Of a stretch of DNA of 64,000 nt, positions 1 to 64,000 are shown one piece after another. Where the stretch lies: NCBI RefSeq assembly GCF_013122565.1, contig NZ_CP053258.1, one strand, 5' to 3'. How positions within the stretch are numbered: position 1 is the first letter of the stretch; each line of letters begins with the position of its first letter. The stretch is from Escherichia coli (GTDB taxonomy: Bacteria > Pseudomonadota > Gammaproteobacteria > Enterobacterales > Enterobacteriaceae). Both the position numbers and the translations under genes were made by a program. The notes under the pieces are model-generated. The model did not search any database. It was not told the DNA's origin and saw nothing but the letters and a program-made list of their open reading frames with translations.

Positions 1-1202
1 CACATGGGCAAACCATCATACTCGGGATCCAGTCATACAATACCAGCGTGTTGGGTGGGATTGTGGCAGGGTTATTAGTCGCCAGCATGTATAAAAAGAT
101 CGTTAACTTACGTATTCCTGAATCATTAGGGTTTTATAGTGGCCCACGCCTGGTGCCTATCATTACACTGATTGTGATGAGTGGATTTGGTCTGATCATT
201 CCTTTTATCTGGCCGCCATTTTTCAATCTTTTCATGCTCATTGGTCACTGGATTTCAACTTCCGGTCCTGTTGGTTATTTCTTCTATGCTGTTGCCGAAC
301 GCGTGACGATACCTTTTGGCTTAAATCACTTGGTGACATCAGTTTTCCGCTTTACCCCAATCGGCGGATCGGCAGTGATTGGCGGTGAAGAGTATTACGG
401 CACCCTGAACATGTTTATGGCATACGTCAAAGAGAATGCGGTCATTCCGCTGGATTTGGCGGGGAAAATGGAGCAGGGCAAACTGATGATTCAGTATGGT
501 CTGGCTGGAGCCGCGCTGGCGATGTATCGCACTGCTCATGCTCAAAACAGAAGGGCTATCAAAGCATTGCTGATTTCCGGTGTGCTCACGGTAATTATTG
601 GCGGCGTCAGCGAGCCGATTGAATTTCTGTTCTTATTTGTCAGCCCGCTGTTGTTTGTCTTCCATGCCTTTATGAATGGATTGGCTAACATGGTTCTGCC
701 ATATATGGGCGTGAAGATGGGCTTTACTGGCGATCTGATTCAATTTATTAGCTTTGGTGTCTTACGTGGCACAAGAACGGGATGGCCATTAGCGGTATGT
801 GTTGAAGTGGCTTATTTCTTCATTTATTACTTTGTGTTCCGTTGGACCATTCTCAAATTTAACCTGATGACTGTAGGCCGTGAAGAGTCCAGTCCTGTCA
901 CGCTGAACGCTCACGAAGAAACTGCAATAGCTAACATCCCAGTTCATGATAAATCAGAGTTGCAGGCAGCGGAGCAAATGGTTAAGGCTCTGGGTGGTAA
1001 AGAAAATATTAAATCACTGGATAATTGTGTAACTCGTTTGCGTTTAACTATCGCGGATATGGGATTGATAGATGAGGCTGCAATAAAAAGGGCCGGAGGA
1101 ATTGCGGTTGTGAAACTTGATCAAAATACCTTACAAGTCATTATCGGTACAAAAGTCATCGCACTACGTCGGGATATGGATAACTACATGGGGATATGTT
1201 GA
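1..1202 (+). CDS. PTS glucose/maltose-family EIICB component (MalX/PtsG-like), N-terminally truncated by window edge
   Basis: Frame is open from position 3 with no stop before ORF 48..1202. EIIC-like motif GVSEPIEF and a C-terminal EIIB segment with the Cys motif NCVTRLR. Directly followed by a MalY-like gene, as in malXY. Confidence 0.85.
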   Translation, partial: HGQTIILGIQSYNTSVLGGIVAGLLVASMYKKIVNLRIPESLGFYSGPRLVPIITLIVMSGFGLIIPFIWPPFFNLFMLIGHWISTSGPVGYFFYAVAERVTIPFGLNHLVTSVFRFTPIGGSAVIGGEEYYGTLNMFMAYVKENAVIPLDLAGKMEQGKLMIQYGLAGAALAMYRTAHAQNRRAIKALLISGVLTVIIGGVSEPIEFLFLFVSPLLFVFHAFMNGLANMVLPYMGVKMGFTGDLIQFISFGVLRGTRTGWPLAVCVEVAYFFIYYFVFRWTILKFNLMTVGREESSPVTLNAHEETAIANIPVHDKSELQAAEQMVKALGGKENIKSLDNCVTRLRLTIADMGLIDEAAIKRAGGIAVVKLDQNTLQVIIGTKVIALRRDMDNYMGIC

Positions 1203-2410
1203 TGGATATTTTTAATACCTCAATTTCTCGTAAAGGAACATATTGCACACAATGGGACTTTTGTGAAGACAGATTTGGTGTAAAAGATGTATTACCATTC
1301 TCTATTTCAGATATGGATCTTCCGATACCGGAAGCTATCATCAGAACATTAAAAAAACGTCTGGAACACCCGATTTTAGGGTACAGTCGTTGGCAGCATG
1401 ATGACTATCTGAATTCGATAGTCAATTGGTATCATCAACAATATAAAACAGAGATTCAACCAGAATGGATCACCTATAGCCCAAGCGTGATGTATTCAAT
1501 ATCTAAGGCAATAGAAATATTGACATTGAATGGAGATAATATTCTCATTTTCACGCCTGTTTATAACGCATTTTATGATGTGATTAAGCATAATGGTCGA
1601 AACATGCTAACAACCTCTTTGATGAAAGAAAATGGGAGAGGCTACGTTATCAACTGGCAAGACTTTGAGCTTAAAATTAAAAGCGCGAAGATGGTGTTAT
1701 TATGTAATCCTCATAACCCGACAGGAACGGTCTGGTCGGAAGACGATCTTCACAGAATCGCAGCATGCTGTGCAAGGCATAATATTTGGTTATGTTCAGA
1801 TGAAATACATAGTGATTTTGTTTTTAATCATAGTTTCACGTCAGCGCTAACAATAAAAGATGACAAAGTGGTGGTGTTTAATTCGATTTCGAAAACATTT
1901 AATGTTCCTGCGCTAACCGGATCATATATGATTTCAACTGACGATAATTTTAATCATAAGTTCAGAACGATATCGAGGTATCGCGATTTTGTAAACTCCC
2001 CATCAGTACTGAATGTAATTGCGACCATTGTTGCCTATAATGAATGTGAAGAATGGTTAAAGTCATTAAAGGTACATATTGCCTCTAACATTCAATTTAC
2101 CTTGCAGTATTTAAATGAAAATATTCCGGAATTGATCGTATGGCCAGCTGAGGGCTGCTATTTTTCGTGGGTTGATTGCTCGGCCCTTGGTTATCCCTTT
2201 GATAAATTTTACCGTCGATTAATTAACGAAGGGAGAGTAGGTATTATGGCGGGGCATGTTTATGGTACTGAAGGAGAGGGCTATCTGCGTCTTAATCTGG
2301 CCTGCAGTCGAGAAAAATTATATATGGGGCTTGCGCGCCTTGCGAGTGTAATTAAAAATATTAATCAGGAAAAAGAAAATGAACAATACGGATCTTATCC
2401 ATCTTATTAA
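1196..2410 (+). CDS. PLP-dependent C-S lyase / aminotransferase, MalY/PatB family
   Basis: 404 aa. Collinear with K-12 MalY from memory: CTQWD, LPFSISDMD, LLCNPHNPTG, SDEIH, FNVPALTG. Start overlaps the PTS stop. Confidence 0.85.
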   Translation: MLMDIFNTSISRKGTYCTQWDFCEDRFGVKDVLPFSISDMDLPIPEAIIRTLKKRLEHPILGYSRWQHDDYLNSIVNWYHQQYKTEIQPEWITYSPSVMYSISKAIEILTLNGDNILIFTPVYNAFYDVIKHNGRNMLTTSLMKENGRGYVINWQDFELKIKSAKMVLLCNPHNPTGTVWSEDDLHRIAACCARHNIWLCSDEIHSDFVFNHSFTSALTIKDDKVVVFNSISKTFNVPALTGSYMISTDDNFNHKFRTISRYRDFVNSPSVLNVIATIVAYNECEEWLKSLKVHIASNIQFTLQYLNENIPELIVWPAEGCYFSWVDCSALGYPFDKFYRRLINEGRVGIMAGHVYGTEGEGYLRLNLACSREKLYMGLARLASVIKNINQEKENEQYGSYPSY

Positions 2411-2975
2411 ACATTTTATGCGTAACGAACATAAAGCAGTAGAAGAGGTTATTGATTCCCCCCTTTCGGAAGTCGCGAATTTAATTAAAATATTACAATC
2501 TTGCCAGGGAAAAGTTGTTTTTATTGGTGTTGGGAAATCTGGCATTATTGCCAGAAAACTTGCTGCAACATTTGCCAGCACCGGAACTCCCTCGTTTTTT
2601 GTTCACGGTACGGAAGCGGTACACGGCGACCTTGGGATGGTGGCGAAAGACGATGTTGTTATTCTTATTTCAAACAGTGGTGAGACGGCGGAAATCCTGG
2701 CGACACTGCCTAGTTTGAAAAAAATGGGTAATTATTTGATCTCTTTTACCCGCAGTCATCACTCATCGCTTGCGATAAGTTGTGATTTATCTGTTGAAAT
2801 CCCCGTCAAAAGTGAGGCGGATAATTTAGGTTTAGCACCGTCATGCTCGTCTACTGTTGTTCTGGTTGTTGGTGATGCGGTGGCGCTTGCACTCTCTGAA
2901 TTGAAAAAATTTACTCGTGCTGATTTCGGCTTATATCATCCAGGAGGTGCACTCGGCATTAAAGCAAATTCATAA
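2379..2975 (+). CDS. Single-SIS-domain sugar-phosphate isomerase (arabinose-5-phosphate isomerase-like, no CBS domains)
   Basis: 198 aa. Matches the KdsD/GutQ N-terminal SIS domain: GVGKSG, ATFASTGTPSFFVH, HGDLGMV, ISNSGET, HPGGALG. Lacks the C-terminal CBS pair. Confidence 0.8.
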   Translation: MNNTDLIHLIKHFMRNEHKAVEEVIDSPLSEVANLIKILQSCQGKVVFIGVGKSGIIARKLAATFASTGTPSFFVHGTEAVHGDLGMVAKDDVVILISNSGETAEILATLPSLKKMGNYLISFTRSHHSSLAISCDLSVEIPVKSEADNLGLAPSCSSTVVLVVGDAVALALSELKKFTRADFGLYHPGGALGIKANS

Positions 2976-3037
2976 TTTCAAAGTATAAATACAGTAACCG
3001 GTCACGCCATCTTTTGGGGTGGCGTTCATTGAAGTGA

Positions 3038-3994
3038 GTGTCAGCTATGAAAAATGTTCTGGTCACCGTCCCCAGCTTTTCAGCACGCTGTGTTTCCGCC
3101 AGCAAGTTGCTAAGAGAGAATAATTTTAACCTTATTATTAAGAATAATGTGGAGCATCTGCTTAAATCAGAATCCACTGCATTACGAGAATCTATTTGCG
3201 CGGTCATCGCCGGAAAAGATTGTTACCAGGCGGACACGCTATCATTGCTGCCTGGTGTGAGAATAATATCGAGATTCGGGACGGGGATAGATAATATTGA
3301 TCTTCGTGCAGCACAACAATCCGGTATTGTAGTCAATAATGCGGTTGGGATTAATTCAAATGCTGTCGCGGAATTTATCATTGGACTTATCTTCGCGAGC
3401 ATGAGAAATATTCCTGGCAGCTATCATGCGATGCAAAATGGCTACTGGGGTGAGTCGCATGGCTATGAATTACAAGGCAAACGGATTGGCCTGGTTGGCT
3501 ACGGCAATATAGGTAAAACCCTGGCAAAAAGGTTATCCGGTTTTGATGTTGAGCTTTTAGCTTATGACAAACAACCCGATTATCAGGTTGCTGACAAAGT
3601 TGGAGTTCAGTTTGTATCAATTGAAGATATCTTTATGCAGTCGCATGTCATCATTGTTCTTTTGCCTTTTTCTCCTGAGCTGGAGAACTTCATTAGTCAT
3701 AAATATTTGTCGATGATGCGCAATGGTGCTCTAATCATCAATGCCGCAAGGGGAAAGTTGCTGGATGAGGGCGCTTTACTACAGGTGATTGAAGAACGAA
3801 ATGTGTTTGCGGCGCTGGATGTGTTTAGCTCTGAACCGTTGGCGCAATTTAGCCCACTGCTACATGCCAAAAATATCATTACAACGCCGCATATTGCGGC
3901 CGCCACCGTTGAGTCATACCAGCAAACCGGTACACACGTTGCCCAGTCGATAATTGATTACTTCGCAGGAAGGGAGATAAAAAACGTGTTGTGA
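3038..3994 (+). CDS. D-isomer-specific 2-hydroxyacid dehydrogenase, NAD-binding
   Basis: 318 aa. Rossmann GxGxxG (GLVGYGNIGKTLAKRL) and the TPHIAAAT catalytic-region motif. Track start is GTG at 3038; an ATG at 3047 is an alternative. Confidence 0.8.
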   Translation: MSAMKNVLVTVPSFSARCVSASKLLRENNFNLIIKNNVEHLLKSESTALRESICAVIAGKDCYQADTLSLLPGVRIISRFGTGIDNIDLRAAQQSGIVVNNAVGINSNAVAEFIIGLIFASMRNIPGSYHAMQNGYWGESHGYELQGKRIGLVGYGNIGKTLAKRLSGFDVELLAYDKQPDYQVADKVGVQFVSIEDIFMQSHVIIVLLPFSPELENFISHKYLSMMRNGALIINAARGKLLDEGALLQVIEERNVFAALDVFSSEPLAQFSPLLHAKNIITTPHIAAATVESYQQTGTHVAQSIIDYFAGREIKNVL

Positions 3995-4020
3995 GTTCAG
4001 CGAACGAAGTTTTTAAATAC

Positions 4021-4055
4021 AAAAAAACCGCAATTTGTGGAACACATTGCGGTTT
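4021..4055 (-). terminator. Rho-independent terminator downstream of tRNA-fMet
   Basis: Inverted repeat aaaccgcaat / attgcggttt; on the minus strand it is followed by a 7-T run. Lies just past the tRNA 3' end. Confidence 0.6.
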
Positions 4056-4072
4056 ATCAGCATTCTAAGTAT

Positions 4073-4149
<77 letters not shown>

Positions 4150-4357
4150 TCCGTGGATGCGCACTATACTCCGCTCGCGTTTTCATGCAACCTTTTTTTT
4201 ACCCCGATCACGGTTCTGGCATGATTTTGAACAAAAACAAATCACTAAAGCCTATTTTTTGTGCAAAATTTGCGTCAGGGAGAGGCTGCTCATTTCATTA
4301 AACGCGGCGGTTTGTTATCTTCGTTGCGCCTTATTTTTTAACCTGAAGAAGAGAACA

Positions 4358-5455
4358 ATGAAAGGACGTTGGGTAAAGTACCTTCTTATGGGCACGGTTG
4401 TGGCAATGCTTGCCGCCTGCTCTTCCAAACCAACCGATCGCGGACAGCAATATAAAGACGGGAAATTTACCCAGCCTTTCTCTCTGGTGAACCAGCCAGA
4501 TGCCGTTGGCGCGCCGATTAACGCCGGTGATTTTGCTGAGCAAATTAACCATATCCGTAATTCGTCACCGCGTCTGTATGGCAACCAGAGTAATGTTTAT
4601 AACGCGGTGCAAGAGTGGCTGCGCGCAGGCGGTGATACCCGCAATATGCGCCAGTTCGGCATTGATGCCTGGCAGATGGAAGGTGCCGACAACTATGGTA
4701 ACGTGCAGTTTACAGGCTATTACACGCCGGTAATTCAGGCGCGCCATACCCGCCAGGGCGAGTTCCAGTATCCGATTTACCGTATGCCGCCAAAACGTGG
4801 TCGTCTGCCGTCTCGTGCGGAGATCTACGCGGGGGCATTGAGCGATAAATACATCCTCGCTTACAGCAACTCTCTGATGGATAATTTCATTATGGATGTG
4901 CAGGGTAGTGGGTATATCGACTTTGGTGATGGCAGCCCCCTTAACTTTTTCAGCTATGCAGGGAAAAACGGTCATGCCTATCGCAGCATTGGTAAGGTGC
5001 TGATCGACCGTGGCGAAGTGAAAAAAGAAGATATGTCGATGCAAGCGATTCGTCACTGGGGCGAAACACACAGTGAAGCCGAGGTTCGCGAGCTGCTGGA
5101 ACAGAACCCGTCTTTTGTCTTCTTTAAACCGCAATCTTTTGCACCGGTGAAAGGGGCAAGTGCGGTGCCGCTGGTTGGTCGTGCTTCTGTTGCCTCTGAT
5201 CGTTCCATTATTCCGCCAGGTACTACCTTGCTGGCAGAAGTGCCGTTACTGGATAATAACGGCAAATTTAATGGTCAGTACGAACTGCGTCTGATGGTGG
5301 CGCTGGATGTCGGTGGCGCAATCAAAGGCCAACACTTCGATATCTATCAAGGGATCGGGCCGGAAGCCGGACACCGTGCAGGTTGGTACAACCACTATGG
5401 ACGGGTTTGGGTACTGAAAACGGCTCCGGGCGCAGGTAACGTCTTTAGCGGCTGA
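4358..5455 (+). CDS. mltA: Membrane-bound lytic murein transglycosylase A
   Basis: Internal ATG of ORF 4037..5455 with SD aagaagaga. Lipoprotein signal MKGRWVKYLLMGTVVAMLAACSS. 365 aa as in K-12. The longer track ORF overlaps the tRNA and is rejected. Confidence 0.93.
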   Translation: MKGRWVKYLLMGTVVAMLAACSSKPTDRGQQYKDGKFTQPFSLVNQPDAVGAPINAGDFAEQINHIRNSSPRLYGNQSNVYNAVQEWLRAGGDTRNMRQFGIDAWQMEGADNYGNVQFTGYYTPVIQARHTRQGEFQYPIYRMPPKRGRLPSRAEIYAGALSDKYILAYSNSLMDNFIMDVQGSGYIDFGDGSPLNFFSYAGKNGHAYRSIGKVLIDRGEVKKEDMSMQAIRHWGETHSEAEVRELLEQNPSFVFFKPQSFAPVKGASAVPLVGRASVASDRSIIPPGTTLLAEVPLLDNNGKFNGQYELRLMVALDVGGAIKGQHFDIYQGIGPEAGHRAGWYNHYGRVWVLKTAPGAGNVFSG

Positions 5456-5542
5456 TGTGATATTCTGTATGCCGTTTTGACGGATATGACAGGGTGAGGG
5501 GTAACCTTACATCCTGATTATTGACTAAGTGCGTGTTGTTCA

Positions 5543-5641
5543 TGCCGGATGCGGCGTGAACGCCTTATCCGGCCTACAAATCATGCAAATCCAAAATATT
5601 GCAGGAGTTATGTAGGCCTGATAAGCGTAGCGCATCAGGCA
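5543..5641. repeat. REP/BIME palindromic elements (two REP units)
   Basis: gccggatgcggcgtgaacgccttatccggcctaca and tgtaggcctgataagcgtagcgcatcaggca, typical enterobacterial REP consensus. Confidence 0.8.
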
Positions 5642-5652
5642 ATTATGCGTTT

Positions 5653-5680
5653 AGGGTGAGGGATAACCTCACCCTTTTTA
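5653..5680 (+). terminator. Terminator-like hairpin plus T-run
   Basis: agggtgagg-gataa-cctcaccct followed by ttttt, ending 14 nt before the tcdA start. Confidence 0.5.
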
Positions 5681-5693
5681 ATTCAGAGGTGCT

Positions 5694-6500
5694 ATGTCTG
5701 TTGTAATTAGTGATGCCTGGCGTCAGCGTTTTGGCGGCACTGCGCGTCTGTATGGTGAAAAAGCGTTGCAACTGTTTGCTGACGCGCATATTTGTGTGGT
5801 CGGTATTGGCGGTGTCGGTTCCTGGGCGGCGGAAGCGCTGGCGCGCACGGGGATTGGCGCAATCACGCTTATCGATATGGATGATGTGTGCGTCACCAAT
5901 ACCAATCGGCAAATTCATGCCCTGCGCGATAACGTTGGGCTGGCAAAAGCGGAAGTTATGGCGGAGCGTATTCGCCAGATTAACCCGGAGTGCCGTGTAA
6001 CGGTGGTGGATGATTTCGTGACGCCGGATAACGTAGCGCAGTATATGAGCGTGGGTTATTCGTACGTGATTGATGCCATTGATAGTGTACGGCCCAAAGC
6101 GGCGCTGATTGCTTATTGTCGGCGCAATAAAATCCCACTGGTCACAACCGGTGGCGCGGGTGGGCAGATTGATCCGACGCAGATTCAGGTTACCGATCTG
6201 GCGAAAACGATTCAGGACCCGCTGGCGGCGAAGTTGCGTGAGCGCCTGAAAAGCGATTTTGGCATAGTGAAAAACAGTAAAGGTAAGCTCGGCGTGGATT
6301 GCGTGTTCTCTACCGAAGCATTGGTGTACCCGCAGTCAGACGGTACGGTGTGTGCTATGAAAGCCACGGCAGAAGGGCCGAAGCGGATGGATTGTGCATC
6401 TGGATTTGGCGCGGCGACGATGGTGACCGCCACCTTTGGTTTTGTTGCGGTTTCTCATGCGCTGAAGAAGATGATGGCGAAAGCGGCGCGTCAGGGGTAA
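5694..6500 (+). CDS. tcdA: tRNA threonylcarbamoyladenosine dehydratase (E1-like, CsdL)
   Basis: 268 aa. ThiF/MoeB-type fold with GIGGVGSW nucleotide-binding motif. Synteny with csdA/csdE. Confidence 0.93.
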   Translation: MSVVISDAWRQRFGGTARLYGEKALQLFADAHICVVGIGGVGSWAAEALARTGIGAITLIDMDDVCVTNTNRQIHALRDNVGLAKAEVMAERIRQINPECRVTVVDDFVTPDNVAQYMSVGYSYVIDAIDSVRPKAALIAYCRRNKIPLVTTGGAGGQIDPTQIQVTDLAKTIQDPLAAKLRERLKSDFGIVKNSKGKLGVDCVFSTEALVYPQSDGTVCAMKATAEGPKRMDCASGFGAATMVTATFGFVAVSHALKKMMAKAARQG

Positions 6501-6506
6501 ACAATC

Positions 6507-6542
6507 AGGTCGGATGCGACGCGAACGTCTTATCCGACCTGG
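6507..6542. repeat. REP-like palindrome between convergent tcdA and csdE
   Basis: aggtcggatgcgacgcgaacgtcttatccgacctgg; probable bidirectional terminator or REP. Confidence 0.6.
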
Positions 6543-6550
6543 TTCTGTGC

Positions 6551-6994
6551 TTAAACCTGCTTCGCCGCAGCGATAATCGCCTCGCTTAACGCATTCAACC
6601 CCTGGCTGCGTGAGGCGCTAAGGTGCGCACGCAATCCCAGCTCATCAAACAATGCCAGCGGCGACTGTGCCTGCAATTCGGCGGCGGTTTTCCCCTCAAC
6701 GGCAGTCAACAACACCGCCAGCAGGCCGCGCACAATGCGCCCTTCACTGTCGCCAAAGAAGTGCATTTTACCGTTTTCAGCCACGGTATATCCGAGCCAG
6801 ACGCGGTTTTCGCATCCGGCAATCTCTTTAGCCTGCGCTTTTAACTCGTCTGGCAAAGCCGGAAGCTGTTTCCCCAGCATGATCAACTGGCGATATTTAT
6901 CTTCCCATTGCGTCAACGGTGCGAAGGTATTGCGTAACGTTTCTGCGGTTACGGTTGTGCCGAACGGATGTCCGGCGAATTGCGGGTTCGTCAT
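6551..6994 (-). CDS. csdE: Sulfur acceptor protein CsdE (SufE-like)
   Basis: 147 aa, matches K-12 CsdE length and N-terminus [12 protein letters not shown]. Confidence 0.93.
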
Positions 6995-8199
6995 TAATCC
7001 ACCAATAATTCCAGCGCGCGGTCAACGGCATTCACCAGCGCATCCACATCACTCTTTGTATTATATGGCGCAAAAGAGGCGCGCAGAGTGCCGGTTACGC
7101 CTAATTCTGCCAGTAGCGGCTGAGCGCAATGCTGCCCGGCCCGCAGGGCAATACCGTACTCCGCCAGCAGCGTCACCATATCGCTGTGATGAACACCCGC
7201 GAAATCAAAGGCCAGCAGGCTGGAATCCTGGCAGCGGAATGAGCGGAAGCCAGGACGTTTTGCCAGCGCATCTTCCGCCAGCGTTGCTAAGCTACGGCTC
7301 CAGCTTTCGGCCTGGTTGATATCGTAATCTGCCAGCCATTCCAGCGCCGCGCTTAATCCTATGACACCAGCGACATTTGGCGTTCCGGCTTCCAGTTTCC
7401 ACGGCGCAGATTGAGTCGTGAAGCCGTCAAAACTCACTTCGTGAACCATTTTGCCACCGCCCAGCCAGGGCGACATCGCTTCCAGCAGTTCTGGTTTGCC
7501 ATACAGCACGCCGATACCTGTCGGGCCATACAGTTTGTGACCTGAAAAAGCATAGAAATCAATATCCAGTTGCTGAACATCCGCGGGGAAATGCACCGCC
7601 CCCTGAGCACCATCAACCATCACTACCATCCCGGCTGAATGAGCAAAGGTAATCGCTCGCGCCAGATCCGGGCAACCGCCAGTAACGTTCGACATCTGAC
7701 CCAACGCCAGAATCCGACTACGGGGAGTAATCAGTTCTGGCAACAAATCGACATCCGGCAGTCGCTGCGCATTAAGCGGCAATTTCACCACTTTGGCTCC
7801 AGTTTGTTGGGCGACCATCAGCCAGGGAACGAGGTTAGCGTGATGCTCTGCCACGCTGACAATAATCTCATCGCCCGGTTGCAGACGCGGACGCGCATAG
7901 CATTGTGCCACCATGTTGATGGATTCAGTGGTGCCGCGCGTCCAGACGATATTTTTGTCATACGATGCATTCAGTAATTGTGCCACTTTTTCCCGCGCAG
8001 CTTCATAACGCGCGGTCAGGCGTTGGGCTTCGGCAAACTGGCTGCGATGGACGTTTCCGGCGCTCAGGCTGTAAAACTGTCGGGTGGCTTCAACCACGGC
8101 TTCAGGTTTAAGCGCGGTCGCGGCGCTGTCGAGATAGACGCCCGCATCCTGTAGTGCGGGAAACTGGGCGCGAAACTGCGCGGGATTAAAAACGTTCAT
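6994..8199 (-). CDS. csdA: Cysteine sulfinate desulfinase / cysteine desulfurase CsdA
   Basis: Internal start [17 protein letters not shown] with SD gaggag. 401 aa, PLP class-V aminotransferase. The track ORF carries a 12-codon 5' extension. Confidence 0.93.
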
Positions 8200-8390
8200 G
8201 GTACTCCTCGGCTTGATGCACCGATCGTGACGCAAAATTCACTTTGATACAAGGATAGTGCTAACCATCAGAATTATCTGGATATCCTGGCGAAGCCGCG
8301 TAAGTAACATATGCTGAATAGTGTTAGGCATTAATTTTAGCCTGTTAATCAATACTATTAAGATTTATTAATCGCTTTAAGGAGAAGATG

Positions 8391-8618
8391 ATGAAAAAGA
8401 CTGCCGCAATTATTTCTGCCTGTATGCTGACTTTTGCCCTGAGCGCCTGTTCCGGTTCAAACTATGTGATGCACACCAATGACGGACGTACCATCGTCTC
8501 TGACGGCAAACCACAGACTGATAACGATACCGGTATGATTTCGTATAAAGACGCTAATGGCAACAAACAGCAGATCAACCGTACTGACGTGAAAGAGATG
8601 GTCGAACTGGATCAGTAA
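8391..8618 (+). CDS. ygdI: Small lipoprotein YgdI (DUF903)
   Basis: 75 aa from the second ATG. Lipobox LSAC. SD ggag 6 nt upstream. Confidence 0.9.
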
Positions 8619-8634
8619 TTCGCGATCGCAAGGT

Positions 8635-8840
8635 AAAAAAAAGCACCGCAATTAGGCGGTGCTACATTAATCACTATGGACAGACAGGGTAAATGTACAG
8701 GAAGTGAAAAAAGGTAGCTTTGCTACCATGGTCTGAATCGCAGACCAATTGCAAACACAACAACACAACATCACAACCGTAAGCCAAAAGTTCACCAGAA
8801 CACGCATTCCGATAAAACTTTTCGTTCCGGCTCAGGAAGT
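8635..8840 (-). ncRNA. gcvB: GcvB small regulatory RNA
   Basis: Reverse complement reads ACTTCCTGAGCCGGAACGAAAAGTTTTATCGGAATGCGTGTTCTGGTGAACTTTTGGCTTACGGTTGTGATGTTGTGTTGTTGTGTTTGC..., ending in the hairpin GCACCGCCTAATTGCGGTGC plus T8. Includes the GU-rich R1 region. Divergent from gcvA as in K-12. About 206 nt. Confidence 0.92.
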
Positions 8841-8968
8841 GCCGCCACTATAGGTATTTGCTGGTAGAAGCTCAACGGACAATTTATAATGGCTCAGATT
8901 AAAAAAACTAATAGGTTACACAGTGTGATCTAATTGTTAAATTCATTTAACATCAAAGTTTAAAAGCC

Positions 8969-9886
8969 ATGTCTAAACGATTACCACCGCTAAATGCCTT
9001 ACGAGTTTTTGATGCCGCAGCACGCCATTTAAGTTTCACTCGCGCAGCAGAAGAGCTTTTTGTGACCCAGGCCGCAGTAAGTCATCAAATCAAGTCTCTT
9101 GAGGATTTTCTGGGGCTAAAACTGTTCCGCCGCCGTAATCGTTCACTCCTGTTGACCGAGGAAGGTCAAAGCTATTTCCTCGATATCAAAGAGATATTTT
9201 CGCAATTAACCGAAGCGACGCGTAAACTCCAGGCCCGTAGCGCCAAGGGGGCGTTGACGGTCAGTTTACTCCCTAGTTTTGCCATTCATTGGTTGGTTCC
9301 GCGACTTTCCAGCTTTAATTCAGCTTATCCGGGAATTGACGTTCGAATCCAGGCGGTTGATCGTCAGGAAGATAAGCTGGCGGATGATGTTGATGTGGCG
9401 ATATTTTATGGTCGGGGCAACTGGCCGGGGCTACGGGTGGAAAAACTGTACGCCGAATATTTATTGCCGGTGTGTTCGCCTCTACTGCTGACTGGCGAAA
9501 AACCCTTGAAGACCCCGGAAGATCTGGCTAAACATACGCTATTACATGATGCGTCACGCCGTGACTGGCAGACATATACCCGACAATTGGGGTTAAATCA
9601 TATCAACGTTCAGCAAGGGCCAATTTTTAGCCATAGCGCCATGGTGCTGCAAGCGGCTATCCACGGGCAGGGAGTGGCGCTGGCAAATAACGTGATGGCG
9701 CAATCTGAAATTGAAGCCGGACGTCTTGTTTGCCCGTTTAATGATGTTCTGGTCAGTAAAAACGCTTTTTATCTGGTTTGTCATGACAGCCAGGCAGAAC
9801 TGGGTAAAATAGCCGCCTTTCGCCAATGGATCCTGGCGAAAGCCGCTGCTGAACAAGAAAAATTCCGCTTTCGTTATGAACAATAA
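8969..9886 (+). CDS. gcvA: LysR-family glycine cleavage system regulator GcvA
   Basis: 305 aa, LysR HTH N-terminus. Synteny with gcvB. Confidence 0.95.
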   Translation: MSKRLPPLNALRVFDAAARHLSFTRAAEELFVTQAAVSHQIKSLEDFLGLKLFRRRNRSLLLTEEGQSYFLDIKEIFSQLTEATRKLQARSAKGALTVSLLPSFAIHWLVPRLSSFNSAYPGIDVRIQAVDRQEDKLADDVDVAIFYGRGNWPGLRVEKLYAEYLLPVCSPLLLTGEKPLKTPEDLAKHTLLHDASRRDWQTYTRQLGLNHINVQQGPIFSHSAMVLQAAIHGQGVALANNVMAQSEIEAGRLVCPFNDVLVSKNAFYLVCHDSQAELGKIAAFRQWILAKAAAEQEKFRFRYEQ

Positions 9887-9904
9887 TTTACGTAGGGTAC
9901 GACC

Positions 9905-10300
9905 ATGACCAGCCGTTTTATGCTGATTTTCGCCGCCATTAGCGGCTTCATTTTTGTGGCTCTGGGCGCTTTTGGCGCGCATGTGTTAAGTAAAACCATG
10001 GGGGCCGTTGAGATGGGCTGGATCCAGACCGGCCTCGAATACCAGGCGTTTCATACGCTGGCGATCTTAGGTCTGGCGGTGGCAATGCAGCGTCGCATCA
10101 GTATCTGGTTTTACTGGAGTAGCGTTTTCCTCGCGTTAGGCACGGTGCTGTTCAGCGGCAGCCTTTATTGCCTGGCACTGTCCCATCTGCGTTTGTGGGC
10201 GTTTGTCACTCCGGTTGGCGGCGTGAGCTTCCTTGCGGGCTGGGCGTTAATGTTAGTTGGTGCTATCCGTTTAAAGCGCAAGGGCGTAAGTCATGAATAA
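9905..10300 (+). CDS. ygdD: DUF423 inner membrane protein YgdD
   Basis: 131 aa, hydrophobic. Synteny. Confidence 0.9.
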
Positions 10301-11393
10301 GGTTGTATTGCTGTGCCGTCCGGGCTTTGAAAAAGAGTGCGCCGCAGAAATTACCGATAAAGCCGGCCAGCGGGAAATTTTCGGTTTTGCCCGCGTGAAA
10401 GAGAATGCGGGTTATGTCATTTATGAATGTTATCAACCTGATGATGGCGATAAGTTAATCCGTGAGCTGCCGTTCAGTTCATTAATTTTTGCCCGCCAGT
10501 GGTTTGTGGTGGGGGAACTCCTGCAGCATTTGCCGCCAGAAGATCGTATTACCCCCATTGTCGGCATGTTGCAGGGCGTAGTAGAGAAGGGCGGTGAACT
10601 GCGTGTTGAAGTTGCCGATACCAACGAAAGCAAAGAGTTGCTGAAATTCTGCCGTAAATTCACTGTTCCGCTACGCGCTGCCTTGCGCGATGTCGGGGTG
10701 CTGGCGAACTATGAAACGCCGAAGCGTCCGGTTGTGCATGTATTCTTTATTGCACCAGGCTGCTGCTATACCGGTTACTCATACAGCAACAATAATTCGC
10801 CGTTCTATATGGGCATTCCGCGCCTGAAATTTCCGGCAGATGCGCCGAGTCGTTCCACGCTCAAACTGGAAGAGGCATTTCATGTGTTTATTCCTGCGGA
10901 TGAGTGGGATGAACGCCTGGCGAACGGGATGTGGGCGGTGGATTTAGGCGCTTGCCCTGGCGGCTGGACCTACCAACTGGTGAAGCGCAACATGTGGGTT
11001 TATTCCGTCGACAACGGCCCGATGGCGCAAAGTCTGATGGATACCGGGCAGGTGACGTGGCTGCGGGAAGATGGTTTCAAATTCCGTCCGACACGCAGCA
11101 ATATCTCCTGGATGGTATGCGATATGGTTGAAAAACCGGCGAAAGTTGCGGCATTGATGGCGCAGTGGCTGGTTAATGGCTGGTGCCGTGAAACCATTTT
11201 CAACCTCAAACTGCCGATGAAAAAACGCTACGAAGAAGTATCACACAATCTGGCGTATATTCAGGCACAGCTTGATGAACATGGCATAAATGCTCAGATT
11301 CAGGCGCGGCAGTTGTATCACGATCGCGAAGAAGTGACGGTGCACGTCCGCCGCATCTGGGCTGCGGTGGGTGGTCGTCGCGACGAGCGATAA
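10293..11393 (+). CDS. rlmM: 23S rRNA 2'-O-ribose C2498 methyltransferase RlmM
   Basis: 366 aa. Synteny. Confidence 0.92.
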
Positions 11394-11436
11394 CAGGCAA
11401 GGCCGGGGCGTCGTCTCCGGCCTGCTACCCTTTCCG

Positions 11437-12168
11437 TCAGGCTGTTACCAAAGAAGTTGCAACCTGGCGCTCATCAGAAATAATGTGCGTTACCTCATCC
11501 AGATGCCCGATGCGGGCTTCCCCTGAACGATTAAATTTACTTTTATCAATCAATAACAACGATTGCGCGGCACGTTTTAATAGCATCGATTTGTAATCAG
11601 CGTTGATGGCATTGGAGTCCCACAGTGCGCCGCTGCTATCGATCCCTTCACAAGAAAAAATAAACAGATCGATTTCCAGCGATTTAAGTTGGGAAATCAG
11701 CGAGGGATTGACGTAACAGCCATATTTGCGCTCAAGTGTGCCGCCGGAACTGATCAGTTGAATGCGTTCGCGTTTACCGAGTTCATGGCAAATCGGATGG
11801 CTATTGGTGAAGACCAGAATGTTGATGTCAGGCAACTGGCGTGCCAGATACCAGCAGGTTGAACTGGCGTCTAAGGCTATTACCATCCCTTCTTCAATCC
11901 ATGCGAGCGCCTCGCGCGCGATATCTGCTTTATGCGCATAATGGCTTTTCAGCCGGATGTGAAAGGGATCGCCACTGTCTTGATTTTGACGGTGGATATA
12001 TTTAGCGCGCCCATGATTGCGCAGAATTTTACCCTGCGTCTGTAATTCATTGAGATCGCGACGAATGGTTTCTTTACTGACCTTTAGCTGTTCAGAGAGA
12101 GCTTCCGTGGTCAGGCTGGTATGGTTCAGCAGCAGGTCGACTATCGCTTGCTGGCGTGCCGCTTTCAT
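11437..12168 (-). CDS. fucR: DeoR-family L-fucose operon activator FucR
   Basis: 243 aa from the internal ATG (MKAARQQAIVDLL). The track ORF is 3 codons longer. Confidence 0.93.
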   Translation of the reverse strand: MKAARQQAIVDLLLNHTSLTTEALSEQLKVSKETIRRDLNELQTQGKILRNHGRAKYIHRQNQDSGDPFHIRLKSHYAHKADIAREALAWIEEGMVIALDASSTCWYLARQLPDINILVFTNSHPICHELGKRERIQLISSGGTLERKYGCYVNPSLISQLKSLEIDLFIFSCEGIDSSGALWDSNAINADYKSMLLKRAAQSLLLIDKSKFNRSGEARIGHLDEVTHIISDERQVATSLVTA

Positions 12169-12225
12169 ATTTTTCACCCCATCATTCGATAACCGCCCGC
12201 GTCATGCGGGCGTACCGGTATGAGA

Positions 12226-12648
12226 TTACGGTGTTACCCCTTTTTTTAAAAGAATATTCCCGTACTTCGCTCGTTCGCCTGTGATAACGATCGCAAAGGC
12301 TTTTTGTGCCCGTTCATAAAACGCAAAACGATTGATGCGGATGATGTCAGGACACGGGGCTTGTAGTGAAAGCGCATTACGGTAACGTCGTTCTACTTCA
12401 GGATCGAGAGTGTCACCTTCTACCGCCGCCATCATCACCAGCGGCGGTGCATAACTGTCCAGTTCAAATAACGGGATAATCGCCTGGAGCAAGTCGCTCA
12501 CCAACAGGCCATCAGCGCGGATCACCTGCGGTCCCATCGAATGGGCGGGAAAGTGAGCATCGGAAAAAATAATTTCATCTCCATGCCCCATCTCTGCCAG
12601 CACTTTCAATAGTTCGGGAGAAATTAACGGCGAAATTGTTTTCAGCAT
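12226..12648 (-). CDS. fucU: L-fucose mutarotase FucU
   Basis: 140 aa, RbsD/FucU family. Confidence 0.93.
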
Positions 12649-12649
12649 T

Positions 12650-14068
12650 TCACACTTCCTCTATAAATTCAGGTTCAGTTTGCGGGTAGAAATAACGGTA
12701 CTGATAATGAATCTGTGCGCGGGCTTCTTCCGGGCTGTTAAATTCCCCTATGCCATACCAACCGAACAGCGCAGCTCCTGCGACGGTCGTTTCGGCGTCG
12801 TCGAGAACTTTTACCGGAATATCAAGCATATTGGCTTTAATCTGATTCCACAATGTGTTGCGACTTCCTCCGCCGACTAACAATAATTCAGAGGCTTTAA
12901 AGTGCCCGATTTTTTCCAGCATCTGTAGATTGCGCTGTAATTGCGCAGTTAACCCTTCCAGCGCCGCGCGATAGAAATGCCCCCGCGTGGTATTAAGCGT
13001 CACTCCTTGCCAGCCAGCGTTCTGACACGACAATAAATCACACTGCATTTTCACGCCATCCGCGCCAGGCGCGATCAGACGAGCCTCTTCAATCAACATT
13101 TGCCAAGGTGTTTCAGCCGTCCAGAACAGTTTTCTCACCCATTCCAGCACGCCTGATGCCAGCCATTGCATACCTGGGTTATACAACCCTGCCTGGCTAT
13201 CCAGTTCGCAGGTGGAACCGGCGTACTGACTTAACAGCGAAGTATCAACCTGGGCGCTGCGAACCATTAAAATTTCCCATGTACCTGAAGAGAGCACGGG
13301 TTCATTTTGTTCAGCACCAGCGCCAAAAAGGGCGAACTGGGTATCGTGACCTGCGGAAATCACCGGTATGCCAACGGGTAAGCCGAGCATTGCTGCGGCG
13401 CTGTTCTGTAGCGTACCAATCTGTTCACCCGCTTCCACCAGACGAGGGAAAAGTCGGCGTGGAATACCGGTGGCTTGTAAAATTTGCGGACTGAAATCGC
13501 GTTGCTGGATATCCAGCATCTGGCTGGTTCCGGCCATCGTGATATCAGTAGTGAATTCACCGGTTAAACGGTGGTTAATCAGCGACGAAATAAAGAGCCA
13601 GGCGTGCGCGCGTTCCAGCAGTTGTGGATGATTTTCTTTCAACCACACCAACTTATATAACGTATTGAAACTAAAGGCTCCGACGCCAGAAATAGCCTGC
13701 AACTGCTGTGCGGAGATCAACCGTTCAATATTGTCCATAACCGCTGCTGTTCGCGGACATTTCCAGCTAATGATCGGATAGAGCAGATTGCCTTGCTTAT
13801 CTACCAGAGCGCCATCCACACCAAAGGTGGTGACGGCGATACCGCGGATGTGGCATTCAGTCAGTTCACTATTGATTTGCCGACAGCAATCAGAAAAGCG
13901 TTGCAAAATGGCGTCTAAAGACCACTGGTGCCAGGTGTTGTTTTCCATCGCGATATCGCTGGCATTAGGCGTTGAGGCGCGGGCAACAATTTTTCCCTGC
14001 CGATTAACCGCGATGGCCCTGACATTGGTCGCACCACAGTCGAGTACCAGGATAACTTCTTGTTTCAT
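12650..14068 (-). CDS. fucK: L-fuculokinase FucK
   Basis: FGGY kinase. Start chosen at [15 protein letters not shown], which has the SD aggag. The track start at 14098 gives 482 aa and is an alternative. Confidence 0.9.
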
Positions 14069-14176
14069 AATCGCTCCTGCAATATAGCCGGATAACATTG
14101 CTTATCCGGCTAACCACTCTTGCTTGTTCAGGCCCGGTAGCCGGAGCGACCGGGCATCACATCAGGGAGTAATGTA

Positions 14177-15952
14177 TTAACGCTTGTACAACGGACCGTA
14201 GTTCTGGCAAGCGCGGTAATCCTGGCCTTCAATATCCATGCCGTGCGCAGCCCAGGCAGAAGGACGATACACTTTGGTCTCTTCAACGTTGTGCATACAT
14301 ACCGGGATACGCAGCATGGAGGCAAGAGTGATAAAGTCTGCGCCAACGTGGCCGATGGTTAGAACCCCGTGGTTAGCGCCCCAGTTCGCCATTACCGAGT
14401 ACACATCCGTAAACGGCCCTTTACCGGTGAGGCGCGGTGCAAACCAGGTGGTTGGCCAGGTTGAGTTGGTGCGTTTGTTGAGGATGTCATGCACATCCTT
14501 CGGCAATTCCACGCTCCAGCCTTCCGCGATTTGCAGTACCGGTCCCAGGCCTTTGATGATGTTGACACGAGTCATGGTGAACGGGACGCCGCCTTCGGTA
14601 AGGAAGCGGGAAGAGTAACCGCCGCCACGGAAGTATTCGTGGATCGCCGGGCACCATTCGGTAGCGGCGAGGCAAGCGTCAGCCTCTTGCTGAGAGATTT
14701 CCCAGTGCGGCTTCATCGTCGGGTTACCTTCGCTGTCGCGTTGTTTACAGGAACCGTCCAGCGCAGCAGAACCTGAGTTGATCAAATGGATGATGCCGTG
14801 TTCTGCCAGTCCATGGAGTTTATGCCCCGTTACACGCTCAATTGCTTCTGGTGACCAGTAGGTACGCACATCGGCAAATACCTGAGCGGTGCCGGTGAGT
14901 TGGTGACCCATTAGCATTGCCACGCCGTTAAGACTGTCGTTTTCGGTCGCCACGACAAAGGGTTCGCGCACGCCATTCCAGTCAAATGAACTGTTGAGGA
15001 TCGCTTCGGCGGTGTCACCATTGGGATATTGATCGGTCCAGTGACGTTGTCCCTGGAAGCCCGCAGCGATGGCGTTGTAGCCAAGTGATTCTTCCACGCG
15101 ACCAATATCGGCCAGTTTGCTGTTGCCTTGCATCATGTCGCGGATACACATCGCCATCAGTAAACTTTCGCGCAGAACTGCGCGGCTTTGCTCGGCATTG
15201 CGTTGATACTGTTTGTTATTTTCATCTTCGCCATAGCGGAAGTTTTTATCAGCCCAGGCCAGTGCCATTTCCAGTTCGGCTTCGTCGTAAATCTTCTGAT
15301 CGATACGGCGGCGCAGTTCGGTCATATCCACCGCCTGGACTTTCATTCCCAGCCAGGATTCAAAGAAGTTGTGATCAACGATGGAACCGGCGATACCCAT
15401 CGAAACGCCGCCCAGCGACAGGTAGCTTTTACCTTTCATGCTGGCGACGGCCAAACCGGCGCGGGCAAAGCGCAGCAGTTTTTCTTCAACATCGGCAGGA
15501 ATCGATGTGTCATCGGCATCCTGAACGTCATGACCGTAAATAGAGAATGCCGGGATGCCTTTCTGGCTGTGAGCTGCCAGAGCTGCTGCCAGGTAAACAG
15601 CGCCGGGGCGTTCAGTGCCGTTAAAGCCCCAAATGGCTTTCGGGCGGGTTGGATCCATGTCGATGGTTTCACTGCCATAGCACCAGCAAGGCGTTACCGT
15701 AATGGTGAGGCCTACATTCTGGCTGCTGAATTTTTCTTCGCAAGCAGCGGCTTCAGCCATACCCGCGATACAGGTATCGGAAATGACACACTCGACGGCA
15801 GCTCCGCAGGCATGGCGCAGTTTCTCGGTCAGCAGTGCAGCCGTGGCTTTCGCCATATTCATTGTTTGTTCTTCAAGCGACTCACGAACACCCATGCGAC
15901 GACCGTCAATAACCGGGCGGATACCAATTTTCGGTAAGCTGATTTTTTTCAT
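14177..15952 (-). CDS. fucI: L-fucose isomerase FucI
   Basis: 591 aa, N-terminus [19 protein letters not shown]. Confidence 0.95.
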
Positions 15953-15984
15953 TACAGATTCCTCACTTTATTCGGAAAATATGT

Positions 15985-17301
15985 TCAGTTAGTTGCCGTT
16001 TGAGAACGGAAACGGGCAAAGATAAAGATGACCGCGAAGCAGAGTGCGGGGATCAGTTCAGCAGTGGGGATGTTGCCCGCCGCGTCACTGACAAAACCCA
16101 TGACCGGAGTGACAATACCGCCGCCAATGATGGTCATAACGATGAAGGACGAACCGTATTTGGTGTCCTGGCCGAGATTCTTAATGCCCAGCGAGAAGAT
16201 TGTTGGGTACTGAATCGACATAAAGGCGCTGCATAAAGTCAGGGCTATTAAGCCCACATGACCGCCAGCGAAGGCTGAGATCAGGCACAGTGCCATAGCG
16301 ATTAATGCGTAGGCGGCCAGGACTTTGTGTGGTGCGAAGCGACTGATGAGCCAGGTACCGGTGAAACGACCAATAAAGAAGCACACCATGGTTCCGGTTA
16401 AATAGTTAGCGGCAAAGCCTGCAGTCATACCTGGAATTTCTTCTACAGCGTAGCGAATCAAATAGCTCCAGCAGGCCGTTTGTGCGCCGACGTAGCAGAA
16501 TTGCGCTAATACTGCCCAGCGCCAGTGGCGAATACGCGCCAGGCGAGAAAGCGATGCGGAGAACGATCCTTGTTTGGCGTCACTGTGATTATCACTCTGC
16601 AATGCCGGGAATTTCGTCAGCATGATCAGCAGGGCGACCAGTAACACGATAGCCACGATGATCATATAAGGTGTCTGTACCGATAATACCAGGCTGTGTT
16701 TATACGCACTCAATTGCTCTGGAGACATTTTATCGAGAACGTCTTGCGATTGATGTGGCACGTTAGACAAAATAAGACTTTGCCCAAAGACAACCGCGAT
16801 AATTGCGCCAAATGAGTTAAATGTTTGCGCAAGATTTAAGCGGAAGTGACCACTGCTTTCCGGCCCTAATACCGTAACAAAAGGGTTTGCGGCAGTTTCC
16901 AGACAACCTAATCCGGCTGCAATAATAAATAGGCCAACTAAAAATAAGGTGTAGTTCATTATTTCTGCAGCGGGCCAGAATAATGCAGCACCCAGGGCAT
17001 ATAAAAATAATCCGGTAATAATCCCTGCTTTATAACTGAGTTTTTTCATCAATATCCCAGCAGGGATTGGGATAATGAAATAACCAAAGTAAAAGGCCGA
17101 TTGGATCAGGCCAGCCTGGAAATTTGTCAGCGTAAAAGCCTGCTGGAATTGAGGTAATAATATGTCGTTAAGATTATTGGCTACCGCCCAAAGAAAAAAC
17201 AGTGAGCACAGCAGCGCGAATGGAATAATGTAACTTCTGCTTTGCCCTGCATCTTTATCTACCGCACGGTAACTCTGCGTTTGTATTGATGTGTTTCCCA
17301 T
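15985..17301 (-). CDS. fucP: L-fucose:H+ symporter FucP (MFS)
   Basis: 438 aa, polytopic MFS transporter. Confidence 0.95.
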   Translation of the reverse strand: MGNTSIQTQSYRAVDKDAGQSRSYIIPFALLCSLFFLWAVANNLNDILLPQFQQAFTLTNFQAGLIQSAFYFGYFIIPIPAGILMKKLSYKAGIITGLFLYALGAALFWPAAEIMNYTLFLVGLFIIAAGLGCLETAANPFVTVLGPESSGHFRLNLAQTFNSFGAIIAVVFGQSLILSNVPHQSQDVLDKMSPEQLSAYKHSLVLSVQTPYMIIVAIVLLVALLIMLTKFPALQSDNHSDAKQGSFSASLSRLARIRHWRWAVLAQFCYVGAQTACWSYLIRYAVEEIPGMTAGFAANYLTGTMVCFFIGRFTGTWLISRFAPHKVLAAYALIAMALCLISAFAGGHVGLIALTLCSAFMSIQYPTIFSLGIKNLGQDTKYGSSFIVMTIIGGGIVTPVMGFVSDAAGNIPTAELIPALCFAVIFIFARFRSQTATN

Positions 17302-17847
17302 AGCATCCTCTTAGGTTCAGAAGCTTAAGCACGTAATCGGTTATGTTTTCAAAAGTGCAAAACCAGCGAGTTCGGGCTTCATATCAGTGAATATTTGCCT
17401 GTCTGAAATGAACTCATGGATTCATTTTCAAATAAAAAACGCTCTGTAATATGACGGCGGTCACACTTATTAGCTGGAAGGTGACTTTATGTGACTACCA
17501 TCACTTTAATAATCGAAATTTCATGCCCGTTTCAGAAAATAAATCATAAAAAACACAAACCAGATGCCCGTATTAATTGTTTATGCCGAAAACGGGCATT
17601 CCTGGCTTGGGTGAATATAAAAATGACCGTTTTGATAAATATTTTTAAGAGCGGTCATTTTTAATGGGGTTATAAAAAGAGAACTTGCAGTTATTTACTG
17701 TGATTAGTTGAACCAGATCACAAAATATAAGCTTGTGAATTTCTTTCTTGTTAATCAGGAAGAAGATCGTGGGTAATTAAACGCCTAATTCAATAGTGTG
17801 AAAGGAACAACATTATTGCCCTGTTTTGAATCAGAGAGAGGTAGCTA
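17302..17847. promoter_or_regulatory. Divergent fucPIK / fucAO control region
   Basis: 546-bp AT-rich intergenic region between divergent operons. Individual FucR/CRP sites not resolved by eye. Confidence 0.5.
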
Positions 17848-18495
17848 ATGGAACGAAATAAACTTGCTCGTCAGATTATTGACACTTGCCTGGAAATGAC
17901 CCGCCTGGGACTGAACCAGGGGACAGCGGGGAACGTCAGTGTACGTTATCAGGATGGGATGCTGATTACGCCTACAGGCATTCCATATGAAAAACTGACG
18001 GAGTCGCATATTGTCTTTATTGATGGCAACGGTAAACATGAGGAAGGAAAGCTCCCCTCAAGCGAGTGGCGTTTCCATATGGCGGCCTATCAAAGCAGAC
18101 CGGATGCCAACGCGGTTGTTCACAATCATGCCGTTCATTGCACAGCAGTTTCCATTCTTAACCGACCGATCCCCGCTATTCACTACATGATTGCGGCGGC
18201 TGGCGGTAATTCTATTCCTTGCGCGCCTTATGCGACCTTTGGAACACGCGAACTTTCTGAACATGTTGCGCTGGCTCTCAAAAATCGTAAGGCAACTTTG
18301 TTACAACATCATGGGCTTATCGCTTGTGAGGTGAATCTGGAAAAAGCGTTATGGCTGGCGCATGAAGTTGAAGTGCTGGCGCAACTTTACCTGACGACCC
18401 TGGCGATTACGGACCCGGTGCCAGTGCTGAGCGATGAAGAGATTGCCGTAGTGCTGGAGAAATTCAAAACCTATGGGTTACGGATTGAAGAGTAA
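17848..18495 (+). CDS. fucA: L-fuculose-phosphate aldolase FucA
   Basis: 215 aa class II aldolase. Confidence 0.95.
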   Translation: MERNKLARQIIDTCLEMTRLGLNQGTAGNVSVRYQDGMLITPTGIPYEKLTESHIVFIDGNGKHEEGKLPSSEWRFHMAAYQSRPDANAVVHNHAVHCTAVSILNRPIPAIHYMIAAAGGNSIPCAPYATFGTRELSEHVALALKNRKATLLQHHGLIACEVNLEKALWLAHEVEVLAQLYLTTLAITDPVPVLSDEEIAVVLEKFKTYGLRIEE

Positions 18496-18522
18496 TTTCG
18501 TAAAGCAACAAGGAGAAGGATG

Positions 18523-19671
18523 ATGGCTAACAGAATGATTCTGAACGAAACGGCATGGTTTGGTCGGGGTGCTGTTGGGGCTTTAACCGATGAGGTGAAA
18601 CGCCGTGGTTATCAGAAGGCGCTGATCGTCACCGATAAAACGCTGGTGCAATGCGGCGTGGTGGCGAAAGTGACCGATAAGATGGATGCTGCAGGGCTGG
18701 CATGGGCGATTTACGACGGCGTAGTGCCCAACCCAACAATTACTGTCGTCAAAGAAGGGCTCGGTGTATTCCAGAATAGCGGCGCGGATTACCTGATCGC
18801 TATTGGTGGTGGTTCTCCACAGGATACTTGTAAAGCGATTGGCATTATCAGCAACAACCCGGAGTTTGCCGATGTGCGTAGCCTGGAAGGACTTTCCCCG
18901 ACCAATAAATCTAGTGTACCGATTCTGGCAATCCCCACCACAGCAGGCACTGCGGCAGAAGTGACCATTAACTACGTGATCACTGACGAAGAAAAACGGC
19001 GCAAGTTTGTTTGCGTTGATCCGCATGATATCCCGCAGGTGGCGTTTATTGACGCTGACATGATGGATGGTATGCCTCCAGCGCTGAAAGCTGCGACGGG
19101 TGTCGATGCGCTCACTCATGCTATTGAGGGGTATATTACCCGTGGCGCGTGGGCGCTAACCGATGCGCTGCACATTAAAGCCATTGAAATCATTGCTGGG
19201 GCGCTGCGAGGATCGGTTGCTGGTGATAAGGATGCCGGAGAAGAAATGGCGCTCGGGCAGTATGTTGCGGGTATGGGCTTCTCGAATGTTGGGTTAGGGT
19301 TGGTGCATGGTATGGCGCATCCACTGGGCGCGTTTTATAACACTCCACACGGTGTTGCGAACGCCATCCTGCTACCGCATGTTATGCGTTATAACGCTGA
19401 CTTTACCGGTGAGAAGTACCGCGATATCGCGCGCGTTATGGGCGTGAAAGTGGAAGGTATGAGCCTGGAAGAGGCGCGTAATGCCGCTGTTGAAGCGGTG
19501 TTTGCTCTCAACCGTGATGTCGGTATTCCGCCACATTTGCGTGATGTTGGTGTACGCAAGGAAGACATTCCGGCACTGGCGCAGGCGGCACTGGATGATG
19601 TTTGTACCGGTGGCAACCCGCGTGAAGCAACGCTTGAGGATATTGTAGAGCTTTACCATACCGCCTGGTAA
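18523..19671 (+). CDS. fucO: L-1,2-propanediol oxidoreductase (lactaldehyde reductase) FucO
   Basis: Fe-dependent alcohol dehydrogenase family. 382 aa from the second ATG; the track start is 18520. Confidence 0.93.
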   Translation: MANRMILNETAWFGRGAVGALTDEVKRRGYQKALIVTDKTLVQCGVVAKVTDKMDAAGLAWAIYDGVVPNPTITVVKEGLGVFQNSGADYLIAIGGGSPQDTCKAIGIISNNPEFADVRSLEGLSPTNKSSVPILAIPTTAGTAAEVTINYVITDEEKRRKFVCVDPHDIPQVAFIDADMMDGMPPALKAATGVDALTHAIEGYITRGAWALTDALHIKAIEIIAGALRGSVAGDKDAGEEMALGQYVAGMGFSNVGLGLVHGMAHPLGAFYNTPHGVANAILLPHVMRYNADFTGEKYRDIARVMGVKVEGMSLEEARNAAVEAVFALNRDVGIPPHLRDVGVRKEDIPALAQAALDDVCTGGNPREATLEDIVELYHTAW

Positions 19672-19688
19672 ATGCGCTGATTTGATAA

Positions 19689-19720
19689 TGCCGGATGCGA
19701 CGTTTGCGGCGTATCCGGCA
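19689..19720. repeat. REP element between convergent fucO and xni
   Basis: tgccggatgcgacgtttgcggcgtatccggca palindrome. Confidence 0.7.
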
Positions 19721-19725
19721 CGCCG

Positions 19726-20592
<867 letters not shown>

Positions 20593-21960
20593 TTAATCGC
20601 AGGCAACGATCTTCATTGCCAGGCCGCCGCGAGAGGTTTCGCGGTACTTGGCATTCATATCTTTACCTGTTTCGTACATGGTTTCGATAACTTTATCGAG
20701 GCAGACGCGCGGCTCGCTGGTACGGCGCAGCGCCATACGTGCGGCGTTCACCGCTTTTACTGCCGCAATGGCGTTACGCTCGATGCATGGCACCTGTACC
20801 TGTCCGGCAACCGGGTCACACGTCAGACCGAGGTTGTGCTCCATGGCGATTTCCGCCGCGATGCACACCTGCGCCGGGCTTGCACCTAACAGTTCTGCCA
20901 GACCAGCCGCCGCCATTGAACACGCCACGCCAACTTCACCCTGGCAACCCACTTCAGCACCAGAAATCGACGCGTTCATCTTATAAAGAGAACCAATGGC
21001 GCTGGCTACCAGCAGGTAACGAGCCAGTGAGTTAGCGTTCACTTCGCGGATAAACTTGTCGTAGTACGCCAGCACTGCCGGGATAATCCCGCACGCACCG
21101 TTAGTCGGCGCAGTCACCACGCGTCCGCCAGCAGCGTTCTCTTCGTTCACTGCCAGTGCAAACATGTTGATCCAGTCAACAACCGCCATCGGGTCAGTGG
21201 TGGTTTTATCCTGGCTGACCAGCATCCGGCGTAGTGCCGCAGCACGGCGTGGAACGCGCAGTTTGCCAGGCAACACGCCTTCGGTGGAAATACCGCGCTC
21301 AATACCGCCACGCATGACTTCCCATACGTTCGCCAGGTGCTGTTCCAGCTCTTCTTTGCTGTGCAGCGCCAGCTCGTTTTTCATCATCAAGCCAGAGAGT
21401 GACAGCCCGGTTTCCTGACAATGTTTTTGCAGATCGGCTGCTGAACTGTACGGATAAGGAACTTCAACCGGTGCGCTATTCTGCTGGCCAAAATGCTCTT
21501 CATCAACGATAAAGCCACCGCCAATAGAGTAGTAAGTCTGGCTGTAAACGACTTTATCGCCCGCCAGCGCGGTAATGCGCATACCGTTTTCATGCAGAGA
21601 AAGGTTGTCGGCATGGAAGTTCATGCACTGATCAACCGGGAACTCCACTTCATGCTGACCGTTTGCCAGCATCAGGCGACCATGAGTATTCACATCCTGA
21701 ATAAAACCAGGGATGGAATCGATATCCACGGTATCCGGCAGGTTACCCGCCAGGCCCATAATAATGGCGATATCAGTGTGGTGGCCTTTACCGGTCAGAG
21801 AGAGCGAGCCGTACACGTCAACCACCACGCGGGTCACGTCTTTAAGCAGGTTACGGGCAATCAGATCGTCGGTAAATTGTTTACCCGCTTTCATTGGTCC
21901 AACGGTATGAGAACTGGAAGGGCCAATGCCGATTTTGAAAATATCGAATACGCTAATCAT
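20593..21960 (-). CDS. sdaB: L-serine dehydratase 2 (Fe-S)
   Basis: 455 aa. Confidence 0.95.
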
Positions 21961-22017
21961 AGGAAATACATCGCGTTAAAACGGAGGAAGCGCCGCCCGA
22001 AAGCGGCGCGAAAGGAC

Positions 22018-23307
22018 TTAGCTGAACAGAGAGTAGAAGATTGCGGAGATTGCAATCAGACCCATCACGACAACGAATACGTTGCTGATGTGACCGCTGT
22101 ACTTACGCATTGCCGGTACTTTCTGAATTGCGTACATCGGCATCAGGAACAGGATCATCGCGATGATTGGGCCGCCCAGGGTTTCAATCATACCCAGGAT
22201 GCTCGGGTTCAGGGTGGCAACAATCCAGGTCGTTACCAGCATGAACAGCGCAGTGATACGGTTCAGCTTGTTGATTTCGATAGACTTACCTTTACCACGC
22301 AGAGATTTAATCACCATACCGTTGAAGCCTTCACGTGCGCCCAGGTAGTGGCCGAGGAAGGATTTGGTGATAGCGATAATCGCGATAATCGGAGCCATCC
22401 ACGCGATAACCGGTGCGTTAAAGTGGTTAGCCAGGTAAGACAGAATCGAGATGTTCTGCTCTTTAGCCGCAGCCAGGTCTGCCGGAGTCAGGCTCAGTAC
22501 ACAGCTGAAGACGAAGAACATTACGGTCAGCACCATCATGATGTGTGCGAATGCCAGGATCTTCGAGCATTTCTGTTCTGCCATATCGCCGTACTCTTCA
22601 CGCTTCGCAACGGCGAAAGAAGAGATGATCGGAGAGTGGTTGAACGAGAATACCATTACCGGAATTGCCAGCCACAGGGTCATCCACAGACCGTTTCCGG
22701 TTGCAGATGCAGTGTCCAGAGACAGCGTTTCCAGTGCTGCGCCGTTCCACTGCGGGATCAGGTACAGAGCCAGCAGCATCAGTACGCCAACAAACGGGAA
22801 CACCAGAATACTCATCGCTTTAACGATCATCTGCTCACCGAAGCGAACGATGGTCATCATACCCACGATCAGGATCAGCGACAGAATCGCACGCGGCGGT
22901 GGCGTCATACCCAGCTGGTGAGACATGAAGCTTTCAACTGTATTGGTGATTGCCACGCTATAAACCAGCAGGATCGGGTAGATAGCGAAGAAGTAGAGCA
23001 GGGTAATCAGTTTACCTGCGCCAATACCAAAGTGTTCTTCTACAACCTCGGTGATGTCTTCGCCCGGGTTTTTACCAGACAGTACGAAGCGAGTCAGGCC
23101 GCGGTGAGCAAAAAACGTCATCGGGAACGCAAGGATAGCCATGATGATCAGCGGGATCATACCGCCAACACCGGCGTTGATTGGCAGGAACAGCACGCCC
23201 GCGCCGATTGCCGTGCCGTAAAGGCCCAGCATCCACATGGTGTCTGTCTTGCGCCAGGCACTACGAGAGTCTTTCGACGCAATCGTGCTGGTTTGAGTCG
23301 TTTCCAT
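22018..23307 (-). CDS. sdaC: Serine:H+ symporter SdaC
   Basis: 429 aa, HAAAP family. Confidence 0.95.
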
Positions 23308-23863
23308 CTATTTCTCCTGGAGGAATGCAAATAATTCAGCTTTTAGCCAGTTCAGCCCGGGAAGGTGCCTGACCGTAAAAATGAAATCTGTCTATCGGCG
23401 ATGGCTTAATCATTTACCGCCGTAATAATTTGAGGGCGGAAAGATACACACAAGTTATGTATCTATCAGTGATCTTGATCCCAAATACAATAATCTACTT
23501 GGAAGATAGATTATCCCAACGCTTTACTCTGTAAATCAAAAGTAAAAGAGAATTTAAGGGCAATATTTGCCCATTAAACGACATCTGACTTCTTCCGGGG
23601 CGCGCAATATATGTAGGTTGAACTGAAAAAATCAATACTTTTAGTTAATCATGGCGATAATTTCTTTTTCATAGCGATAAAATACGGTTTATGAAAATAG
23701 GGAAACGTTTGCGTTGCAACATAAATTGTATGACATATTAACTGTGATGATATTTGTCGCGTGAGGGTGGTAAGAAACATTCATATAACAAATGAAATGA
23801 GTTGATGAGTAAGTGACCAAAAACGAGAAAACCCGGCAACAAACGTCACCGGGGGAGGGGAGA

Positions 23864-25228
23864 TTACGTGCAGATTTCGTAGCAAGGGATGTAGGCTGAG
23901 CCTGGCAACTTCATACGATGCTGGGCAACAAAACCCTGTAGCAGGTCGTCCATACGACGCATAATCTCTTTATCGCCGTTGATTTTGTAAGGACCAAACT
24001 CTTCAATGGCGCGAATACCGACTTCTTTTACGTTACCCGCCACAATACCGGAGAACGCACGGCGCAGATCGGCAGCCAGCACTTCAACAGGTTGATCCGG
24101 GTAAAGCTTCAGATTAGCCATATTCTCGTGAGACGGCTCAAACGGCATTTGCAAATCTGGTGCAATGCGCATTGACCAGTTAAAGCTGTAAGCGTCACCA
24201 GTGTCGCGGCGATTTTCTTTCACCAGCGGCATCGATTTTTTCATCTGACGAGCGACTTCAGCGGCGTCATCAATGATGATGCGGTAATGGCGGCGCGCGT
24301 TTTCGCCCAGCGTATGTACGACAAACTCGTCCAGTACGCGGAAGTAGTCGGCGCTCTCTTTCGGGCCGGTGAGGATCAATGGTAAAACCTGATCTTTGTT
24401 GGCCGGGTTCATTAAAATTCCCAGCAAATACAGCAACTCTTCTGCCGTACCCACACCGCCAGGGAAGATAATGATGCCGTGAGCGATACGGACAAACGCT
24501 TCCAGACGTTTTTCGATATCCGGCATGATGATCAATTCGTTGACCAGCGGGTTAGGCGGTTCAGCGGCGATAATCGACGGCTCTGTCATACCAATAAAAC
24601 GACTGTCTTTGTAACGCTGCTGCGCGTGTCCGACCGCAGCACCTTTCATCGGCGCTTCCATCGCTCCCGGACCACAGCCGGTGCAGATATTCAGCTCACG
24701 CAGGCCCAGCTGGTTTCCGACGCGACGGGCATACAAATACTCATTTTCGTTAATTGAGTGACCGCCCCAGCAGACCACCATATTTGGCGCTTCACCCACA
24801 TGCAGCGCGCGAGCGTTACGCAAGATGGAAAAGACCAGGTTAGTGATGTGGACGGAGTTGTCGAGATTCAGGTTGGGAAAACGAACGGTATTATGGATTT
24901 GCCCGTAAACGAAGAGAATGTCTCGCAGAACCGCGAACAAGTTGGCCTGCAAAGCGCGAATAATTCGCCCATCGACAAAAGCCTCTTCCGGGGGATTAAT
25001 CAGTTCCAGCTTTACGCCGCGTTCACGGCGCAGGACGTTAATATCGAAATTTTCAAAACGAGACAGCAATTCTTTGCTGTTATCGGTCAAACTACCGGAG
25101 TTCAGTACGGCAAGTGAACAGTTGCGAAACAGTTGATAGAGGTCGCTGCTGGCGGTGCGTTTAAGCATATCCACTTCCAGCTGCGACAACATATCCATGG
25201 AGCCAAGCGGGCTAATATGTGTAATCAA
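23864..25228 (-). CDS. ppnN: Pyrimidine/purine nucleotide 5'-monophosphate nucleosidase PpnN (YgdH, LOG family)
   Basis: 454 aa. Synteny. Confidence 0.93.
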
Positions 25229-25339
25229 GAAAAACTCCTTATGGGACGAATATCGTCATTCCCTTTGATTACAATAGCCCTGCCTGATGACCTTTCACAA
25301 CCTTCTGCGTGAATCCAGCACGCAAAATTGAGAAAAAAT

Positions 25340-26188
25340 TTATTGCCGAACCAGTCTTGTGGTCGATGGGACAAAATCGCTATTACTGCGCCACGGGTTA
25401 ATGTCCAGACCGCCACGACGGGTATAACGTGCGTAAACGCTCAATTTCTCTGGCTGGCAGAAGCGTAACAGGTCATTAAAGATGCGTTCCACGCACTGTT
25501 CGTGGAACTCGTTGTGATGACGGAATGAGACCAGGTAACGCAGCAGTTTTTCTCTGTCAATTTGGCGTCCACGATACTGAATTTGGATCGAACCCCAATC
25601 TGGTTGATGGGTGATCAGGCAGTTTGATTTCAGCAGGTGGCTGACAAGCGTCTCTTCCACTACTTTTTCACCACAGGTGGCATTCTCCAGATAGTCAGTA
25701 GTGAATTCATAGTTATCGATAGTGATATCCAGGTCATCAATGCAGGTGCCATTGAAATGACCTATCGGCTGGCCTTCCAGTTCATCAAGACGATATAACG
25801 CCACGCTAACCTTACCCTGAGCGCAAGTGCTTAAGTCGCGCTCCAGCGTCTGGCGCACCTCATCCCAGTTATTAAAACGCGTCTGGTTAAAACTGTTGAG
25901 ATAAAGCTTAAAACTCTTCGACTCAATCAGATTTACGCTGGTGTAATCAAGTTCAACGTGACCGACGGCGACCTGCGGCAAACCTTTCGCATTCAGCCAG
26001 GAAAGTTCATACAGCGTCCAGATATCCGTACCGTGAAAAGGCAGGTTATCCGCTTTCAGACCCAGCGGGTCGCGATTCAGGCTGCGTGGAACGCCTTGCA
26101 GTAGGCTGGCGTCATAGGTATCCCGGTAATCGGTTGATTTTCCAAGAGTCAGGCCCGCAAGTGCCTGATGGTTTGCATAAGAAGACAT
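25340..26188 (-). CDS. queF: NADPH-dependent 7-cyano-7-deazaguanine reductase QueF
   Basis: 282 aa. Confidence 0.95.
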
Positions 26189-26255
26189 GTTTCACCGTCA
26201 TAAACCAGATAAACTAAACGACAAGTGTATCTGGTTTAAGTGAAGAGAGAAATTA

Positions 26256-26801
26256 GTGGACGATTTGACCGCACAAGCCCTGAAAGATTTTACTGCACGC
26301 TACTGCGATGCGTGGCATGAAGAGCATAAAAGCTGGCCGTTAAGTGAGGAACTGTACGGCGTTCCTTCACCGTGCATTATTTCAACTACTGAAGATGCCG
26401 TATACTGGCAACCCCAGCCGTTTACCGGGGAACAAAATGTAAACGCGGTTGAACGCGCTTTTGATATTGTGATACAACCCACAATTCATACCTTTTATAC
26501 GACTCAGTTTGCCGGGGATATGCACGCGCAGTTTGGCGATATCAAACTGACATTGCTGCAAACCTGGAGTGAAGACGACTTCCGTCGGGTGCAGGAAAAT
26601 CTGATTGGTCATCTGGTGACTCAGAAAAGGCTAAAACTGCCGCCCACGCTATTTATCGCGACGCTGGAAGAAGAGTTAGAGGTCATCTCGGTGTGTAATC
26701 TCTCCGGTGAAGTGTGCAAAGAGACGCTGGGAACACGTAAACGGGCGCATTTAGCCTCAAATCTTGCGGAATTCCTTAATCAACTTAAGCCTCTTCTGTA
26801 A
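26256..26801 (+). CDS. syd: SecY-interacting protein Syd
   Basis: 181 aa. Confidence 0.93.
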
Positions 26802-26820
26802 TCCAAATACCCCATCTGGT

Positions 26821-26838
26821 TGTAAGAGATCTCTTACA
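26821..26838. promoter_or_regulatory. UvrY (BarA/UvrY) binding inverted repeat upstream of csrB
   Basis: Perfect 18-bp palindrome tgtaagagatctcttaca, about 190 bp upstream of the csrB 5' end. Confidence 0.75.
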
Positions 26839-27011
26839 GACTCTGTAGGAGATCGCCAGGAAATAAGCGAATACTTAAAAAGATAAGAATCGTTGTTTTC
26901 ATTTAAAAACAACATGTTGCTTGTTAATTCCTAACTTTCATATGAAATTTTCCTTAAGGCATTGTCTGTAAGCGCCTTGTAAGACTTCGCGAAAAAGACG
27001 ATTCTATCTTC

Positions 27012-27377
27012 GTCGACAGGGAGTCAGACAACGAAGTGAACATCAGGATGATGACACTTCTGAAGGACACACCAGGATGGTGTTTCAGGGAAAGGCTTCT
27101 GGATGAAGCGAAGAGGATGACGCAGGACGCGTTAAAGGACACCTCCAGGATGGAGAATGAGAACCGGTCAGGATGATCCGGTGGGTCAGGAAGGCCAGGG
27201 ACACTTCAGGATGAAGTATCACATCGGGGTGGTGTGAGCAGGAAGCAATAGTTCAGGATGAACGATTGGCCGCAAGGCCAGAGGAAAAGTTGTCAAGGAT
27301 GAGCAGGGAGCAACAAAAGTAGCTGGAATGCTGCGAAACGAACCGGGAGCACTGTGAATACAGTGCTCCCTTTTTTT
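27012..27377 (+). ncRNA. csrB: CsrB sRNA (CsrA-sequestering)
   Basis: About 366 nt with roughly 18 GGA-containing motifs (caggatg, aaggaca, caggaag). Ends in hairpin gggagcactgtgaatacagtgctccc plus T7. Sits between syd and yqcC as in K-12. The 5' end is approximate, +/-5 nt. Confidence 0.92.
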
Positions 27378-27422
27378 ATTCCTGCTATCCTTCGCGGCAG
27401 TTTTTCTTATTGAGGTTGCTTT

Positions 27423-27752
27423 ATGACCACTCATGACCGCGTTCGTCTCCAGTTGCAGGCGCTTGAAGCGTTACTGCGTGAACATCAGCACTGGCGAAAC
27501 GATGAACCCCAGCCGCATCAATTTAACAGTACCCAACCGTTCTTTATGGACACCATGGAACCACTGGAGTGGTTGCAGTGGGTGCTGATCCCGCGAATGC
27601 ACGATTTGTTAAATAACAACCAGCCGTTACCGGGCGCTTTTGCTGTTGCACCCTATTATGAAATGGCGCTGGCGACGGACCATCCGCAACGCGCGCTTAT
27701 TCTGGCTGAGTTGGAAAAACTGGATGCTCTTTTTGCGGATGATGCGAGCTAA
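27423..27752 (+). CDS. yqcC: DUF446 protein YqcC
   Basis: 109 aa. Synteny. Confidence 0.9.
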   Translation: MTTHDRVRLQLQALEALLREHQHWRNDEPQPHQFNSTQPFFMDTMEPLEWLQWVLIPRMHDLLNNNQPLPGAFAVAPYYEMALATDHPQRALILAELEKLDALFADDAS

Positions 27753-28534
27753 TGCTGGAAATACTCTATCAGGATGAATGGCTGGTTGCGGTAAATAAAC
27801 CCTCCGGCTGGCTGGTTCACCGCAGCTGGCTGGATCGCGACGAGAAAGTAGTGGTCATGCAAACCGTGCGTGACCAGATAGGCCAGCATGTTTTTACTGC
27901 TCATCGTCTGGACCGACCCACTTCTGGTGTGTTGTTGATGGGATTATCCAGCGAGGCCGGACGGCTGCTGGCACAACAGTTTGAACAGCACCAAATCCAG
28001 AAACGTTACCATGCGATTGTGCGCGGCTGGTTGATGGAAGAAGCGGTGCTGGATTATCCACTGGTGGAAGAACTGGACAAAATCGCTGATAAATTTGCCC
28101 GCGAAGATAAAGGCCCGCAGCCAGCAGTGACGCATTATCGCGGTCTGGCGACCGTAGAAATGCCGGTAGCGACCGGACGTTACCCGACCACGCGCTACGG
28201 CCTGGTGGAACTGGAGCCGAAAACCGGACGCAAACATCAGCTTCGCCGACATCTTGCCCATTTGCGTCATCCGATTATTGGCGATAGCAAACATGGCGAT
28301 TTACGCCAGAATCGCAGCGGTGCTGAGCATTTTGGTCTTCAGCGGTTAATGCTGCATGCCAGTCAGTTGTCATTGACGCATCCTTTTACTGGCGAGCCGC
28401 TGACTATTCACGCGGGCCTGGACGACACCTGGATGCAGGCGTTATCACAATTTGGCTGGCGCGGTCTGCTTCCTGAAAATGAAAGGGTTGAGTTCAGTGC
28501 GCCATCGGGTCAGGATGGAGAGATAAGTTCCTAA
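27752..28534 (+). CDS. truC: tRNA pseudouridine(65) synthase TruC
   Basis: 260 aa, RluA family with the catalytic Asp motif HRLD. Confidence 0.93.
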
Positions 28535-28551
28535 TCCAGGGAGAAAACGGT

Positions 28552-29001
28552 ATGGCGGAAATTGGTATTTTTGTCGGCACCATGTACGGAAATTCGCTGT
28601 TAGTGGCGGAAGAAGCAGAAGCAATTCTGACCGCACAGGGCCACAAAGCAACGGTATTTGAAGATCCTGAATTAAGCGACTGGCTGCCCTATCAGGATAA
28701 GTATGTTCTGGTGGTTACGTCCACGACCGGGCAGGGCGACCTTCCTGATAGCATTGTGCCGCTCTTTCAGGGAATCAAAGATAGTCTGGGCTTCCAGCCG
28801 AATCTGCGTTATGGCGTGATTGCGCTCGGCGACAGCAGTTATGTAAATTTCTGCAATGGCGGCAAACAGTTCGATGCCTTGTTGCAGGAACAGAGCGCTC
28901 AGCGGGTTGGCGAAATGCTGTTGATTGACGCCAGTGAGAACCCGGAACCGGAAACGGAATCAAATCCGTGGGTCGAACAGTGGGGCACGCTGTTGTCCTG
29001 A
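28552..29001 (+). CDS. yqcA: Flavodoxin-like protein YqcA
   Basis: 149 aa. Confidence 0.9.
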
Positions 29002-29435
29002 TATGTTCAGCGAGCGGTAAATGCCGTTTTAGCGGTGCTGAATCGAATCTTTTCAGGCAAATGCCAGTAAAAACTGCTTCATAGCGCGGATTTTTACTGG
29101 CGTTTGCCTGGAGTCAAGCGATCCATTTCATACTCTTCTTTATTTCTTCGTTTTAACCCTTCCTTTCTTGTTCTTGTTTTCATTTCCGTGAAGTGGATTC
29201 CACCGTCCAGGGCTAATGCCAAAATCGGGCCTCATTGAACGCATTAATGTTGTGTTGTTGCACGGTGAGCCGCTATGGCGCGCTTTTTATACTGCTATTG
29301 CCAGATATAAACACGCGCCGTATTCGGCGAACGACCTATAAAAACGGCAAAAAACACCCTACGTCACCTCTGATTTCCTGGCGATGTCGCAGTCCAGAGT
29401 GAGCGTGGCTAACGCGAATTTTCAGGAGTGCAACA

Positions 29436-30788
29436 ATGAGTTCTTTAAGTCAGGCTGCGAGCAGTGTGGAAAAACGCACGAATGCTCGTTACTGGATAGT
29501 GGTGATGTTGTTTATCGTCACATCCTTCAACTACGGCGACCGCGCTACGCTTTCTATTGCCGGTTCGGAAATGGCCAAAGATATCGGCCTTGATCCCGTG
29601 GGAATGGGCTATGTGTTCTCTGCCTTCTCATGGGCTTATGTTATAGGGCAGATCCCTGGTGGTTGGTTGCTGGATCGTTTTGGTTCAAAACGCGTCTACT
29701 TCTGGTCGATCTTTATCTGGTCGATGTTTACCTTGCTGCAAGGCTTCGTCGATATCTTTAGTGGATTCGGCATTATCGTTGCCCTGTTTACTCTGCGCTT
29801 CCTGGTCGGGCTTGCTGAAGCGCCATCTTTCCCCGGCAACAGTCGCATTGTTGCGGCCTGGTTTCCGGCGCAGGAAAGGGGAACGGCGGTGTCGATTTTT
29901 AACTCCGCTCAATACTTCGCAACGGTGATCTTCGCGCCGATTATGGGCTGGCTGACGCATGAAGTGGGCTGGTCACACGTCTTCTTCTTTATGGGCGGTC
30001 TGGGCATTGTCATCAGCTTTATCTGGTTGAAAGTCATCCACGAGCCAAATCAACATCCGGGGGTAAATCAGAAAGAGCTGGAGTATATCGCCGCGGGTGG
30101 CGCGCTGATCAATATGGATCAGCAAAACACCAAAGTTAAAGTGCCATTCAGCGTGAAGTGGGGACAGATCAAACAACTGCTCGGGTCACGGATGATGATC
30201 GGCGTTTATATTGGTCAGTACTGTATCAACGCCCTGACTTACTTTTTCATTACCTGGTTCCCGGTTTATCTGGTGCAGGCGCGTGGGATGTCGATTCTGA
30301 AAGCGGGCTTTGTGGCTTCCGTTCCGGCGGTTTGCGGTTTTATCGGCGGTGTGCTGGGTGGGATTATTTCCGACTGGCTGATGCGCCGCACGGGATCGCT
30401 GAACATTGCGCGTAAAACACCGATCGTAATGGGCATGTTGCTGTCGATGGTGATGGTGTTCTGCAACTACGTCAACGTTGAGTGGATGATCATCGGCTTT
30501 ATGGCGCTGGCCTTCTTCGGTAAGGGCATCGGGGCGCTGGGTTGGGCAGTAATGGCAGATACCGCGCCAAAAGAGATCAGCGGTCTTTCAGGTGGCCTGT
30601 TCAACATGTTCGGTAACATTTCTGGCATCGTCACGCCAATCGCAATTGGTTATATCGTTGGCACGACTGGCTCGTTTAATGGGGCGCTGATTTATGTTGG
30701 TGTTCATGCCTTAATCGCGGTACTGAGCTACCTGGTACTGGTGGGCGATATCAAGCGTATCGAGCTGAAACCTGTCGCGGGGCAATAA
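29436..30788 (+). CDS. gudP: Glucarate/galactarate MFS transporter GudP
   Basis: 450 aa. Confidence 0.93.
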
Positions 30789-30789
30789 G

Positions 30790-32130
30790 ATGACGACACA
30801 ATCCAGTCCTGTTATTACTGATATGAAAGTCATTCCGGTCGCCGGACATGACAGCATGTTGCTCAATATTGGTGGTGCGCATAACGCATACTTCACCCGC
30901 AATATCGTGGTACTCACCGATAATGCCGGGCATACCAGCATTGGTGAAGCGCCGGGCGGAGAGGTGATTTATCAAACACTGGTCGAAGCTATTCCGATGG
31001 TGCTGGGCCAGGAAGTTGCGCGCCTGAATAAAGTGGTTCAGCAGGTGCATAAAGGTAATCAGGCCGCCGATTTTGATACCTTCGGTAAAGGTGCCTGGAC
31101 CTTTGAATTGCGCGTTAATACCGTGGCGGCGCTGGAAGCCGCCTTGCTTGACCTGCTAGGTAAGGCGCTGAATGTTCCGGTCTGCGAACTGTTAGGGCCA
31201 GGCAAGCAACGCGATGCTATTACCGTCCTCGGTTATCTGTTTTATATCGGTGATCGGACCAAAACCGATCTTCCTTATCTGGAAAATACGCCGGGCAACC
31301 ATGAGTGGTATCAGTTGCGCCATCAGAAAGCGATGAACAGCGAAGCCGTTGTGCGTCTGGCGGAAGCCTCACAGGATCGCTACGGCTTTAAAGATTTCAA
31401 ACTTAAGGGCGGCGTGTTACCTGGCGAGCAAGAAATCGACACTGTTCGTGCATTGAAGAAACGCTTCCCGGATGCGCGGATTACCGTTGATCCCAACGGT
31501 GCATGGCTGCTTGATGAAGCCATTTCTCTGTGCAAAGGGCTGAATGATGTTCTTACCTATGCCGAAGATCCATGCGGCGCAGAACAGGGCTTCTCCGGAC
31601 GTGAAGTGATGGCGGAGTTTCGGCGGGCGACCGGCTTGCCCGTCGCGACTAATATGATCGCCACCAACTGGCGCGAAATGGGTCATGCGGTGATGCTCAA
31701 TGCGGTAGATATTCCACTTGCCGATCCGCACTTCTGGACGCTTTCCGGTGCAGTCCGAGTGGCGCAGCTTTGCGACGACTGGGGGCTGACCTGGGGCTGC
31801 CATTCCAACAACCATTTCGATATCTCTCTGGCGATGTTTACCCATGTGGGCGCGGCGGCACCGGGTAATCCTACCGCTATCGATACCCACTGGATTTGGC
31901 AGGAGGGCGATTGTCGCCTGACCCAAAATCCGCTGGAGATTAAAAACGGAAAAATTGCCGTTCCTGATGCGCCCGGTCTGGGCGTGGAACTGGACTGGGA
32001 ACAGGTACAAAAGGCACATGAGGCCTATAAACGTCTGCCTGGCGGTGCGCGTAACGACGCAGGCCCGATGCAGTACCTGATCCCCGGCTGGACCTTTGAC
32101 CGTAAACGTCCCGTTTTCGGCCGTCATTGA
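30790..32130 (+). CDS. gudX: Glucarate dehydratase-related protein GudX (enolase superfamily)
   Basis: 446 aa, paralogous to the following gene. Confidence 0.93.
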
Positions 32131-32150
32131 TTCTGAAAAAGGACATAAAT

Positions 32151-33491
32151 ATGAGTTCTCAATTTACGACGCCTGTTGTTACTGAAATGCAGGTCATCCC
32201 GGTGGCGGGCCATGACAGTATGCTGATGAATCTGAGTGGTGCACACGCACCGTTCTTCACGCGTAATATTGTGATTATCAAAGATAATTCTGGTCACACT
32301 GGCGTAGGGGAAATTCCCGGCGGCGAGAAAATCCGTAAAACGCTGGAAGATGCGATTCCGCTGGTAGTGGGTAAAACGCTGGGTGAATACAAAAACGTTC
32401 TGACGCTGGTGCGTAATACTTTTGCCGATCGTGATGCCGGCGGGCGCGGTTTGCAGACATTTGATTTGCGTACCACTATTCATGTAGTTACCGGGATAGA
32501 AGCGGCAATGCTGGATCTGCTGGGGCAGCATCTGGGGGTTAACGTGGCATCCCTGCTGGGCGATGGTCAACAGCGTAGCGAAGTCGAAATGCTCGGTTAT
32601 CTGTTCTTCGTCGGTAATCGCAAAGCCACACCACTGCCGTATCAAAGCCAGCCGGATGACTCATGCGACTGGTATCGCCTGCGTCATGAAGAAGCGATGA
32701 CGCCGGATGCGGTAGTGCGCCTGGCGGAAGCGGCATATGAAAAATATGGCTTCAACGATTTCAAACTGAAGGGCGGTGTACTGGCCGGGGAAGAAGAAGC
32801 CGAGTCTATTGTGGCACTGGCGAAACGCTTCCCACAGGCGCGTATTACGCTCGATCCTAACGGTGCCTGGTCGCTGAACGAAGCGATTAAAATCGGTAAA
32901 TACCTGAAAGGTTCGCTGGCTTATGCAGAAGATCCGTGTGGTGCGGAGCAAGGTTTCTCCGGGCGTGAAGTGATGGCAGAGTTCCGTCGCGCAACTGGCC
33001 TGCCAACCGCAACCAATATGATCGCCACCGACTGGCGGCAGATGGGCCATACGCTCTCGTTACAATCCGTTGATATCCCGCTGGCGGATCCGCATTTCTG
33101 GACGATGCAAGGTTCGGTACGTGTGGCGCAAATGTGCCATGAATTTGGCCTGACCTGGGGTTCACACTCTAACAACCACTTCGATATTTCCCTGGCGATG
33201 TTTACCCATGTTGCCGCAGCTGCACCGGGTAAAATTACCGCTATTGATACACACTGGATCTGGCAGGAAGGCAATCAGCGCCTGACTAAAGAACCGTTTG
33301 AGATCAAAGGCGGGCTGGTACAGGTGCCAGAAAAACCGGGGCTGGGTGTAGAAATCGATATGGATCAAGTGATGAAAGCCCATGAGCTGTATCAGAAACA
33401 CGGGCTTGGCGCGCGTGACGATGCGATGGGAATGCAGTACCTGATTCCTGGCTGGACGTTCGATAACAAGCGTCCGTGCATGGTGCGTTAA
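32151..33491 (+). CDS. gudD: D-glucarate dehydratase GudD
   Basis: 446 aa from the internal ATG ([17 protein letters not shown]) with SD aagga. The track ORF starts 8 codons upstream. Confidence 0.93.
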
Positions 33492-33612
33492 GACAGAATA
33501 CCAAAACCGGCTCTATCTGGAGCCGGTTTGAGACTGATGCTAAACGCAAAATAGCCTGTTGTGCTATGTATCAGGTCTACATCATTTTTTAATTCATTGA
33601 ATTTAATTGGTT

Positions 33613-33650
33613 TTGTAGGCCGGATAAGGCGTTAACGCCGCATCCGGCAT
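33613..33650. repeat. REP element between gudD and barA
   Basis: ttgtaggccggataaggcgttaacgccgcatccggcat. Confidence 0.7.
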
Positions 33651-33722
33651 AAACACAGGCACTTTGTCACCAATCTGAAACCAGCGTCATAAAAAGCCGA
33701 TTGCTACTCGACAAGACGTCCG

Positions 33723-36479
33723 TTACCCGAGAATTTTGCTGGCTTCGCGCGCGACATTATCCATCTCGTCCAACAGTTCCAGCAGCTCCGGCTCCAAATC
33801 TTCTTCTTTAGTACCGCTACGTAGCTGTTGTTCGATCAGTTGGCAGAGATTCTTCATACGCGGCACACCGCTATAGCCGCAACTGCCATGCAGTTTATGA
33901 ATCAAATCAACCAGGCCTTCCGGGTTTTCTCCAACCAGCTGTTCCTCAACTTTGTTGCGAACTTCAGGCAGGAAATCGAGTAACATTTGCAGCATATCGC
34001 GCGCTAAATCGGTTTTTCCTGCTGCCTGGCGTAGTGCCAGTTGCCAGTCGAGGGTCGCATTCGGGTTCACCACAATTTCGTTGACTTCGGGCGTCACGAC
34101 GCGAGAGGAAATACCGCTGCCAGGCTTGTAGCGCAACAACAAATTATGCAATCGCTCTTCTTCAATCGGTTTCGCCAGATAATCGCTCATCCCTGCGCCA
34201 AGCAGCTTCTCTTTTTGCCCGGCCATTGCATGCGCCGTTACCGCGATAACCGGCGTTTGTTGCTGATGGGGGAGCTGGTGGATGAGCTCGCAGGCCCGAA
34301 TGCCATCCATGTCCGGCATTTGAATATCCATTAAGATCAAATCGAACGGCATCTGTTTCGCCCGTTCAACCGCCTGATGCCCGCTATCGCAAAGTTCCAC
34401 ATGTTGCACCATATCTTCCAGCAATGCGCCGATAAGTTTCAGGTTAGCGGGGTTGTCATCAACCGCCATGACTGTCATTGCCAGCTTACTTTCATCGGTT
34501 ACAGGCAAAAGCGTGTTTTGTTTGTGATGACAAAATTCCGTCAGGGCAGGCAACAGGCGCGTAGGTGTTAATGGTTTCAGCAGACACGCGCCGATACCAT
34601 CTTGCTTAAGTTTTTCAGCATTGACTTGTGCATGGCAAGGAAGTGCCAGCATCAGGAAATCGGTCATCGATACCGCTTTCGCTAATCGCTCATGTTGCAT
34701 TGTTAGCGGCTCGCGGAAGGTCACCGCGATGCCTAACAACATCATGTCGTAATGCGCGGGAGGCAGCGCGGAGAACGTTGGGCTATAAACCACTTCCAGC
34801 GGCGTTTCACTTAAAATATCCAGCGTGCATTGCGCTGCTGCGGAGTTTGGTTCGACATAGGCCAGGCGCTTACCTGCGAGGCACTGGGTGGATGGCCCTT
34901 CGATAATAATGTTCGGGTTCAGATCGAGATTAATGTGGAACCAGAAAGTTGAACCGCGATTTGGCTGGCTATGGAACGAAATATCGCCGCCCATTTCATT
35001 AACCAGTTTTTGTGTAATCACCAGCCCCAGCCCGGTGCCACCATGACGGCGGGAAATACTGGCATCAGCCTGTCGGAAGGCCTGGAATAAGCGCGATTGA
35101 TCGCGTTCAGGAATACCAATGCCGGTATCCCGAATCTGCACTTCAATCTGCACTTTGGTATTACTCAGCGCACGTTTTTCTACCAGAATATCAATGTTGC
35201 CATTCTCGGTGAATTTAATTGCATTCCCCACCAGGTTAGTGATGATTTGCTGTAATCGCAGTGGGTCGCCGATCACGTTATCAGGCACGTCGCTTTTAAT
35301 ATTGAGCGTCAGTTCCAACCCTTTATCGTGAGAAGAATGTGCCAGCAGAGTAACGACTTCATCCAGCGTGCTGCGTAGTGGGAATGGAATACTTTCCAGA
35401 ATCAGCTTACCTGCTTCCAGTTTCGAGAAGTCGAGAACATCATTAATAATTGCCAGCAAATTATTTGCTGAACGTTCAATCGTATTCAGGTGATCGCGCT
35501 GCGTTGGTGTTAATTCTGTTTTCAGTGTCAGGCGGGTAAAGCCAATAACACCATTCAGTGGTGTACGCAGCTCGTGTGACATATTTGCCAGAAACTCGGA
35601 TTTAATACGCGCCGCTTCCTGGGCGCGCTTTTTCGCCAGATCCAACTCAACGTTCTGAATTTCCATCTGCTCCAGCGTTTCACGCAGATCGGACGTCGCC
35701 TGGTCGATATTGTGCTGCATCTCTTCGTGATAAGCAGCCAGCGACATTGCCATCGAGTTGATACCGTTTTTCAGCATATCCAGCTCGCCGAGCATAAATC
35801 CTTCCACCCGGCTGTCGAGTTGCCCGCGACGGATGCGGTCGACGGTATTCACCATGTTGCGAATCGGACCGGTTACATCGCGCATTAAGCGCCAGCCAAA
35901 AATAAGCGCAATACCGATACAAAACAGCATCATCACGCTGGAAATAAAGATCTCTTTATATTGCTGCAAGCGAACCGATTTAAGATCCAGCTCAAGCGCA
36001 ATATATCCCAACATATTTTGACTATTTTTGGCATCGCTACTGGGCGATTCGTCGGGGGAATAACTCTCAGAAATAATCGGCGTGCGGAGGATCATAATAT
36101 CGCCGTCACGAGTGACAGTGAGCTGGCGAGGAAACGGCACGTTGCTGCCGAGCTGCATTGATGAGGGATCAAGATGAAAATTGGAGGTGACAAAGAGTCG
36201 GTTATTTTCATCATAAACCGAAATCGCGCGAACAATATCAGAATGGCGACGATGCAGTACGCTTATTAACTGACCGATAGATTCGCGATTTTGCAGGCTC
36301 ATGCCATATTCAGTAGAAACTGCAAGCGGCTCAATAATGCTGGCACCGGCATCTTCCAGTTGACGCTGCAAGTCGTTATAGCGATGCACGACGAAAAAGA
36401 TACTCAGCAATAAACCAATAAGGACGGTCGGTGCCAGGATCAGAATCATCATGCGTGCGCGCAGGCTGTAGTTGGTCAT
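33723..36479 (-). CDS. barA: Hybrid sensor histidine kinase BarA
   Basis: 918 aa with HAMP, HisKA/HATPase, receiver and HPt domains. Confidence 0.95.
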
Positions 36480-36535
36480 GGAGTTCCGTTATGGGACAAT
36501 TAAGGTCACACTGTTAAATTGAGAAAGTCTCGCCA

Positions 36536-37837
36536 ATGGCGCAATTCTACTCTGCAAAACGACGCACGACGACGCGTCAGATCATAACCGTTTCAGTCAA
36601 CGACCTCGACTCTTTTGGTCAGGGCGTGGCGCGACATAACGGCAAAACGCTATTTATCCCCGGATTATTACCGCAGGAAAACGCGGAAGTTACTGTTACT
36701 GAAGATAAAAAACAGTATGCCCGCGCTAAAGTCGTACGCCGGTTAAGCGATAACCCGGAACGCGAAACGCCACGCTGTCCTCATTTTGGCGTATGCGGCG
36801 GCTGTCAGCAACAACACGCCAGCGTGGATTTACAGCAGCGAAGCAAAAGTGCGGCACTCGCCCGATTAATGAAACACGAAGTCTCTGAAGTGATCGCCGA
36901 TGTTCCCTGGGGCTATCGCCGTCGCGCGCGTTTAAGTCTGAATTACTTACCGAAAACACAGCAACTTCAGATGGGGTTTCGCAAAGCGGGCTCCAGTGAC
37001 ATTGTCGACGTTAAACAATGCCCCATTTTAGTGCCCCAACTTGAAGCATTGCTGCCCAAAGTCAGGGCATGCCTGGGCAGCTTACAAGCTATGCGCCATC
37101 TTGGTCATGTTGAACTGGTACAGGCAACCAGCGGCACGCTGATGATTTTGCGCCATACCGCACCGCTAAGTTCGGCAGATCGCGAAAAACTGGAACGCTT
37201 TTCGCATTCTGAAGGCCTGGATCTGTATCTCGCCCCCGATAGTGAGATACTCGAAACCGTCTCTGGTGAGATGCCCTGGTATGACTCAAACGGGTTGCGC
37301 TTAACTTTTAGCCCGCGCGATTTTATTCAGGTCAATGCGGGTGTGAACCAAAAAATGGTAGCGCGTGCGTTGGAATGGCTGGATGTGCAACCTGAAGATC
37401 GCGTACTGGATCTGTTCTGCGGTATGGGCAACTTTACACTGCCATTGGCGACACAAGCTGCCAGTGTGGTCGGTGTAGAAGGTGTTCCGGCGCTGGTGGA
37501 AAAAGGCCAGCAGAATGCGCGTCTTAATGGCTTACAGAATGTGACGTTTTATCACGAAAATCTTGAAGAAGATGTCACAAAGCAGCCGTGGGCGAAAAAC
37601 GGCTTCGATAAAGTGTTGCTGGACCCTGCGCGAGCAGGTGCCGCAGGTGTTATGCAGCAAATTATAAAACTGGAACCTATTCGTATAGTTTATGTATCCT
37701 GTAACCCTGCAACGCTGGCTCGGGATAGCGAAGCGTTATTAAAAGCAGGATATACCATTGCGCGACTGGCGATGCTGGATATGTTCCCACACACGGGACA
37801 TCTGGAATCGATGGTACTTTTCTCGCGCGTTAAATAG
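36536..37837 (+). CDS. rlmD: 23S rRNA m5U1939 methyltransferase RlmD (RumA)
   Basis: 433 aa, TRAM domain and Fe-S Cys cluster. Confidence 0.93.
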
Positions 37838-37884
37838 TTGCGATTTGCCGATTTCGGCAGGTCTGGTCCCTAAAGGAGAGGACG

Positions 37885-40119
37885 ATGGTTGCGGTAAGAA
37901 GTGCACATATCAATAAGGCTGGTGAATTTGATCCGGAAAAATGGATCGCAAGTCTGGGTATTACCAGCCAGAAGTCGTGTGAGTGCTTAGCCGAAACCTG
38001 GGCGTATTGTCTGCAACAGACGCAGGGGCATCCGGATGCCAGTCTGTTATTGTGGCGTGGTGTTGAGATGGTGGAGATCCTCTCGACATTAAGTATGGAC
38101 ATTGACACGCTGCGGGCGGCGCTGCTTTTCCCTCTGGCGGATGCCAACGTAGTCAGCGAAGATGTGCTGCGTGAGAGCGTCGGTAAGTCGGTCGTTAACC
38201 TTATTCACGGCGTGCGTGATATGGCGGCGATCCGCCAGCTGAAAGCGACGCACACTGATTCTGTTTCCTCCGAACAGGTCGATAACGTTCGCCGGATGTT
38301 ATTGGCGATGGTCGATGATTTTCGCTGCGTGGTCATCAAACTGGCGGAGCGTATTGCTCATCTGCGTGAAGTAAAAGATGCGCCGGAAGATGAACGCGTA
38401 CTGGCGGCAAAAGAGTGCACCAATATCTACGCGCCGTTGGCAAACCGTCTTGGGATTGGGCAACTGAAATGGGAGCTGGAAGATTACTGCTTCCGTTATC
38501 TCCACCCGACCGAATACAAACGCATCGCAAAACTGTTGCATGAACGCCGTCTCGACCGCGAACACTATATCGAAGAGTTTGTCGGTCATCTGCGCGCTGA
38601 GATGAAAGCTGAAGGCGTTAAAGCTGAAGTGTATGGTCGTCCGAAACACATCTACAGCATCTGGCGCAAAATGCAGAAAAAGAACCTCGCCTTCGATGAG
38701 CTGTTTGATGTGCGTGCGGTACGTATTGTCGCCGAGCGTTTACAGGATTGTTATGCCGCACTGGGGATAGTGCACACTCACTATCGCCACCTGCCGGATG
38801 AGTTTGACGATTATGTCGCTAACCCGAAACCAAACGGTTATCAGTCTATTCATACCGTGGTTCTGGGGCCGGGTGGAAAAACCGTTGAGATCCAAATCCG
38901 CACCAAACAGATGCATGAAGATGCAGAGTTGGGTGTTGCTGCGCACTGGAAATATAAAGAGGGCGCGGCAGCTGGCGGCGCACGTTCGGGACATGAAGAC
39001 CGGATTGCCTGGCTGCGTAAACTGATTGCGTGGCAGGAAGAGATGGCTGATTCCGGCGAAATGCTCGACGAAGTACGTAGTCAGGTCTTTGACGACCGGG
39101 TGTACGTCTTTACGCCGAAAGGTGATGTCGTTGATTTGCCTGCGGGATCAACGCCGCTGGACTTCGCTTACCACATCCACAGTGATGTCGGACACCGCTG
39201 CATCGGGGCAAAAATTGGCGGGCGCATTGTGCCGTTCACCTACCAGCTGCAGATGGGCGACCAGATTGAAATTATCACCCAGAAACAGCCGAACCCCAGC
39301 CGTGACTGGTTAAACCCAAACCTCGGTTACGTCACAACCAGCCGTGGGCGTTCGAAAATTCACGCCTGGTTCCGTAAACAGGACCGTGACAAAAACATTC
39401 TGGCTGGGCGGCAAATCCTTGACGACGAGCTGGAACATCTGGGGATCAGCCTGAAAGAAGCAGAAAAACATCTGCTGCCGCGTTACAACTTCAATGATGT
39501 CGACGAGTTGCTGGCGGCGATTGGTGGAGGGGATATCCGTCTCAATCAGATGGTAAACTTCCTGCAATCGCAATTTAATAAGCCGAGTGCCGAAGAGCAG
39601 GACGCCGCCGCGCTGAAGCAACTTCAGCAAAAAAGCTACACGCCGCAAAACCGCAGTAAAGATAACGGTCGTGTGGTGGTTGAAGGTGTCGGTAACCTGA
39701 TGCACCACATCGCGCGCTGCTGCCAGCCGATTCCTGGAGATGAGATTGTCGGCTTCATTACCCAGGGACGCGGTATTTCAGTACACCGCGCCGATTGCGA
39801 ACAACTGGCGGAACTGCGCTCCCATGCGCCAGAACGCATTGTTGACGCGGTATGGGGCGAGAGCTACTCCGCCGGATATTCGCTGGTGGTCCGCGTGGTG
39901 GCTAATGATCGTAGTGGGTTGTTACGTGATATCACGACCATTCTCGCCAATGAGAAAGTGAACGTGCTTGGCGTTGCCAGCCGTAGCGACACCAAACAGC
40001 AACTGGCGACCATCGACATGACCATTGAGATTTACAACCTGCAAGTGCTGGGTCGCGTGCTGGGTAAACTCAACCAGGTGCCGGATGTTATCGACGCGCG
40101 TCGGTTGCACGGGAGTTAG
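37885..40119 (+). CDS. relA: GTP pyrophosphokinase RelA ((p)ppGpp synthetase I)
   Basis: 744 aa. Confidence 0.95.
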   Translation: MVAVRSAHINKAGEFDPEKWIASLGITSQKSCECLAETWAYCLQQTQGHPDASLLLWRGVEMVEILSTLSMDIDTLRAALLFPLADANVVSEDVLRESVGKSVVNLIHGVRDMAAIRQLKATHTDSVSSEQVDNVRRMLLAMVDDFRCVVIKLAERIAHLREVKDAPEDERVLAAKECTNIYAPLANRLGIGQLKWELEDYCFRYLHPTEYKRIAKLLHERRLDREHYIEEFVGHLRAEMKAEGVKAEVYGRPKHIYSIWRKMQKKNLAFDELFDVRAVRIVAERLQDCYAALGIVHTHYRHLPDEFDDYVANPKPNGYQSIHTVVLGPGGKTVEIQIRTKQMHEDAELGVAAHWKYKEGAAAGGARSGHEDRIAWLRKLIAWQEEMADSGEMLDEVRSQVFDDRVYVFTPKGDVVDLPAGSTPLDFAYHIHSDVGHRCIGAKIGGRIVPFTYQLQMGDQIEIITQKQPNPSRDWLNPNLGYVTTSRGRSKIHAWFRKQDRDKNILAGRQILDDELEHLGISLKEAEKHLLPRYNFNDVDELLAAIGGGDIRLNQMVNFLQSQFNKPSAEEQDAAALKQLQQKSYTPQNRSKDNGRVVVEGVGNLMHHIARCCQPIPGDEIVGFITQGRGISVHRADCEQLAELRSHAPERIVDAVWGESYSAGYSLVVRVVANDRSGLLRDITTILANEKVNVLGVASRSDTKQQLATIDMTIEIYNLQVLGRVLGKLNQVPDVIDARRLHGS

Positions 40120-40128
40120 TCTTACATA

Positions 40129-40165
40129 GCTGGATATGGCGTCAGCCGTATCCAGCGATATCTTT
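40129..40165 (+). terminator. Hairpin downstream of relA
   Basis: gctggata-N12-tatccagc followed by a T-rich stretch. Weak terminator or processing structure. Confidence 0.4.
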
Positions 40166-40214
40166 TACTCGAAGGTATTACACCTGACAGATCCGCAATT
40201 TTCAGGACAATTCA

Positions 40215-41006
40215 ATGAATCAAATCGACCGTTTGCTCACCATCATGCAGCGTCTTCGCGACCCGGAAAACGGCTGCCCGTGGGATAAAGAGCAGACATT
40301 TGCAACCATTGCGCCTTACACCCTTGAAGAAACCTACGAAGTGCTGGACGCCATCGCCCGCGAAGACTTTGACGATCTGCGCGGTGAACTCGGCGATCTG
40401 CTGTTCCAGGTGGTGTTTTACGCACAAATGGCCCAGGAAGAAGGGCGCTTTGATTTTAATGATATTTGCGCCGCGATTAGCGATAAATTAGAGCGTCGCC
40501 ATCCGCATGTTTTTGCTGACAGTTCTGCCGGAAACAGCCGCGAAGTTCTCGCCCGTTGGGAGCAAATCAAAACCGAAGAGCGCGCGCAGAAAGCGCAGCA
40601 TTCGGCGCTGGACGATATTCCTCGTAGTTTACCAGCCTTAATGCGTGCGCAAAAAATCCAGAAACGTTGCGCCAACGTTGGCTTCGACTGGACGACGCTT
40701 GGCCCGGTGGTTGATAAAGTCTACGAAGAGATCGATGAGGTGATGTGCGAGGCACGGCAGGCTGTTATCGACCAGGCTAAACTGGAGGAGGAAATGGGGG
40801 ACCTGCTGTTTGCCACGGTCAATCTGGCTCGTCATTTAGGGACAAAAGCGGAAATCGCATTGCAAAAAGCGAACGAAAAATTCGAGCGTCGTTTTCGCGA
40901 AGTGGAGCGTATTGTTGCCGCGCGTGGACTGGAAATGACAGGTGTTGACCTCGAAACAATGGAAGAAGTCTGGCAACAGGTAAAACGGCAGGAAATTGAT
41001 CTCTAA
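40215..41006 (+). CDS. mazG: Nucleoside triphosphate pyrophosphohydrolase MazG
   Basis: 263 aa. Lies 95 bp after relA, with no mazEF between. Confidence 0.93.
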   Translation: MNQIDRLLTIMQRLRDPENGCPWDKEQTFATIAPYTLEETYEVLDAIAREDFDDLRGELGDLLFQVVFYAQMAQEEGRFDFNDICAAISDKLERRHPHVFADSSAGNSREVLARWEQIKTEERAQKAQHSALDDIPRSLPALMRAQKIQKRCANVGFDWTTLGPVVDKVYEEIDEVMCEARQAVIDQAKLEEEMGDLLFATVNLARHLGTKAEIALQKANEKFERRFREVERIVAARGLEMTGVDLETMEEVWQQVKRQEIDL

Positions 41007-41218
41007 GGGAATTACGTGGTCAAGCGCGATTTGTGTCATTTTTTAAATGACAAGCGCTTGATTTGCGTCAAAAACATTTACCCCAAAGGGGCTATTTTCT
41101 CACTCCTGATTTCAATAGTGCGCTGGCGAAGAGGAGGGATAATGAAAGTTTGTGGCACAGGTCATGTTCGGGTATACTGCTTTCCCGTCCTGGTTATTCC
41201 ATCGTCTTTTCAACCTAA

Positions 41219-42871
<1,653 letters not shown>

Positions 42872-42943
42872 GTAAAAAAGTTAGAACGGCAACGCGTACC
42901 CTGGGTACGCGTTGTTTGTCTGGAGTTTCAGTTTAACTAGTGA

Positions 42944-44257
<1,314 letters not shown>

Positions 44258-44281
44258 GTCTGACTTTATCTGATTTAAAAA

Positions 44282-44307
44282 TGCCAGCCTCCGGGCTGGC
44301 ATTTTTT
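44282..44307. terminator. Bidirectional rho-independent terminator between eno and ygcG
   Basis: Hairpin tgccagcc-tccg-ggctggca flanked by an A-run on one side and a T-run on the other. Confidence 0.7.
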
Positions 44308-44316
44308 ATGGTTGAG

Positions 44317-45189
44317 TTACCAGCGGCCAGATGCGCCGCCCCCGCCAGAAGAACCGCCCCCGCCGCTAAACCCGCCGCTATCTGAGCCTCCAGCGGAACC
44401 GCTGTTGTCTGAATGATAACTTCTACCAGATGCTCTTTTCTGAAGTACACATAAACAGGTAAAGACCATAAATATGGTGAAAGTAAAAAAGAAGGAAAAT
44501 ACAGCAATGGAAAAAGTTTTATCGGAGAACAGGAATAAATCTAAAAGATAGATTGCTGAAATACAGACTCCACTTTTACATGCGCGACAAAAATTACTGC
44601 CTTGATGAAAAAACCAGAAAGGGAAGAACATCACTGCAAATACCCAAAAAATAGCAAAGTAATAATGATCACTGGAAGACGCTGATTCACTTTCTGAAGG
44701 ATTAGCCGGATATTGGTGTTGTGAAGTGAGTTGGTTATTCAAAGCGTTTATAGCTAGCTCTAATCCCTGAGCTAATTTTTGTTGTTTAAATGCGGGTATC
44801 ATGTTGCTACGGATGATATCTCCAGCCAGAGCATCGGTTACCTTTTCTTCCAGCCCATAACCTACCTGGATGCGGACAGTACGATCCGACCAGGCAACAA
44901 TGATCAGTATCCCATCATTACGTTTGGCATCTCCTAAACGCCAATTGTCAAAAACTCTTGTAGCATATTGTTCAATTGTCTCGTCTTTGGTTGTGGGAAC
45001 AATTAATACAGCAATTTGCACTTGGGTATTATTGAAAATAGATTCTAACTTGTACGTCAGTTCTTTCTTTTCTTGTGAGTTTAAGCTACTGGTAAGATCC
45101 GTAACTTGTTGCTGTAATGATGGGACAATAGTTGGTTGGGCTGCAACAAAGGAACACACGAATGTGAACATTAGTATGAAATAGCGCAT
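44317..45189 (-). CDS. ygcG: TPM-domain (DUF477) membrane protein YgcG with Gly/Ser-rich C-terminal tail
   Basis: About 290 aa from the internal start [19 protein letters not shown] (signal peptide). Low-complexity C-terminus [19 protein letters not shown]. The 384-aa track ORF carries an implausible 5' extension. Confidence 0.85.
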
Positions 45190-45481
45190 TATAAATTTCT
45201 CATTAAATCTGGATAAATAAATTGACGGCGGCATCGGTAATTTGAGATTCGTTATCATTAAAAAAGAATACAGAAAAATAAATATAAATTTGGTGAATGT
45301 TTTTGACATGATTAAATCCATTTTCTTTATTTTCTTCTGACATAATACGTTACTCCCTTTAATTCTTAACGATATGTTTCGCATTTTTCTTGAAACCTGC
45401 CTGTAACAGAATGTTAATAAGACATGATTGTTGTGGCAGGATCTGCAATAATTAACAATTATCCACTTCACAGAGAATGCT

Positions 45482-46153
45482 ATGCAGTACCCGATTAACG
45501 AGATGTTCCAGACCCTGCAAGGTGAGGGTTACTTTACCGGCGTCCCCGCCATTTTTATTCGTTTACAGGGATGCCCGGTTGGCTGTGCCTGGTGCGACAC
45601 CAAACACACCTGGGAAAAGCTTGAGGATCGGGAAGTCTCCCTTTTCAGCATTCTGGCGAAGACCAAAGAGAGTGATAAGTGGGGGGCGGCGAGCAGTGAA
45701 GACTTGCTGGCTGTCATTGGTCGCCAGGGATATACCGCGCGGCATGTGGTGATTACGGGGGGTGAGCCTTGCATTCATGATTTGCTGCCACTGACTGACC
45801 TGCTCGAAAAGAACGGTTTTAGCTGCCAGATCGAAACCAGTGGTACTCATGAAGTACGCTGTACACCGAATACCTGGGTTACCGTATCGCCAAAGCTGAA
45901 CATGCGCGGCGGCTATGAAGTGTTGTCACAGGCACTGGAGCGAGCCAACGAAATCAAGCATCCAGTGGGACGCGTACGTGATATTGAAGCACTGGATGAA
46001 CTTTTGGCGACGCTGACCGATGATAAACCGCGAGTCATTGCACTGCAGCCGATTAGCCAAAAGGATGATGCCACACGTTTGTGCATTGAAACCTGCATTG
46101 CGCGTAATTGGCGTTTGTCGATGCAAACCCATAAATATTTAAATATTGCCTGA
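45482..46153 (+). CDS. queE: 7-carboxy-7-deazaguanine synthase QueE (radical SAM)
   Basis: 223 aa, radical-SAM Cys motif [10 protein letters not shown]. Confidence 0.95.
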
Positions 46154-46490
46154 TTAAACATTTATAAGTGTTATAAATGGGTGGAACCTGTAAAGAATTC
46201 CACTCATTTATATTGTTTGTCGCCTCTGAAAACCCCTCTTTTTTGCCCATCCTTGACTAATCATTATCATTCTCTACAAATTCTGTGGCGTTAATTTTTC
46301 GCTGGAGTGAAAATTATTGCGGTAAAGTTTGGTAGATTTTAGTTTGAATAGAGTTATTTTAAATATTTATCTTTTTAATCAATGGATTAAGTGCTCTTTA
46401 ACATAATGGATGTGTTGTTTGTGTGATCCTGTAAAGTTGTTAGATTGTGACTGGCTTAAAAAATCATTAATTAATAATAGGTTATGTTTA
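46154..46490 (+). promoter_or_regulatory. AT-rich CRISPR leader for the mini-array
   Basis: About 340 bp of AT-rich sequence immediately 5' of the first repeat. The distal repeat is degenerate, so this is the leader side. Confidence 0.55.
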
Positions 46491-46702
46491 GAGTTCCCCG
46501 CGCCAGCGGGGATAAACCGGCGATTATAGCGGACTTTCAAGAGAACAGTCTGAGTTCCCCGCGCCAGCGGGGATAAACCGTGGAAAATCACCGACAATAT
46601 TCGACATGGAGAGAGTTCCCCGCGCCAGCGAGGATAAACCGTTATCGGTCATCAACTATAGCGCGTATTTACTAAGTTCCCCGTTCCAACACGAATAATC
46701 CG
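46491..46702 (+). CRISPR. Type I-E CRISPR mini-array (CRISPR2-like): 3 intact repeats, 1 degenerate terminal repeat, 3 spacers of 32 bp
   Basis: Repeats gagttccccgcgccagcggggataaaccg at 46491, 46552 and 46613 (third has one mismatch). Degenerate repeat 46674..46702. Phase confirmed by the antisense artefact ORF 46379..46597. Confidence 0.95.
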
Positions 46703-46767
46703 ATAATATCGACGATACCAACCTAATATTATCAAATGTTAAAGGTTCTAATTTAAGAGGAAATTTA

Positions 46768-47031
46768 ATGTCTACGTTAATGGAAAAAGAATCTCTCCTG
46801 AATGGCGTGAGTCAAAATATTGCATTTTTATCAAATGTATCTGAAATGGTTTACAACTCTCAGAATGAAGAGTTGCAGTATGAAATATATGAGCTGGTGA
46901 GTTATAAAGATTATCTATACTCAACAGACCATGAACTTGTTGATTTTCAAGAGGGAGTATTACGATTTCAACAAATTAGAACAAAATACAGGCAAGAGCT
47001 AAAAGAACTCGGTTATCCTGTAGGTAATTAA
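46768..47031 (+). CDS. Hypothetical protein (87 aa, acidic, AT-rich codon usage)
   Basis: Intact ORF with SD aagagg 9 nt upstream. No homolog I recognise. Occupies the position where K-12 has ygcE..ygcN. Confidence 0.5.
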   Translation: MSTLMEKESLLNGVSQNIAFLSNVSEMVYNSQNEELQYEIYELVSYKDYLYSTDHELVDFQEGVLRFQQIRTKYRQELKELGYPVGN

Positions 47032-47393
47032 GAAATATTGTCTTGATGGTGGGGAAACGTAATTTTTTATATTTTAAATATTAGATTAAAACAATAAATT
47101 AATATCATACTTTTATTTTATTCTCGAAAATGCCTAATTTCATTAAATACGTTGTCCTGTAAATGTAAACCGGGCATTTTTCCGCCCGGTCTCCCTCGAT
47201 TACGCTTCTGAGCAGGTCTCGAGCGAATTCACACTCTCCCGTTCAACTTGCATCACCAGTTGGTTAAATTCAGTCAAACTCTCGCTCATAATAATAATGT
47301 CGCAGTCGTCTTCCATGTCATGCCCCAGATATCCAGAACACAACACCCTAACATAGCGTTACTTAAGGGAAATTGACCGCCGACACACTCTTA

Positions 47394-47759
47394 TCATTCG
47401 CCGCGATAGATACAACCTGCGGTGCAGGTTTCTTTCACCATCACTGCACTTAATAGCGGCACAACGGGTTTAACCTGATCCCAAATCCATTTTGCTAAAA
47501 CTTCGCTGGTTGGGTTTTCCAGACCTGGAATATCATTGAGATAATGGTGATCGAGGCGCTCATAAGTTGGCTTAAACGCCGCTTTCAGTTCAGCGAAATC
47601 GATAATCCAGCCCGTATGCGGATCGACTTCCCCGGTAATTTCCAGTCGCACCATAAAGGAATGCCCGTGCAGGCGACCACATTTATGTCCTTCCGGGACG
47701 TGTGGTAAGCGGTGAGCGGCTTCGAAGGTGAAATCTTTAAATAACGTGGTGGACATCAT
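47394..47759 (-). CDS. queD: 6-carboxy-5,6,7,8-tetrahydropterin synthase QueD
   Basis: 121 aa from [20 protein letters not shown]. The track ORF starts 28 codons upstream at a TTG. Confidence 0.93.
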
Positions 47760-48074
47760 AATTTCTCTACATGACGATAAAACCGCCGTAGAGTACCGGA
47801 AAGGCTGTTTTTTCGCATTATCTAAAACGACTTTGTTGCGCAAAATCGCTGATTTATCTTAATGATTGGCTAAATTCATTTGTTTTTCATTAGGTTGGTT
47901 AATCTATTTTGTTGTTAAAGACTATTGCTAAAACAGGTTAGTCGATTTGGTTATTAGTTATCGCTATCCCGTCTTTAATCCACACCGTTCACCCCGTTAA
48001 CCTTACCTTCTCTTCTGTTTTATGGGCGCTGACAGGGCGCAGAAACAGCTTTGCTTACTGGAACATAACGACGC

Positions 48075-49874
48075 ATGACGACACAGGTCCCACCTTCCGC
48101 GTTGCTTCCGTTGAACCCGGAGCAACTGGCACGCCTTCAGGCGGCCACGACCGATTTAACTCCCACCCAGCTTGCCTGGGTTTCTGGCTATTTCTGGGGC
48201 GTGCTCAATCAGCAGCCTGCTGCGCTTGCAGCGACGCCAGCGCCAGCCGCAGAAATGCCGGGTATAACTATTATCTCCGCCTCGCAAACTGGCAATGCGC
48301 GCCGGGTTGCTGAAGCATTACGCGATGATTTATTGACGGCAAAACTGAACGTTAAGCTGGTGAACGCGGGCGACTATAAATTCAAACAAATCGCCAGCGA
48401 AAAACTGCTCATCGTAGTGACGTCAACGCAAGGGGAAGGGGAACCGCCGGAAGAAGCCGTCGCGCTGCATAAGTTCCTGTTCTCCAAAAAAGCGCCAAAG
48501 CTGGAAAACACCGCGTTTGCCGTGTTTAGCCTCGGCGATAGCTCTTATGAATTTTTCTGCCAGTCCGGGAAAGATTTCGACAGCAAGCTGGCGGAACTGG
48601 GCGGTGAACGCCTGCTCGACCGTGTCGACGCCGACGTTGAATACCAGGCTGCTGCCAGCGAGTGGCGCGCCCGCGTGGTTGATGCGCTTAAATCGCGTGC
48701 GCCTGTCGCGGCACCTTCGCAATCCGTCTCTACTGGCGCGGTAAATGAAATCCACGCCAGCCCGTACAGCAAAGACGCGCCGCTGGTGGCGAGCCTCTCT
48801 GTTAACCAGAAAATTACCGGGCGTAACTCTGAAAAAGACGTTCGCCATATCGAAATTGACTTAGGTGACTCGGGCCTGCGTTACCAGCCGGGTGACGCGC
48901 TGGGCGTCTGGTATCAGAACGATCCGGCACTGGTGAAAGAACTTGTCGAACTGCTGTGGCTGAAAGGCGATGAACCTGTCACCGTCGAGGGCAAAACGTT
49001 GCCTCTGAACGAAGCGCTACAGTGGCACTTCGAACTGACCGTCAACACCGCCAACATTGTTGAGAATTACGCCACGCTTACCCGCAGTGAAACACTGCTG
49101 CCGCTGGTGGGCGATAAAGCGAAGTTACAGCATTACGCCGCGACCACGCCGATTGTCGACATGGTGCGTTTCTCTCCGGCGCAACTGGATGCCGAAGCGC
49201 TGATTAATCTGCTGCGTCCGCTGACCCCGCGCCTGTATTCCATCGCCTCCTCGCAGGCGGAAGTCGAGAACGAAGTACACGTCACCGTTGGTGTGGTGCG
49301 TTACGACGTGGAAGGCCGCGCCCGTGCCGGTGGTGCCTCCAGCTTCCTCGCGGATCGTGTGGAAGAAGAGGGCGAAGTCCGCGTATTTATCGAACATAAC
49401 GATAACTTCCGTTTGCCTGCTAACCCGGAAACCCCGGTGATTATGATTGGCCCCGGTACCGGCATCGCGCCGTTCCGTGCCTTTATGCAGCAACGCGCCG
49501 CCGACGAAGCGCCGGGTAAAAACTGGCTGTTCTTTGGCAACCCGCACTTTACGGAAGATTTCCTCTACCAGGTGGAGTGGCAGCGCTACGTCAAAGAGGG
49601 CGTGCTGACGCGTATCGATCTTGCCTGGTCGCGCGACCAAAAAGAAAAAGTTTATGTACAAGACAAACTGCGCGAACAGGGCGCGGAGCTGTGGCGCTGG
49701 ATCAATGACGGTGCCCACATTTATGTCTGCGGCGACGCTAATCGCATGGCGAAAGACGTTGAGCAGGCACTTCTGGAAGTGATTGCCGAATTTGGTGGCA
49801 TGGACACCGAAGCGGCGGATGAATTTTTAAGTGAGCTGCGCGTAGAGCGCCGTTATCAGCGAGATGTCTACTAA
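48075..49874 (+). CDS. cysJ: Sulfite reductase [NADPH] flavoprotein alpha subunit
   Basis: 599 aa. Confidence 0.97.
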
Positions 49875-51586
49875 TGAGCAAAAAACATCCAGGGCCTTTA
49901 GTGGTCGAAGGAAAACTGACAGACGCCGAGCGCATGAAGCTTGAAAGCAACTACCTGCGCGGCACCATTGCGGAAGATTTAAACGACGGTCTGACCGGCG
50001 GCTTTAAGGGCGACAACTTCCTGCTGATCCGCTTCCACGGCATGTATCAGCAGGATGACCGCGACATCCGCGCCGAACGTGCTGAACAGAAGCTGGAGCC
50101 GCGCCACGCGATGCTGCTTCGCTGTCGTCTGCCGGGTGGGGTGATTACCACTAAACAGTGGCAGGCGATCGACAAATTTGCCGGTGAAAACACCATCTAT
50201 GGCAGCATTCGCCTGACCAACCGCCAGACGTTTCAGTTCCACGGCATTCTGAAAAAGAACGTCAAACCGGTGCACCAGATGCTGCACTCGGTCGGTCTTG
50301 ATGCGCTGGCGACCGCTAACGACATGAACCGTAACGTACTCTGCACCTCGAACCCTTACGAGTCGCAGCTGCACGCGGAAGCATATGAATGGGCGAAGAA
50401 AATCTCTGAACATCTGCTGCCGCGTACTCGCGCGTATGCGGAGATCTGGCTCGATCAGGAAAAAGTCGCCACCACTGATGAAGAGCCGATCCTTGGTCAG
50501 ACCTACCTGCCGCGTAAGTTCAAAACCACGGTAGTGATCCCGCCGCAGAACGATATCGATCTGCACGCCAACGACATGAACTTCGTGGCGATCGCCGAAA
50601 ACGGCAAGCTGGTGGGCTTTAACCTGCTGGTGGGCGGTGGGCTTTCTATCGAACACGGCAACAAGAAAACCTACGCCCGCACGGCGAGTGAGTTTGGCTA
50701 TCTGCCGCTAGAACATACGCTGGCGGTGGCGGAAGCCGTCGTGACAACTCAGCGTGACTGGGGTAACCGAACCGATCGTAAAAATGCCAAAACCAAATAC
50801 ACGCTGGAGCGCGTGGGGGTTGAGACGTTTAAAGCGGAAGTGGAGCGTCGCGCGGGGATCAAATTTGAACCGATCCGTCCGTATGAGTTCACCGGACGCG
50901 GCGATCGTATTGGCTGGGTTAAGGGCATTGATGATAACTGGCACCTGACGCTGTTTATCGAAAATGGTCGCATCCTTGATTATCCGGGGCGTCCGCTGAA
51001 AACTGGCCTGCTGGAGATCGCGAAGATCCACAAAGGTGATTTCCGCATTACGGCGAACCAGAATTTGATCATCGCCGGTGTGCCGGAAAGTGAGAAAGCG
51101 AAGATCGAGAAGATCGCCAAAGAGAGCGGGTTAATGAATGCCGTCACGCCGCAGCGTGAAAACTCAATGGCCTGCGTGTCATTCCCGACTTGCCCGCTGG
51201 CGATGGCGGAAGCAGAGCGTTTCCTGCCGTCTTTTATCGACAACATCGACAATTTAATGGCGAAACATGGTGTCAGCGATGAGCATATCGTGATGCGTGT
51301 AACAGGCTGCCCGAACGGTTGTGGTCGCGCGATGCTGGCGGAAGTGGGCCTGGTGGGTAAAGCGCCGGGTCGCTACAACCTGCATCTTGGCGGCAACCGC
51401 ATTGGGACACGTATCCCACGGATGTATAAAGAAAACATCACCGAGCCGGAAATCCTGGCGTCGCTTGATGAACTGATAGGGCGCTGGGCGAAAGAGCGCG
51501 AAGCGGGTGAAGGCTTCGGCGACTTTACGGTGCGTGCGGGCATCATTCGCCCGGTGCTCGATCCGGCGCGCGATTTGTGGGATTAA
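49874..51586 (+). CDS. cysI: Sulfite reductase [NADPH] hemoprotein beta subunit
   Basis: 570 aa. Confidence 0.97.
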
Positions 51587-51601
51587 CCATCAGCCCGGTC
51601 T

Positions 51602-51639
51602 TGTAGGCCTGATAAGACGCGTGAGCGTCGCATCAGGCA
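51602..51639. repeat. REP element between cysI and cysH
   Basis: tgtaggcctgataagacgcgtgagcgtcgcatcaggca. Confidence 0.7.
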
Positions 51640-51659
51640 AGGCAAACAGTGAGGAATCT

Positions 51660-52394
51660 ATGTCCAAACTCGATCTAAACGCCCTGAACGAACTGCCGAA
51701 GGTAGATCGCATTCTGGCGCTGGCGGAAACTAACGCCCAACTGGAAAAACTGGATGCTGAAGGCCGCGTTGCCTGGGCGCTGGATAATCTGCCCGGTGAA
51801 TATGTACTTTCTTCCAGCTTTGGTATTCAGGCGGCGGTGAGCCTGCATCTGGTGAATCAGATTCGGCCGGATATTCCAGTGATCCTCACCGATACCGGTT
51901 ATCTGTTCCCGGAAACCTACCGCTTTATTGACGAGTTAACGGACAAACTCAAGCTCAACCTGAAAGTGTACCGTGCTACCGAAAGCGCCGCCTGGCAGGA
52001 AGCACGCTACGGCAAACTGTGGGAGCAGGGCGTTGAAGGCATTGAAAAGTACAATGACATCAACAAAGTCGAACCGATGAACCGGGCGCTGAAAGAACTG
52101 AATGCGCAAACGTGGTTTGCTGGCCTGCGCCGTGAACAATCCGGCAGCCGCGCCAATTTACCGGTGCTGGCAATTCAGCGTGGCGTATTTAAAGTACTGC
52201 CGATTATCGATTGGGATAACCGAACGATATATCAGTATCTGCAAAAGCATGGCCTGAAATATCACCCATTATGGGACGAAGGATATTTATCGGTCGGTGA
52301 TACCCATACAACCCGTAAATGGGAACCCGGCATGGCGGAAGAAGAAACACGTTTCTTTGGTTTAAAAAGGGAGTGTGGGTTACACGAAGGGTAA
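51660..52394 (+). CDS. cysH: Phosphoadenosine phosphosulfate (PAPS) reductase
   Basis: 244 aa from [17 protein letters not shown]. The track ORF begins 51 codons upstream, inside the REP. Confidence 0.95.
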
Positions 52395-52658
52395 ATATTG
52401 CCGGATAAATTAAACGCCTCTGTCAGAAATGATGGGGGCGTTTTTATTTTGCGAGCAGCATTCCTGATTTTAAACGTGAACGCCGCTGGAAGAATTATCA
52501 GGTATAGAATGGCGTCGGGTGCTTGAGGCTGTCTGGCGTTAAGCATTCGCGAGGTTCCAGATGGACAAAAGCCCCAGGCGATATTTCTATCAACCTGAGG
52601 CTTACGTTCGAACCCAAACAATTCGAATGTTAGTCTCTTCTTTGCAGGGAGGCAAGAC

Positions 52659-52811
52659 ATGCTGACAAAATATGCCCTTGTGGCAATCATCGTACTGTGT
52701 TGTACAGTACTGGGATTCACGCTGATGGTAGGCGACTCGTTGTGTGAGTTGAGTATCAGAGAACGTGGTATGGAGTTTAAGGCAGTTCTCGCTTACGAAT
52801 CGAAGAAGTAG
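52659..52811 (+). CDS. Hok/Gef-family type I toxin (50 aa; below ORF-track cutoff)
   Basis: Translates to [50 protein letters not shown]. One TM helix and a conserved C-terminal SLCE...AYES.K block as in plasmid R1 Hok (from memory). SD agggagg 7 nt upstream. An overlapping upstream 34-codon ORF (52561..52665) ends 7 nt into hok, like a mok reading frame. Confidence 0.8.
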
Positions 52812-52814
52812 CCA

Positions 52815-52876
52815 CCACGCGGGGGTAAAACCCCGCGTACTGAATTGTGATGGTTTGGTCTCCTGCACCCTTTTTT
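52815..52876 (+). terminator. Structured 3' region and terminator of the hok transcript
   Basis: Hairpin acgcgggg-gtaaaa-ccccgcgt, then a T6 run at 52871..52876. Confidence 0.45.
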
Positions 52877-52879
52877 AAT

Positions 52880-53048
52880 TTATATTATTTATGTGAGTAT
52901 TATGCCTATGTTTATTATTTATATATATTACGGATGAAAATCATTTAATTATTCACAATGTAAATATTTTATTGAAAGATATATGTCACAGATAATTTTT
53001 AATATGTGCGTAAATATCCTTTAAGTTTTACTGAAGGATAAAAATATT
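52880..53048 (+). promoter_or_regulatory. AT-rich cas3 promoter region
   Basis: About 170 bp of very AT-rich sequence directly upstream of the cas3 start, typical of a nucleoid-protein-silenced cas promoter. Promoter elements not individually assigned. Confidence 0.4.
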
Positions 53049-54392
53049 GTGACTTTCTTTGATTTCTGGGGAAAAACCCGACGTGGCGAGAAAGAAGGGG
53101 GCGACGGCTATCACCTTCTTTGCTGGCATTCGCTGGATGTGGCCGCGATGGGCTATTTAATGGTTAAAAGAAATTGCTTCGGGCTGGCTGACTATTTTCG
53201 TCAATTAGGGATTTCTGACAAGGAACAGGCAGCTCAATTTTTCGCCTGGTTGCTGTGCTGGCACGATATTGGAAAATTTGCCCGCTCTTTTCAACAACTT
53301 TACCTGCCCCCTGAATTCAAGATTCAGGAAGGTGCCAGAAAAAATTACGAAAAAATCTCTCATTCAACGCTGGGCTACTGGTTGTGGAATCATTATTTAA
53401 GTGAATGTCAGGAGTTACTTCCTTCATCTTCGCTCTCTCCGCGCAAACTTAGGCGAGTGATAGAAATGTGGATGCCCGTGACGACAGGGCATCATGGTCG
53501 GCCCCCTGATCGTATGGATGAATTGGATAATTTTCTGCCTGAAGACAAAGCTGCAGCACGAGATTTTCTCCTTGAAATCAAACCACTGTTTCCGCTCATA
53601 GAGATCCCCGCATTCTGGGATGATGATGAGGGCATTGAACTTATAAAACACCTTTCCTGGTATATCTCTGCAACCGTCGTGCTCGCAGACTGGACGGGTT
53701 CGTCAACGCGATTTTTTCCACGCGTCGCACACCCAATGGATATTAAAGGTTACTGGCAGAAAACTTTAGTTCAGGCTCAAAATGCCTTAACCGTCTTTCC
53801 TCTAAAAGCAAAAGTCGCGCCTTTCACCGGAATTAATACGCTGTTTCCTTTTATTGAGAATCCGACACCGTTACAGCAAAAGGTGCTGGATCTGGATATC
53901 AGCCAGCCAGGGCCACAGTTATTTATTCTGGAAGATGTGACTGGCGCAGGTAAAACGGAAGCGGCGCTTATCCTGGCGCACAGGTTGATGGCTGCGGGTA
54001 AAGCGCAGGGTTTGTTTTTTGGCCTGCCAACAATGGCAACGGCCAATGCCATGTATGATCGGCTCGTCAAAACCTGGCTTTCTTTCTATTCGCCAGAATC
54101 TCGCCCCAGCCTGGTGCTGGCACACAGTGCCCGCACATTAATGGACCGCTTTAATGAATCACTCTGGTCCGGTGATTTAATCGGGTCAGAAGAACCGGAT
54201 GAACAAGCTTTCAGCCAGGGTTGTGCGGCCTGGTTTGCCGACAGTAACAAGAAGGCGTTGCTGGCTGAAATTGGCGTCGGCACCCTGGATCAGGCGATGA
54301 TGGCAGTGATGCCGTTTAAACATAATAATCTGCGGCTTCTGGGGCTGAGTAACAAAATCGTGTTCCCCGCGCCAGCGGGGATAAACCGATGA
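53049..54392 (+). pseudogene. cas3: Truncated cas3 (type I-E; HD nuclease domain and start of helicase domain only), fused to the CRISPR array
   Basis: 447-aa ORF with a GTG start. HD motif WHDIGKF and Walker A TGAGKTEAA. Collinear with the N-terminal half of K-12 Cas3 (888 aa, from memory). The frame runs through CRISPR repeat 1 (...NKIV|FPAPAGINR) and stops in spacer 1. Confidence 0.88.
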
Positions 54393-56647
54393 ATATTTGC
54401 GAATATTCGGCAGAAAGCGGGTGTTCCCCGCGCCAGCGGGGATAAACCGAGGTTGCGGCACAAATTGAGGTTGTCGCAAATGTGTTCCCCGCGCCAGCGG
54501 GGATAAACCGCCGACGCAGCAGCGGCAGCAGCGGCAGCAGCGGTGTTCCCCGCGCCAGCGGGGATAAACCGTGGATCAGTGCCGCGTTCTCTCTCCGTGT
54601 AATGTGTTCCCCGCGCCAGCGGGGATAAACCGATCGAGACGGGTACGCGTAAAGCCGAGCTGGCGTGTTCCCCGCGCCAGCGGGGATAAACCGCGATCGG
54701 TTAATTCTTCTACCTGCCTTTGCAGGTGTTCCCCGCGCCAGCGGGGATAAACCGCCCGCAATGCATTCGGGCAGTTCCTTGCCGGGGTGTTCCCCGCGCC
54801 AGCGGGGATAAACCGGAGATTGAGCCAGACGCCCGCCAGGTGTTACTGTGTTCCCCGCGCCAGCGGGGATAAACCGGAAGTAACACACCCAACCCAGGTT
54901 GCGCCAGAGTGTTCCCCGCGCCAGCGGGGATAAACCGCCTGTTTGAGCAGGCGCGAATGAACCGGACCAGTGTTCCCCGCGCCAGCGGGGATAAACCGTC
55001 AGGTAAGCCAGTGTTAGGGGCAATATAGCAGTGTTCCCCGCGCCAGCGGGGATAAACCGTCATCGGCTCGTTATTTGTAGCCAGCACTACGGTGTTCCCC
55101 GCGCCAGCGGGGATAAACCGCTTTATCAGATGGTAAAGGTGAATCAATATGAGTGTTCCCCGCGCCAGCGGGGATAAACCGATACCCCAGCGTTTCGTTA
55201 TATGACGGAAGATGTGTTCCCCGCGCCAGCGGGGATAAACCGTGCAACCAGGACGGCAGGACGCATCGCCAGATGTGTTCCCCGCGCCAGCGGGGATAAA
55301 CCGCACGTTATTATCCGATATTCACCGATAAGCGTGTGTTCCCCGCGCCAGCGGGGATAAACCGTCTGGGCGTAAACAGTCGGATAAATCGCGGGTGTGT
55401 TCCCCGCGCCAGCGGGGATAAACCGGCGGCGTGTGGGGTAACAATCAGGGAGAGAAAGTGTTCCCCGCGCCAGCGGGGATAAACCGGATAAATACAGTAT
55501 ATTCCCGCGCTCTGCTGGCGTGTTCCCCGCGCCAGCGGGGATAAACCGTAGATTTTGTCCGGCTCAGGTGCGCCGATGGTGTGTTCCCCGCGCCAGCGGG
55601 GATAAACCGATCGAGTACAACAAAAAATATACTGAGTGAGTGTGTTCCCCGCGCCAGCGGGGATAAACCGCTGTTTGCTCCTGCTGCTCATTTAGTGATT
55701 TAGTGTTCCCCGCGCCAGCGGGGATAAACCGCCTGTTCTTTTTTAGTCAACTTAACCATGCTCGTGTTCCCCGCGCCAGCGGGGATAAACCGTCTTTTTC
55801 GAGACTTGCAGCAACGCTCTGAAAGTGTTCCCCGCGCCAGCGGGGATAAACCGATCGAGTAGTTTTGAGGGTTGGTGAATTCAGGGTGTTCCCCGCGCCA
55901 GCGGGGATAAACCGCTTAATAAATGGACTTAAGCGCCCAGTATTGGGTGTTCCCCGCGCCAGCGGGGATAAACCGGGGAGGGCGAGCCGCCGTAGGTGCG
56001 GTGAGGGGTGTTCCCCGCGCCAGCGGGGATAAACCGACGCAGAAACTGGTTGAAATAGTTTACGGTGAGTGTTCCCCGCGCCAGCGGGGATAAACCGGCA
56101 GTAAATTATTTGACCTCGTTGATAATCCCGTGTTCCCCGCGCCAGCGGGGATAAACCGGTGGCGGTGTGATTGTGGGACTTATTGCCATCGTGTTCCCCG
56201 CGCCAGCGGGGATAAACCGGGCCTTTTCAGCAGATTAACCGCCGCGATTGCGTGTTCCCCGCGCCAGCGGGGATAAACCGAGAGATTTATATTCTTTCAA
56301 ACCGGATTATATCGTGTTCCCCGCGCCAGCGGGGATAAACCGCTTCAAGAATTTTTAAACGCTGGCTTCAAAATGTGTTCCCCGCGCCAGCGGGGATAAA
56401 CCGTCCCACGCGTGCCAGATGGCGCGTTTGATGGCGTGTTCCCCGCGCCAGCGGGGATAAACCGATGATAACGGCAAAGGGTACGCTACGTACAACGTGT
56501 TCCCCGCGCCAGCGGGGTTAAACTGTGATCCAGTGAGTACCGATCCGGGAACAACCGGTGTTCCTCGCATCAGCGGGGATAAACCGGGTGCACTGGATGC
56601 GATGATGGATATCACTTGGCGTTCCCCCGCCCCTGCGGTAGAACTCC
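54360..56647 (+). CRISPR. Type I-E CRISPR array: 37 repeat-spacer units plus a highly degenerate terminal repeat; no leader, no adjacent cas operon
   Basis: 29-bp repeat gtgttccccgcgccagcggggataaaccg with period 61. Spacers are 32 bp except one of 33 bp (55487..55519). Repeat phase verified against the antisense artefact ORFs ([10 protein letters not shown] / VYPRWRGEH / GLSPLARGT). Degenerate repeats at 56497, 56558 and 56619 mark the leader-distal end, next to iap. Confidence 0.97.
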
Positions 56648-56668
56648 CAGCTCCCATTTTCAAACCCA

Positions 56669-57706
56669 TCAAGACGCCTTCGCCAACTCCTTCACCAGAG
56701 GTAGCATTATCCGCATAACGTCACGGCAGCGACGTTCTATTCTTCCAGGAAGTGCCTTATCAATATGCTGTTGATTATCCAGTCTTACGTCATGCCAGCT
56801 ATTTCCCGCAGGGAATGCGGCTGTTTTTGCGCGTTGCTGATAACCATCCTTATTCCCAAGATTCCAGTTAGTCGCTTCCACCGAAAGTACAGCAATGCCC
56901 GCTTTGTCGAATATTTCGGCGTCATTACAACATCCAGTGCCTTTCGGATAATTTTTATTCAAACCCGGATTGGTCGTTGCGGCAATTCCATGACTACGCG
57001 CAATTGCCAGCGCCCTGTCGCGCGTTAATTTCCTTACTGCTTCAGGGGTTTTTACACCGCTGTTGAAATACAATTTATCGCCAACAATTAAGTTATCGAG
57101 ATTAATCACCAGCAGCGTATTTTTCTTTTCGGTGTCACTCATCCGCTTGAGTAAATTCTCAGCGCCTAATTTTCCTTCCTCTTCGCCGCTGGTCGCCACA
57201 AATCGAATACCATACTCGGTAGGCGTATTTTTCAGGCGTTCTGCCAGTTCCAGCATGACACCTAAACCTGCGGCGTTATCATCTATTCCTTGTAACGTCA
57301 GTCCGCCGAGATTGGCATCGGCGTCAGCATCGCTCAGCGGGGCGTAAGTATCCAGATGCGCCATAATGATGATCTGCTGCGGCGCTTTGCCTTCATGAGC
57401 GGCAATCACCGTACTTCCCGTCACGTTATGCCAGCTCTTACGATTATCGCGGGCGGTATAAATATATCGACTATTAAATGTCCGAATATCACTGCGATAA
57501 CCCATTTGCTGAAACTGTTGGCGAATATAATCGGCAGATAACATTTCTGCAGGAGTTCCGGTCATGCGTCCCGGAAAGAAAGTAGCAATATGTCGTGCCT
57601 GGGTATTAGCAAAATCGCCAGGTTTAGGTGACGAGGCGTGTACGGGGAGAATAAAGCATACGCCGAGCGCCAGGGCAGCGGTACGGTGGCGCAATGCGGA
57701 AAACAT
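56669..57706 (-). CDS. iap: Alkaline phosphatase isozyme conversion aminopeptidase Iap
   Basis: 345 aa, signal peptide, M28-type peptidase. Confidence 0.93.
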   Translation of the reverse strand: MFSALRHRTAALALGVCFILPVHASSPKPGDFANTQARHIATFFPGRMTGTPAEMLSADYIRQQFQQMGYRSDIRTFNSRYIYTARDNRKSWHNVTGSTVIAAHEGKAPQQIIIMAHLDTYAPLSDADADANLGGLTLQGIDDNAAGLGVMLELAERLKNTPTEYGIRFVATSGEEEGKLGAENLLKRMSDTEKKNTLLVINLDNLIVGDKLYFNSGVKTPEAVRKLTRDRALAIARSHGIAATTNPGLNKNYPKGTGCCNDAEIFDKAGIAVLSVEATNWNLGNKDGYQQRAKTAAFPAGNSWHDVRLDNQQHIDKALPGRIERRCRDVMRIMLPLVKELAKAS

Positions 57707-57957
57707 AGTGAGTCCTTAAATACCATGCAAATTTTTTTACCGCCATAGTATGAAACTGCCGCTGCGCTAAAACAATTTCAAATCTTCCTAAACGCCCGAA
57801 ATCCGGTGCCTTAAGCACTTTTTGATATTAGCTTTGCCAAATCGTTATTCCGTTAAGGAACTACTCATTCTAATTGGTAATTTCATTCGTTCTCTTACGC
57901 TCCCTATAGTCGAAACATCTGATGGCAAGAAAATAGCGGTATTGCAAAGGAACGGTT

Positions 57958-58866
57958 ATGGATCAAAAACGACTTACTCACCTGCGGCAACTGGAGGCGG
58001 AAAGCATCCACATTATTCGCGAGGTGGCGGCAGAATTCTCAAATCCGGTGATGCTCTACTCTATCGGTAAAGATTCCAGCGTCATGCTGCATCTGGCGCG
58101 CAAGGCGTTTTATCCAGGTACGCTGCCTTTCCCGTTGCTGCATGTTGATACCGGCTGGAAATTCCGCGAGATGTATGAGTTCCGCGATCGTACGGCGAAA
58201 GCCTACGGCTGCGAGCTGCTGGTGCATAAAAACCCGGAAGGCGTGGCGATGGGGATTAATCCATTCGTGCACGGCAGCGCGAAACATACCGATATTATGA
58301 AGACCGAAGGCCTGAAGCAGGCGCTGAATAAATACGGTTTTGATGCCGCCTTCGGTGGTGCGCGCCGTGACGAAGAGAAATCCCGCGCTAAAGAGCGAAT
58401 CTACTCTTTCCGTGACCGCTTCCATCGCTGGGATCCGAAAAATCAGCGCCCGGAGCTGTGGCACAACTACAACGGGCAAATTAATAAAGGCGAAAGCATC
58501 CGCGTCTTCCCGCTCTCTAACTGGACCGAGCAGGATATCTGGCAATACATCTGGCTGGAAAATATCGACATTGTTCCGCTGTATCTCGCTGCGGAACGAC
58601 CGGTTCTGGAACGTGACGGTATGTTGATGATGATTGATGACAACCGTATCGACCTGCAACCGGGCGAAGTCATTAAAAAACGGATGGTGCGTTTCCGTAC
58701 GCTGGGCTGCTGGCCGCTGACCGGTGCGGTGGAGTCAAATGCACAAACACTGCCGGAGATCATCGAAGAGATGCTGGTCTCCACCACCAGTGAACGTCAG
58801 GGTCGCGTGATTGACCGCGACCAGGCGGGATCCATGGAGCTGAAAAAACGTCAGGGGTATTTTTAA
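57958..58866 (+). CDS. cysD: Sulfate adenylyltransferase subunit 2
   Basis: 302 aa. Confidence 0.97.
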
Positions 58867-58867
58867 G

Positions 58868-60295
58868 ATGAACACCGCACTTGCACAACAAATCGCCAAT
58901 GAAGGCGGCGTCGAAGCCTGGATGATTGCGCAACAACATAAAAGCCTGCTGCGTTTTCTGACCTGTGGTAGCGTCGATGACGGCAAAAGTACCCTGATTG
59001 GCCGCCTGCTGCACGATACCCGCCAAATCTACGAAGATCAGCTTTCATCGCTGCATAACGACAGTAAGCGTCACGGCACCCAGGGCGAAAAGCTGGATCT
59101 GGCACTGTTGGTGGACGGCCTGCAAGCTGAGCGCGAACAGGGCATCACCATTGACGTGGCTTACCGTTATTTCTCTACCGAGAAGCGTAAATTTATTATC
59201 GCCGACACCCCAGGACATGAGCAGTACACCCGCAATATGGCGACTGGCGCATCGACATGTGAACTGGCGATCTTACTGATCGATGCCCGTAAAGGCGTGC
59301 TCGATCAAACCCGTCGTCACAGTTTTATCTCCACACTGTTGGGGATCAAACATCTGGTCGTGGCGATCAACAAAATGGATCTGGTGGATTACAGTGAAGA
59401 GACGTTCACCCGTATTCGTGAAGATTATTTGACCTTTGCCGGGCAGCTGCCGGGTAATCTGGATATCCGCTTTGTGCCGCTCTCTGCACTGGAAGGCGAC
59501 AACGTGGCTTCGCAAAGTGAAAGTATGCCGTGGTACAGCGGTCCGACACTGCTCGAAGTGCTGGAAACCGTGGAGATCCAGCGAGTGGTGGATGCCCAGC
59601 CAATGCGCTTCCCGGTGCAGTACGTTAACCGCCCAAATCTCGATTTTCGTGGCTACGCCGGAACGCTGGCATCCGGTCGCGTGGAAGTCGGGCAACGTGT
59701 AAAAGTGCTGCCCTCTGGTGTGGAATCAAACGTCGCGCGGATCGTGACTTTTGATGGTGATCGCGAAGAAGCCTTTGCCGGAGAAGCGATCACCCTGGTG
59801 CTGACGGATGAGATCGACATCAGCCGTGGCGATCTGCTGCTGGCGGCAGACGAAGCGTTACCGGCGGTGCAGAGCGCGTCGGTGGATGTGGTATGGATGG
59901 CGGAACAGCCGCTTTCTCCAGGGCAGAGTTACGACATCAAAATTGCCGGTAAGAAGACGCGCGCGCGTGTTGATGGCATTCGCTATCAGGTTGATATTAA
60001 TAACCTTACCCAGCGTGAAGTTGAAAACCTGCCACTGAATGGGATCGGCCTCGTGGATCTCACTTTTGACGAGCCGCTGGTGTTAGATCGTTATCAACAA
60101 AATCCGGTGACGGGTGGGCTGATTTTTATCGATCGCCTGAGCAATGTGACCGTGGGTGCCGGTATGGTGCACGAGCCAGTTAGCCAGGCAACTGCTGCGC
60201 CATCTGAATTCAGTGCATTCGAACTGGAATTGAATGCTCTGGTTCGTCGCCACTTTCCGCACTGGGGCGCGCGCGATTTGCTGGGGGATAAATAA
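58868..60295 (+). CDS. cysN: Sulfate adenylyltransferase subunit 1 (GTPase)
   Basis: 475 aa, GTP-binding motifs GSVDDGKST and DTPGH. Confidence 0.97.
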
Positions 60296-60900
60296 TGGCG
60301 CTGCATGACGAAAACGTCGTCTGGCATAGCCATCCGGTCACTGTGCAACAACGCGAGCTACACCACGGTCATCGTGGTGTAGTGCTGTGGTTTACCGGCC
60401 TCTCTGGGTCCGGTAAATCAACGGTCGCCGGGGCGCTGGAGGAGGCGTTACATAAACTCGGCGTCAGTACGTATCTGCTGGATGGCGACAATGTTCGCCA
60501 CGGATTATGCAGCGATCTCGGTTTTAGCGATGCCGATCGTAAAGAGAATATCCGTCGCGTCGGTGAAGTGGCGAATTTGATGGTTGAAGCCGGACTGGTG
60601 GTGCTGACCGCATTTATCTCGCCACACCGCGCCGAACGCCAGATGGTTCGTGAACGCGTAGGAGAAGGGCGCTTTATCGAAGTGTTTGTCGATACGCCGC
60701 TTGCGATTTGCGAAGCCCGCGATCCAAAAGGCTTATATAAGAAAGCGCGTGCCGGTGAACTGCGCAACTTTACGGGAATAGATTCCGTTTACGAAGCGCC
60801 TGAATCGGCAGAAATTCATCTCAATGGTGAACAATTAGTAACAAATTTGGTACAGCAATTATTAGATCTGTTGAGACAGAACGATATTATCAGATCCTGA
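60295..60900 (+). CDS. cysC: Adenylyl-sulfate kinase
   Basis: 201 aa, P-loop GLSGSGKST. Confidence 0.97.
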
Positions 60901-60949
60901 GACACCACCGGGTTTCCATGCCCGGTTCGTCAAAGTAACAGGATCAAAT

Positions 60950-61273
60950 ATGCGTAATAGCCATAACATTACACTAACAAATAACGACAGCCTTACTGAG
61001 GATGAAGAAACCACATGGTCACTGCCTGGTGCCGTGGTCGGTTTTATCTCCTGGTTATTTGCGCTGGCGATGCCGATGTTGATTTATGGCTCTAACACGC
61101 TGTTCTTCTTTATCTACACCTGGCCTTTCTTTCTGGCGCTGATGCCCGTCGCGGTAGTGGTGGGGATTGCGCTGCATTCATTGATGGACGGAAAGCTACG
61201 ATACAGTATTGTTTTCACCCTGGTGACAGTAGGCATTATGTTTGGCGCACTGTTTATGTGGCTACTGGGCTAA
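60950..61273 (+). CDS. ygbE: DUF3561 inner membrane protein YgbE
   Basis: 107 aa. Synteny. Confidence 0.88.
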   Translation: MRNSHNITLTNNDSLTEDEETTWSLPGAVVGFISWLFALAMPMLIYGSNTLFFFIYTWPFFLALMPVAVVVGIALHSLMDGKLRYSIVFTLVTVGIMFGALFMWLLG

Positions 61274-61466
61274 TTTGTACTTTCCCGTCTCCTCTGTTCA
61301 TAATTCAAACCGTAACTAATAATGAGATTATGTTCTGCACGCCCTGGGTATACGTAACAATGGACAAATGTGGTACATTTGCCCGCGTTGTCGCGGTATC
61401 CCCAACAGAGGATGTAGAGTCGTCTTCGGATGCATGGGATGATGATGCCGTTTTTCAGGGGGCAGG

Positions 61467-61778
61467 ATGGGTAAACTAACGCTGCTGTTGCTGGCTATTC
61501 TGGTCTGGCTACAGTATTCGCTGTGGTTCGGTAAGAACGGTATACATGACTATACCCGCGTCAATGATGATGTGGCGGCACAGCAAGCTACAAACGCGAA
61601 ACTTAAAGCGCGAAACGATCAACTTTTTGCCGAAATTGACGATCTCAATGGCGGCCAGGAGGCGCTCGAAGAGCGTGCGCGTAATGAACTCAGCATGACC
61701 AGGCCGGGCGAAACTTTTTATCGTCTGGTGCCTGACGCGTCGAAGCGCGCACAGTCTGCGGGGCAAAACAATCGATAA
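61467..61778 (+). CDS. ftsB: Cell division protein FtsB
   Basis: 103 aa, TM helix then coiled coil. Confidence 0.95.
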
Positions 61779-61796
61779 ATCAGCCCGGGAATTAAC

Positions 61797-62507
61797 ATGG
61801 CAACCACTCATTTGGATGTTTGCGCCGTGGTTCCGGCGGCCGGATTTGGCCGTCGAATGCAAACGGAATGTCCTAAGCAATATCTCTCAATCGGTAATCA
61901 AACCATTCTTGAACACTCGGTACATGCGCTGCTGGCACATCCCCGGGTGACACGTGTCGTCATTGCCATAAGTCCTGGCGATAGCCGTTTTGCACAACTT
62001 CCTCTGGCGAATCATCCGCAAATCACCGTTGTAGATGGCGGTGATGAGCGTGCCGATTCCGTGCTGGCAGGTCTGAAAGCCGCTGGCGATGCGCAGTGGG
62101 TATTGGTGCATGACGCCGCTCGTCCTTGTCTGCATCAGGATGACCTCGCGCGATTGTTGGCGTTGAGCGAAACCAGCCGCACGGGGGGGATCCTCGCCGC
62201 ACCAGTGCGCGATACTATGAAACGTGCCGAACCGGGCAAAAATGCCATTGCTCATACCGTTGATCGCAACGGCTTATGGCACGCGCTGACGCCGCAATTT
62301 TTCCCTCGTGAGCTGTTACATGACTGTCTGACGCGCGCTCTAAATGAAGGCGCGACTATTACCGACGAAGCCTCGGCGCTGGAATATTGCGGATTCCATC
62401 CTCAGTTGGTCGAAGGCCGTGCGGATAACATTAAAGTCACGCGCCCGGAAGATTTGGCACTGGCCGAGTTTTACCTCACCCGAACCATCCATCAGGAGAA
62501 TACATAA
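61797..62507 (+). CDS. ispD: 2-C-methyl-D-erythritol 4-phosphate cytidylyltransferase
   Basis: 236 aa. Confidence 0.97.
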
Positions 62508-62986
62508 TGCGAATTGGACACGGTTTTGACGTACACGCCTTTGGCGGTGAAGGCCCAATTATCATTGGTGGCGTACGCATTCCTTACGAAAAAGGATTGC
62601 TGGCGCATTCTGATGGCGACGTGGCGCTCCATGCGTTGACCGATGCATTGCTTGGCGCGGCGGCGCTGGGGGATATCGGCAAACTGTTCCCGGATACCGA
62701 TCCGGCATTTAAAGGTGCCGATAGCCGCGAGCTGCTACGCGAAGCCTGGCGTCGTATTCAGGCGAAGGGTTATACCCTTGGCAACGTCGATGTCACTATC
62801 ATCGCTCAGGCACCGAAGATGTTGCCGCACATTCCACAAATGCGCGTGTTTATTGCCGAAGATCTCGGCTGCCATATGGATGATGTTAACGTGAAAGCCA
62901 CTACTACGGAAAAACTTGGATTTACCGGACGTGGGGAAGGGATTGCCTGTGAAGCGGTGGCGCTACTCATTAAGGCAACAAAATGA
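62507..62986 (+). CDS. ispF: 2-C-methyl-D-erythritol 2,4-cyclodiphosphate synthase
   Basis: 159 aa. Confidence 0.97.
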
Positions 62987-64000
62987 TTGAGTTTGATAAT
63001 CTCACTTACCTCCACGGTAAACCGCAAGGCACCGGGCTGCTGAAAGCCAATCCGGAAGACTTTGTGGTGGTGGAAGATTTGGGCTTTGAGCCTGATGGTG
63101 AAGGTGAGCATATTCTGGTTAGAATCCTCAAAAACGGCTGCAATACCCGTTTTGTGGCGGATGCACTGGCGAAATTCCTGAAAATTCATTCCCGTGAAGT
63201 CAGCTTCGCTGGGCAAAAAGACAAACATGCTGTTACGGAACAGTGGTTATGCGCTCGCGTGCCGGGCAAAGAGATGCCCGATCTGAGTGCCTTTCAACTG
63301 GAAGGCTGCCAGGTGCTGGAGTATGCGCGGCACAAGCGTAAGTTGCGTTTAGGTGCACTAAAAGGTAATGCCTTCACTCTGGTGCTGCGCGATGTAAGCA
63401 ACCGTGACGATGTTGAACAACGTCTCATCGATATTTGCGTAAAAGGTGTACCGAACTACTTCGGTGCCCAACGTTTTGGGATTGGCGGTAGCAACTTGCA
63501 GGGTGCGCTGCGCTGGGCGCAAACCAATACTCCGGTGCGCGATCGCAATAAACGGAGTTTTTGGTTGTCGGCAGCCCGCAGTGCGTTGTTTAATCAGATT
63601 GTTGCTGAGCGCCTCAAAAAAGCAGACGTTAATCAAGTTGTTGACGGCGATGCGCTACAATTAGCCGGACGTGGTAGCTGGTTTGTCGCAACCACCGAAG
63701 AACTGGCGGAATTACAGCGTCGCGTCAACGATAAAGAGTTGATGATAACCGCCGCATTGCCGGGCAGTGGCGAATGGGGAACTCAGCGTGAAGCGCTGGC
63801 ATTCGAACAAGCAGCTGTCGCCGCAGAAACTGAATTACAAGCCTTACTGGTGCGCGAAAAAGTTGAAGCCGCGCGCAGAGCGATGCTGCTGTATCCGCAA
63901 CAATTAAGCTGGAACTGGTGGGATGACGTCACCGTAGAAATCCGTTTCTGGCTTCCGGCGGGTAGTTTTGCAACCAGCGTTGTCAGGGAACTTATCAACA
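62983..64000 (+). CDS. truD: tRNA pseudouridine(13) synthase TruD, C-terminally truncated by window edge
   Basis: ATG overlaps the ispF stop (ATGA). Frame is open to the window end. N-terminus [43 protein letters not shown]. Not in the ORF track because it has no stop in the window. Confidence 0.9.

Follow-up and report, generated by a model that had tools for sequence, protein, structure and literature searches.

The CRISPR-II locus (CRISPR2.3 array and leader) of an Escherichia coli type I-E system, probably orphaned by a deletion from mid-cas3 to the first CRISPR-I repeat

INTRODUCTION

[quoted passage not shown] The array promoters sit in the leaders adjoining CRISPR2.1 and CRISPR2.3; the former leader is found only where cas genes are present, and leader 2.3 is similar in all strains, cas-less ones included (PMC3903273). 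In K-12, the CRISPR-2 array is transcribed in vivo in an H-NS-dependent manner, with transcription probably beginning some 95 nt upstream of its first repeat (PMC10011333). In the K-12 CRISPR-I leader, Cas1-Cas2 contacts positions -1 to -4 as well as an anchoring site, mapped at -50 to -53 (PMC5224486), and IHF lies in between, at -9 to -35 (PMC5224486, PMC10011333).

Both the CRISPR-II locus and its leader are known already, including in cas-less strains. Here we analyze a small array in a 64-kb window (the whole stretch of DNA that was analyzed, 64,000 nt), which includes, to our knowledge, the sole chromosomal site known for I-E cas genes in E. coli. We read the feature as the CRISPR-II locus, that is, the CRISPR2.3 array with its leader, of an E. 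coli type I-E system that was orphaned by a deletion reaching from the middle of cas3 to the first CRISPR-I repeat, and we put the probability of this reading at about 0.93.

RESULTS

Chromosomal position of the array

The flanking genes relA, mazG, pyrG, eno, ygcG, and queE show 98.5% identity to E. coli chromosomes, and only one of the 5,426 complete genomes fails to match the flanks at 95 to 99%, so that the window can be assigned to E. coli in the broad sense, Shigella included. An origin outside the species, suggested by an identity of about 91% in a first search, was rejected, since that value was caused by differences in the array and the flanks are those of E. coli. The queE product is 97.8% identical to that of K-12, and queE is annotated in the homologous regions of E. 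coli genomes. As in other CRISPR-II loci, queE adjoins the feature, and the side facing queE carries an AT-rich leader with homology to leader 2.3 (Table 1). The leader-distal flank is not ygcE: the array is followed by an 87-aa open reading frame (ORF), queD, cysJ, cysI, cysH, hok/sok, a 447-aa ORF, the large array, iap, cysD, and cysN. Neither the ygcE-ygcN block nor CRISPR2.2 is present, an arrangement that occurs in only 7 of the 5,426 complete genomes. This difference in the distal flank is a structural variant and leaves the identity of the array unaffected.

Table 1. Features of the CRISPR-II locus and of the truncated CRISPR-I locus, in positions of the window
Feature	Positions	Strand	Remarks
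queE (ygcF)	45482-46153	+	223-aa ORF, Radical_SAM Pfam match
CRISPR-II (CRISPR2.3) leader	46154-46490	+	337 bp, directly after queE
Upstream leader motif GTTG[T]TAGATTGT, putative integrase anchoring region	46436-46448	+	G to T at 46440
IHF-region equivalent, predicted	46458-46484	+	-35 to -9 in K-12 numbering, by position
Leader-repeat junction, 2 bp short	46489-46492	+	TTTA/GAG versus TTTAGA/GAG or TTTAGA/GTG elsewhere
Repeat 1	46491-46519	+	perfect GAG-type type I-E repeat
Spacer 1, GCGATTATAGCGGACTTTCAAGAGAACAGTCT	46520-46551	+	newest
Repeat 2	46552-46580	+	perfect
Spacer 2, TGGAAAATCACCGACAATATTCGACATGGAGA	46581-46612	+	HK97-like lambdoid phage source
Repeat 3	46613-46641	+	G to A at 46631, 3' half of stem
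Spacer 3, TTATCGGTCATCAACTATAGCGCGTATTTACT	46642-46673	+	oldest, "anchor" spacer
Degenerate terminal repeat	46674-46702	+	8 of 29 positions off consensus
cas3 remnant, E1 variant, HD domain and helicase start	53049-54359	+	context
CRISPR-I (CRISPR2.1) array	54360-56586	+	37 GTG-type repeats, 36 spacers, without leader

Repeats and spacing

A first-pass annotation of the window had described three good repeats, one of them carrying a point mutation, followed by a degenerate terminal repeat, and this description was borne out. Four repeats of 29 nt occupy positions 46491 to 46702 of the plus strand, with start-to-start distances of exactly 61 nt (61, 61, and 61). Repeats 1 and 2 are perfect copies of GAGTTCCCCGCGCCAGCGGGGATAAACCG, repeat 3 differs from them by a single change, and repeat 4, AAGTTCCCCGTTCCAACACGAATAATCCG, is degenerate. 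The 29-nt repeat fits G(A/T)GTTCCCCGCGCCAGCGGGGATAAACCG, the sequence of the E. coli "CRISPR2" repeat family, and is identical to the K-12 CRISPR-I repeat. With up to three mismatches allowed, it has 39 matches in the 64-kb window, all on the plus strand and all within the two arrays, and it has none in 100 shuffles of the sequence. The three spacers, which are all different and 32 nt each, lie exactly where the annotation had placed them, and their length and the 61-nt period agree with the 32 to 33 nt and 61 to 62 nt of type I-E arrays. This is a true type I-E array, the second in the window. Its repeat reads in the crRNA sense on the plus strand, the degenerate repeat stands at the far end, and a full-length K-12-like leader is present, which together place the leader on the queE side.

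The RNA of repeats 1 and 2 is predicted to fold into a 7-bp stem with a 4-nt loop (-15.1 kcal/mol, z = -3.6), a stem-loop that would be typical of a Cas6e substrate. In the repeat 3 RNA, the G-to-A change removes one pair and weakens the predicted hairpin to -8.2 kcal/mol, and the terminal repeat gives no hairpin at all (-0.8 kcal/mol, z = -0.3). A scan of the whole window with Rfam at gathering thresholds returned no CRISPR repeat family, its only hits being CsrB, GcvB, sok, a tRNA, and ES036.

Within the window, CRISPR-II is uniformly of the GAG type and CRISPR-I uniformly of the GTG type. The first three bases of the repeat had been proposed to distinguish the two arrays as variants of one repeat family; this is correct for the arrays compared here but is not specific to the locus, since K-12 shows the opposite arrangement, with a GAG-type CRISPR-I that keeps an old GTG unit at its far end and a GTG-type CRISPR-II that ends in a GAG unit. 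New repeats are copied from the leader-proximal repeat, and an array hence turns uniform for whichever variant stands there. GAG or GTG is a mark of the array lineage and not of the locus.

The leader and its junction with the first repeat

Downstream of queE the annotation had noted an AT-rich leader of roughly 340 bp, in agreement with the 337 bp listed in Table 1 and with a GC content of 29.7%, versus 50.3% in the whole window. The leader aligns over its full length with the K-12 CRISPR-II leader (320 of 339 aligned positions identical, 94%) and, like it, extends to the first repeat, and a homologous leader (coverage of at least 80%) was found in 4,551 of the 5,426 complete E. coli genomes. 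Its homology to the K-12 leader suggests that it has promoter activity. A scan of positions 46100 to 47450 for consensus sigma-70 promoters and terminators gave nothing above shuffles and no convincing plus-strand site in the proximal leader.

The leader had further been called intact, which holds for its full-length homology to the K-12 leader but not for two of its details, a GA missing at the junction and a G-to-T substitution at position 46440. In the window, GCA_052983875.1, and GCA_018578885.1, the junction reads GGTTATGTTTA followed directly by the repeat start GAGTTCCCC, versus GGTTATGTTTAGA followed by G(A/T)GTTCCCC in K-12, OkiPb01716, WEC, and SC418. In the alignments, the short junction corresponds to the loss of one GA from a GAGA run. 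With it, the bases at leader positions -1 to -4 are changed, and the IHF and anchoring sites lie 2 bp nearer to the repeat. A 90-nt BLAST query spanning the short junction, which is an indirect test because BLAST cannot target one exact junction, gave no unsplit match in complete genomes, the top matches being either in two pieces or with 2 extra bases. A gapped pattern for the leader-repeat junction had 0 matches when run against one genome per species; our guess is that the E. coli representative genome has no leader of this kind.

The substitution at 46440 lies farther upstream. The motif GTTGGTRGRTTGT is shared by leader 2.3 and the CRISPR-I leaders of K-12 and of the E1 type, in each case at about -57 to -45, and the motif GTTGGTAGATTGT, which contains position 46440, occurs at equal distance in both CRISPR-I leader types. 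Judged by position and sequence similarity, this stretch of leader 2.3 would correspond to the anchoring region. Among the leaders aligned, T at position 46440 is peculiar to the window and GCA_052983875.1 (L007); the leaders of GCA_018578885.1 (L008), K-12, L001, L002, and L006 have G there. The IHF-equivalent stretch, AAAAAATCATTAATTAATAATAGGTTA, is identical to that of the K-12 leader 2.3, and its position, relative to the mapping done in the CRISPR-I leader, suggests that it would bind IHF. The IHF consensus WATCAANNNNTTR has no site with at least 8 of its 9 specified positions in the last 70 nt of four leaders, not even in that of K-12 CRISPR-I, where IHF binding is established. By position, both leader lesions would fall on Cas1-Cas2 contact sites, with the IHF-equivalent stretch unchanged.

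Sources of the spacers

When the three spacers were searched by BLAST, as the annotation had proposed, a source emerged for spacer 2 and none for spacers 1 and 3. At 31 of 32 bases, spacer 2 matches one small gene in several phages: gp60 of HK97 and its equivalent in HK544, HK446, CUS-3, mEp506, a Salmonella phage, and an Stx2c phage. Matches at 31/32 also occur at more than 130 places on E. coli chromosomes, the one inspected (UTI89) lying within a lambdoid prophage, and the spacer has no second copy within the window. In both HK97 and the UTI89 prophage, ATG stands directly upstream of the protospacer. ATG is an accepted I-E PAM, and the AWG PAM (AAG or ATG) contributes its G as the last base of the repeat. 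Through spacer 2, the array contains a spacer that derives from a mobile element and whose protospacer is flanked by a PAM. The sole mismatch with the HK97 and UTI89 protospacers is T versus C at spacer position 1, in the Cascade seed, where a mismatch would weaken interference even with Cas proteins present. Spacer 1 had no match in the 5,426 E. coli genomes, in phage or plasmid collections, or in IMG/VR; spacer 3 had none in phages, plasmids, or IMG/VR and no near-exact match outside its own locus in the 5,426 E. coli genomes.

History of the array

The spacer content was compared across E. coli genomes, a second check that the annotation had called for, and this separated a common leader-distal end from lineage-specific spacers 1 and 2. 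Spacer 3 is identical in 7 of the 5,426 complete genomes, always at the CRISPR-II locus, and spacer 3, the G-to-A repeat, the degenerate repeat, and the sequence beyond it are common to 7 complete genomes that have other spacers at the leader end. The G-to-A mutation is also present in OkiPb01716, WEC, L007, L008, L009, and L010, and its presence in several related genomes indicates that it is ancestral. Relatives were sought by exact look-up of the neighboring 87-aa protein, which returned four contigs. In GCA_052983875.1, leader and array are identical to those of the window, spacer 1 included, and the part covered in SRR11451224 is the same as the window, including the fusion of cas3 to the repeat. 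GCA_018578885.1 and SRR11451197 agree with the window at the anchor end, except for one base in spacer 3, and have other spacers above it; the contig of GCA_018578885.1 extends to the leader, so that four differing spacers above the anchor are visible. Spacers 1 and 2 are confined to two near-identical assemblies. From these comparisons, the array is polarized as usual, with old, common spacers distal to the leader and young, lineage-specific ones proximal to it.

Loss of the cas genes

The 447-aa ORF that precedes the large array is the N-terminal half of Cas3 (Pfam Cas3_HD, 6e-33; PADLOC Cas3e, 2.6e-99) and is, by tblastn, 97% identical to residues 8 to 453 of the 900-aa E1 Cas3. Queries from the E1 locus of strain 4588 and the E2 locus of K-12 gave no tblastn match in the window for CasA to CasE, Cas1, or Cas2. 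The Cas3 fragment was the only match, as expected from the annotation, which had seen no Cas1 or Cas2, and the window thus lacks a complete type I-E CRISPR-Cas system (cas3, casA-E, cas1, and cas2). As far as the 64-kb window shows, both arrays are orphaned, and the cas genes are probably absent from the rest of the genome as well, although a plasmid or a second locus might carry them. The statement that the array cannot be extended is valid for the window, which has neither cas1 nor cas2, but is too broad beyond it.

The cas3 sequence ends at position 54359, and the first GTG repeat begins at the next base, with no gap. Since the cas3 fragment abuts the first CRISPR2.1 repeat, one deletion took the rest of cas3, Cascade, cas1-cas2, and the CRISPR2.1 leader. 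This fusion agrees with the earlier observation that the large array has no leader and the small one has kept its own, and it is exactly the pattern described for cas-less strains: the CRISPR2.1 leader is gone with the cas genes and leader 2.3 is kept.

Where deletions in cas3 end was examined separately, by comparing genomes with a truncated cas3 and numbering the ends from the cas3 start of strain 4588. Five independent deletion types were observed, with left ends at nt 915 (GCA_052983875.1 and GCA_018578885.1), 1196 (OSUCMP42NDM and MFDS1016424), 1353 (the window and SRR11451224), 1569 (STEC384), and 2046 (OkiPb01716 and 88-3493). The left ends differ, and the right end is always the first base of a GTGTTCCCC repeat, with an overlap of 0 to 1 nt. 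If ends were random, the probability of five such exact ends arising by chance within a 61-nt unit would be about 1e-9. Three aligned deletions that end inside cas1 or cas2 have 2 to 6 nt of microhomology, and two more truncated forms are known from the BLAST table alone, with cas7e or cas1 annotated under the match.

Two origins of the cas3-repeat fusions were considered and rejected. Microhomology-mediated deletion is at odds with the overlap of only 0 to 1 nt. Recombination between a self-derived spacer and its protospacer would place an AWG PAM before the 32 nt upstream of the junction; the trinucleotides found there at the five repeat junctions are ATA, TGG, TCT, CGT, and ATA, so that none of the five types has an AWG at the expected place. 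The 5' end of the repeat on the top strand is where Cas1-Cas2 joins the incoming 3'-OH (PMC10011333, PMC5224486). It is plausible that the integrase linked a 3' end of the chromosome, located in cas3, to the boundary of the repeat, which would have deleted its own operon. A non-exhaustive full-text literature search found no description of an integrase-type cas3-repeat deletion.

DISCUSSION

The history that we propose for this locus begins with Cas1-Cas2, which would have inserted spacers at the leader end and duplicated the leader-proximal GAG repeat each time. Such insertion would explain why the repeats are uniform and the period is 61 nt, why the far end keeps the common spacer 3 and the degenerate last repeat, and why spacers 1 and 2, at the leader end, are lineage-specific. 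Spacer 2 would have been captured from an HK97-like lambdoid phage, beside an ATG PAM. A deletion from the middle of cas3 to the first CRISPR-I repeat would then have removed an E1-type cas operon. Weak, H-NS-sensitive transcription is probably still driven from the leader, as it is in K-12, but without Cas6e and Cascade the transcript would be neither processed nor used, and without Cas1-Cas2 the array would not grow. Its present state would be that of an inert, slowly decaying immune memory.

Instead of decaying, the array might still be transcribed and be maintained for use once a compatible cas-E module is regained through horizontal transfer or supplied in trans. The leader, conserved over its full length with an unchanged IHF-equivalent stretch, and the perfect repeats 1 and 2 are what one would expect in that case, as is the in vivo transcription of the K-12 CRISPR-2 array (PMC10011333); moreover, E. 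coli has been reported to swap cas-E modules without displacing CRISPR-II, whose leader 2.3 functions with both variants (PMC3903273). We nevertheless consider such maintenance unlikely, given that both Cas1-Cas2 contact sites are changed (by the 2-bp loss at the junction and by the G-to-T substitution at 46440), that the hairpin of repeat 3 is weakened, that the only spacer with an identified target is mismatched at seed position 1 in the HK97 and UTI89 protospacers, and that the array bears no sign of selection. Far less probable is an array directed against cas genes, whose spacers would target the cognate cas operon, would have caused its loss, and would now block its re-entry. Orphan I-F arrays of E. 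coli with spacers matching I-F cas genes provide a precedent (Almendros et al. 2016, summarized in PMC8616872), and a cas operon has indeed been deleted here, yet none of the 39 spacers matches the E1 (strain 4588) or E2 (K-12) cas locus or the rest of the window (blastn-short, matches of at least 16 nt counted), and spacers 1 and 3 lack any near-exact match outside their own locus in the 5,426 E. coli genomes, which makes this explanation very improbable.

That the feature is no CRISPR at all, but a chance repetition or another repetitive element such as a REP/BIME-type intergenic repeat, could be argued from its few units. This idea was rejected, and its probability is negligible, in view of the exact 61-nt period of identical 29-nt units with the canonical E. 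coli I-E repeat, the absence of matches at up to three mismatches from all 100 shuffles, the homologous leader and position, and the phage-derived spacer with its PAM. None of the data speak against the identification as the CRISPR-II locus, which is the reading that we retain.

The short junction may still have supported spacer acquisition. It occurs in two sister lineages, the window with GCA_052983875.1 and, separately, GCA_018578885.1, whose leader-end spacers differ entirely above the same anchor spacer, which suggests that it was probably still able to receive spacers; a possible alternative is differential loss from a longer ancestral array. If acquisition did proceed, a natural I-E integrase would tolerate a 2-bp change in the leader "ruler," and on regaining a cas-E module the orphan array could be extended and used again, a reading that we consider less likely than not.

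The array itself adds an allele to a locus already catalogued throughout E. coli in work on CRISPR typing and evolution. Other orphan I-E arrays that keep the CRISPR-II leader are on record, and this one is an ordinary leftover of an immune system. Spacers 1 to 3 together with the G-to-A repeat form a lineage marker common to GCA_052983875.1 and SRR11451224. The shortened junction and the substitution in the putative anchoring site offer natural variants for testing how Cas1-Cas2 and IHF measure the leader. More interesting than the array would be the cas3-to-repeat fusions, which, across genomes, point to a site-specific loss of the cas operon.

Compared with the CRISPR-II locus of K-12, the array studied here has the same position directly after queE, the same orientation, a leader that is 94% identical, 29-nt repeats, 32-nt spacers, and a degenerate last repeat. 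It differs in having three spacers, none of which is common to the six of K-12, in its GAG repeats, where those of K-12 are mostly GTG, and in a junction that is 2 bp shorter, along with the G-to-T change at 46440. K-12 moreover has a complete cas-E2 operon, whereas the window has none, and it is flanked by ygcE, which is missing here, as is any CRISPR2.2 remnant. E. coli B/BL21 derivatives are also cas-less with orphan I-E arrays and are used as hosts for acquisition. The orphan I-F CRISPR4 arrays (Almendros et al. 2016) are likewise small, cas-less arrays with a leader that have been kept in many lineages, but they belong to another subtype with another repeat and contain anti-cas spacers, of which none were found here. 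Published cas deletions have mainly been ascribed to recombination between IS elements; here, by contrast, no IS takes part, and cas3 abuts the first base of the repeat. In its overall outcome, the locus nonetheless resembles the orphan I-E arrays of cas-less E. coli (PMC3903273), in which, too, the CRISPR2.1 leader was lost together with the cas genes and the CRISPR2.3 leader was kept.

Deletions joining cas3 to a repeat of the CRISPR2.1 array

In the window and the comparison loci, we found five independent deletions that had removed the 3' part of cas3 together with the Cascade genes, cas1-cas2 and the CRISPR2.1 leader. On the left, each of them started at a different nucleotide of cas3 (see the table), and the right end was exactly base 1 of a repeat in all five. 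None of the five cas3-repeat junctions showed microhomology (0- to 1-nt overlap), and an AWG PAM, sought 33 to 35 nt upstream of each, was absent. In contrast, the three inspected deletions with ends inside cas1 or cas2 all displayed 2 to 6 nt of microhomology. This difference, together with the exact ends at repeat base 1 and the lack of the PAM, suggests that the cas3-repeat deletions reflect a site-specific event at the 5' boundary of the repeat, possibly catalyzed by Cas1-Cas2.

Coordinates of features in the window and of cas3-repeat junctions in the comparison loci (cas3 nucleotides numbered from the cas3 start of strain 4588)
Feature	Locus	Position	Remarks
cas3 remnant joined to first CRISPR2.1 repeat	window	53049-54359	junction 54359/54360; cas3 nt 1353
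cas3-repeat junction	L011 (GCA_052983875.1), L012 (GCA_018578885.1)	17154/17155	cas3 nt 915
cas3-repeat junction	L019 (OSUCMP42NDM), L020 (MFDS1016424)	2788/2789	cas3 nt 1196
cas3-repeat junction	L017 (STEC384)	3161/3162	cas3 nt 1569
cas3-repeat junction	L001 (OkiPb01716)	21011/21012	cas3 nt 2046
cas3-repeat junction	L018 (88-3493)	3638/3639	cas3 nt 2046
CRISPR2.1 array	window	54360-56586	37 repeats, 36 spacers
CRISPR2.1 spacer 3	window	54511-54542	
Segment compared with GCA_052983875.1	window	48075-54359	
hok/sok-type toxin-antitoxin module	window	52517-52811	between cysH and cas3 remnant
sok RNA	window	52517-52674	Rfam, 113 bits
Hok/Gef ORF	window	52659-52811	50 codons
AT-rich stretch around 87-aa ORF	window	46703-47393	35% GC
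87-aa ORF	window	46768-47031	+ strand; between CRISPR-II array and queD
relA	window	37885-40119	
relA-mazG gap	window	40120-40214	95 bp
mazG	window	40215-41006	
CsrB	window	27021-27380	Rfam
GcvB	window	8635-8840	Rfam
ES036 sRNA	window	5577-5619	Rfam
tRNA	window	4076-4149	Rfam

Within the large CRISPR2.1 array, spacer 3 is a low-complexity GCAGCAGCGGCAGCAGCGG run, spacer 29, GCAGTAAATTATTTGACCTCGTTGATAATCCC, is also present in the array of strain G4/9, and the degenerate repeats are the final two.

Mosaic relatedness and neighboring genes

The window and GCA_052983875.1 were 100% identical in eno, queE, the CRISPR-II array, the spacer between the 87-aa ORF and queD, queD, hok/sok and iap, and 99.8% identical in ygcG, but identity dropped to 97.4 to 98.5% in cysJ, cysI, cysH and the cas3 remnant. 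GCA_052983875.1 also differs from the window in its cas3-repeat junction and in its CRISPR2.1 array, which has 4 repeats. This pattern points to recombination within cysJIH-cas3 between strains that are nearly identical elsewhere.

The 87-aa ORF beside the CRISPR-II array occupies the place of the K-12 ygcE-ygcN block (~11 kb), an arrangement found in only 7 of 5,426 complete E. coli genomes, and its named homologues are confined to E. coli and E. fergusonii. Searches against Pfam and PADLOC gave no match. Residues 1 to 79 matched positions 1 to 79 of phrog_25145 (E = 9e-20), a phage family without assigned function; since this profile has 308 positions, the ORF may be a truncated remnant.

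The other RNA genes located by an Rfam scan of the window were all ordinary. No mazEF toxin-antitoxin pair lies between relA and mazG in the window, nor in GCA_052983875.1, whereas OkiPb01716, WEC and SC418 carry the pair there and GCA_018578885.1 has just a mazE-like gene at that position. As for the hok/sok module, such modules were reported to be linked to E1-type or cas-less CRISPR-I arrangements (PMC3903273), and its location next to the cas3 remnant fits this link.

Follow-up and report, generated by a model that had tools for sequence, protein, structure and literature searches.

The AT-rich DNA between the CRISPR-II mini-array and queD in the analysed stretch of 64,000 nucleotides (the window) carries a gene, ORF87, whose 87-residue product is very probably a homolog of the antitoxin domain of the E. 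coli zeta toxin EzeT. The best explanation of the locus, which we regard as likely, is that this gene belongs to the EzeT/zeta toxin-antitoxin family as an orphan ("solo") antitoxin gene. A preliminary description of this DNA could not place the protein in any family; it shares homology with both the EzeT antitoxin domain and the antitoxins of two-gene zeta modules, and the same homology bears out the idea, voiced there as speculation, of a toxin-antitoxin component.

Layout of the queE-queD interval

The gene queE (45482..46153, + strand; sequence reading and ORF listing) is followed by a CRISPR leader of 340 bp (46154-46493; 95% identity to K-12) and by the CRISPR-II mini-array (46489..46702, + strand), which has four type I-E repeats at a 61-nt spacing, the last of them degenerate, and three spacers, and whose direction of transcription is towards ORF87. 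The AT-rich block begins exactly where this mini-array stops. ORF87 (46768..47031, + strand, ATG start) begins 65 bp beyond the terminal repeat, on the strand of array transcription, and is preceded by the Shine-Dalgarno sequence AAGAGG (46755..46760, + strand), located 7 nt 5' of the ATG; frame and Shine-Dalgarno sequence are present as first described, with matching coordinates. The gene is followed by an AT-rich spacer (47032..47169) at the position expected for a toxin gene, in which tblastn detected no toxin remnant. Next to it lie a diverged 3' remnant of ygcE (47170..47256, − strand; the last 57 nt of the gene and 30 nt beyond, 76% identity to K-12), the ygcE/ygcN deletion junction defined by comparison with K-12 (47257..47287), and the first 29 nt of ygcN (ATG at 47316) with the ygcN-queD intergenic DNA (47288..47393, − strand; 100% identity to K-12). 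According to the ORF listing, queD (47394..47759, − strand) comes next and cysJ starts at 48075 on the + strand. A large type I-E array (CRISPR2.1, 54362-56586) lies 7 kb downstream of ORF87, and its 37 repeats contrast with the three-spacer mini-array.

The GC content is 0.349 at 46703-47393 and 0.286 at 46703-47170, against 0.503 for the whole window, and amounts to 0.31-0.32 across ORF87 and the DNA immediately 3' of it, in agreement with the AT-rich and atypical composition noted at the outset. Low GC is a trait of the whole ORF87 gene family wherever it was found, with values of 0.36-0.40 compared to 0.54-0.58 for the flanking genes. The term accessory block, which had been applied to the entire region, holds for 46703-47169, a cassette of ~470 bp with 29% GC and without K-12 counterpart, but not for 47170-47256, which is the ygcE remnant, nor for 47288-47393, which is ygcN and intergenic DNA.

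In K-12, ten genes (ygcE, yqcE, ygcW, ygcU, ygcS, ygcR, ygcQ, ygcP, ygcO and ygcN) were counted between the CRISPR-II arrays and queD, in line with the figure of about ten given in the preliminary description. In the window, a deletion fused the ends of ygcE and ygcN in frame, giving a chimeric ORF of 38 aa (47200..47316, − strand) that begins with the start region of ygcN, ends at the stop codon of ygcE and encodes YgcN residues 1-9 (MEDDCDIII, the N-terminus of K-12 YgcN) followed by the diverged YgcE C-terminus. The same junction occurs in seven complete E. coli genomes (e.g. 13E0767, locus L002) and in E. fergusonii CP057565.1, and over the 2.8 kb compared (45400-48200) the draft assembly GCA_052983875.1 shows 100% identity to the window. 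The E. fergusonii locus (L019 5001-5228) has the exact junction together with the cassette, a 100% identical ygcE remnant and an ORF of 75 aa; the ORF87 block may have moved between E. coli and E. fergusonii by recombination.

E. coli RMDEC465 (L001) carries a divergent ORF87 allele, with 84% nucleotide identity, between queE and intact ygcE and yqcE genes. The view that ORF87 stands in the place of ygcE..ygcN does not survive this comparison, and a replacement of the ygc genes by ORF87 was dropped as an explanation for the same reason. Since RMDEC465 has ORF87 beside intact ygcE and yqcE, the loss of the ygcE-ygcN cluster is, on the genomes compared, an event separate from the presence of ORF87, and one that brought queD next to the cassette. 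In Escherichia sp. E1V33 (L007, NZ_RHJI01000004.1), an ORF87 allele similar to that of RMDEC465 is retained beside a different ygc deletion (L007 4335-5433), which leaves ~865 nt from the 3' end of ygcE attached to ~240 nt from the 5' end of ygcN. These end points differ from those in the window, and therefore the ten-gene cluster has, judging from the junctions, been lost independently at least twice in Escherichia. The homology of the window allele to those of RMDEC465 and E1V33 starts at 46748, just 5' of the Shine-Dalgarno sequence, and ORF87 belongs, as far as these alleles tell, to the queE-proximal side of the interval.

Homology of ORF87 to the EzeT antitoxin domain

The first lead was the PHROGs profile phrog_25145, to which ORF87 aligned at positions 1-79 of 308 (E = 9e-20). 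In a tblastn search of PLSDB, ORF87 then matched the N-terminus of a 310-aa ORF adjacent to lysC, in an E. coli chromosome mislabelled as a plasmid. This ORF (L004) contains a Zeta_toxin domain (PF06414) at residues 103-284 (E = 2e-40) and matches PezT (2p5t_B, E = 5e-33); its architecture and its position fit the published locus of EzeT, the E. coli zeta toxin with a cis-acting antitoxin N-terminal domain (PMC4826407, PMC10532202). When the 310-aa EzeT ORF was compared with the window by tblastn, its residues 2-80 aligned to ORF87 with 53% identity (E = 3e-21), and ORF87 was the sole EzeT-like sequence in the 64 kb. Alignment A1, which supports the homology, contains 26 invariant columns. In two large protein searches, EzeT was recovered only as fragments ("zeta toxin, partial") and never at its full length of ~310 aa, despite its presence in about a quarter of E. 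coli genomes, which may be an effect of clustering or of candidate selection.

ORF87 shares with EzeT(1-82) its size and the motifs MATLMEKDxL and YRDYLYST, and the homology extends across the whole domain. Cells that produce EzeTdeltaN83 are rescued when EzeT(1-82) is supplied on a separate vector (PMC4803016), and therefore a free-standing protein of this kind can act in trans. The EzeT domain is, however, fused to its toxin and encoded beside lysC, whereas ORF87 is a separate gene at queE/CRISPR-II with no toxin attached or adjacent, and its C-terminal tail, LGYPVGN, is distinct from EzeT. Neutralisation of the kinase domain in trans is known only for EzeT(1-82) itself; for ORF87 it is a prediction from homology.

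Context look-ups revealed four independent two-gene modules composed of an antitoxin and a zeta-toxin gene. The antitoxin P0011 (L017; 88 aa), with 66% identity to ORF87 and the same LGYP tail, precedes a 245-aa Zeta_toxin gene with an 11-nt overlap and lies among T4SS and Toprim remnants. P0013 (L018; 82 aa, 54% identity to ORF87) has a 266-aa toxin gene downstream and adjoins plasmid leading-region genes, P0025 (L026; 82 aa, 54% identity) has a 232-aa toxin gene downstream and lies in a queE-CRISPR-queD interval, and P0069 (L028; 82 aa, 30% identity) has a 232-aa toxin gene downstream in a Conchiformibius MAG. The toxins of L017 and L018 have 68% identity to the EzeT kinase domain. Like ORF87, these antitoxins (82-88 aa, 30-66% identity) reside in AT-rich cassettes. 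The toxin gene of the modules overlaps the antitoxin gene by 11 nt (in L028 the two are 14 nt apart), whereas 139 bp of non-coding DNA lie downstream of ORF87; the relatives are fused to, or located directly upstream of, a Zeta_toxin (PF06414) kinase, and ORF87 is not.

The best-characterised relative, EzeT, is one polypeptide of 310 aa, of which ORF87 matches no more than the first 80 residues, as would be expected if ORF87 were the truncated N-terminal stump of a disrupted, fused ezeT-like gene. We hold this to be highly improbable, considering that the ORF87 tail ELKELGYPVGN matches the tail of P0011 (ELKKLGYPANEK), which is a complete antitoxin of a two-gene module, and not the EzeT linker, that the same stop codon is used in all full-length solo alleles, and that no kinase-domain remnant lies downstream. 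The caveat in the preliminary description that the ORF could be a fragment of a larger gene is thus right only in an evolutionary sense: ORF87 is a complete antitoxin gene, with the length and LGYP tail of P0011, whose toxin partner is missing.

Exhaustive phmmer and profile searches indicate that the ORF87 family is small and confined to Escherichia and relatives, Pasteurellaceae and Neisseriaceae. In the Conchiformibius MAG (GCA_029984035.1), the complete zeta module (L028 4001-4962) is located between cmk and alaS, while a solo paralog lacking a toxin gene (L016 6001-6246) lies between ispH and a heptosyltransferase-like gene; this arrangement parallels that of ezeT and ORF87 in E. coli. 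In a Neisseria MAG, a solo copy (L014 6001-6240) adjoins thiC. In Pasteurellaceae, small plasmids of 3-13 kb carry a 68-aa member of the family (MATLMEKDSLINGISQ...; L013 3512-3718), which is present on pM2656Tet (tet(B), Actinobacillus pleuropneumoniae; L005 988-1399) and on 14 other small plasmids. On pM2656Tet, the only one of these plasmids whose annotation was examined, the 68-aa gene lies directly 5' of a VbhA-family antitoxin gene, and no toxin gene of either kind is present on the plasmid.

The Pfam scan of ORF87 and 13 family members returned only DUF5800 (E = 0.23) and no match to Epsilon_antitox (PF08998), and the NCBIfam and PADLOC profiles each gave 0 families for ORF87. No match was found by tblastn of ORF87 against 50,697 phage records. 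The family HMM (alignment A2) gave chance matches only against PDB sequences, with no epsilon or PezA at E ≤ 10, and Rfam at E ≤ 1 gave sub-threshold noise only.

The protein is acidic, with a pI of 4.5 and 14 D+E against 7 K+R, and AlphaFold, with eight sequences only, predicts a three-helix bundle (helices 4-27, 34-52 and 60-81; pLDDT 91), which agrees with the acidic and probably helical protein that had been anticipated. The prediction is a small all-helical fold, as in epsilon and PezA. A Foldseek comparison of the model with the PDB gave nothing below E = 0.7, with epsilon (1gvn_C) at rank 28. Seven toxin-linked antitoxins have 14 invariant columns in common; ORF87 retains 11 of these and shows conservative changes (A/S, D/E and R/K) in the remaining three. 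The most conserved element of the family is the near-invariant MATLMEKDxL, with which helix 1 begins. The N-terminal portion of this helix is what obstructs the ATP site of the toxin in epsilon and PezA (PMC5923241).

Orphan state, selection and CRISPR context

No zeta-toxin similarity was detected by tblastn elsewhere in the 64-kb window. Downstream of the solo alleles (window, L001, L002 and L007), a tblastn search for a toxin remnant, with three zeta toxins as queries, yielded no match better than E ~0.5-1. The DNA homology of the closest solo allele, that of RMDEC465 (L001), to the P0011 module (L017) stops exactly at the toxin start codon, and that of the window allele ~5 nt short of it. 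Of a complete type II module, the antitoxin half alone is present. Since no toxin gene or remnant is found downstream or elsewhere in the window, we designate ORF87, with high confidence, as an orphan EzeT-type antitoxin gene.

The length of 87 aa is conserved between ORF87 alleles with nucleotide differences of 15-17%. When the window allele is compared with those of RMDEC465 and E1V33, dS is ~0.7 and dN/dS 0.12-0.16, and the gene is 85% identical between solo alleles compared to 71% for the adjoining non-coding spacer. The constant length and the dN/dS values indicate that ORF87 is not a chance ORF. None of the compared alleles has a toxin gene beside it, their site is the same and the spacers 3' of them are homologous, and therefore much of the divergence arose in the solo state. 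Taken together, these comparisons argue for purifying selection on the orphan gene.

This bears on whether ORF87 is an inert relic, i.e. the leftover half of a toxin-antitoxin module once present here, now functionless, short and harmless. A toxin-antitoxin pair is expected to decay by losing its toxin before its antitoxin, and E. coli has many orphan antitoxins (PMC10790755); in another enterobacterium (L026), a module of this family is intact at queE-queD. The ORF87 block is rare, being present in 7 of 5426 complete E. coli genomes, at one place per genome, with one divergent allele in addition, the E. fergusonii alleles are shortened by premature stops (P0005, 75 aa; P0009, 50 aa), and there is no recognisable promoter. 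The rarity and the shortened alleles look like ongoing decay in some lineages. A relic is nevertheless difficult to reconcile with a dN/dS of 0.12-0.16 over a dS of ~0.7 between solo, spacer-sharing alleles, that is, with much divergence after toxin loss, with the conservation of frame, length and stop codon in E. coli, RMDEC465 and Escherichia sp. E1V33, or with the retention of most residues that are invariant in toxin-linked relatives. We consider this explanation rather unlikely.

The intact L026 module belongs to a metagenomic enterobacterium (LEOS23-1_SAMEA112148933 scaffold_75, 3600-6600, corresponding to ~46150-47400 of the window) with 80-82% identity to the window in queE and in queD-cysJI. 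It occupies the same queE-CRISPR-queD interval as ORF87 but is inverted relative to it; its toxin end faces an array of ~24 type I-E repeats and its antitoxin end a single repeat (3608-3637). This suggests that the ORF87 family has long resided at the trailer end of CRISPR-II. A module embedded in this way in a CRISPR array could stabilise the array. The layout recalls that of K-12, in which two CRISPR-II arrays are separated by 0.5 kb. This AT-rich inter-array spacer of K-12 (L006 1518-2023) occupies the position that corresponds to the ORF87 cassette, and no similarity was found between it and the cassette, the antitoxin or zeta toxins.

Considering that ORF87 encodes a small, acidic protein from the array-transcribed strand, 65 bp past the terminal repeat and with no terminator predicted between them, and that the related L026 module is flanked on both sides by type I-E repeats, we weighed a CRISPR-linked or counter-defence accessory factor (an anti-CRISPR, an Aca-like regulator or an array-associated protein). 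However, the alleles of RMDEC465 and E1V33 lie in loci without any CRISPR repeat, other members of the family adjoin lysC, ggt/ugp or cmk/alaS or are located in a plasmid leading region, neither PADLOC profiles nor the phage records gave a match, and homology and predicted fold indicate a zeta antitoxin. The adjacency to CRISPR is, across the loci surveyed, not constant, and no consistent association with CRISPR-Cas loci or with Acr/Aca-bearing mobile elements was found. An accessory factor of this type therefore seems exceedingly improbable. The anti-CRISPR reading was dropped in view of the repeat-free loci, and the anti-defence role raised in the preliminary description is left without support.

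A scan for promoters and terminators around ORF87 found no sigma-70-like promoter on the + strand and no terminator, with counts not above those of shuffled sequences; EzeT itself has been reported with only a −10 element (PMC4803016). Because ORF87 lies on the same strand as the array and no terminator is predicted, transcription by read-through from the CRISPR leader is conceivable, as a conjecture. According to an earlier survey, the sequences that flank CRISPR-II do not vary significantly (PMC3903273), and for this reason the CRISPR-II variant with the ORF87 cassette seems not to have been described before.

Proposed role of the orphan antitoxin and its significance

In the model that we propose for an orphan zeta-family antitoxin, the ORF87 product is an acidic protein of ~10 kDa, predicted to fold as a three-helix bundle, which corresponds to EzeT(1-82) and resembles in structure the toxin-binding domain of PezA. 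At related loci, such a protein either forms one polypeptide with a zeta-type UDP-N-acetylglucosamine kinase toxin or has its gene immediately 5' of the toxin gene, and it would most likely silence the toxin by pushing the conserved N-terminal helix 1 into the ATP site of the kinase. At the present locus, the adjacent toxin gene may have been lost without trace, or the cassette may have been acquired without it, and the antitoxin gene would have been kept intact under purifying selection despite the absence of the toxin. Any action of ORF87 would have to be in trans. Its candidate targets are EzeT, whose gene lies near lysC in roughly one E. coli genome in four, and zeta toxins arriving on plasmids or integrative elements, against which ORF87 might serve in anti-addiction. 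The analysis shows the homology, the predicted fold, the lack of a toxin gene and the signature of selection, and from these expression, binding and neutralisation are inferred. It is plausible that ORF87 neutralises EzeT, or the zeta toxins of mobile elements, in trans; that it is still functional and selected for this purpose is a possibility to which we give slightly less than even weight.

The distribution of ezeT was examined with a chimeric query, composed of the ORF87 block and 400 bp of the ezeT kinase region, against the 5426 complete E. coli genomes. The ezeT kinase segment was found in ~1434 of them. Five of the seven ORF87 carriers also have ezeT, the second match in these carriers being assigned to ezeT because the ORF87 block alone gave one place per genome; compared with the background of 26%, this corresponds to a binomial P of 0.016, a nominal value that ignores shared ancestry. 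The other two carriers have no ezeT, and therefore EzeT is not an obligatory partner. Nor is cross-neutralisation of EzeT guaranteed, as judged from the identity of only 53% between ORF87 and the EzeT antitoxin domain.

The chromosomal ccd of Erwinia chrysanthemi acts against the ccd of the F plasmid. To our knowledge, no such solo antitoxins have been demonstrated for the zeta family. Orphan antitoxins being common in E. coli, ORF87 is not a new system: it has no cognate toxin alongside, in most carriers it coexists with a related toxin encoded elsewhere (ezeT), and it has relatives on mobile elements, as is the case for the orphan chromosomal antitoxins to which anti-addiction or trans-regulatory roles are attributed (PMC10790755). 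It differs from these in that its role is predicted from the sequence.

A more specific and rather speculative proposal, which we think has only a modest chance of being correct, is that ORF87 is a selectively maintained "spare" antitoxin acting in trans, which either tunes the self-inhibited EzeT encoded at lysC or immunises the cell against post-segregational killing by plasmid- or ICE-borne zeta modules, combined with an old association of the family with the CRISPR-II trailer. If this is true, the intact module between type I-E repeats (L026) could have been an addiction element that stabilised the array, and the presence of a complete module plus a solo paralog in one genome (ezeT and ORF87; L028 and L016) would be a general feature of the family.

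The assignment gives a function-level annotation to a RefSeq "hypothetical" protein without Pfam, NCBIfam or PADLOC coverage. For the typing of E. coli CRISPR loci, it defines a rare CRISPR-II variant, with an antitoxin cassette and loss of ygcE-ygcN, that is common to E. coli and E. fergusonii. Relatives of the EzeT cis-antitoxin domain exist as separate proteins, some in two-gene zeta modules and others as orphans, and these support the published idea that EzeT arose via fusion of a bicistronic operon. They also constitute natural trans-acting variants for studying how EzeT is silenced and released, and ORF87 allows a simple test of the zeta-toxin anti-addiction idea in Gram-negative bacteria.

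Follow-up and report, generated by a model that had tools for sequence, protein, structure and literature searches.

In the 64,000-nt stretch of Escherichia coli DNA that we analyzed (GCF_013122565.1, NZ_CP053258.1; hereafter the window, to which all coordinates refer), the sequence that follows queD on the minus strand is very probably a non-functional deletion scar, an ordinary relic in which remnants of ygcN and ygcE form a ygcN′–′ygcE chimera. Objects of this kind are well understood: it is a fused pseudogene remnant built from two known genes, and it belongs to no leader-peptide, small-protein, or sRNA family. The original prediction had seen in the same letters a possible micro-operon of two tiny coupled ORFs with its own terminator, resembling a leader peptide or small-protein gene, or else the 5′ remnant of a gene lost in a deletion.

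We propose that one deletion of ~10.6 kb would have begun at ygcN codon 10 and ended near codon 465 of the 492 in ygcE, joining the intact spacer and ygcN start to the last 28–29 ygcE codons, the stop, and the downstream hairpin. The two ends would happen to meet in frame, leaving a 38-codon chimeric ORF; the 29-codon ORF of the original prediction would be the second part of this chimera, read from an ATG made at the junction, and the 11-codon ORF would result from reading across the ygcN start in another frame, up to a TGA that the junction likewise made. We observed directly the two homologies, the common junction, the relaxed constraint, and the non-conserved starts of the two ORFs; the passage of transcripts and ribosomes over the scar, to which we return with the hairpin, is put forward as a suggestion.

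Sequence layout and the two parent genes

The gene order in the window is eno, ygcG, queE (+), CRISPR, an 87-aa ORF (+; hereafter orf87), the scar, queD (−), and cysJI (+), with queE at 45482–46153; the two ORFs and the hairpin lie on the minus strand. The CRISPR-II array has been placed between ygcE and ygcF (queE) (PMC3903273), and Touchon and Rocha described the CRISPR-II locus as bounded by the core genes cysJ and ygcF (PMC2886076). Reading down the minus strand, the queD stop (TGA, 47396–47394) is followed by a 77-nt spacer, then by ATGACATGGAAGACGACTGCGACATTATTATTATGAGCGAG…, by a TAA at 47202–47200, and by accgggcggaaaaatgcccggtttacattt. The letters bear out what the original prediction had read in them: an 11-codon ORF, MTWKTTATLLL, runs from ATG 47321 to a TGA at 47288–47286 (47321→47286); a 29-codon ORF, MSESLTEFNQLVMQVERESVNSLETCSEA, runs from ATG 47289 to the TAA at 47202–47200 (47289→47200); the two overlap as ATGA; and a hairpin follows on the same strand, with the core ccgggc-N8-gcccgg at 47189–47170 and an extended stem at 47191–47168, after which comes TTTACATTT.

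What was overlooked is that the 29-codon ORF continues in frame from the true ygcN start at 47316. In the ORF list it forms the tail of a longer open frame (47346–47200, minus strand) in which MEDDCDIII sits just before its Met, and its ATG is an internal codon of a 38-codon chimeric, in-frame ygcN′–′ygcE relic ORF (MEDDCDIIIMSESLTEFNQLVMQVERESVNSLETCSEA; 47200..47316). Three minus-strand segments make up the stretch: the queD–ygcN spacer (47317..47393), which is the intact ygcN 5′ leader and does not differ from K-12; the ygcN 5′ remnant (47288..47316), consisting of the ATG at 47316–47314, codons 2–9 (MEDDCDIII), and two extra bases; and a diverged ygcE 3′ end that includes the stop TAA at 47202–47200 (47200..47287), within which 47256–47203 corresponds codon-for-codon to the last 18 ygcE codons.

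On the left side, a megablast search of 5426 complete E. coli genomes with 47400→47100 as query found the 113 nt from 47400 to 47288 in 5425 of them, with identities that mostly lie at 98–100%; these matches fall under the annotations queD and ygcN and cover the annotated ygcN start. Past 47288 only seven of the 5426 genomes continue the match. Compared directly with K-12, the window from 47900 to 47288 aligns without gaps at 98.4% identity, and the alignment stops at 47288, 29 nt into ygcN; in a K-12-like genome the distance from the end of queD to the ygcN start is 78 nt. The K-12 ygcN translation begins MEDDCDIIIIGAG / MEDDCDIIIIGAGIAG…, and from this translation and the end of the alignment it follows that the window ATG at 47316 is the ygcN start, with codons 1–9 kept. 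The likeness to K-12 ygcN (b2766, an FAD-dependent oxidoreductase, FixC-like) thus takes in the 77-nt spacer downstream of queD and the ygcN coding sequence from its start through base 29; unlike the K-12 gene, the window keeps just 9 of 423 codons, and the FAD-binding GxGxxG motif that comes immediately after them (IIGAGIAG in K-12) is gone. An alignment to the K-12 queD–ygcN region, the comparison suggested with the original prediction, accordingly identifies 47400→47288 as the shared queD 3′ end, spacer, and ygcN start, and reaches no further than 47288.

The right side belongs to ygcE (b2776, an FGGY-family sugar kinase). In a sensitive blastn comparison, 47256→47170 matched the last 54 coding bases of K-12 ygcE together with its stop and downstream hairpin (75.9% identity, E = 5e-12), and in a multiple alignment the stop codons and hairpins of the scar and of ygcE are in register. 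The correspondence extends to the protein level: by tblastn VMQVERESVNSLETYSNA pairs with VMHGELGNVDSIQSWSNA, with the same stop at the end, and the scar tail VMQVERESVNSLET(C/Y)S(E/N)A pairs with the YgcE C-terminus VMHGELGNVDSIQSWSNA. Shared with ygcE, then, are the last 18 codons, the stop, and the GC-rich hairpin in register, at ~72–76% nucleotide identity, and also the downstream neighbors orf87 (in RMDEC465), CRISPR-II, and queE; compared with an intact ygcE, the window keeps ~28 of 492 codons, and these are 33–44% identical to YgcE in amino acids. The low amino acid identity, together with a pN/pS of ~1.1–1.3 against intact YgcE, indicates drift like that of a pseudogene.

Gene order supports the same assignment. 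The sequence beyond the breakpoint matches eight genomes. In seven of them the arrangement is that of the window, with an identity of ~95%. In RMDEC465, the remaining one, the identity is 78% and the matching segment overlaps the 3′ end of an intact ygcE, after which come an orf87 homolog and queE. In the window the scar tail is followed by orf87, CRISPR, and queE. The outer neighbors therefore match on both sides, with queD and cysJ on one side and orf87, CRISPR-II, and queE on the other, while the intervening genes are absent: between the two ends K-12 has 10 genes (ygcN, ygcO, ygcP, ygcQ, ygcR, ygcS, ygcU, ygcW, yqcE, and ygcE), and the ~10.6 kb from ygcN to ygcE is missing from the window relative to K-12. 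The 31 nt directly after the junction (47287–47257) have no convincing alignment to K-12 ygcE, so the right-hand breakpoint is located only to within ~10 codons, and a short filler at this point is possible. The second suggestion of the original prediction, that the stretch is the 5′ remnant of a gene lost in a deletion of ygcE..ygcN, was correct for the ygcN start and its nine codons; what remains, with the hairpin, comes from the 3′ end of ygcE.

Carrier loci, selection, and chance

The comparison covered 18 carrier loci, namely the window; four loci with an identical 87-aa protein (L017–L020), which together with the window form the window clade; seven RefSeq E. coli genomes (L001, L005–L010); and six loci with an 87-aa variant that the sources name E. 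fergusonii (L011–L016). One junction is common to all 18, so it arose once, in an ancestor. Across it the window clade reads ATTATTATTATGAGCGAG and all other carriers read ATTATTATC---AGCGAG, a difference of a 3-nt indel (ATTATC---AGC). Outside the window clade, the carriers lack the ATG of the 29-codon ORF and, with it, both the ATGA overlap and the TGA stop of the 11-codon ORF; by our own reading of the alignment, the frame of the 11-codon ORF runs on past the junction site in K-12, and in the other carriers it stops at a different TGA further on. Neither ORF, as the original prediction defined it, has a reading frame that is conserved in relatives.

The E. fergusonii-type loci, arranged queD–scar–orf87–CRISPR-II–queE, have the same junction, neighbors, and hairpin as the window; they differ in that the window clade has the extra 3 nt (ATG) at the junction, in an 8–9% nucleotide divergence of the scar, and in the flanking core genes, which in the window are E. 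coli-like. These loci and the seven E. coli genomes have a 37-codon version of the relic ORF, and an exact look-up among 15 billion proteins found this 37-aa version, without the extra Met, on record; between this 37-aa fusion peptide (P0001) and the 38-aa version of the window the identity is 92%. The 38-aa, 48-aa, and 29-aa ORFs of the window were absent from the same collection by exact look-up. In L010 the ygcN start has changed from ATG to ACG, and in P0002, an E. fergusonii protein record, the stop codon has been lost and the frame reads through to 56 aa. PGAP annotates no CDS at the scar in any of the seven RefSeq genomes, and no gene was called between orf87 and queD in 10 other carrier loci; a gene caller did predict the 37-aa and 56-aa versions in a few assemblies.

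To gauge selection on the frames we used Nei–Gojobori counts of pN/pS, over the 28-codon tail among carriers and over the 18 alignable codons against intact ygcE, in both cases with few substitutions. In the tail, pN equals or exceeds pS in most carrier pairs (28 codons, few substitutions), and the window and 13E0767 differ by five nonsynonymous and no synonymous changes. Across the 18 codons, the scar compared with intact ygcE gives a pN/pS of 1.06–1.33 and an amino acid identity of 33–44%; the same codons compared between the intact ygcE genes of K-12 and RMDEC465 give 0.06 and 94%. As controls, orf87 has a pN/pS of 0.18–0.38 and queD of ~0. The scar is also the most diverged segment among the carriers: its identity is 88–92%, whereas orf87 with its flank reaches 93–96% and queD, in most carriers, 98–99%. 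Small as the counts are, all lines of evidence agree, and they point to coding frames that drift without purifying selection. Every carrier examined has the fusion in frame, and the 3-nt indel keeps that frame, which is weakly suggestive of an ORF; the in-frame state is nevertheless unremarkable, since two ends join in frame with a prior of 1 in 3 and a single 3-nt slip in an ATT run is nothing unusual.

The two-ORF layout is no more than chance would give. ATGA-coupled pairs of ATG-initiated ORFs (at least 8 and at least 25 codons) number 57 in the 64-kb window, compared with 27 ± 5 in block-shuffled sequence, and such pairs arise roughly once per 2–3 kb. The original prediction had conceded that there is no strong Shine-Dalgarno sequence, and here it was right: the anti-Shine-Dalgarno duplex ΔG is +0.4 kcal/mol for the 29-codon ATG and −3.1 kcal/mol for the 11-codon ATG. 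The best of the three starts is the ygcN ATG at 47316, with −4.7 kcal/mol (GGGG, weak). A consensus scan for promoter-like sites found 6 sites compared with 6.0 expected from shuffled sequence; one of them (47321→47294) lies inside the scar and was discounted, the scan being at chance level. We likewise rejected as a regulatory element a 14-bp stem-loop at 47346–47315 (minus strand; many G-U pairs, ΔG −14.8). It takes in both the ygcN Shine-Dalgarno region and ATG 47321, and its sequence is shared with K-12; its z-score of −2.07 is not significant, and in the divergent allele of L010 it is destroyed with no compensating changes.

Database searches agreed in finding nothing beyond the scar lineage. 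A search of 45400–48200 against Rfam 15 at a permissive E-value gave no match in 47100–47400 and two sub-threshold chance hits elsewhere, and Pfam gave no match for the 38-aa peptide. Among 1.84 billion representative proteins, phmmer returned the scar peptide P0001 as the sole match and no homolog outside the scar lineage; this library holds one representative per 50%-identity cluster, in which a full-length kinase with a closer tail could hide behind a K-12-like representative. We found no literature on ygcN together with queD, and the CRISPR papers that cover the locus (PMC3903273, PMC2886076) do not cover this junction.

The hairpin and competing readings

The hairpin downstream of the ygcE tail appears, from its folding and its conservation, to be the only part of the scar with signs of maintenance. 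It begins 8 nt after the TAA and has a 9-bp stem with a ΔG of −18.8 kcal/mol in context (z = −3.5; none of 200 shuffles folds as well). Homologous hairpins follow ygcE in K-12 (−28.1) and RMDEC465 (−24.7), another is found in 13E0767 (−21.1), and the hairpin is kept in all carriers and in the genomes with intact ygcE. One stem position is G-C in K-12, G-U in 13E0767, and A-U in the window, which by our own reading of the folds and the alignment traces a compensatory path. The claim that the ORFs have their own terminator fared unevenly: the stable GC-rich stem-loop is there, but its T run (UUUACAUUU as the U tract) is interrupted, two of the U residues pair in the best stem, and a consensus scan calls no terminators in 46100–48100. 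The scan misses the hairpin because some of the T run is taken up in the best stem; the K-12 version of the hairpin has no U tract. We consider it at best a putative weak intrinsic terminator or 3′-end stabilizer.

Neither scanning nor folding found a terminator-like structure from the queD stop to the hairpin, and queD transcripts therefore probably read through to it. Under the deletion-scar explanation, such transcripts, plus any from an unmapped ygcN promoter, would cross the scar; ribosomes may start at the retained ygcN ATG and make a short chimeric peptide that has no selected function; and the hairpin inherited from ygcE would serve these transcripts as a weak stop or 3′-end stabilizer. 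Translation from the ygcN ATG is possible on the evidence of the sequence, and nothing indicates a selected product.

The coupled micro-operon of the original prediction, or a leader peptide or attenuator in which translation of the 11-codon ORF controls the 29-codon ORF or a downstream gene by way of the hairpin, takes its appeal from two features that do exist in the window, the ATGA overlap of the ORFs and a hairpin beyond the second of them. Leader-peptide attenuators such as trpL, pheL, and hisL are the obvious models, and the likeness to them (a short ORF, an ATGA overlap, and a hairpin in the window) is superficial: unlike these attenuators the scar lacks a downstream gene to regulate, alternative structures, start and stop codons that are conserved, and a run of regulatory codons. 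The overlap and the second ATG are limited to the window clade, the other carriers end the first ORF elsewhere and have no start for the second, and the frames lack purifying selection. The 29-codon ATG has no Shine-Dalgarno sequence, folding gives a single hairpin with no alternative antiterminator pairing that involves the ORF, and pairs of this kind arise ~27 times per 64 kb of shuffled sequence. No same-strand gene lies downstream; the next gene, orf87, is convergent, and anatomy thereby excludes a leader-peptide role. Judged on these comparisons among carriers, the micro-operon or leader reading is already refuted, and we give it practically no credence.

A different possibility is that the deletion fusion gave birth to a gene, and that a functional chimeric microprotein of 37–38 aa, composed of MEDDCDIII and the ygcE-derived tail, has a function of its own. 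Such a gene would have to be reconciled with a pN/pS of ~1 or higher, with the loss of the start in L010 and of the stop in P0002, with a scar that diverges faster than its flanks, and with the lack of homologs beyond the scar lineage, of a domain, and of a PGAP annotation; these weigh more with us than an ORF that is in frame and open in most carriers, a frame-preserving indel, a native ygcN start kept with its weak Shine-Dalgarno sequence (GGGG, −4.7 kcal/mol), and an occasional gene-caller prediction. We hold a functional product to be very improbable, and there is similarly little chance that the carriers translate the 37–38-residue chimera as this reading would have it, with the internal ATG and ATGA of the window clade perhaps adding a second initiation site. 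If true, it would be a natural and datable deletion-fusion microprotein in E. fergusonii and a few E. coli lineages, perhaps gaining or losing function. The hairpin, finally, may set the 3′ ends of queD transcripts as a co-opted terminator, with scar RNA perhaps processed into a 3′-UTR-derived small RNA. This would fit the lack of any terminator-like structure between the queD stop and the hairpin, the presence of the hairpin in all carriers, its compensatory stem path, and its z-score of −3.5; it fits poorly with a U tract (UUUACAUUU) that is interrupted, partly taken up in the stem, and uncalled by the consensus scan, with a K-12 version that has no U tract, with the lack of an Rfam match, and with the sequence upstream of the hairpin, which evolves fastest in the locus. 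We regard such a role as doubtful but worth keeping in mind; it is compatible with the deletion-scar explanation and not an alternative to it.

Neighborhood and origin of the allele

The gene that faces the scar, orf87 (46768–47031, +), encodes an 87-aa conserved protein that PGAP annotates as hypothetical and is convergent to the scar. It is intact in RMDEC465, at 83% protein identity, directly after the intact ygcE. We take orf87 to be a real, constrained gene, the natural downstream neighbor of ygcE in this haplotype. Its named records come from Escherichia only and are mostly E. fergusonii (B7LWQ4_ESCF3 and many WP_ records), and the variant of the E. fergusonii-named records is indexed in 472 blocks of the protein collection. 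It has no significant Pfam match (DUF5800, E = 0.15, is below the cut-off), and tblastn found no remnant of it in K-12. Its place is the one expected for the leader side of the CRISPR-II array. The array itself is a mini-array of four type I-E repeats with a 61-nt spacing (46489–46702, −), of which the copy nearest orf87 is degenerate, with 74% identity to the reference copy; array length varies, with annotated features of 273 to 395 nt in related genomes.

E. fergusonii appears to have the scar allele as a rule; in E. coli it is rare, with seven carriers among 5426 complete genomes. From eno to queE the window is 98.8% identical to ordinary E. coli, which identifies its host as that species, and the E. 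fergusonii-type loci (L011–L016) are 98.6% identical to the window in queD, 97.5% in queE, and 95.9% in cysJ. This pattern of identities hints at interspecies exchange centered on the CRISPR-II region; CRISPR-Cas modules and the CRISPR-II region are known to exchange between lineages (PMC3903273). Recombination across the CRISPR-II region or an old polymorphism probably explains why the allele is shared. L010 (NZ_OZ197100.1, E. coli 23S01245-7) stands apart, its queD being 94.6% and its scar 88.4% identical to the window, with the whole queD–scar segment divergent; to judge from these identities, its allele suggests a different donor lineage for the same junction.

Several observations concern the wider locus. 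In L011–L016 genes for LemA, a 302-aa protein, and a 382-aa protein lie between queE and a TPM-domain gene at the ygcG position, and these three are absent from the window. Also between queE and ygcG, a 46-aa ORF in the window (45203–45343, −) matches K-12 YqcG, a cell envelope stress response protein, in position, strand, and length. Just downstream of cysH lies a 50-aa ORF (52659–52811, +) whose equivalent in related loci has the Pfam domain PF01848 (HOK_GEF); it looks like a putative chromosomal hok-type toxin. The equivalent position in K-12 is presumably occupied by iap. A 447-aa ORF (53049–54392, +), which we take to be a putative N-terminal fragment of cas3, runs directly into CRISPR repeat sequence and is followed by a long type I-E array (about 54300–56700). 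With a truncated putative cas3 set against a CRISPR array and the rest of the cas operon missing, this part of the window has the look of another deletion relic.

In itself the result matters little; it strikes a false entry from the candidate small-protein and leader-peptide genes. It documents the junction at which a ~10.6-kb ygcN–ygcE block of sugar and redox genes was lost beside CRISPR-II. Since this junction is apparently usual in E. fergusonii and is present in seven of 5426 complete E. coli genomes, it may serve to mark lineages or recombination in the CRISPR-II region. More generally, it illustrates why a short ORF found at a rearrangement junction calls for comparison with the undeleted allele before it is accepted as a gene.

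Follow-up and report, generated by a model that had tools for sequence, protein, structure and literature searches.

The cysH-adjacent hok locus of an Escherichia coli genome is probably a structurally intact copy of the known hokX/sokX type I toxin-antitoxin module

Among the described systems closest to the locus considered here, hok/sok of plasmid R1 (parB) is the prototype; in it, translation of hok depends on the mok reading frame, whose own translation is blocked by Sok. The R1 paradigm reportedly goes back to Thisted and Gerdes 1992, Franch and Gerdes 1996, Gultyaev et al. 1997 and Pedersen and Gerdes 1999. On the chromosome, hok-family loci of E. coli include hokB/sokB of K-12, hokE/sokE and hokX/sokX, and a link with Obg and persistence is, to our knowledge, known only for HokB. 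In most E. coli, as in related genera, hokX/sokX is found immediately beyond the 3' end of cysH. The name hokX appears in a 2020 inventory, which places its first identification in E. coli B (PMC7232551). Almendros et al. 2014 listed a 'hok sok system' among the elements between cysH and cas3 and found it in every strain other than those whose cas genes are of the K-12 type (PMC3903273), and a 2025 survey reported the cysH-adjacent hok together with sokX in 90% of urinary isolates, the rest having sokX alone in a K-12-like state (PMC12736100).

We analysed a stretch of 64,000 nucleotides of E. coli DNA (contig NZ_CP053258.1), hereafter the window, in which a sequence-only reading had placed, between cysH and a cas3 stump, an unannotated type I toxin gene of the Hok family together with an antisense Sok partner. 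The gene family and the partner are borne out by a significant Pfam match, by a leader that clears the Rfam threshold by a wide margin and by homology to the annotated sokX of K-12. We estimate the probability at about 0.88 that this cysH-adjacent locus is the known chromosomal hokX/sokX (protein HokG), a type I toxin-antitoxin module, and that the window copy is structurally intact. The locus itself does not differ from hokX/sokX of E. coli: the protein and the position between cysH and cas3 are the same, and the 357-nt locus is 99.7% identical to that of many strains. What differs is the neighbourhood, where a truncated cas3 is fused to a CRISPR array.

Compared with hokE/sokE of E. coli, the protein is 80% identical (40/50), and the two loci share the architecture of the leader and a 3' GC hairpin that serves IS186/IS421 as an insertion site. 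However, hokE/sokE lies elsewhere on the chromosome, and its leader ORF is in frame with hokE, whereas that of the window is in another frame than hok and ends 7 nt inside it. The hokB/sokB locus is likewise chromosomal and of the hok family, with a protein of a different subfamily. With hok/sok of R1, the window locus shares the Hok/Gef toxin, the Rfam leader family, the tac-fbi closure and the Sok-target hairpin. Both loci also encode a short antisense RNA, the -35 box of which adjoins the hok ribosome-binding site. The window locus departs from the R1 arrangement in being chromosomal, in lacking a mok start within the 5' arm of its target hairpin, and in having fbi directly before the T-run rather than a separate terminator hairpin.

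The locus at 52517..52876 is an ordinary, known feature that is already annotated publicly. The exact 50-aa peptide belongs to a cluster of 389 members found on at least 1000 public contigs, with the names "Hok/Gef family protein" and "Putative protein HokG, HOKG_ECO57", and it is identical to RefSeq WP_000956458.1 and UniProt HokG (HOKG_ECO57). RefSeq places a Hok/Gef CDS at the same spot in most complete E. coli genomes, EDL933 and BL21 among them, with 'Hok/Gef family protein' as its only product name, and leaves the Sok RNA without annotation in most genomes. Given the RefSeq annotation, the named protein and the papers on hokX/sokX, the finding in the window is real but already known; the description of the locus as unannotated was true only of the 60-aa ORF track used in the earlier reading. 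ORF tracks with such a floor overlook genes of Hok size. Beyond correct annotation the significance is small: in the window, a type I toxin-antitoxin locus described before is preserved intact, whereas it has been lost from K-12 and is disrupted by an IS in B strains. The elements of the locus are as follows, in window coordinates.

52505..52510, plus strand: TAGAAT, a putative -10 box for transcription of the hok mRNA, read from the sequence, 6 nt before the inferred +1 and with no good -35 box
52517..52876, plus strand: inferred full-length hok (hokX) mRNA of about 355-360 nt; 5' end from the start of the Rfam RF01794 match and the onset of conservation, 3' end from the fbi element and T-run
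52517..52530, plus strand: 5' tac-like element GGGTGCTTGAGGCT, complementary to 52857-52870 at 12/14 positions
52561..52619, minus strand: SokX antisense RNA gene, 59 nt by homology, 56/59 identical to K-12 sokX b4701
52561..52665, plus strand: 34-codon leader ORF, with GAGG at 52551-52554 and its TGA stop inside ATGCTGA, 7 nt into hok
52597..52637, plus strand: Sok-target (sokT-like) hairpin GAGGCTTACGTTCGAA-CCCAAACAA-TTCGAATGTTAGTCTC, the third hairpin of the Rfam consensus, present in every fold
52627..52655, minus strand: putative Sok promoter, read from the sequence as -35 TTGCCT (52655-52650), a 17-nt spacer and -10 TAACAT (52632-52627)
52627..52665, plus strand: 12-codon ORF, the 3' third of the 34-codon ORF, with the same stop
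52647..52652, plus strand: hok Shine-Dalgarno GGGAGG, 6 nt before the hok ATG
52659..52811, plus strand: hok (hokX/HokG) CDS of 50 aa, from the ORF, Pfam, NCBIfam, RefSeq/UniProt identity and dN/dS
52818..52837, plus strand: GC-rich hairpin CGCGGGGGTAAAACCCCGCG, a conserved helix (alignment columns 307-313 with 322-328) that is intact in the window
52857..52876, plus strand: fbi-like 3' element GGTCTCCTGCACCC (52857-52870) followed by T6 (52871-52876), from complementarity and recurrence

The 50-codon ORF that had been picked out at 52659..52811 is present there with exactly the translation quoted for it, and the strong Shine-Dalgarno ascribed to it is the GGGAGG at 52647-52652. Its product matches Pfam HOK_GEF (PF01848) significantly (E=6.3e-10, 38.9 bits), the match extending from the first to the last of the 42 model positions. 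The proposed single transmembrane helix and Hok C-terminal block are both apparent: the mean Kyte-Doolittle hydropathy is 2.76 over residues 6-24, the C-terminal half of the protein is polar, and the SLCEL and LAYE motifs are present, showing no variation across 19 relatives. This is the layout of the Hok/Gef family, with about 50 aa, one N-terminal transmembrane helix, and a polar C-terminus with a conserved Cys and AYE. Two NCBIfam models score under their curated cut-offs, namely the HokA equivalog (NF007290; E=2.6e-14, 53 bits against 89) and a Hok-family subfamily model (NF007279; E=3.6e-10, 39.5 bits against 73), from which it follows that the window protein is neither HokA nor a member of the narrower NF007279 subfamily. 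We found no toxicity test of HokX/HokG in the literature searched.

Relatives were collected by one DNA-pattern scan of species-representative genomes, which returned 114 loci, about a quarter of them unrelated chance matches or contig ends without a Hok ORF. From these, 19 hokX/hokE-type loci from about 7 genera (Escherichia, Pseudocitrobacter, Atlantibacter, Kluyvera, Klebsiella and Yokenella among them) were aligned. One genome hit considered as a divergent orthologue, H17 of strain D7, was dropped, its record being full of frameshifts. Linkage to cysH was also found in Pseudocitrobacter, in Atlantibacter, in E. whittamii and in two further Escherichia species; for E. albertii, cysH linkage holds for the leader, and the contig stops at the start of hok. 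The recurrence of this linkage in several genera indicates that the locus is old at the cysH position. In assemblies labelled Pseudocitrobacter faecalis and P. vendiensis (L033 2412-2769; L102 2025-2382), the cysH-hokX stretch is almost identical to that of E. coli, and scores for the final 120 aa of CysH are 644-647, where a self-comparison gives 650. This E. coli-like stretch suggests recent transfer or contamination.

The window allele of hok is identical in EDL933, E. whittamii and one further Escherichia species. Compared with 18 relatives, hok has a dN/dS of 0-0.2, and four Escherichia comparisons gave 0 non-synonymous against 3-5 synonymous changes, so that by these substitution counts hok is under purifying selection. 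A length of just 50 codons would also suit a chance open frame in intergenic DNA, an explanation with next to no probability: it is refuted by the Pfam and Rfam family matches, by the exact identity to a widely annotated protein, and by the dN/dS values.

Upstream of hok, the leader DNA (52517..52674, plus strand) matches Rfam RF01794 (hok/sok) over the full model, positions 1-157, with 113 bits against a gathering score of 59; this family is named 'sok' and models the hok leader. The TAGAAT box that precedes it is kept in all cysH-linked orthologues, and the flanking upstream DNA is variable. A promoter scan with a cut-off of 9/12 called neither the hok nor the Sok promoter, since both score under that cut-off. 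Its only calls were the cysH terminator and one hexamer pair inside hok, the latter being disregarded (1 found against 1.9 expected). Rfam matches to ctRNA_p42d, the L20 leader and Spot 42 at 52333-52453 were likewise set aside, being far under their gathering scores and lying on the terminator hairpin of cysH; that gene extends to 52394, and its terminator occupies 52412-52452.

Folding of the window RNA (52517-52873) gave a minimum free energy of -129.8 kcal/mol, with a z-score of -4.66 against shuffles. In both the MFE and the centroid fold, the 5' GGGUGC..GAGGCU pairs with the 3' GGUCUC..GCACCC, the long-range tac/fbi pairing that the sequence-only reading had proposed to look for. GCACCC followed by a T-run recurs at the fbi position in nearly all of 24 hokX/hokE-type loci, and in 19/19 aligned sequences this GCACCC pairs with columns 1-6, the 5' side being fixed by the search pattern. 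The 5'-3' closure is thus present in 19/19 relatives with the 3' side alone free to vary; the DNA-pattern search fixed the first 19 nt of every relative, and covariation on the tac side is for that reason not assessable. When the last 35 nt of the mRNA were removed before folding, the 5' end refolded into a local hairpin and the Sok-target hairpin stayed, and this predicted refolding after 3' removal is the kind of switch described for R1.

The predicted fold also involves the hok ribosome-binding site. In the consensus fold of the 19 sequences, the Shine-Dalgarno pairs with the LAYE-coding stretch (columns 136-146 with 276-285, 99% paired) and UCUCUUCUUUG, upstream of it, pairs with the last hok codons; the ribosome-binding site is accordingly modelled as sequestered in a conserved mRNA fold. 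The same consensus keeps the 5' stem, the complement of the Sok terminator hairpin, the Sok-target hairpin and the 3' GC hairpin. Overall, 97.5% of alignment cells are paired in a consensus structure derived from the same 19 sequences that were used to score it, 11 pairs show compensatory changes, and 0/500 shuffles were as good; a control with the pairing partners slid gave 35-47% paired. In the Sok-target hairpin, compensatory changes occur at columns 97:113 and 98:112, and the loop is complementary to the SokX 5' end. A second long-range pairing, between the Sok-target loop (CCAAAC/ACAAUUC) and 52841-52856, was rejected because it fails in alleles with a changed loop and an unchanged 3' partner.

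At the 3' end, the structured region and T-run noted earlier correspond to the GC hairpin at 52818-52837 and T6 at 52871-52876. In this hok subfamily the T-run (alignment columns 357-366) follows fbi directly and has no local hairpin, so that the only stem ahead of it is the long-range 5'-3' pairing.

The antisense partner was predicted to lie on the minus strand near the mok/hok start, and K-12 had been said to have a sokX sRNA in this intergenic region. Both statements proved accurate: K-12 sokX is annotated there as an ncRNA (b4701, NC_000913.3), antisense to the cysH direction, and maps to 52619..52561 on the minus strand of the window, where homology points to a Sok gene. The ends of SokX were taken from the K-12 annotation, and the three differences from K-12 all fall at 52602-52604. 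The folded RNA consists of a short 5' tail, a long stem-loop and then UUUUGU (-24.7 kcal/mol, z -4.5). Seven nucleotides separate the putative Sok -10 box from the SokX 5' end; the promoter matches 8/12 consensus positions, and both hexamers show little or no variation among the 19 relatives. Of the minus-strand promoter and terminator that the earlier reading had proposed to look for, the TTGCCT/TAACAT hexamers and the stem-loop with UUUUGU are in place, but the promoter was not called by the scan. At the level of sequence, identity, hexamers and fold together indicate a cis-encoded Sok gene overlapping the leader. RNA-seq and Ribo-seq data from EHEC list 'sok_15/sokX' among transcribed regions with low ribosome coverage (PMC5331693), a weak indication that the sokX region is transcribed in a strain with an identical Hok protein.

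Within Escherichia, the 140-nt leader is invariant except at 52602-52604, 52614-52619 and 52626, a set of differences that includes a 1-nt indel. This variable patch coincides with the SokX 5' tail and with the loop and upper stem of the target hairpin, and is therefore a likely recognition determinant.

The suggestion that the leader contains a frame arranged like mok held only in part. The 34-codon ORF exists at 52561..52665 and overlaps the start of hok, but it is not conserved and the leader has no canonical mok start. In other hokX alleles the same ATG opens an ORF of 6, 18 or 23 codons that stops 25-77 nt before hok, and the 34-codon ORF was rejected as a conserved mok on this ground. 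Its ATG is lost outside Escherichia and the cysH-linked Pseudocitrobacter loci. In the window this ATG, at 52561, is covered by the 3' end of SokX; within a stem, its T is paired with column 15, and the pair covaries as GU/AU/UA/GC. Klebsiella relatives have an in-frame mok-type ORF from +91, for which the window equivalent is TCG at 52608-52610, and the mok-equivalent frame of the window has no start codon after the TGA at 52596.

Two observations keep the mok idea alive. In hokE, the ATG homologous to window position 52561 opens an 83-codon ORF in frame with hokE, and the 12-codon ORF is conserved, being present in 20/22 hokX/hokE-type loci examined (7 genera), without a Shine-Dalgarno. The latter conservation may be a by-product, as the ATG of the 12-codon ORF is the reverse complement of the Sok -10 box. 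It is a doubtful suggestion that the E. coli hokX lineage represents a natural case of mok-less or mok-variable hok/sok control. If hok translation is coupled to a leader frame, 34-codon alleles such as that of the window would be inducible and shorter alleles silent; if control is indeed mok-variable, the variable Sok 5' tail and target loop would set which Sok controls which hok.

The missing canonical mok start, together with a leader ORF of 6, 18, 23 or 34 codons according to the allele, also raises the question of whether the locus is a silent relic, intact in sequence, from which Hok is never made after loss of the mok frame and which persists since its deletion is neutral or rare. We consider this unlikely. 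The purifying selection apparent in hok (including the four Escherichia comparisons free of non-synonymous change) and an mRNA fold maintained by compensatory changes across about 7 genera are not expected of a relic. In its favour, Pedersen and Gerdes 1999 are cited in the 2020 inventory as having found the five hok loci of K-12 non-functional (PMC7232551), and loss of the locus appears to be tolerated, as the following comparison of genomes indicates.

A copy covering 80% or more of the 357-nt locus was found in 4,146/5,426 complete E. coli genomes (~76%), with best matches 99.7% identical. Copy states were read from 60 evenly spaced records: 37 were full, 9 break at window position 52833, 13 retain only 52517-52661, and 1 has only the first 41 nt. 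The break at 52833 thus affects about 15% of the sampled genomes and the hok body is lost in about 22%, frequencies that speak for tolerated loss. The outcome that would have spoken against the locus, an ORF disrupted in most strains with no conserved antisense partner, was not seen: most genomes have the ORF intact, and the antisense region shows conservation. In K-12, identity to the window ends right after the hok ATG, so that the leader alone is kept and only sokX (b4701) is annotated. In BL21 the break at 52833 lies inside the GC hairpin and adjoins an IS421 (IS4-family) transposase gene. The GC hairpin at 52818-52837 is a hot spot for insertions of the IS421/IS186 type in other strains, and the window copy is free of both the K-12 deletion and the IS421 insertion.

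In strain 118C_1_fosA3, hokX, IS421 and hokE are arranged tail to tail and convergently (L003 3430-4800; L004 3300-5300). This order suggests that the chromosome has inverted between IS copies located at two hok loci.

For the preferred reading of an intact hokX/sokX module, the dynamic steps of control are modelled on hok/sok of plasmid R1, as worked out by the Gerdes laboratory. By this analogy, the full-length hok mRNA would be stable, untranslatable and closed to Sok. Slow trimming from the 3' end would take off fbi, upon which the 5' end of the mRNA would refold. The unstable SokX would then attach to the hairpin loop (52611-52619) of the trimmed mRNA, which would be cleaved by RNase III and destroyed. 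Once SokX is exhausted, trimmed mRNA would be translated into Hok, in this lineage with no conserved mok frame. Hok would enter the inner membrane and collapse the membrane potential, leading to cell death or dormancy.

As for what such a module would be kept for, its chromosomal location and constant place across genera are a poor fit to stabilising a mobile element. They suggest, by analogy, a physiological role instead of gene stabilisation, either as a HokB-like membrane depolariser in stress and persistence or as a module for abortive responses to phage. This interpretation, which draws on hokB/sokB and on phage exclusion by hok/sok, is possible at odds below even; against it, the sequence gives no hint of a specific inducing signal.

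Downstream of the hok 3' end, a spacer of 172 nt with 19% G+C (52877-53048) leads to the start of cas3 at 53049 and is presumably the cas3 promoter region. The cas3 stump placed beyond hok was confirmed: it comprises 447 codons, and identity to full-length cas3 ends near 54362. The position of hokX/sokX directly beside cas3 would suit an addiction module that guards the neighbouring type I-E cas genes from deletion, and its presence has been found to correlate with the cas-E1 variant and with cas-less strains, not with the E2 variant (PMC3903273). We regard such a guarding function as highly improbable. In the window the cas genes are deleted from mid-cas3 to the CRISPR leader and hok is still there; the module lies outside the deleted segment and would be unable to punish that deletion. 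BL21 similarly keeps hok without having cas genes, and linkage to cysH across genera is found irrespective of cas.

A type I-E CRISPR array follows the cas3 stump directly, from 54360 to about 56586 (the whole feature spans 53049-56586). It contains 35 exact and 2-3 degenerate copies of GTGTTCCCCGCGCCAGCGGGGATAAACCG at a spacing of 61 nt. The genes from cse1 to cas2 and the array leader are missing, and a search of 5,426 complete E. coli genomes found the cas3-CRISPR junction in none. There is also a small second CRISPR array at 46491-46700, about 1.4 kb upstream of cysJ; it comprises three good repeats and one degenerate repeat of a variant beginning GAGTTCCCC, preceded by an AT-rich, leader-like stretch.

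What the first reader, a model, noticed from the sequence alone, without database searches (positions are those of the whole stretch)
53049..56647. Orphan type I-E CRISPR array fused directly to a cas3 stump; the rest of the cas operon and the leader are missing
The cas3 ORF (53049..54392) covers only about the N-terminal half of Cas3. Its frame runs straight into the first CRISPR repeat at 54360. In K-12 (from memory) the layout is cysH - cas3 - cse1 - cse2 - cas7 - cas5 - cas6e - cas1 - cas2 - leader - array - iap. Here a single deletion-like junction removes the 3' half of cas3, seven cas genes and the AT-rich leader, yet 37 spacer units remain. No Cascade, Cas1 or Cas2 gene is anywhere in the 64 kb. 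The array therefore cannot be processed or extended by locally encoded Cas proteins, and any transcription would come by read-through from the cas3 promoter.
Basis: partly seen in the sequence, partly recalled or inferred. Interest (0 to 1): 0.75.

Follow-up and report, generated by a model that had tools for sequence, protein, structure and literature searches.

The report
Truncated cas3 joined to orphan CRISPR
An E. coli-type CRISPR immune locus lost half of cas3, seven other cas genes and its leader in one 7.3-kb deletion, stranding a 37-spacer array; loss of cas genes is ordinary, but the cut lies exactly where the system's own integrase inserts DNA, as in ten other independent cases.

Summary
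Window 53049-54359 is the 5' half of a cas-E1-type cas3 (98% identical to E. coli MB06171). Homology stops at 54359, which is cas3 nt 1353 of 2700. Base 54360 is G1 of the first of 37 type I-E repeats. About 7.3 kb is missing: the cas3 3' half, casA-E, cas1, cas2 and the leader. No other cas gene or leader lies in the 64 kb. The locus is a decayed, cis-inactive remnant, and this kind of remnant is known (Geue 2017; several RefSeq pseudogenes). The new point is the junction. I mapped eleven independent cas3::array fusions: seven in E. coli including this one, two with Salmonella-type synteny, and two in another enterobacterial lineage. All join cas3 exactly to repeat base 1. No microhomology was seen wherever an intact sequence allowed the check (one 1-nt ambiguity). 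Only 1 of 11 has the acquisition PAM. Three cas3-to-cas1/cas2 deletions use 1-3 nt microhomology instead. The join matches the first strand transfer of the Cas1-Cas2 integrase. I infer that the adaptation machinery joined a cas3 3' end to a repeat and so deleted its own operon. This is not shown experimentally. The locus itself is ordinary; the recurrent signature is moderately interesting.

The parts
52517..52811 (+). hok/sok type I toxin-antitoxin next to cysH; a marker of the cas-E1 arrangement
   Evidence: Rfam sok RF01794 at 52517-52674, 113 bits. The ORF at 52659-52811 matches HokA at E=2.6e-14, which is below the curated cutoff. RefSeq annotates a Hok/Gef gene at the same position in MB06171.
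52812..53048 (+). AT-rich intergenic region upstream of cas3. It is presumed to hold the cas3 promoter (inferred). AAGGA lies 9-10 nt before the GTG start.
   Evidence: Read directly from the sequence. The simple promoter scan found nothing above chance here.
53049..54359 (+). cas3 stump of 437 codons. It has a complete HD nuclease domain, helicase motif I and about one third of the helicase core. It is cut just before motif II (DExH).
   Evidence: NCBIfam TIGR01596 covers 1-178 of 178 positions; TIGR01587 covers 2-126 of 358 and scores below its cutoff. dN/dS against MB06171 is 0.18 with 28 nt differences.
54359..54360 (+). Deletion junction: cas3 nt 1353 joined to G1 of a CRISPR repeat with no microhomology. 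The ORF runs on to a stop at 54390-54392.
   Evidence: In intact cas3 the next bases are CTGCTGG, whereas here they are GTGTTCC.
54360..56647 (+). Leaderless CRISPR2.1 array with 37 repeats, 37 spacers and a degenerate terminal repeat
   Evidence: The terminal spacer is shared with 9 E. coli loci. Spacer 33 (56343-56374) matches pMT1/pHCM2-type plasmids next to an ATG PAM. Spacer 23 (55732-55763) matches an Enterobacter plasmid.
56669..57706 (-). iap, the normal trailer-side neighbour of the array
   Evidence: It aligns with the annotated iap of MB06171.
46380..46700 (+). CRISPR2.3 (CRISPR-II) mini-array that still has its AT-rich leader. It has 3 repeats (46491-46641), one more spacer and a degenerate repeat.
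   Evidence: It is collinear with the queE-CRISPR region of MB06171.

Best explanation
WHAT IT IS (shown, about 0.97). This is a decayed type I-E (cas-E1) locus of an E. coli-like genome. One deletion of about 7.3 kb removed cas3 nt 1354-2700, casA, casB, cas7, cas5, cas6e, cas1, cas2 and the leader. It joined the 5' half of cas3 directly to a repeat of the CRISPR2.1 array.

CONSEQUENCES (inferred from established type I-E biology). Without a leader and Cas1-Cas2 the array cannot gain spacers. Without Cas6e and Cascade no crRNA is made from any transcript. Without the Cas3 helicase there is no interference. The array can be transcribed only as a 3' extension of the H-NS-silenced cas3 message. 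It could work again only if a compatible I-E module arrived in trans.

HOW THE JUNCTION AROSE (inferred, about 0.6-0.7). The + strand of cas3 ends in a 3' end ligated to the 5' end (G1) of a repeat. That is exactly the product of the first, leader-side strand transfer of the Cas1-Cas2 integrase. I propose that the integrase used a chromosomal + strand 3'-OH inside cas3 as its nucleophile. This end could be a nascent leading-strand end at a stalled fork, or an end left by Cas3 or RecBCD processing. The integrase attacked the leader-repeat border in cis. Replication of the recombinant strand then fixed a deletion of everything in between, including cas1-cas2 themselves. I prefer this one-step route over prior acquisition of a cas3-derived spacer followed by spacer-protospacer recombination.
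For: The breakpoint was mapped to the base. No other cas gene or leader is in the window.

Eleven independent cas3::array fusions all start the array at repeat base 1. The E. coli cases lie at cas3 nt 1196, 1353 (this window), 1470, 1569, 1671, 2046 and 2168. Two loci have cysH-sopD-cas3 synteny (L025, L026), and two lie in another cysJIH-cas3-iap lineage (L027, L028/L029). Wherever an intact reference exists there is no microhomology; one case has a 1-nt ambiguity. Under uniform placement within the 61-bp repeat-spacer unit the chance of this is below 1e-14.

The controls behave differently. Three cas3-to-cas1/cas2 deletions that keep the leader have 1-3 nt microhomology and ordinary endpoints.

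Only 1 of 11 junctions has AWG at the PAM position. By contrast 43 of 55 natural leader-A spacers have that PAM (PMC3737337). The non-PAM 3' end is the one integrated first at the leader-repeat border (review PMC10011333).

The PAM of spacer 33's protospacer confirms the array orientation. GC skew is positive on the + strand in all eight 8-kb bins. Forks therefore move from cas3 towards the array, and nascent leading-strand 3' ends have the required polarity.
Against: I know of no experiment showing that Cas1-Cas2 joins a chromosomal end in cis to make a deletion. The enzyme normally needs a short prespacer of defined geometry.

The window's leading spacers are unique among 5,426 genomes. I therefore could not show that the junction repeat was the leader-proximal one. 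In other lineages this test was inconclusive: stump spacer 1 corresponds to spacer 2 of 17, or to spacer 6-7, in intact relatives.

All eleven cas3::array fusions and the three mapped microhomology deletions (fourteen left ends) fall in the equivalent of cas3 nt 1084-2168. My model does not predict this clustering.

The survey is incomplete, because the casA 3' half, casB, cas7, cas5 and the cas6e 5' part were not tiled. Transcription and RNA processing were not measured.
Confidence: 0.62

Rival explanations
1. Two-step self-spacer route. Cas1-Cas2 first acquired an ordinary 32-nt spacer from the sense strand of cas3. Later, recombination between that spacer and its protospacer 5-7 kb upstream deleted the interval. 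This also leaves cas3 sequence running exactly up to the next repeat.
For: It gives the same junction geometry. Self DNA is acquired in naive adaptation, and the region upstream of the array is a reported protospacer hotspot (PMC10011333). One junction (GF131) has ATG at the PAM position.
Against: Only 1 of 11 junctions has AWG, against about 78% in natural leader-A spacers. If autoimmunity selected for the deletion, PAM-bearing cases should be enriched rather than depleted (PMC3737337). None of 139 distinct spacers matches the cas-E1 operon better than shuffled controls. No fusion has its left end in cas1 or the 5' part of cas2, which lie nearest the array, or in the first ~900 nt of casA. 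The exact repeat-plus-pseudo-spacer ancestor is absent from JGI metagenomes. The route needs two rare events and only 32 bp of homology.
Confidence: 0.2
2. Ordinary illegitimate recombination or slippage, or repair after Cas3 self-targeting without the integrase. On this view the endpoint at the repeat border is a coincidence.
For: Microhomology deletions do occur in this operon. Database proteins include cas3::cas7, cas3::cas1 and cas3::cse1 fusions and internal cas3 deletions.
Against: Eleven of eleven independent array-side endpoints lie at repeat base 1. None lies in a spacer, inside a repeat or in the leader, and there is no microhomology. The palindrome is internal to the repeat (bases 6-23), so hairpin-guided slippage would not end at base 1.
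Confidence: 0.06
3. Assembly artefact: the cas operon was collapsed out of the assembly.
For: Arrays are repetitive and are often misassembled. The exact junction was not found in GTDB representatives, JGI metagenomes or 5,426 complete E. coli genomes.
Against: Collapse needs shared sequence, and cas3 nt 1353 shares none with the leader or the repeat. Equivalent junctions exist in many complete genomes, and one was described independently (PMC5359238).
Confidence: 0.02
4. The stump plus array is a maintained functional unit. It might be a stand-alone HD nuclease, or an anti-cas array that blocks re-acquisition of I-E systems in the way E. coli orphan I-F arrays do.
For: The stump ORF is intact and has a Shine-Dalgarno-like AAGGA. 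dN/dS against intact cas3 is 0.18. Thirty-five of 37 repeats are perfect.
Against: No spacer matches the cas genes. Sister stumps carry frameshifts, stop codons and an IS1 insertion. Their arrays keep shrinking. The low dN/dS can simply date from before the deletion.
Confidence: 0.05

Closest known systems
cas3(Gly683)::CRISPR2-repeat deletion of atypical EPEC O156:H8, e.g. strain 13E0767 (Geue et al. 2017, PMC5359238)
   Same: The locus and the cas-E1 type are the same. The deletion runs from inside cas3 to the edge of a CRISPR2.1 repeat, removes casA-cas2 and the leader, and leaves an orphan array. I re-mapped it here as the nt-2046 junction.
   Different: The breakpoint differs (nt 2046 against 1353). 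That lineage has 6-13 spacers against 37 here. It is widespread across serotypes, whereas the window's junction is unique in the collections searched. The paper proposed no mechanism.
CRISPR-I arrangements of E. coli lacking cas-E genes (arrangements B-G and minor arrangements of Almendros et al. 2014, PMC3903273)
   Same: They show loss of the cas-E1 genes and the L1 leader between cysH and iap, with hok/sok retained and a CRISPR2.1 remnant left behind.
   Different: Those losses are attributed to recombination between IS elements. Here there is no IS, and a clean gene::repeat join retains half of cas3.
Half-site intermediate of normal spacer integration by E. coli Cas1-Cas2 with IHF (reviewed in PMC10011333)
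   Same: The chemistry and the position are the same: a DNA 3'-OH is joined to the 5' end of the repeat on the leader-side strand, with no PAM requirement at that end.
   Different: The normal substrate is a free prespacer of about 33 bp, and a second strand transfer duplicates the repeat. Here the donor would be the chromosome itself, and the outcome is a deletion rather than an insertion.
Orphan I-F CRISPR4 arrays of E. coli with anti-cas spacers (Almendros et al. 2016, cited in PMC5972030)
   Same: An array persists in E. coli after loss of its cognate cas genes.
   Different: Those arrays keep a leader, are expressed, and carry spacers against I-F cas genes. This array has no leader and no anti-cas spacers.

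Membership tests
Complete type I-E CRISPR-Cas system | Full-length Cas3 with HD nuclease and SF2 helicase | tested here: not met
   Only residues corresponding to 15-451 of 899 are present. The HD model is complete, but the helicase core covers 2-126 of 358 positions and scores below its cutoff.
Complete type I-E CRISPR-Cas system | Cascade genes casA/cse1, casB/cse2, cas7, cas5, cas6e | tested here: not met
   tblastn of the MB06171 proteins against the 64-kb window gives no hits. The rest of the genome is not available.
Complete type I-E CRISPR-Cas system | Adaptation genes cas1 and cas2, and an AT-rich leader next to the first repeat | tested here: not met
   There are no cas1 or cas2 hits and no significant L1 leader match. 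cas3 sequence abuts repeat 1.
Complete type I-E CRISPR-Cas system | Array of 29-nt I-E repeats with spacers of about 32 nt | tested here: met
   There are 37 repeats matching GTGTTCCCCGCGCCAGCGGGGATAAACCG, with spacers of 32 or 33 nt. No Rfam family reached its gathering score on the array.
E. coli CRISPR-I locus, cas-E1 variant (Almendros 2014) | Position between cysH and iap, with hok/sok beside cysH | tested here: met
   The order is cysJIH, hok/sok, cas3', array, iap, cysDNC.
E. coli CRISPR-I locus, cas-E1 variant (Almendros 2014) | cas3 of the E1 (non-K-12) sequence type | tested here: met
   The region is 98% identical at the nucleotide level to the cas3 region of MB06171, whose operon is of the hok-associated type. 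More than 2,700 E. coli genomes match it at 92-97%.
E. coli CRISPR-I locus, cas-E1 variant (Almendros 2014) | Conserved trailer-end spacer and degenerate last repeat of CRISPR2.1 | tested here: met
   Spacer 37 is shared with 9 fetched E. coli loci.
Orphan CRISPR array | Array with no cognate cas genes in the genome | tested here: inconclusive
   This holds for the 64-kb window. The whole genome cannot be checked with these tools.
Anti-cas orphan arrays (E. coli I-F CRISPR4 type) | Spacers matching the cognate cas genes | tested here: not met
   The best spacer-to-operon match has 10 mismatches, the same as shuffled controls.
Cas1-Cas2 integration products | Donor 3' end joined precisely to the 5' base of a repeat on the leader-side strand | tested here: met
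   The junction is at 54359/54360, and ten other independent junctions are the same.
Cas1-Cas2 integration products | Dependence on Cas1 catalysis and IHF, and use of the leader-proximal repeat | not testable with these tools
   This needs experiments. The comparative test for leader-proximity was inconclusive.

The most novel reading that the evidence does not exclude
Type I-E systems of Enterobacteriaceae are recurrently destroyed by their own adaptation enzyme. Cas1-Cas2 captures a chromosomal 3' end in the helicase-coding part of cas3 and transfers it to the repeat border. This excises the whole operon and the leader in one step and creates orphan arrays. The captured end could be a stalled nascent leading strand, or an end made by Cas3 during self-priming. 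On this reading the cas3 stump-repeat junction is a scar of integrase 'suicide'. The clustering of left ends in cas3 nt ~1084-2168 would then report where such ends arise.
Probability: 0.45. Interest if true: 0.7.

Novelty: new member of a known kind. Interest (0 to 1): 0.42.

Why it matters
The locus itself only adds one more E. coli lineage whose I-E immunity is dead. This is useful for annotation, because the stump should be called a pseudogene and the array an orphan. The wider value lies in the pattern it led to. How CRISPR-Cas systems are lost, and where orphan arrays come from, is usually put down to IS elements or random deletion. A base-precise, PAM-independent, microhomology-free junction recurs in at least three enterobacterial lineages. 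It points to a specific enzymatic route that can be tested directly: PCR or deep sequencing for cas3::repeat junctions in strains with active or dead Cas1. If confirmed, it would show an intrinsic genomic cost of carrying an integrase next to its target site. It would also give a sequence scar by which such events can be counted in genome databases.

Tried and rejected
1. Exact-junction searches found nothing. These were two scans of GTDB species representatives and one scan of JGI metagenomes. No identical junction was found in 5,426 complete E. coli genomes, nor as a protein. The source lineage was therefore not found elsewhere.

2. A search for a putative ancestor carrying repeat plus cas3-derived spacer in metagenomes found nothing.

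3. I looked for a self-targeting spacer that could explain the deletion. Spacers from the window and from 20 other loci match the cas-E1 operon and the rest of the window only at chance level.

4. A canonical PAM at the junction pseudo-spacers is rejected: only 1 of 11 has it.

5. Chi-limited RecBCD resection from the array as the source of the cas3 ends does not fit. Correctly oriented Chi sites lie in cas5 and at cas3 nt 2531, on the array side of every breakpoint.

6. I tested whether the junction repeat was the leader-proximal one. The window's first spacers are unique, and other lineages gave ambiguous positions.

7. Tiling for fusions elsewhere found none in cas3 nt ~250-1140. For cas3 nt ~2250-2700, one search found only junctions upstream of nt 2250. 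None was found in the first ~900 nt of casA, or in cas1 and the 5' part of cas2.

8. The promoter and terminator scan gave chance-level matches only.

9. Spacers against phages gave no near-identical protospacers. The 'phage' hits were records that contain arrays.

10. My first impression of a non-coli Escherichia, based on 95-96% identity over 24 kb, was withdrawn. The low figure comes from array alignments, and cysJIH-cas3 is 98.1% identical to E. coli.
Full report
**Observation.** The window carries cysJ, cysI and cysH (48075-52394) and a hok/sok module. Rfam finds sok at 52517-52674, and the hok ORF lies at 52659-52811. An AT-rich spacer region follows, and then an ORF at 53049-54392. A repeat search finds 37 copies of GTGTTCCCCGCGCCAGCGGGGATAAACCG on the + strand from 54360 to 56586. 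Of these, 35 are identical and the last two have 2 and 3 mismatches. Spacers are 32 nt, or 33 nt in two cases. The array ends with a terminal spacer (56587-56618) and a degenerate last repeat (56619-56647), followed by iap on the minus strand at 56669-57706. Three more repeats lie at 46491-46641.

**Breakpoint.** I fetched an intact locus from E. coli MB06171 (L001). Its order is cysH, hok, cas3, casA, casB, cas7e, cas5e, cas6e, cas1e, cas2e, a 96-nt leader, the array, then iap. The window aligns to it at 98% from 52001 to exactly 54359. That position is cas3 nt 1353 of 2700, after codon 451 of 899. Intact cas3 continues CTGCTGGCTGATGAGATCCAC, which encodes LLADEIH, the DExH box. The window continues GTGTTCCCCGCG, so there is not one base of microhomology. 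About 7,320 bp are missing relative to MB06171.

**Stump protein.** The stump has 437 Cas3 codons (426/438 identical over residues 15-452 of MB06171 Cas3), followed by 10 codons read from repeat 1 and spacer 1. It contains a complete cas3_HD domain but only positions 2-126 of the 358-position helicase core model. tblastn with all eight MB06171 Cas proteins finds nothing else in the 64 kb, and the leader has no significant match. The flanks are E. coli-like: cysJIH-cas3 is 98.1% identical to MB06171. The lower identity came from alignments inside arrays.

The reading of a cas3 stump fused to an orphan, leaderless array is therefore supported. Two refinements apply. First, this is the cas-E1 (non-K-12) variant that goes with hok/sok (PMC3903273), not the K-12 variant. 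Second, a small CRISPR2.3 array with its own leader survives at 46.4-46.7 kb. Read-through transcription from the cas3 promoter is a reasonable inference. The scan's only terminator-like match inside the stump (53992-54008) is at chance level, 8 sites found against 5.6 expected, and the promoter-like matches are also at chance level. I could not test transcription.

**Is it known?** Yes, as a kind. RefSeq annotates cas3 pseudogenes 'missing C-terminus' immediately followed by a CRISPR feature in many complete E. coli genomes. Geue et al. [quoted passage not shown] Almendros et al. 2014 (PMC3903273) catalogued cas-less and partly deleted CRISPR-I arrangements and attributed them mostly to IS elements. 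The window's own junction is not present in 5,426 complete E. coli genomes. It is also absent from GTDB representatives, from JGI metagenomes and from the protein collection at more than 97% identity. It is a new instance of a known kind.

**The junction pattern in E. coli.** Mapping every stump I could find against intact cas3 gave independent junctions at cas3 nt 1196 (MFDS1016424, JML285) and 1353 (this window). Further junctions lie at 1470 (LHM10-1, AH04, XJ5.2), 1569 (STEC384) and 1671 (A37). The last two lie at 2046 (88-3493, 13E0767, 16F5M1D1, JNE23-001, F9792, F8111) and 2168 (GF131). In each case the next base is G1 of a perfect repeat. Two apparent 1-nt offsets are explained by allelic variation in cas3. 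For example, GF131 has the C that follows GCGTGA at the nt-2046 site.

**The pattern in other lineages.** A protein search with the stump returned Cas3 fragments whose C-termini are the repeat translated in each of the three frames: [10 protein letters not shown], [10 protein letters not shown] and xCSPRQRG*. The encoding contigs show four more independent junctions. Two are in loci with cysH-sopD-cas3 synteny, which I take to be Salmonella by inference. Two are in another cysJIH-cas3-iap lineage. All four are again exactly at G1. Where a longer relative serves as reference (L026 against L025, L028 against L027) there is no microhomology.

**Statistics and controls.** That makes eleven of eleven. 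Under uniform placement within a 61-bp repeat-spacer unit this has a probability below 1e-14. My detection used only alignment ends, so it would have found junctions in spacers, inside repeats or in the leader equally well. As a contrast, three deletions from cas3 into cas1 or cas2 that keep the leader (AR_0069, EC2001, G4/9) have ordinary ends with 1-3 nt of microhomology.

**What makes such a junction.** On the + strand a cas3 3' end is joined to the 5' end of a repeat. According to the established mechanism, this is the bond made by the first strand transfer of Cas1-Cas2. In that step the non-PAM 3'-OH attacks the leader-first-repeat border with the help of IHF (PMC10011333). Two routes use that chemistry.

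**Route A.** An ordinary spacer is acquired from the sense strand of cas3. The spacer then recombines with its protospacer.

**Route B.** The attacking 3'-OH belongs to the chromosome itself. One strand transfer then links cas3 to the repeat, and replication of that strand fixes the deletion.

**Evidence separating the two routes.**
- The triplet at the PAM position (-35..-33) is AWG in only 1 of 11 junctions. By contrast 43 of 55 natural spacers next to this leader type have that PAM (PMC3737337). If autoimmunity had selected the deletions, PAM-bearing cases should be enriched.
- The orientation assumption holds. The protospacer of spacer 33 in pMT1 is preceded by ATG.
- None of 139 distinct spacers resembles the cas-E1 operon beyond chance.
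- No fusions start in cas1 or the 5' part of cas2, which lie closest to the array, where self-acquisition is reported to peak. None starts in the first ~900 nt of casA.
- GC skew is positive on the + strand in all eight 8-kb bins. Forks therefore travel from cas3 towards the array, and nascent leading-strand ends have the polarity that route B needs.

I therefore favour route B. It remains an inference, and I know of no experiment showing it.

**Unexplained.** All left ends lie in the helicase-coding middle of cas3. These are the eleven fusions and the three microhomology deletions that I mapped, and they fall at the equivalent of nt 1084-2168. Tiling searches found none at nt ~250-1140 and none downstream of nt ~2250. 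Judged only from the fusion points in the protein sequences, several cas3::cas7, cas3::cas1 and cas3::cse1 fusions and internal cas3 deletions appear to break near the DYPWLTHVTK (nt ~1557-1620) and INGQLKRD (nt ~2037-2068) motifs. I did not map these at the DNA level. Chi sites do not explain the clustering. A local source of 3' ends is possible, such as fork pausing or Cas3 processing from a nearby target, but this is untested.

**Present function.** By established type I-E biology the array cannot be extended (no leader, Cas1 or Cas2). It cannot be processed (no Cas6e or Cascade) and cannot be used for interference (no Cas3 helicase). Sister stumps carry frameshifts, stop codons and an IS1 insertion. 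Their arrays continue to lose units by repeat-repeat recombination behind an unchanged junction. These points argue against a maintained function. In the window the stump is still an open frame (dN/dS 0.18 against MB06171) and 35 repeats are perfect. This is consistent with a fairly recent event but does not prove one. Two spacers have near-identical plasmid protospacers: spacer 33 in pMT1/pHCM2-type plasmids, and spacer 23 in an Enterobacter plasmid. None has a near-identical phage match. The array therefore records past encounters of a system that was once active.

**Verdict.** The added value is the recurrent, base-precise junction signature, which suggests that the integrase can delete its own operon.

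Noticed in passing
window 46380-47290: The CRISPR2.3 mini-array keeps its leader. Beyond 46641, homology to E. coli MB06171 is lost and resumes only at 47288 near queD. The rest of that array and about 12 kb (ygcE to ygcN) are replaced by a 646-bp AT-rich segment with an 87-aa ORF (46768-47031). Geue 2017 mentions a similar ~12-kb deletion starting from queD.
   Followed up: partly
window 54633-54664, 55610-55641, 55854-55885 (spacers 5, 21, 25): Three of the 37 spacers begin with ATCGAG, and two of them with ATCGAGTA. None of 129 spacers from other loci does. I estimate the chance expectation for a shared 6-mer prefix in three spacers at about 5e-4. They may come from a repeated element in one invader.
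   Followed up: partly
window 54511-54542 (spacer 3): This spacer is low-complexity, (GCAGCAGCG) repeated about three times, which is unusual for a spacer. Tandem Repeats Finder flags 54516-54543.
   Followed up: no
window 53004-53048: Relative to MB06171 the window has an A-to-G change in the annotated upstream ATG and a 1-bp insertion in a T run. This destroys the 14-codon N-terminal extension (MRKYPLSLLKDKNI) that PGAP annotates on many E1 Cas3 proteins. The GTG at 53049 has an AAGGA 9-10 nt upstream and aligns with the K-12 N-terminus as I recall it. It may be the true start in all strains.
   Followed up: partly
L008 3664, L010 5193 (cas2 at L001 20452-20461): Two independent cas3-to-cas2 deletions (AR_0069 and G4/9) have right ends only 9 bp apart in the 5' part of cas2.
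   Followed up: partly
proteins P0001, P0002, P0004, P0010 and P0026, compared with L003, L007-L010 and L025: From the protein sequences alone, cas3 breakpoints of many different rearrangements appear to recur near the DYPWLTHVTK and INGQLKRD motifs (about nt 1557-1620 and 2037-2068). The rearrangements are fusions to cas7, cas1, cse1, cas2 or a repeat, and internal deletions. The coordinates are my reading and were not mapped at the DNA level. The recurrence suggests break hotspots.
   Followed up: partly
L007, L012, L013 (nt-2046 lineage): Strains that share one cas3::repeat junction have different first spacers. For example, spacer 2 of L012 is spacer 1 of L007. Leaderless arrays therefore keep losing units by repeat-repeat recombination while the junction repeat is preserved.
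   Followed up: yes
window 56343-56374 (spacer 33): This spacer matches a hypothetical gene of Yersinia pestis pMT1, Salmonella pHCM2-like plasmids and related Citrobacter and Escherichia plasmids (31 of 32 nt at best), with an ATG PAM. More than 100 plasmid records match it.
   Followed up: yes

What the first reader, a model, noticed from the sequence alone, without database searches (positions are those of the whole stretch)
54300..54392. Cas3 stump is a chimeric in-frame fusion ending inside the CRISPR array
The last Cas3-derived residues (...MPFKHNNLRLLGLSNKIV) are followed by ten residues encoded by repeat 1 and the first bases of spacer 1 (FPAPAGINR, then stop). The junction is abrupt: the sequence switches from cas3 coding directly to the canonical repeat with no leader remnant. 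The 447-aa product keeps a complete HD nuclease domain and the helicase Walker A but none of the C-terminal helicase or Cascade-interaction regions. A stand-alone HD nuclease could have residual activity, or it may simply be a pseudogene.
Basis: seen in the sequence. Interest (0 to 1): 0.45.

Follow-up and report, generated by a model that had tools for sequence, protein, structure and literature searches.

The report
Cas3 pseudogene stump joined to CRISPR repeat
A deletion removed most of this bacterium's type I-E CRISPR immune genes, leaving half of cas3 joined to the first base of a CRISPR repeat; this is a known kind of decay, but seven other independent deletions end at that same base, which suggests the CRISPR machinery helps delete itself.

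Summary
ORF 53049..54392 (+, 447 aa) is the 5' half of an E1-variant type I-E cas3. Cas3 homology stops exactly at 54359. Base 54360 is base 1 of a canonical 29-nt repeat, with no leader and no microhomology. The stump keeps the HD domain and Walker A and stops four residues before the DExH motif.

It is the scar of a deletion of at least 7.4 kb (cas3 3' half, casABCDE, cas1, cas2, leader). A 37-repeat orphan array remains between cysH and iap. The arrangement is known: Touchon & Rocha 2010 describe "only a cas3 pseudogene", and PGAP calls such stumps pseudogenes. In an older lineage with the same kind of fusion the stump has gained a nonsense codon. The stump is therefore most likely a recent pseudogene, not a stand-alone nuclease.

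This exact junction was found in none of 5,426 complete E. coli genomes, the GTDB representatives or JGI metagenomes. Seven other independent cas3::repeat junctions do exist, in E. coli and relatives. All eight lie at repeat base 1 (0-1 nt ambiguity), and none has the AAG PAM that a cas3-derived spacer would need. Nine ordinary cas-operon deletions show 2-12 nt microhomology. This points, as an unproven inference, to the Cas1-Cas2 cleavage site as the fixed end of the deletion.

The parts
52517..52811 (+). hok/sok toxin-antitoxin locus immediately upstream of cas3 (context; conserved left neighbour of E1-type cas3)
   Evidence: Rfam sok match at 52517-52674, 113 bits. The 50-aa ORF at 52659..52811 sits where Hok/Gef family genes are annotated in L001 and in the other fetched loci.
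52812..53048 (+). cas3 upstream/promoter region. The annotated 14-aa N-terminal extension (MRKYPLSLLKDKNIV) is out of frame here.
   Evidence: Alignment A1: ATG is replaced by GTG, and a run of three T in L001 is four T here. AH04 carries the same four-T run.
53049..54359 (+). cas3-derived coding sequence (aa 1-437): complete HD nuclease domain (HDIGK at 53262-53276), Walker A GAGKTE (53943-53960) and the first part of RecA1. It ends four residues before the DExH motif.
   Evidence: Best identity to any complete E. coli cas3 is 98.3% (97.3% to L001).
54359..54360 (+). Deletion junction: the last cas3 base (C, 54359) joined to base 1 (G, 54360) of a CRISPR repeat, with zero microhomology and no leader.
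   Evidence: Ungapped alignment to L001. cas3 nt 1353 in L001 numbering.
54360..54392 (+). Chimeric tail of the ORF: [10 protein letters not shown] (repeat 1 plus 1 nt of spacer 1), then stop TGA in spacer 1.
54360..56586 (+). Orphan, leaderless type I-E array: 37 repeats (35 perfect copies of GTGTTCCCCGCGCCAGCGGGGATAAACCG) and 36 unique spacers (34 of 32 nt, 2 of 33 nt).
   Evidence: No spacer matches the cas operon or the window, and no protospacers were found in the phage or plasmid collections.
56497..56586 (+). Two degenerate trailer-end repeats (56497-56525 and 56558-56586) flanking the oldest spacer. They mark the iap-proximal end of the array and so fix its polarity.
56669..57706 (-). 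iap, the conserved right-hand neighbour of the CRISPR-I locus.
   Evidence: ORF. Same position as the annotated iap in L001 and the other loci.

Best explanation
This is the scar of one deletion of at least 7.4 kb in an E1-variant type I-E CRISPR-Cas locus of an Escherichia lineage. The deletion removed the 3' half of cas3, casA-E, cas1, cas2 and the leader, and possibly some repeat-spacer units. It joined cas3 nt 1353 directly to the first base of a CRISPR repeat.

The 447-aa ORF is a by-product. Translation from the cas3 start runs through the repeat ([10 protein letters not shown]) to the first stop, which lies in spacer 1. The product lacks helicase motif II and everything downstream, so it cannot work as Cas3 and is most likely a young pseudogene. 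The 37-repeat array is an orphan with no leader, no Cas6e and no Cascade. Its large size, its perfect repeats and the still-open stump indicate that the loss is recent.

Mechanism of the deletion (inferred, not shown). The fixed endpoint is the phosphodiester bond on the 5' side of a repeat, which is where the Cas1-Cas2 integrase cuts or joins the top strand during spacer integration. A top-strand 3'-OH end lying in cas3 was joined there without homology. Such an end could come from resection of a break made at the integration nick, from Cas3 or RecBCD processing, or from a stalled nascent strand. The joining could be Cas1-Cas2 transesterification (a half-site integration of chromosomal DNA) or ligation at the integration nick. 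Replication would then fix the deletion, which also destroys the system that made it.
For: Shown:
- cas3 homology ends at 54359 and the repeat starts at 54360, with no leader.
- The full-length reference order is cysH-hok-cas3-casABCDE-cas1-cas2-leader-array-iap.
- The HD domain is complete and the helicase core is cut at profile position 126 of 358. DEIH follows the break in the reference.
- Equivalent stumps are annotated as pseudogenes.
- AH04 has a nonsense codon at codon 377, and AH04 and 6EVA differ at 3 sites, all nonsynonymous.
- The literature reports that 'only a cas3 pseudogene is still present' in some genomes and that array length falls as decay ages (PMC2886076).

For the mechanism:
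- Eight independent cas3::repeat junctions exist: the window; the L002/AH04 type at nt 1470 in at least 11 complete genomes; STEC384 at nt 1569; the L003/A20 type at nt 1671 in 5 genomes; and L004, L005, L006 and L007 in related Enterobacteriaceae. All lie at repeat base 1 with 0-1 nt ambiguity. By chance this has P about 1e-12.
- Their microhomology values (0,0,0,1,0,1,0) contrast with 2-12 nt in nine other cas-operon deletions. Mann-Whitney p = 0.00035.
- None of the eight has AAG at -35..-33.
- That the leader-repeat boundary is the first Cas1-Cas2 attack site is established knowledge (Nunez et al. 2015), not tested here.
Against: Against the pseudogene reading:
- The stump ORF is still open in the window and in most relatives.
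- Isolated Cas3 HD domains of other organisms cut ssDNA in vitro (my own knowledge), so residual activity is not excluded.

Against the mechanism:
- No enzyme was tested.
- Left endpoints were sampled only within cas3, because the searches used Cas3. No CasA::repeat or Cas1::repeat fusions were seen in the limited CasA and Cas1 samples.
- The junctions do not lie next to the correctly oriented Chi sites (cas5+593, casA+1026, cas3+2531), so a simple RecBCD/Chi resection model does not set the cas3 endpoint.
- No ancestral, cas-intact array could be found for any junction lineage, so it is unknown whether the retained repeat was the leader-proximal one.
- The AAG expectation rests on published E. 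coli I-E PAM data. It could not be checked on this array, because no protospacers were found.
Confidence: 0.8

Rival explanations
1. The deletion arose by homologous recombination between a self-derived spacer (acquired from cas3, in direct orientation) and its protospacer in cas3. That would remove everything in between and leave cas3 sequence abutting the repeat that followed the spacer.
For: It predicts exactly the observed geometry: cas3 sequence up to base 1 of a repeat, with no visible microhomology. Self-targeting spacers are associated with degraded cas loci (Stern 2010, cited in PMC8047081). A self-spacer would give both the homology and, if it interfered, the selection for losing cas.
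Against: None of the eight junctions has the AAG PAM at -35..-33 (ATA, GAA, CGT, GCG, GGT, CTT, GCG, CGA), and none has a slipped or flipped version of it. The chance of 0 of 8 is 0.004 even if only half of genuine spacers carried AAG. No cas-derived spacer occurs among 98 distinct spacers in the arrays examined, nor among the window's 36. The published survey found anti-cas spacers only in I-F arrays (PMC2886076). A survivor-bias variant, in which only PAM-less self-spacers persist, is not excluded.
Confidence: 0.2
2. The 447-aa protein is a functional stand-alone HD nuclease retained by selection.
For: The HD domain is complete with its catalytic motifs (HDIGK, GHHG). The ORF is open from a GTG preceded by a Shine-Dalgarno-like AAGGA. 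Stumps are still open in 6EVA, A20, STEC384, L002 and L003.
Against: The break points differ in every lineage (aa 345 to 676), so no particular product is conserved. AH04 has a nonsense codon, and AH04 and 6EVA differ only by nonsynonymous changes. The stump carries a cut-open RecA1 domain with no motif II. The tail is arbitrary repeat-encoded sequence. The cas3 promoter region is H-NS-silenced in E. coli (established knowledge).
Confidence: 0.06
3. The junction is an assembly artefact: an intact locus collapsed because a spacer identical to cas3 let the assembler jump from cas3 into the array.
For: The window's junction is seen nowhere else, and the reads cannot be inspected.
Against: Junctions of the same kind occur in independently assembled complete genomes and in an NCBI isolate assembly, with contiguous cysH-stump-array-iap. 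A collapse would need a cas3-derived spacer, for which there is no PAM support. The window runs without a break from cysJIH through the array to iap and cysDNC.
Confidence: 0.03
4. Ordinary illegitimate (microhomology-mediated or random) deletion whose endpoint fell on a repeat boundary by chance.
For: For the window alone, a 1-in-61 coincidence cannot be excluded. Other deletions in this operon are of the ordinary microhomology type.
Against: Eight of eight independent events lie on base 1 (P about 1e-12), and microhomology is significantly lower than in control deletions.
Confidence: 0.02

Closest known systems
Degraded type I-E ('Ecoli subtype') CRISPR-Cas loci of Escherichia, Shigella and Salmonella that retain only a cas3 pseudogene next to CRISPR1 (Touchon & Rocha 2010, PMC2886076)
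   Same: Same chromosomal site (cysH...iap), the same outcome (Cascade, cas1 and cas2 lost; cas3 remnant and array kept) and the same interpretation as decay. Array length is read as an indicator of how recent the loss is.
   Different: Those cases usually have short arrays, and in Shigella they involve IS elements. Here the array is large (37 repeats), there is no IS, and the junction lies exactly on a repeat boundary, a detail the paper does not describe.
IS-mediated loss of cas-E genes and partial array loss in E. coli (arrangements D-G of Almendros et al. 2014, PMC3903273)
   Same: Removal of the leader plus the cas-E1 genes, with partial depletion of CRISPR2.1. The same E1 variant with the hok/sok neighbour.
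   Different: That route leaves an IS copy at the junction. The window has none, and cas3 abuts the repeat directly. An IS-type case (P0008/L015, an IS903-like end in cas3) was seen for comparison.
Cas1-Cas2 spacer integration chemistry (first nucleophilic attack at the leader-repeat boundary; half-site intermediates; off-target integration)
   Same: The junction has the polarity and exact position of a site-1 strand-transfer product: a top-strand 3' end joined to the 5' G of a repeat, with no homology. The chemistry itself is from the literature, not tested here.
   Different: The joined DNA is not a 33-bp prespacer but the chromosome itself, several kb away, so the outcome is a deletion rather than a new spacer. 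No repeat duplication and no PAM are present. I found no description of such products.
Cas3-driven unidirectional genomic deletions after self-targeting (type I genome-editing and autoimmunity literature)
   Same: Deletions of several kb that extend upstream from a CRISPR-related site, with a variable distal endpoint. Escape from autoimmunity through loss of cas genes.
   Different: The proximal ends of Cas3 deletions are heterogeneous, not fixed to one nucleotide. No self-targeting spacer remains in the window's array.

Membership tests
Cas3 (type I-E helicase-nuclease, NCBIfam NF007248 / PRK09694) | Full-length match above the curated cut-off (HD + RecA1 + RecA2 + C-terminal domain) | tested here: not met
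   210.5 bits against a cut-off of 569; only profile positions 6-441 of 878 are matched.
Cas3 (type I-E helicase-nuclease, NCBIfam NF007248 / PRK09694) | HD nuclease domain | tested here: met
   PF18019 matches 1-207/207 at 115 bits; TIGR01596 matches 1-178/178 at 92.5 bits against a cut-off of 43.45.
Cas3 (type I-E helicase-nuclease, NCBIfam NF007248 / PRK09694) | Superfamily-2 helicase core with Walker A and DExH (motif II) | tested here: not met
   Walker A is present (aa 299-304). cas3_core scores 60.3 bits against a cut-off of 102.45 and covers only positions 2-126 of 358. DEIH lies just beyond the break in the reference.
[quoted passage not shown] | Cascade genes casA-E plus cas1 and cas2 adjacent to the array | tested here: not met
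   Nothing lies between the cas3 stump and the array. Only the 64-kb window could be examined, so a second cas set elsewhere in the genome is untested.
[quoted passage not shown] | AT-rich leader upstream of the first repeat | tested here: not met
   The leader of L001 (about 155 nt between cas2 and repeat 1) has no counterpart; cas3 abuts the repeat.
Type I-E CRISPR array (CRISPR2.1 / CRISPR-I) | 29-nt repeat GTGTTCCCCGCGCCAGCGGGGATAAACCG, 32-33-nt unique spacers, degenerate terminal repeat beside iap | tested here: met
   37 repeats, 36 unique spacers and two degenerate repeats at the iap end.
cas3::repeat-base-1 deletion class (defined here) | cas3 homology ends within 0-1 nt of base 1 of a canonical repeat; no leader, no IS, no microhomology | tested here: met
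   Window. Seven further members.
Deletion by spacer-protospacer recombination | AAG (AWG) PAM 33-35 nt upstream of the junction on the cas3 sense strand | tested here: not met
   ATA in the window; 0 of 8 across the class.
Cas1-Cas2-dependent strand transfer product | Dependence on Cas1 catalysis; junction formed by transesterification | not testable with these tools
   Only the position and polarity of the junction are consistent with it. This needs genetics or biochemistry.

The most novel reading that the evidence does not exclude
Precise cas3::repeat-base-1 junctions are scars of a self-inflicted deletion pathway. The Cas1-Cas2 integrase, or the nick it makes at a repeat's 5' boundary, joins a chromosomal 3' end from within cas3 to the array. 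This removes the cas operon and leader in one step and creates orphan arrays. It would be an undescribed, recurrent route of CRISPR-Cas loss in Enterobacteriaceae, and a natural in vivo footprint of half-site integration of non-prespacer DNA.
Probability: 0.35. Interest if true: 0.7.

Novelty: new member of a known kind. Interest (0 to 1): 0.4.

Why it matters
Taken alone, the window feature is a routine relic: one more lineage that lost its silent type I-E system and kept a cas3 pseudogene and an orphan array.

The comparison it prompted has more value. Deletions that leave a cas3 stump against the array end on the same nucleotide in eight independent lineages of E. coli and related genera. 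They show no homology and no PAM. If that nucleotide is fixed because it is where Cas1-Cas2 cuts, then adaptation itself carries a risk of deleting the immune system.

That would help explain how orphan arrays and cas-less lineages arise so often. It would also give a simple sequence signature for finding such events in genome collections. The idea can be tested directly with cas1 active-site mutants and long-read or junction-PCR screens.

Tried and rejected
- Exact-protein look-ups of the stump found nothing.
- Exact junction scans of the GTDB representatives and the JGI metagenomes found nothing.
- Searches for relatives sharing the window's spacers 1-2 found only repeat matches.
- Attempts to find cas-intact ancestors of the nt-1470 lineage through its spacers failed. 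The spacer pair a+b occurs only in genomes with the junction, and the KE55 hit was the unrelated CRISPR-II array.
- RecBCD/Chi model: correctly oriented Chi sites exist, but none lies next to a junction, so I rejected Chi as the determinant of the cas3 endpoint.
- Autoimmunity trigger: no spacer of the window array matches the window or an E1 operon.
- Validating the PAM on this array failed, because no protospacers were found in phages or plasmids.
- CasA and Cas1 homologue searches for casA::repeat or cas1::repeat fusions found none, but those samples are dominated by full-length proteins, so this is uninformative.
- P0008, whose Cas3 homology ends three codons from the window's break point, turned out to be an IS insertion.
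- I considered and set aside hairpin or SbcCD cleavage (the stem is only 6 bp, and the junction lies 5 nt outside it) and composite-IS excision (no IS, no target duplication).

Full report
**1. What is there.**
The window is an Escherichia-type chromosome segment. It carries gcvB, csrB and sok, then cysJIH, hok/sok, a cas3 fragment, a CRISPR array, iap and cysDNC. This is the CRISPR-I locus of E. coli.

ORF 53049..54392 (+) encodes 447 aa. I aligned it to a full-length E1-variant locus, L001 from strain 2014C-3307, whose order is cysH-hok-cas3-casA-casB-cas7-cas5-cas6e-cas1-cas2-leader-array-iap. Homology to cas3 runs to window 54359, which is cas3 nt 1353. After that point the reference reads CTGCTGGCTGATGAGATCCAC (LLADEIH...), while the window reads GTGTTCCCCGCGCCAGCGGGGATAAACCG, the canonical repeat. 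No base of the roughly 155-nt leader is present, and there is no microhomology at the join.

The tail [10 protein letters not shown] is encoded by the repeat plus one base of spacer 1, and the stop lies in spacer 1. The V is encoded by the repeat, not by cas3, which is a minor correction to the finding. The array has 37 repeats (35 perfect) and 36 unique spacers, with two degenerate repeats at the iap end. Its polarity is therefore the usual one, and the missing leader would have been on the cas3 side.

**2. What the product keeps.**
- The HD domain is complete (PF18019 1-207/207; TIGR01596 1-178/178).
- The helicase core model is matched only over positions 2-126 of 358 and falls below its cut-off. 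The full-length Cas3 model scores 210 bits against a cut-off of 569.
- Walker A (GAGKTE, aa 299-304) is present. The DExH motif would start four residues after the break.
- Against solved structures, the stump aligns to residues 39-480 of a 949-residue Cas3 (4Q2C).
- The annotated 14-residue N-terminal extension of E1 Cas3 is out of frame here and in strain AH04, because of a T-run polymorphism. The GTG at 53049, preceded by AAGGA, is therefore the plausible start.

**3. Is it known?**
Yes, as an arrangement. [quoted passage not shown] Almendros et al. [quoted passage not shown] NCBI's pipeline labels equivalent stumps [quoted passage not shown].

The window has no IS at the join. With 37 repeats and an open stump, it looks like a recent loss.

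**4. Population check.**
The window's own junction was found in none of the following:
- 5,426 complete E. coli genomes;
- the GTDB species representatives;
- the JGI metagenomes;
- the exact-protein index.

The window is at most 98.1-98.3% identical to any complete E. coli genome at cysIH and cas3, and its spacers 1-2 are not shared. The event therefore appears private to a somewhat divergent lineage.

**5. The same kind of junction recurs.**
A homology search with the stump returned other Cas3 N-termini that run into repeat-encoded peptides, in all three reading frames. Their DNA, together with complete genomes, gives eight independent junctions:

| Junction | cas3 position | Where found |
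|---|---|---|
| Window | nt 1353 | this window only |
| L002/AH04 type | nt 1470 | at least 11 complete genomes carrying nested subsets of one spacer series, so one old event followed by spacer loss |
| STEC384 | nt 1569 | complete genome, 16 repeats |
| L003/A20 type | nt 1671 | 5 complete genomes |
| L004 | aa 676 | Salmonella-like context (cysH-sopD-cas3) |
| L005 | aa 595 | Salmonella-like context (cysH-sopD-cas3) |
| L006 | aa 372 | another enterobacterial lineage |
| L007 | aa 345 | another enterobacterial lineage; an NCBI isolate assembly with contiguous stump-array-iap |

In every case cas3 homology ends at base 1 of the repeat. Five are exact at the DNA level, two have a 1-nt ambiguity, and L004 is judged at the protein level. 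If right endpoints were uniform over the 61-nt unit, the probability would be about 1e-12.

The class is rare. About 20 of the 2,777 complete genomes that carry the cas3 5' part have it, and none of an evenly spaced sample of 29 does. That sample instead showed nonsense mutations and one widespread cas3::cas7 deletion.

**6. How the join was made.**
I considered three readings.

*(a) Ordinary illegitimate recombination.* Nine other deletions inside the operon carry 2-12 nt of microhomology, and none ends at a repeat. They are cas3::cas1, cas3::cas7 (two events), cas3::cas2, casA::cas1, casA::cas7 and three internal cas3 deletions. The repeat class has 0-1 nt. Mann-Whitney gives p = 0.00035. 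I reject this reading for the class.

*(b) Recombination between a cas3-derived spacer and its protospacer.* The geometry fits. But the sense-strand triplet at -35..-33 is ATA, GAA, CGT, GCG, GGT, CTT, GCG and CGA: never AAG, and never a slipped or flipped AAG. The chance of 0 of 8 is at most 0.004 if at least half of real spacers carry AAG. No cas-derived spacer occurs among the 98 distinct spacers examined, and none of the window's 36 matches the operon or the window. A version in which only PAM-less self-spacers survive cannot be excluded.

*(c) The fixed end is the Cas1-Cas2 site.* In spacer integration, the top-strand phosphodiester on the 5' side of the repeat is the site of the first strand transfer (established knowledge, not tested here). 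A top-strand 3' end from cas3 joined to the repeat's 5' G, with no homology, has the form of a half-site product or of a ligation at that nick. Replication of that strand would yield the deletion.

I favour (c), at roughly 0.35-0.45, over (b), at about 0.2. The remainder goes to mechanisms I have not thought of.

Reading (c) has caveats:
- The cas3-side ends are not next to the correctly oriented Chi sites.
- Left ends were sampled only through Cas3 queries.
- No ancestral array was recovered.
- The PAM rule could not be re-derived from this array.

I found no description of this junction class in the searchable literature. That is absence of evidence within an incomplete library.

**7. Function of the stump.**
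- The break points differ in each lineage (aa 345 to 676), so no specific product is conserved.
- In the nt-1470 lineage, AH04 has a nonsense codon at position 377, and AH04 and 6EVA differ at three sites, all nonsynonymous. Across L002, AH04 and 6EVA, synonymous and nonsynonymous changes are about equal in number.
- The stump has an opened RecA1 domain without motif II, plus a random tail.

Together these favour a pseudogene. Residual HD nuclease activity remains possible but has no support, and I put it at about 0.06.

The array has no leader, no Cas6e and no Cascade within the window, so it is an orphan. It could only be read through from the cas3 promoter.

**8. Verdict.**
The feature is a new, private instance of a known kind of CRISPR-Cas decay, so I score it modestly.

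The wider result came from following it up: eight independent deletions end on the same nucleotide of the repeat, without homology or PAM. It gives a concrete, testable hypothesis that the adaptation machinery contributes to loss of its own locus.

Noticed in passing
window 46491-46641: A second, small type I-E array of 3 repeats with the GAGTTCC... repeat variant, about 8 kb upstream. I took it to be the CRISPR-II (CRISPR2.2-3) locus. It is also without cas genes within the window.
   Followed up: partly
L001 cas operon (cas3 aa 535, casA aa 391, cas1 aa 137, cas7 aa 159/177); proteins P0001, P0004, P0063, P0069, P0002: In-frame internal deletions of the E1 cas operon in public proteins reuse the same endpoints in different combinations: cas3-535 with cas1-137 and with cas3-679, and casA-391 with cas1-137 and with cas7-159. 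Most have a 2-3 nt microhomology that includes 'TA' (..GGTA|, ..GATA|, ..GTTA|). Reused endpoints are not expected from random deletion, and I have no explanation.
   Followed up: partly
cas3 nt 1353 (window 54359), 1470 (L002/L010), 1569 (L020), 1671 (L003/L011): The four E. coli cas3::repeat break points are all in codon phase 0 and lie 117, 99 and 102 nt apart, within a 318-nt stretch of a 2.7-kb gene. The four from other genera are in phases 1 and 2 and are more spread out. The sample is small and the ascertainment partly biased.
   Followed up: no
window 54633, 55610, 55854 (spacers 5, 21, 25) and 54511-54542 (spacer 3): Three unrelated spacers all begin with ATCGAG. Spacer 3 is a low-complexity (CAGCGG)n sequence. 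No spacer had a protospacer in the phage or plasmid collections.
   Followed up: partly
window 53000-53050; L010 (AH04); L021 (SCU-171); L023 (MINF_7C): The 14-aa N-terminal extension annotated on E1 Cas3 (MRKYPLSLLKDKNIV) depends on a T3/T4 run polymorphism. Genomes with the T4 form are probably flagged 'frameshifted' by PGAP for this reason even though cas3 is otherwise full length. That suggests the real start is the downstream GTG, and that some cas3 'pseudogenes' are annotation artefacts.
   Followed up: partly
window 49874-54359: No complete E. coli genome of 5,426 exceeds 98.1% identity at cysIH or 98.3% at cas3, and many unrelated strains tie for best hit. The source therefore seems to lie outside the commonly sequenced E. 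coli lineages. The organism was not identified.
   Followed up: partly
phage collection records OR845838.1, OR851156.1, OR851017.1: Short records labelled as Escherichia or Salmonella phages matched the array only through its type I-E repeats. They appear to consist of CRISPR array sequence and to be mislabelled.
   Followed up: no
L012 (AR_0069), L018/L019 (AR437, N767): Other leader-preserving deletions were seen: cas3 nt 1557::cas2 in AR_0069, and cas3 nt 1764::cas7 in AR437 and N767. The AR437/N767 event was seen in 2 of the 29 sampled genomes and may account for most of the ~282 complete genomes that have the cas3 5' part but lack the 3' part.
   Followed up: partly
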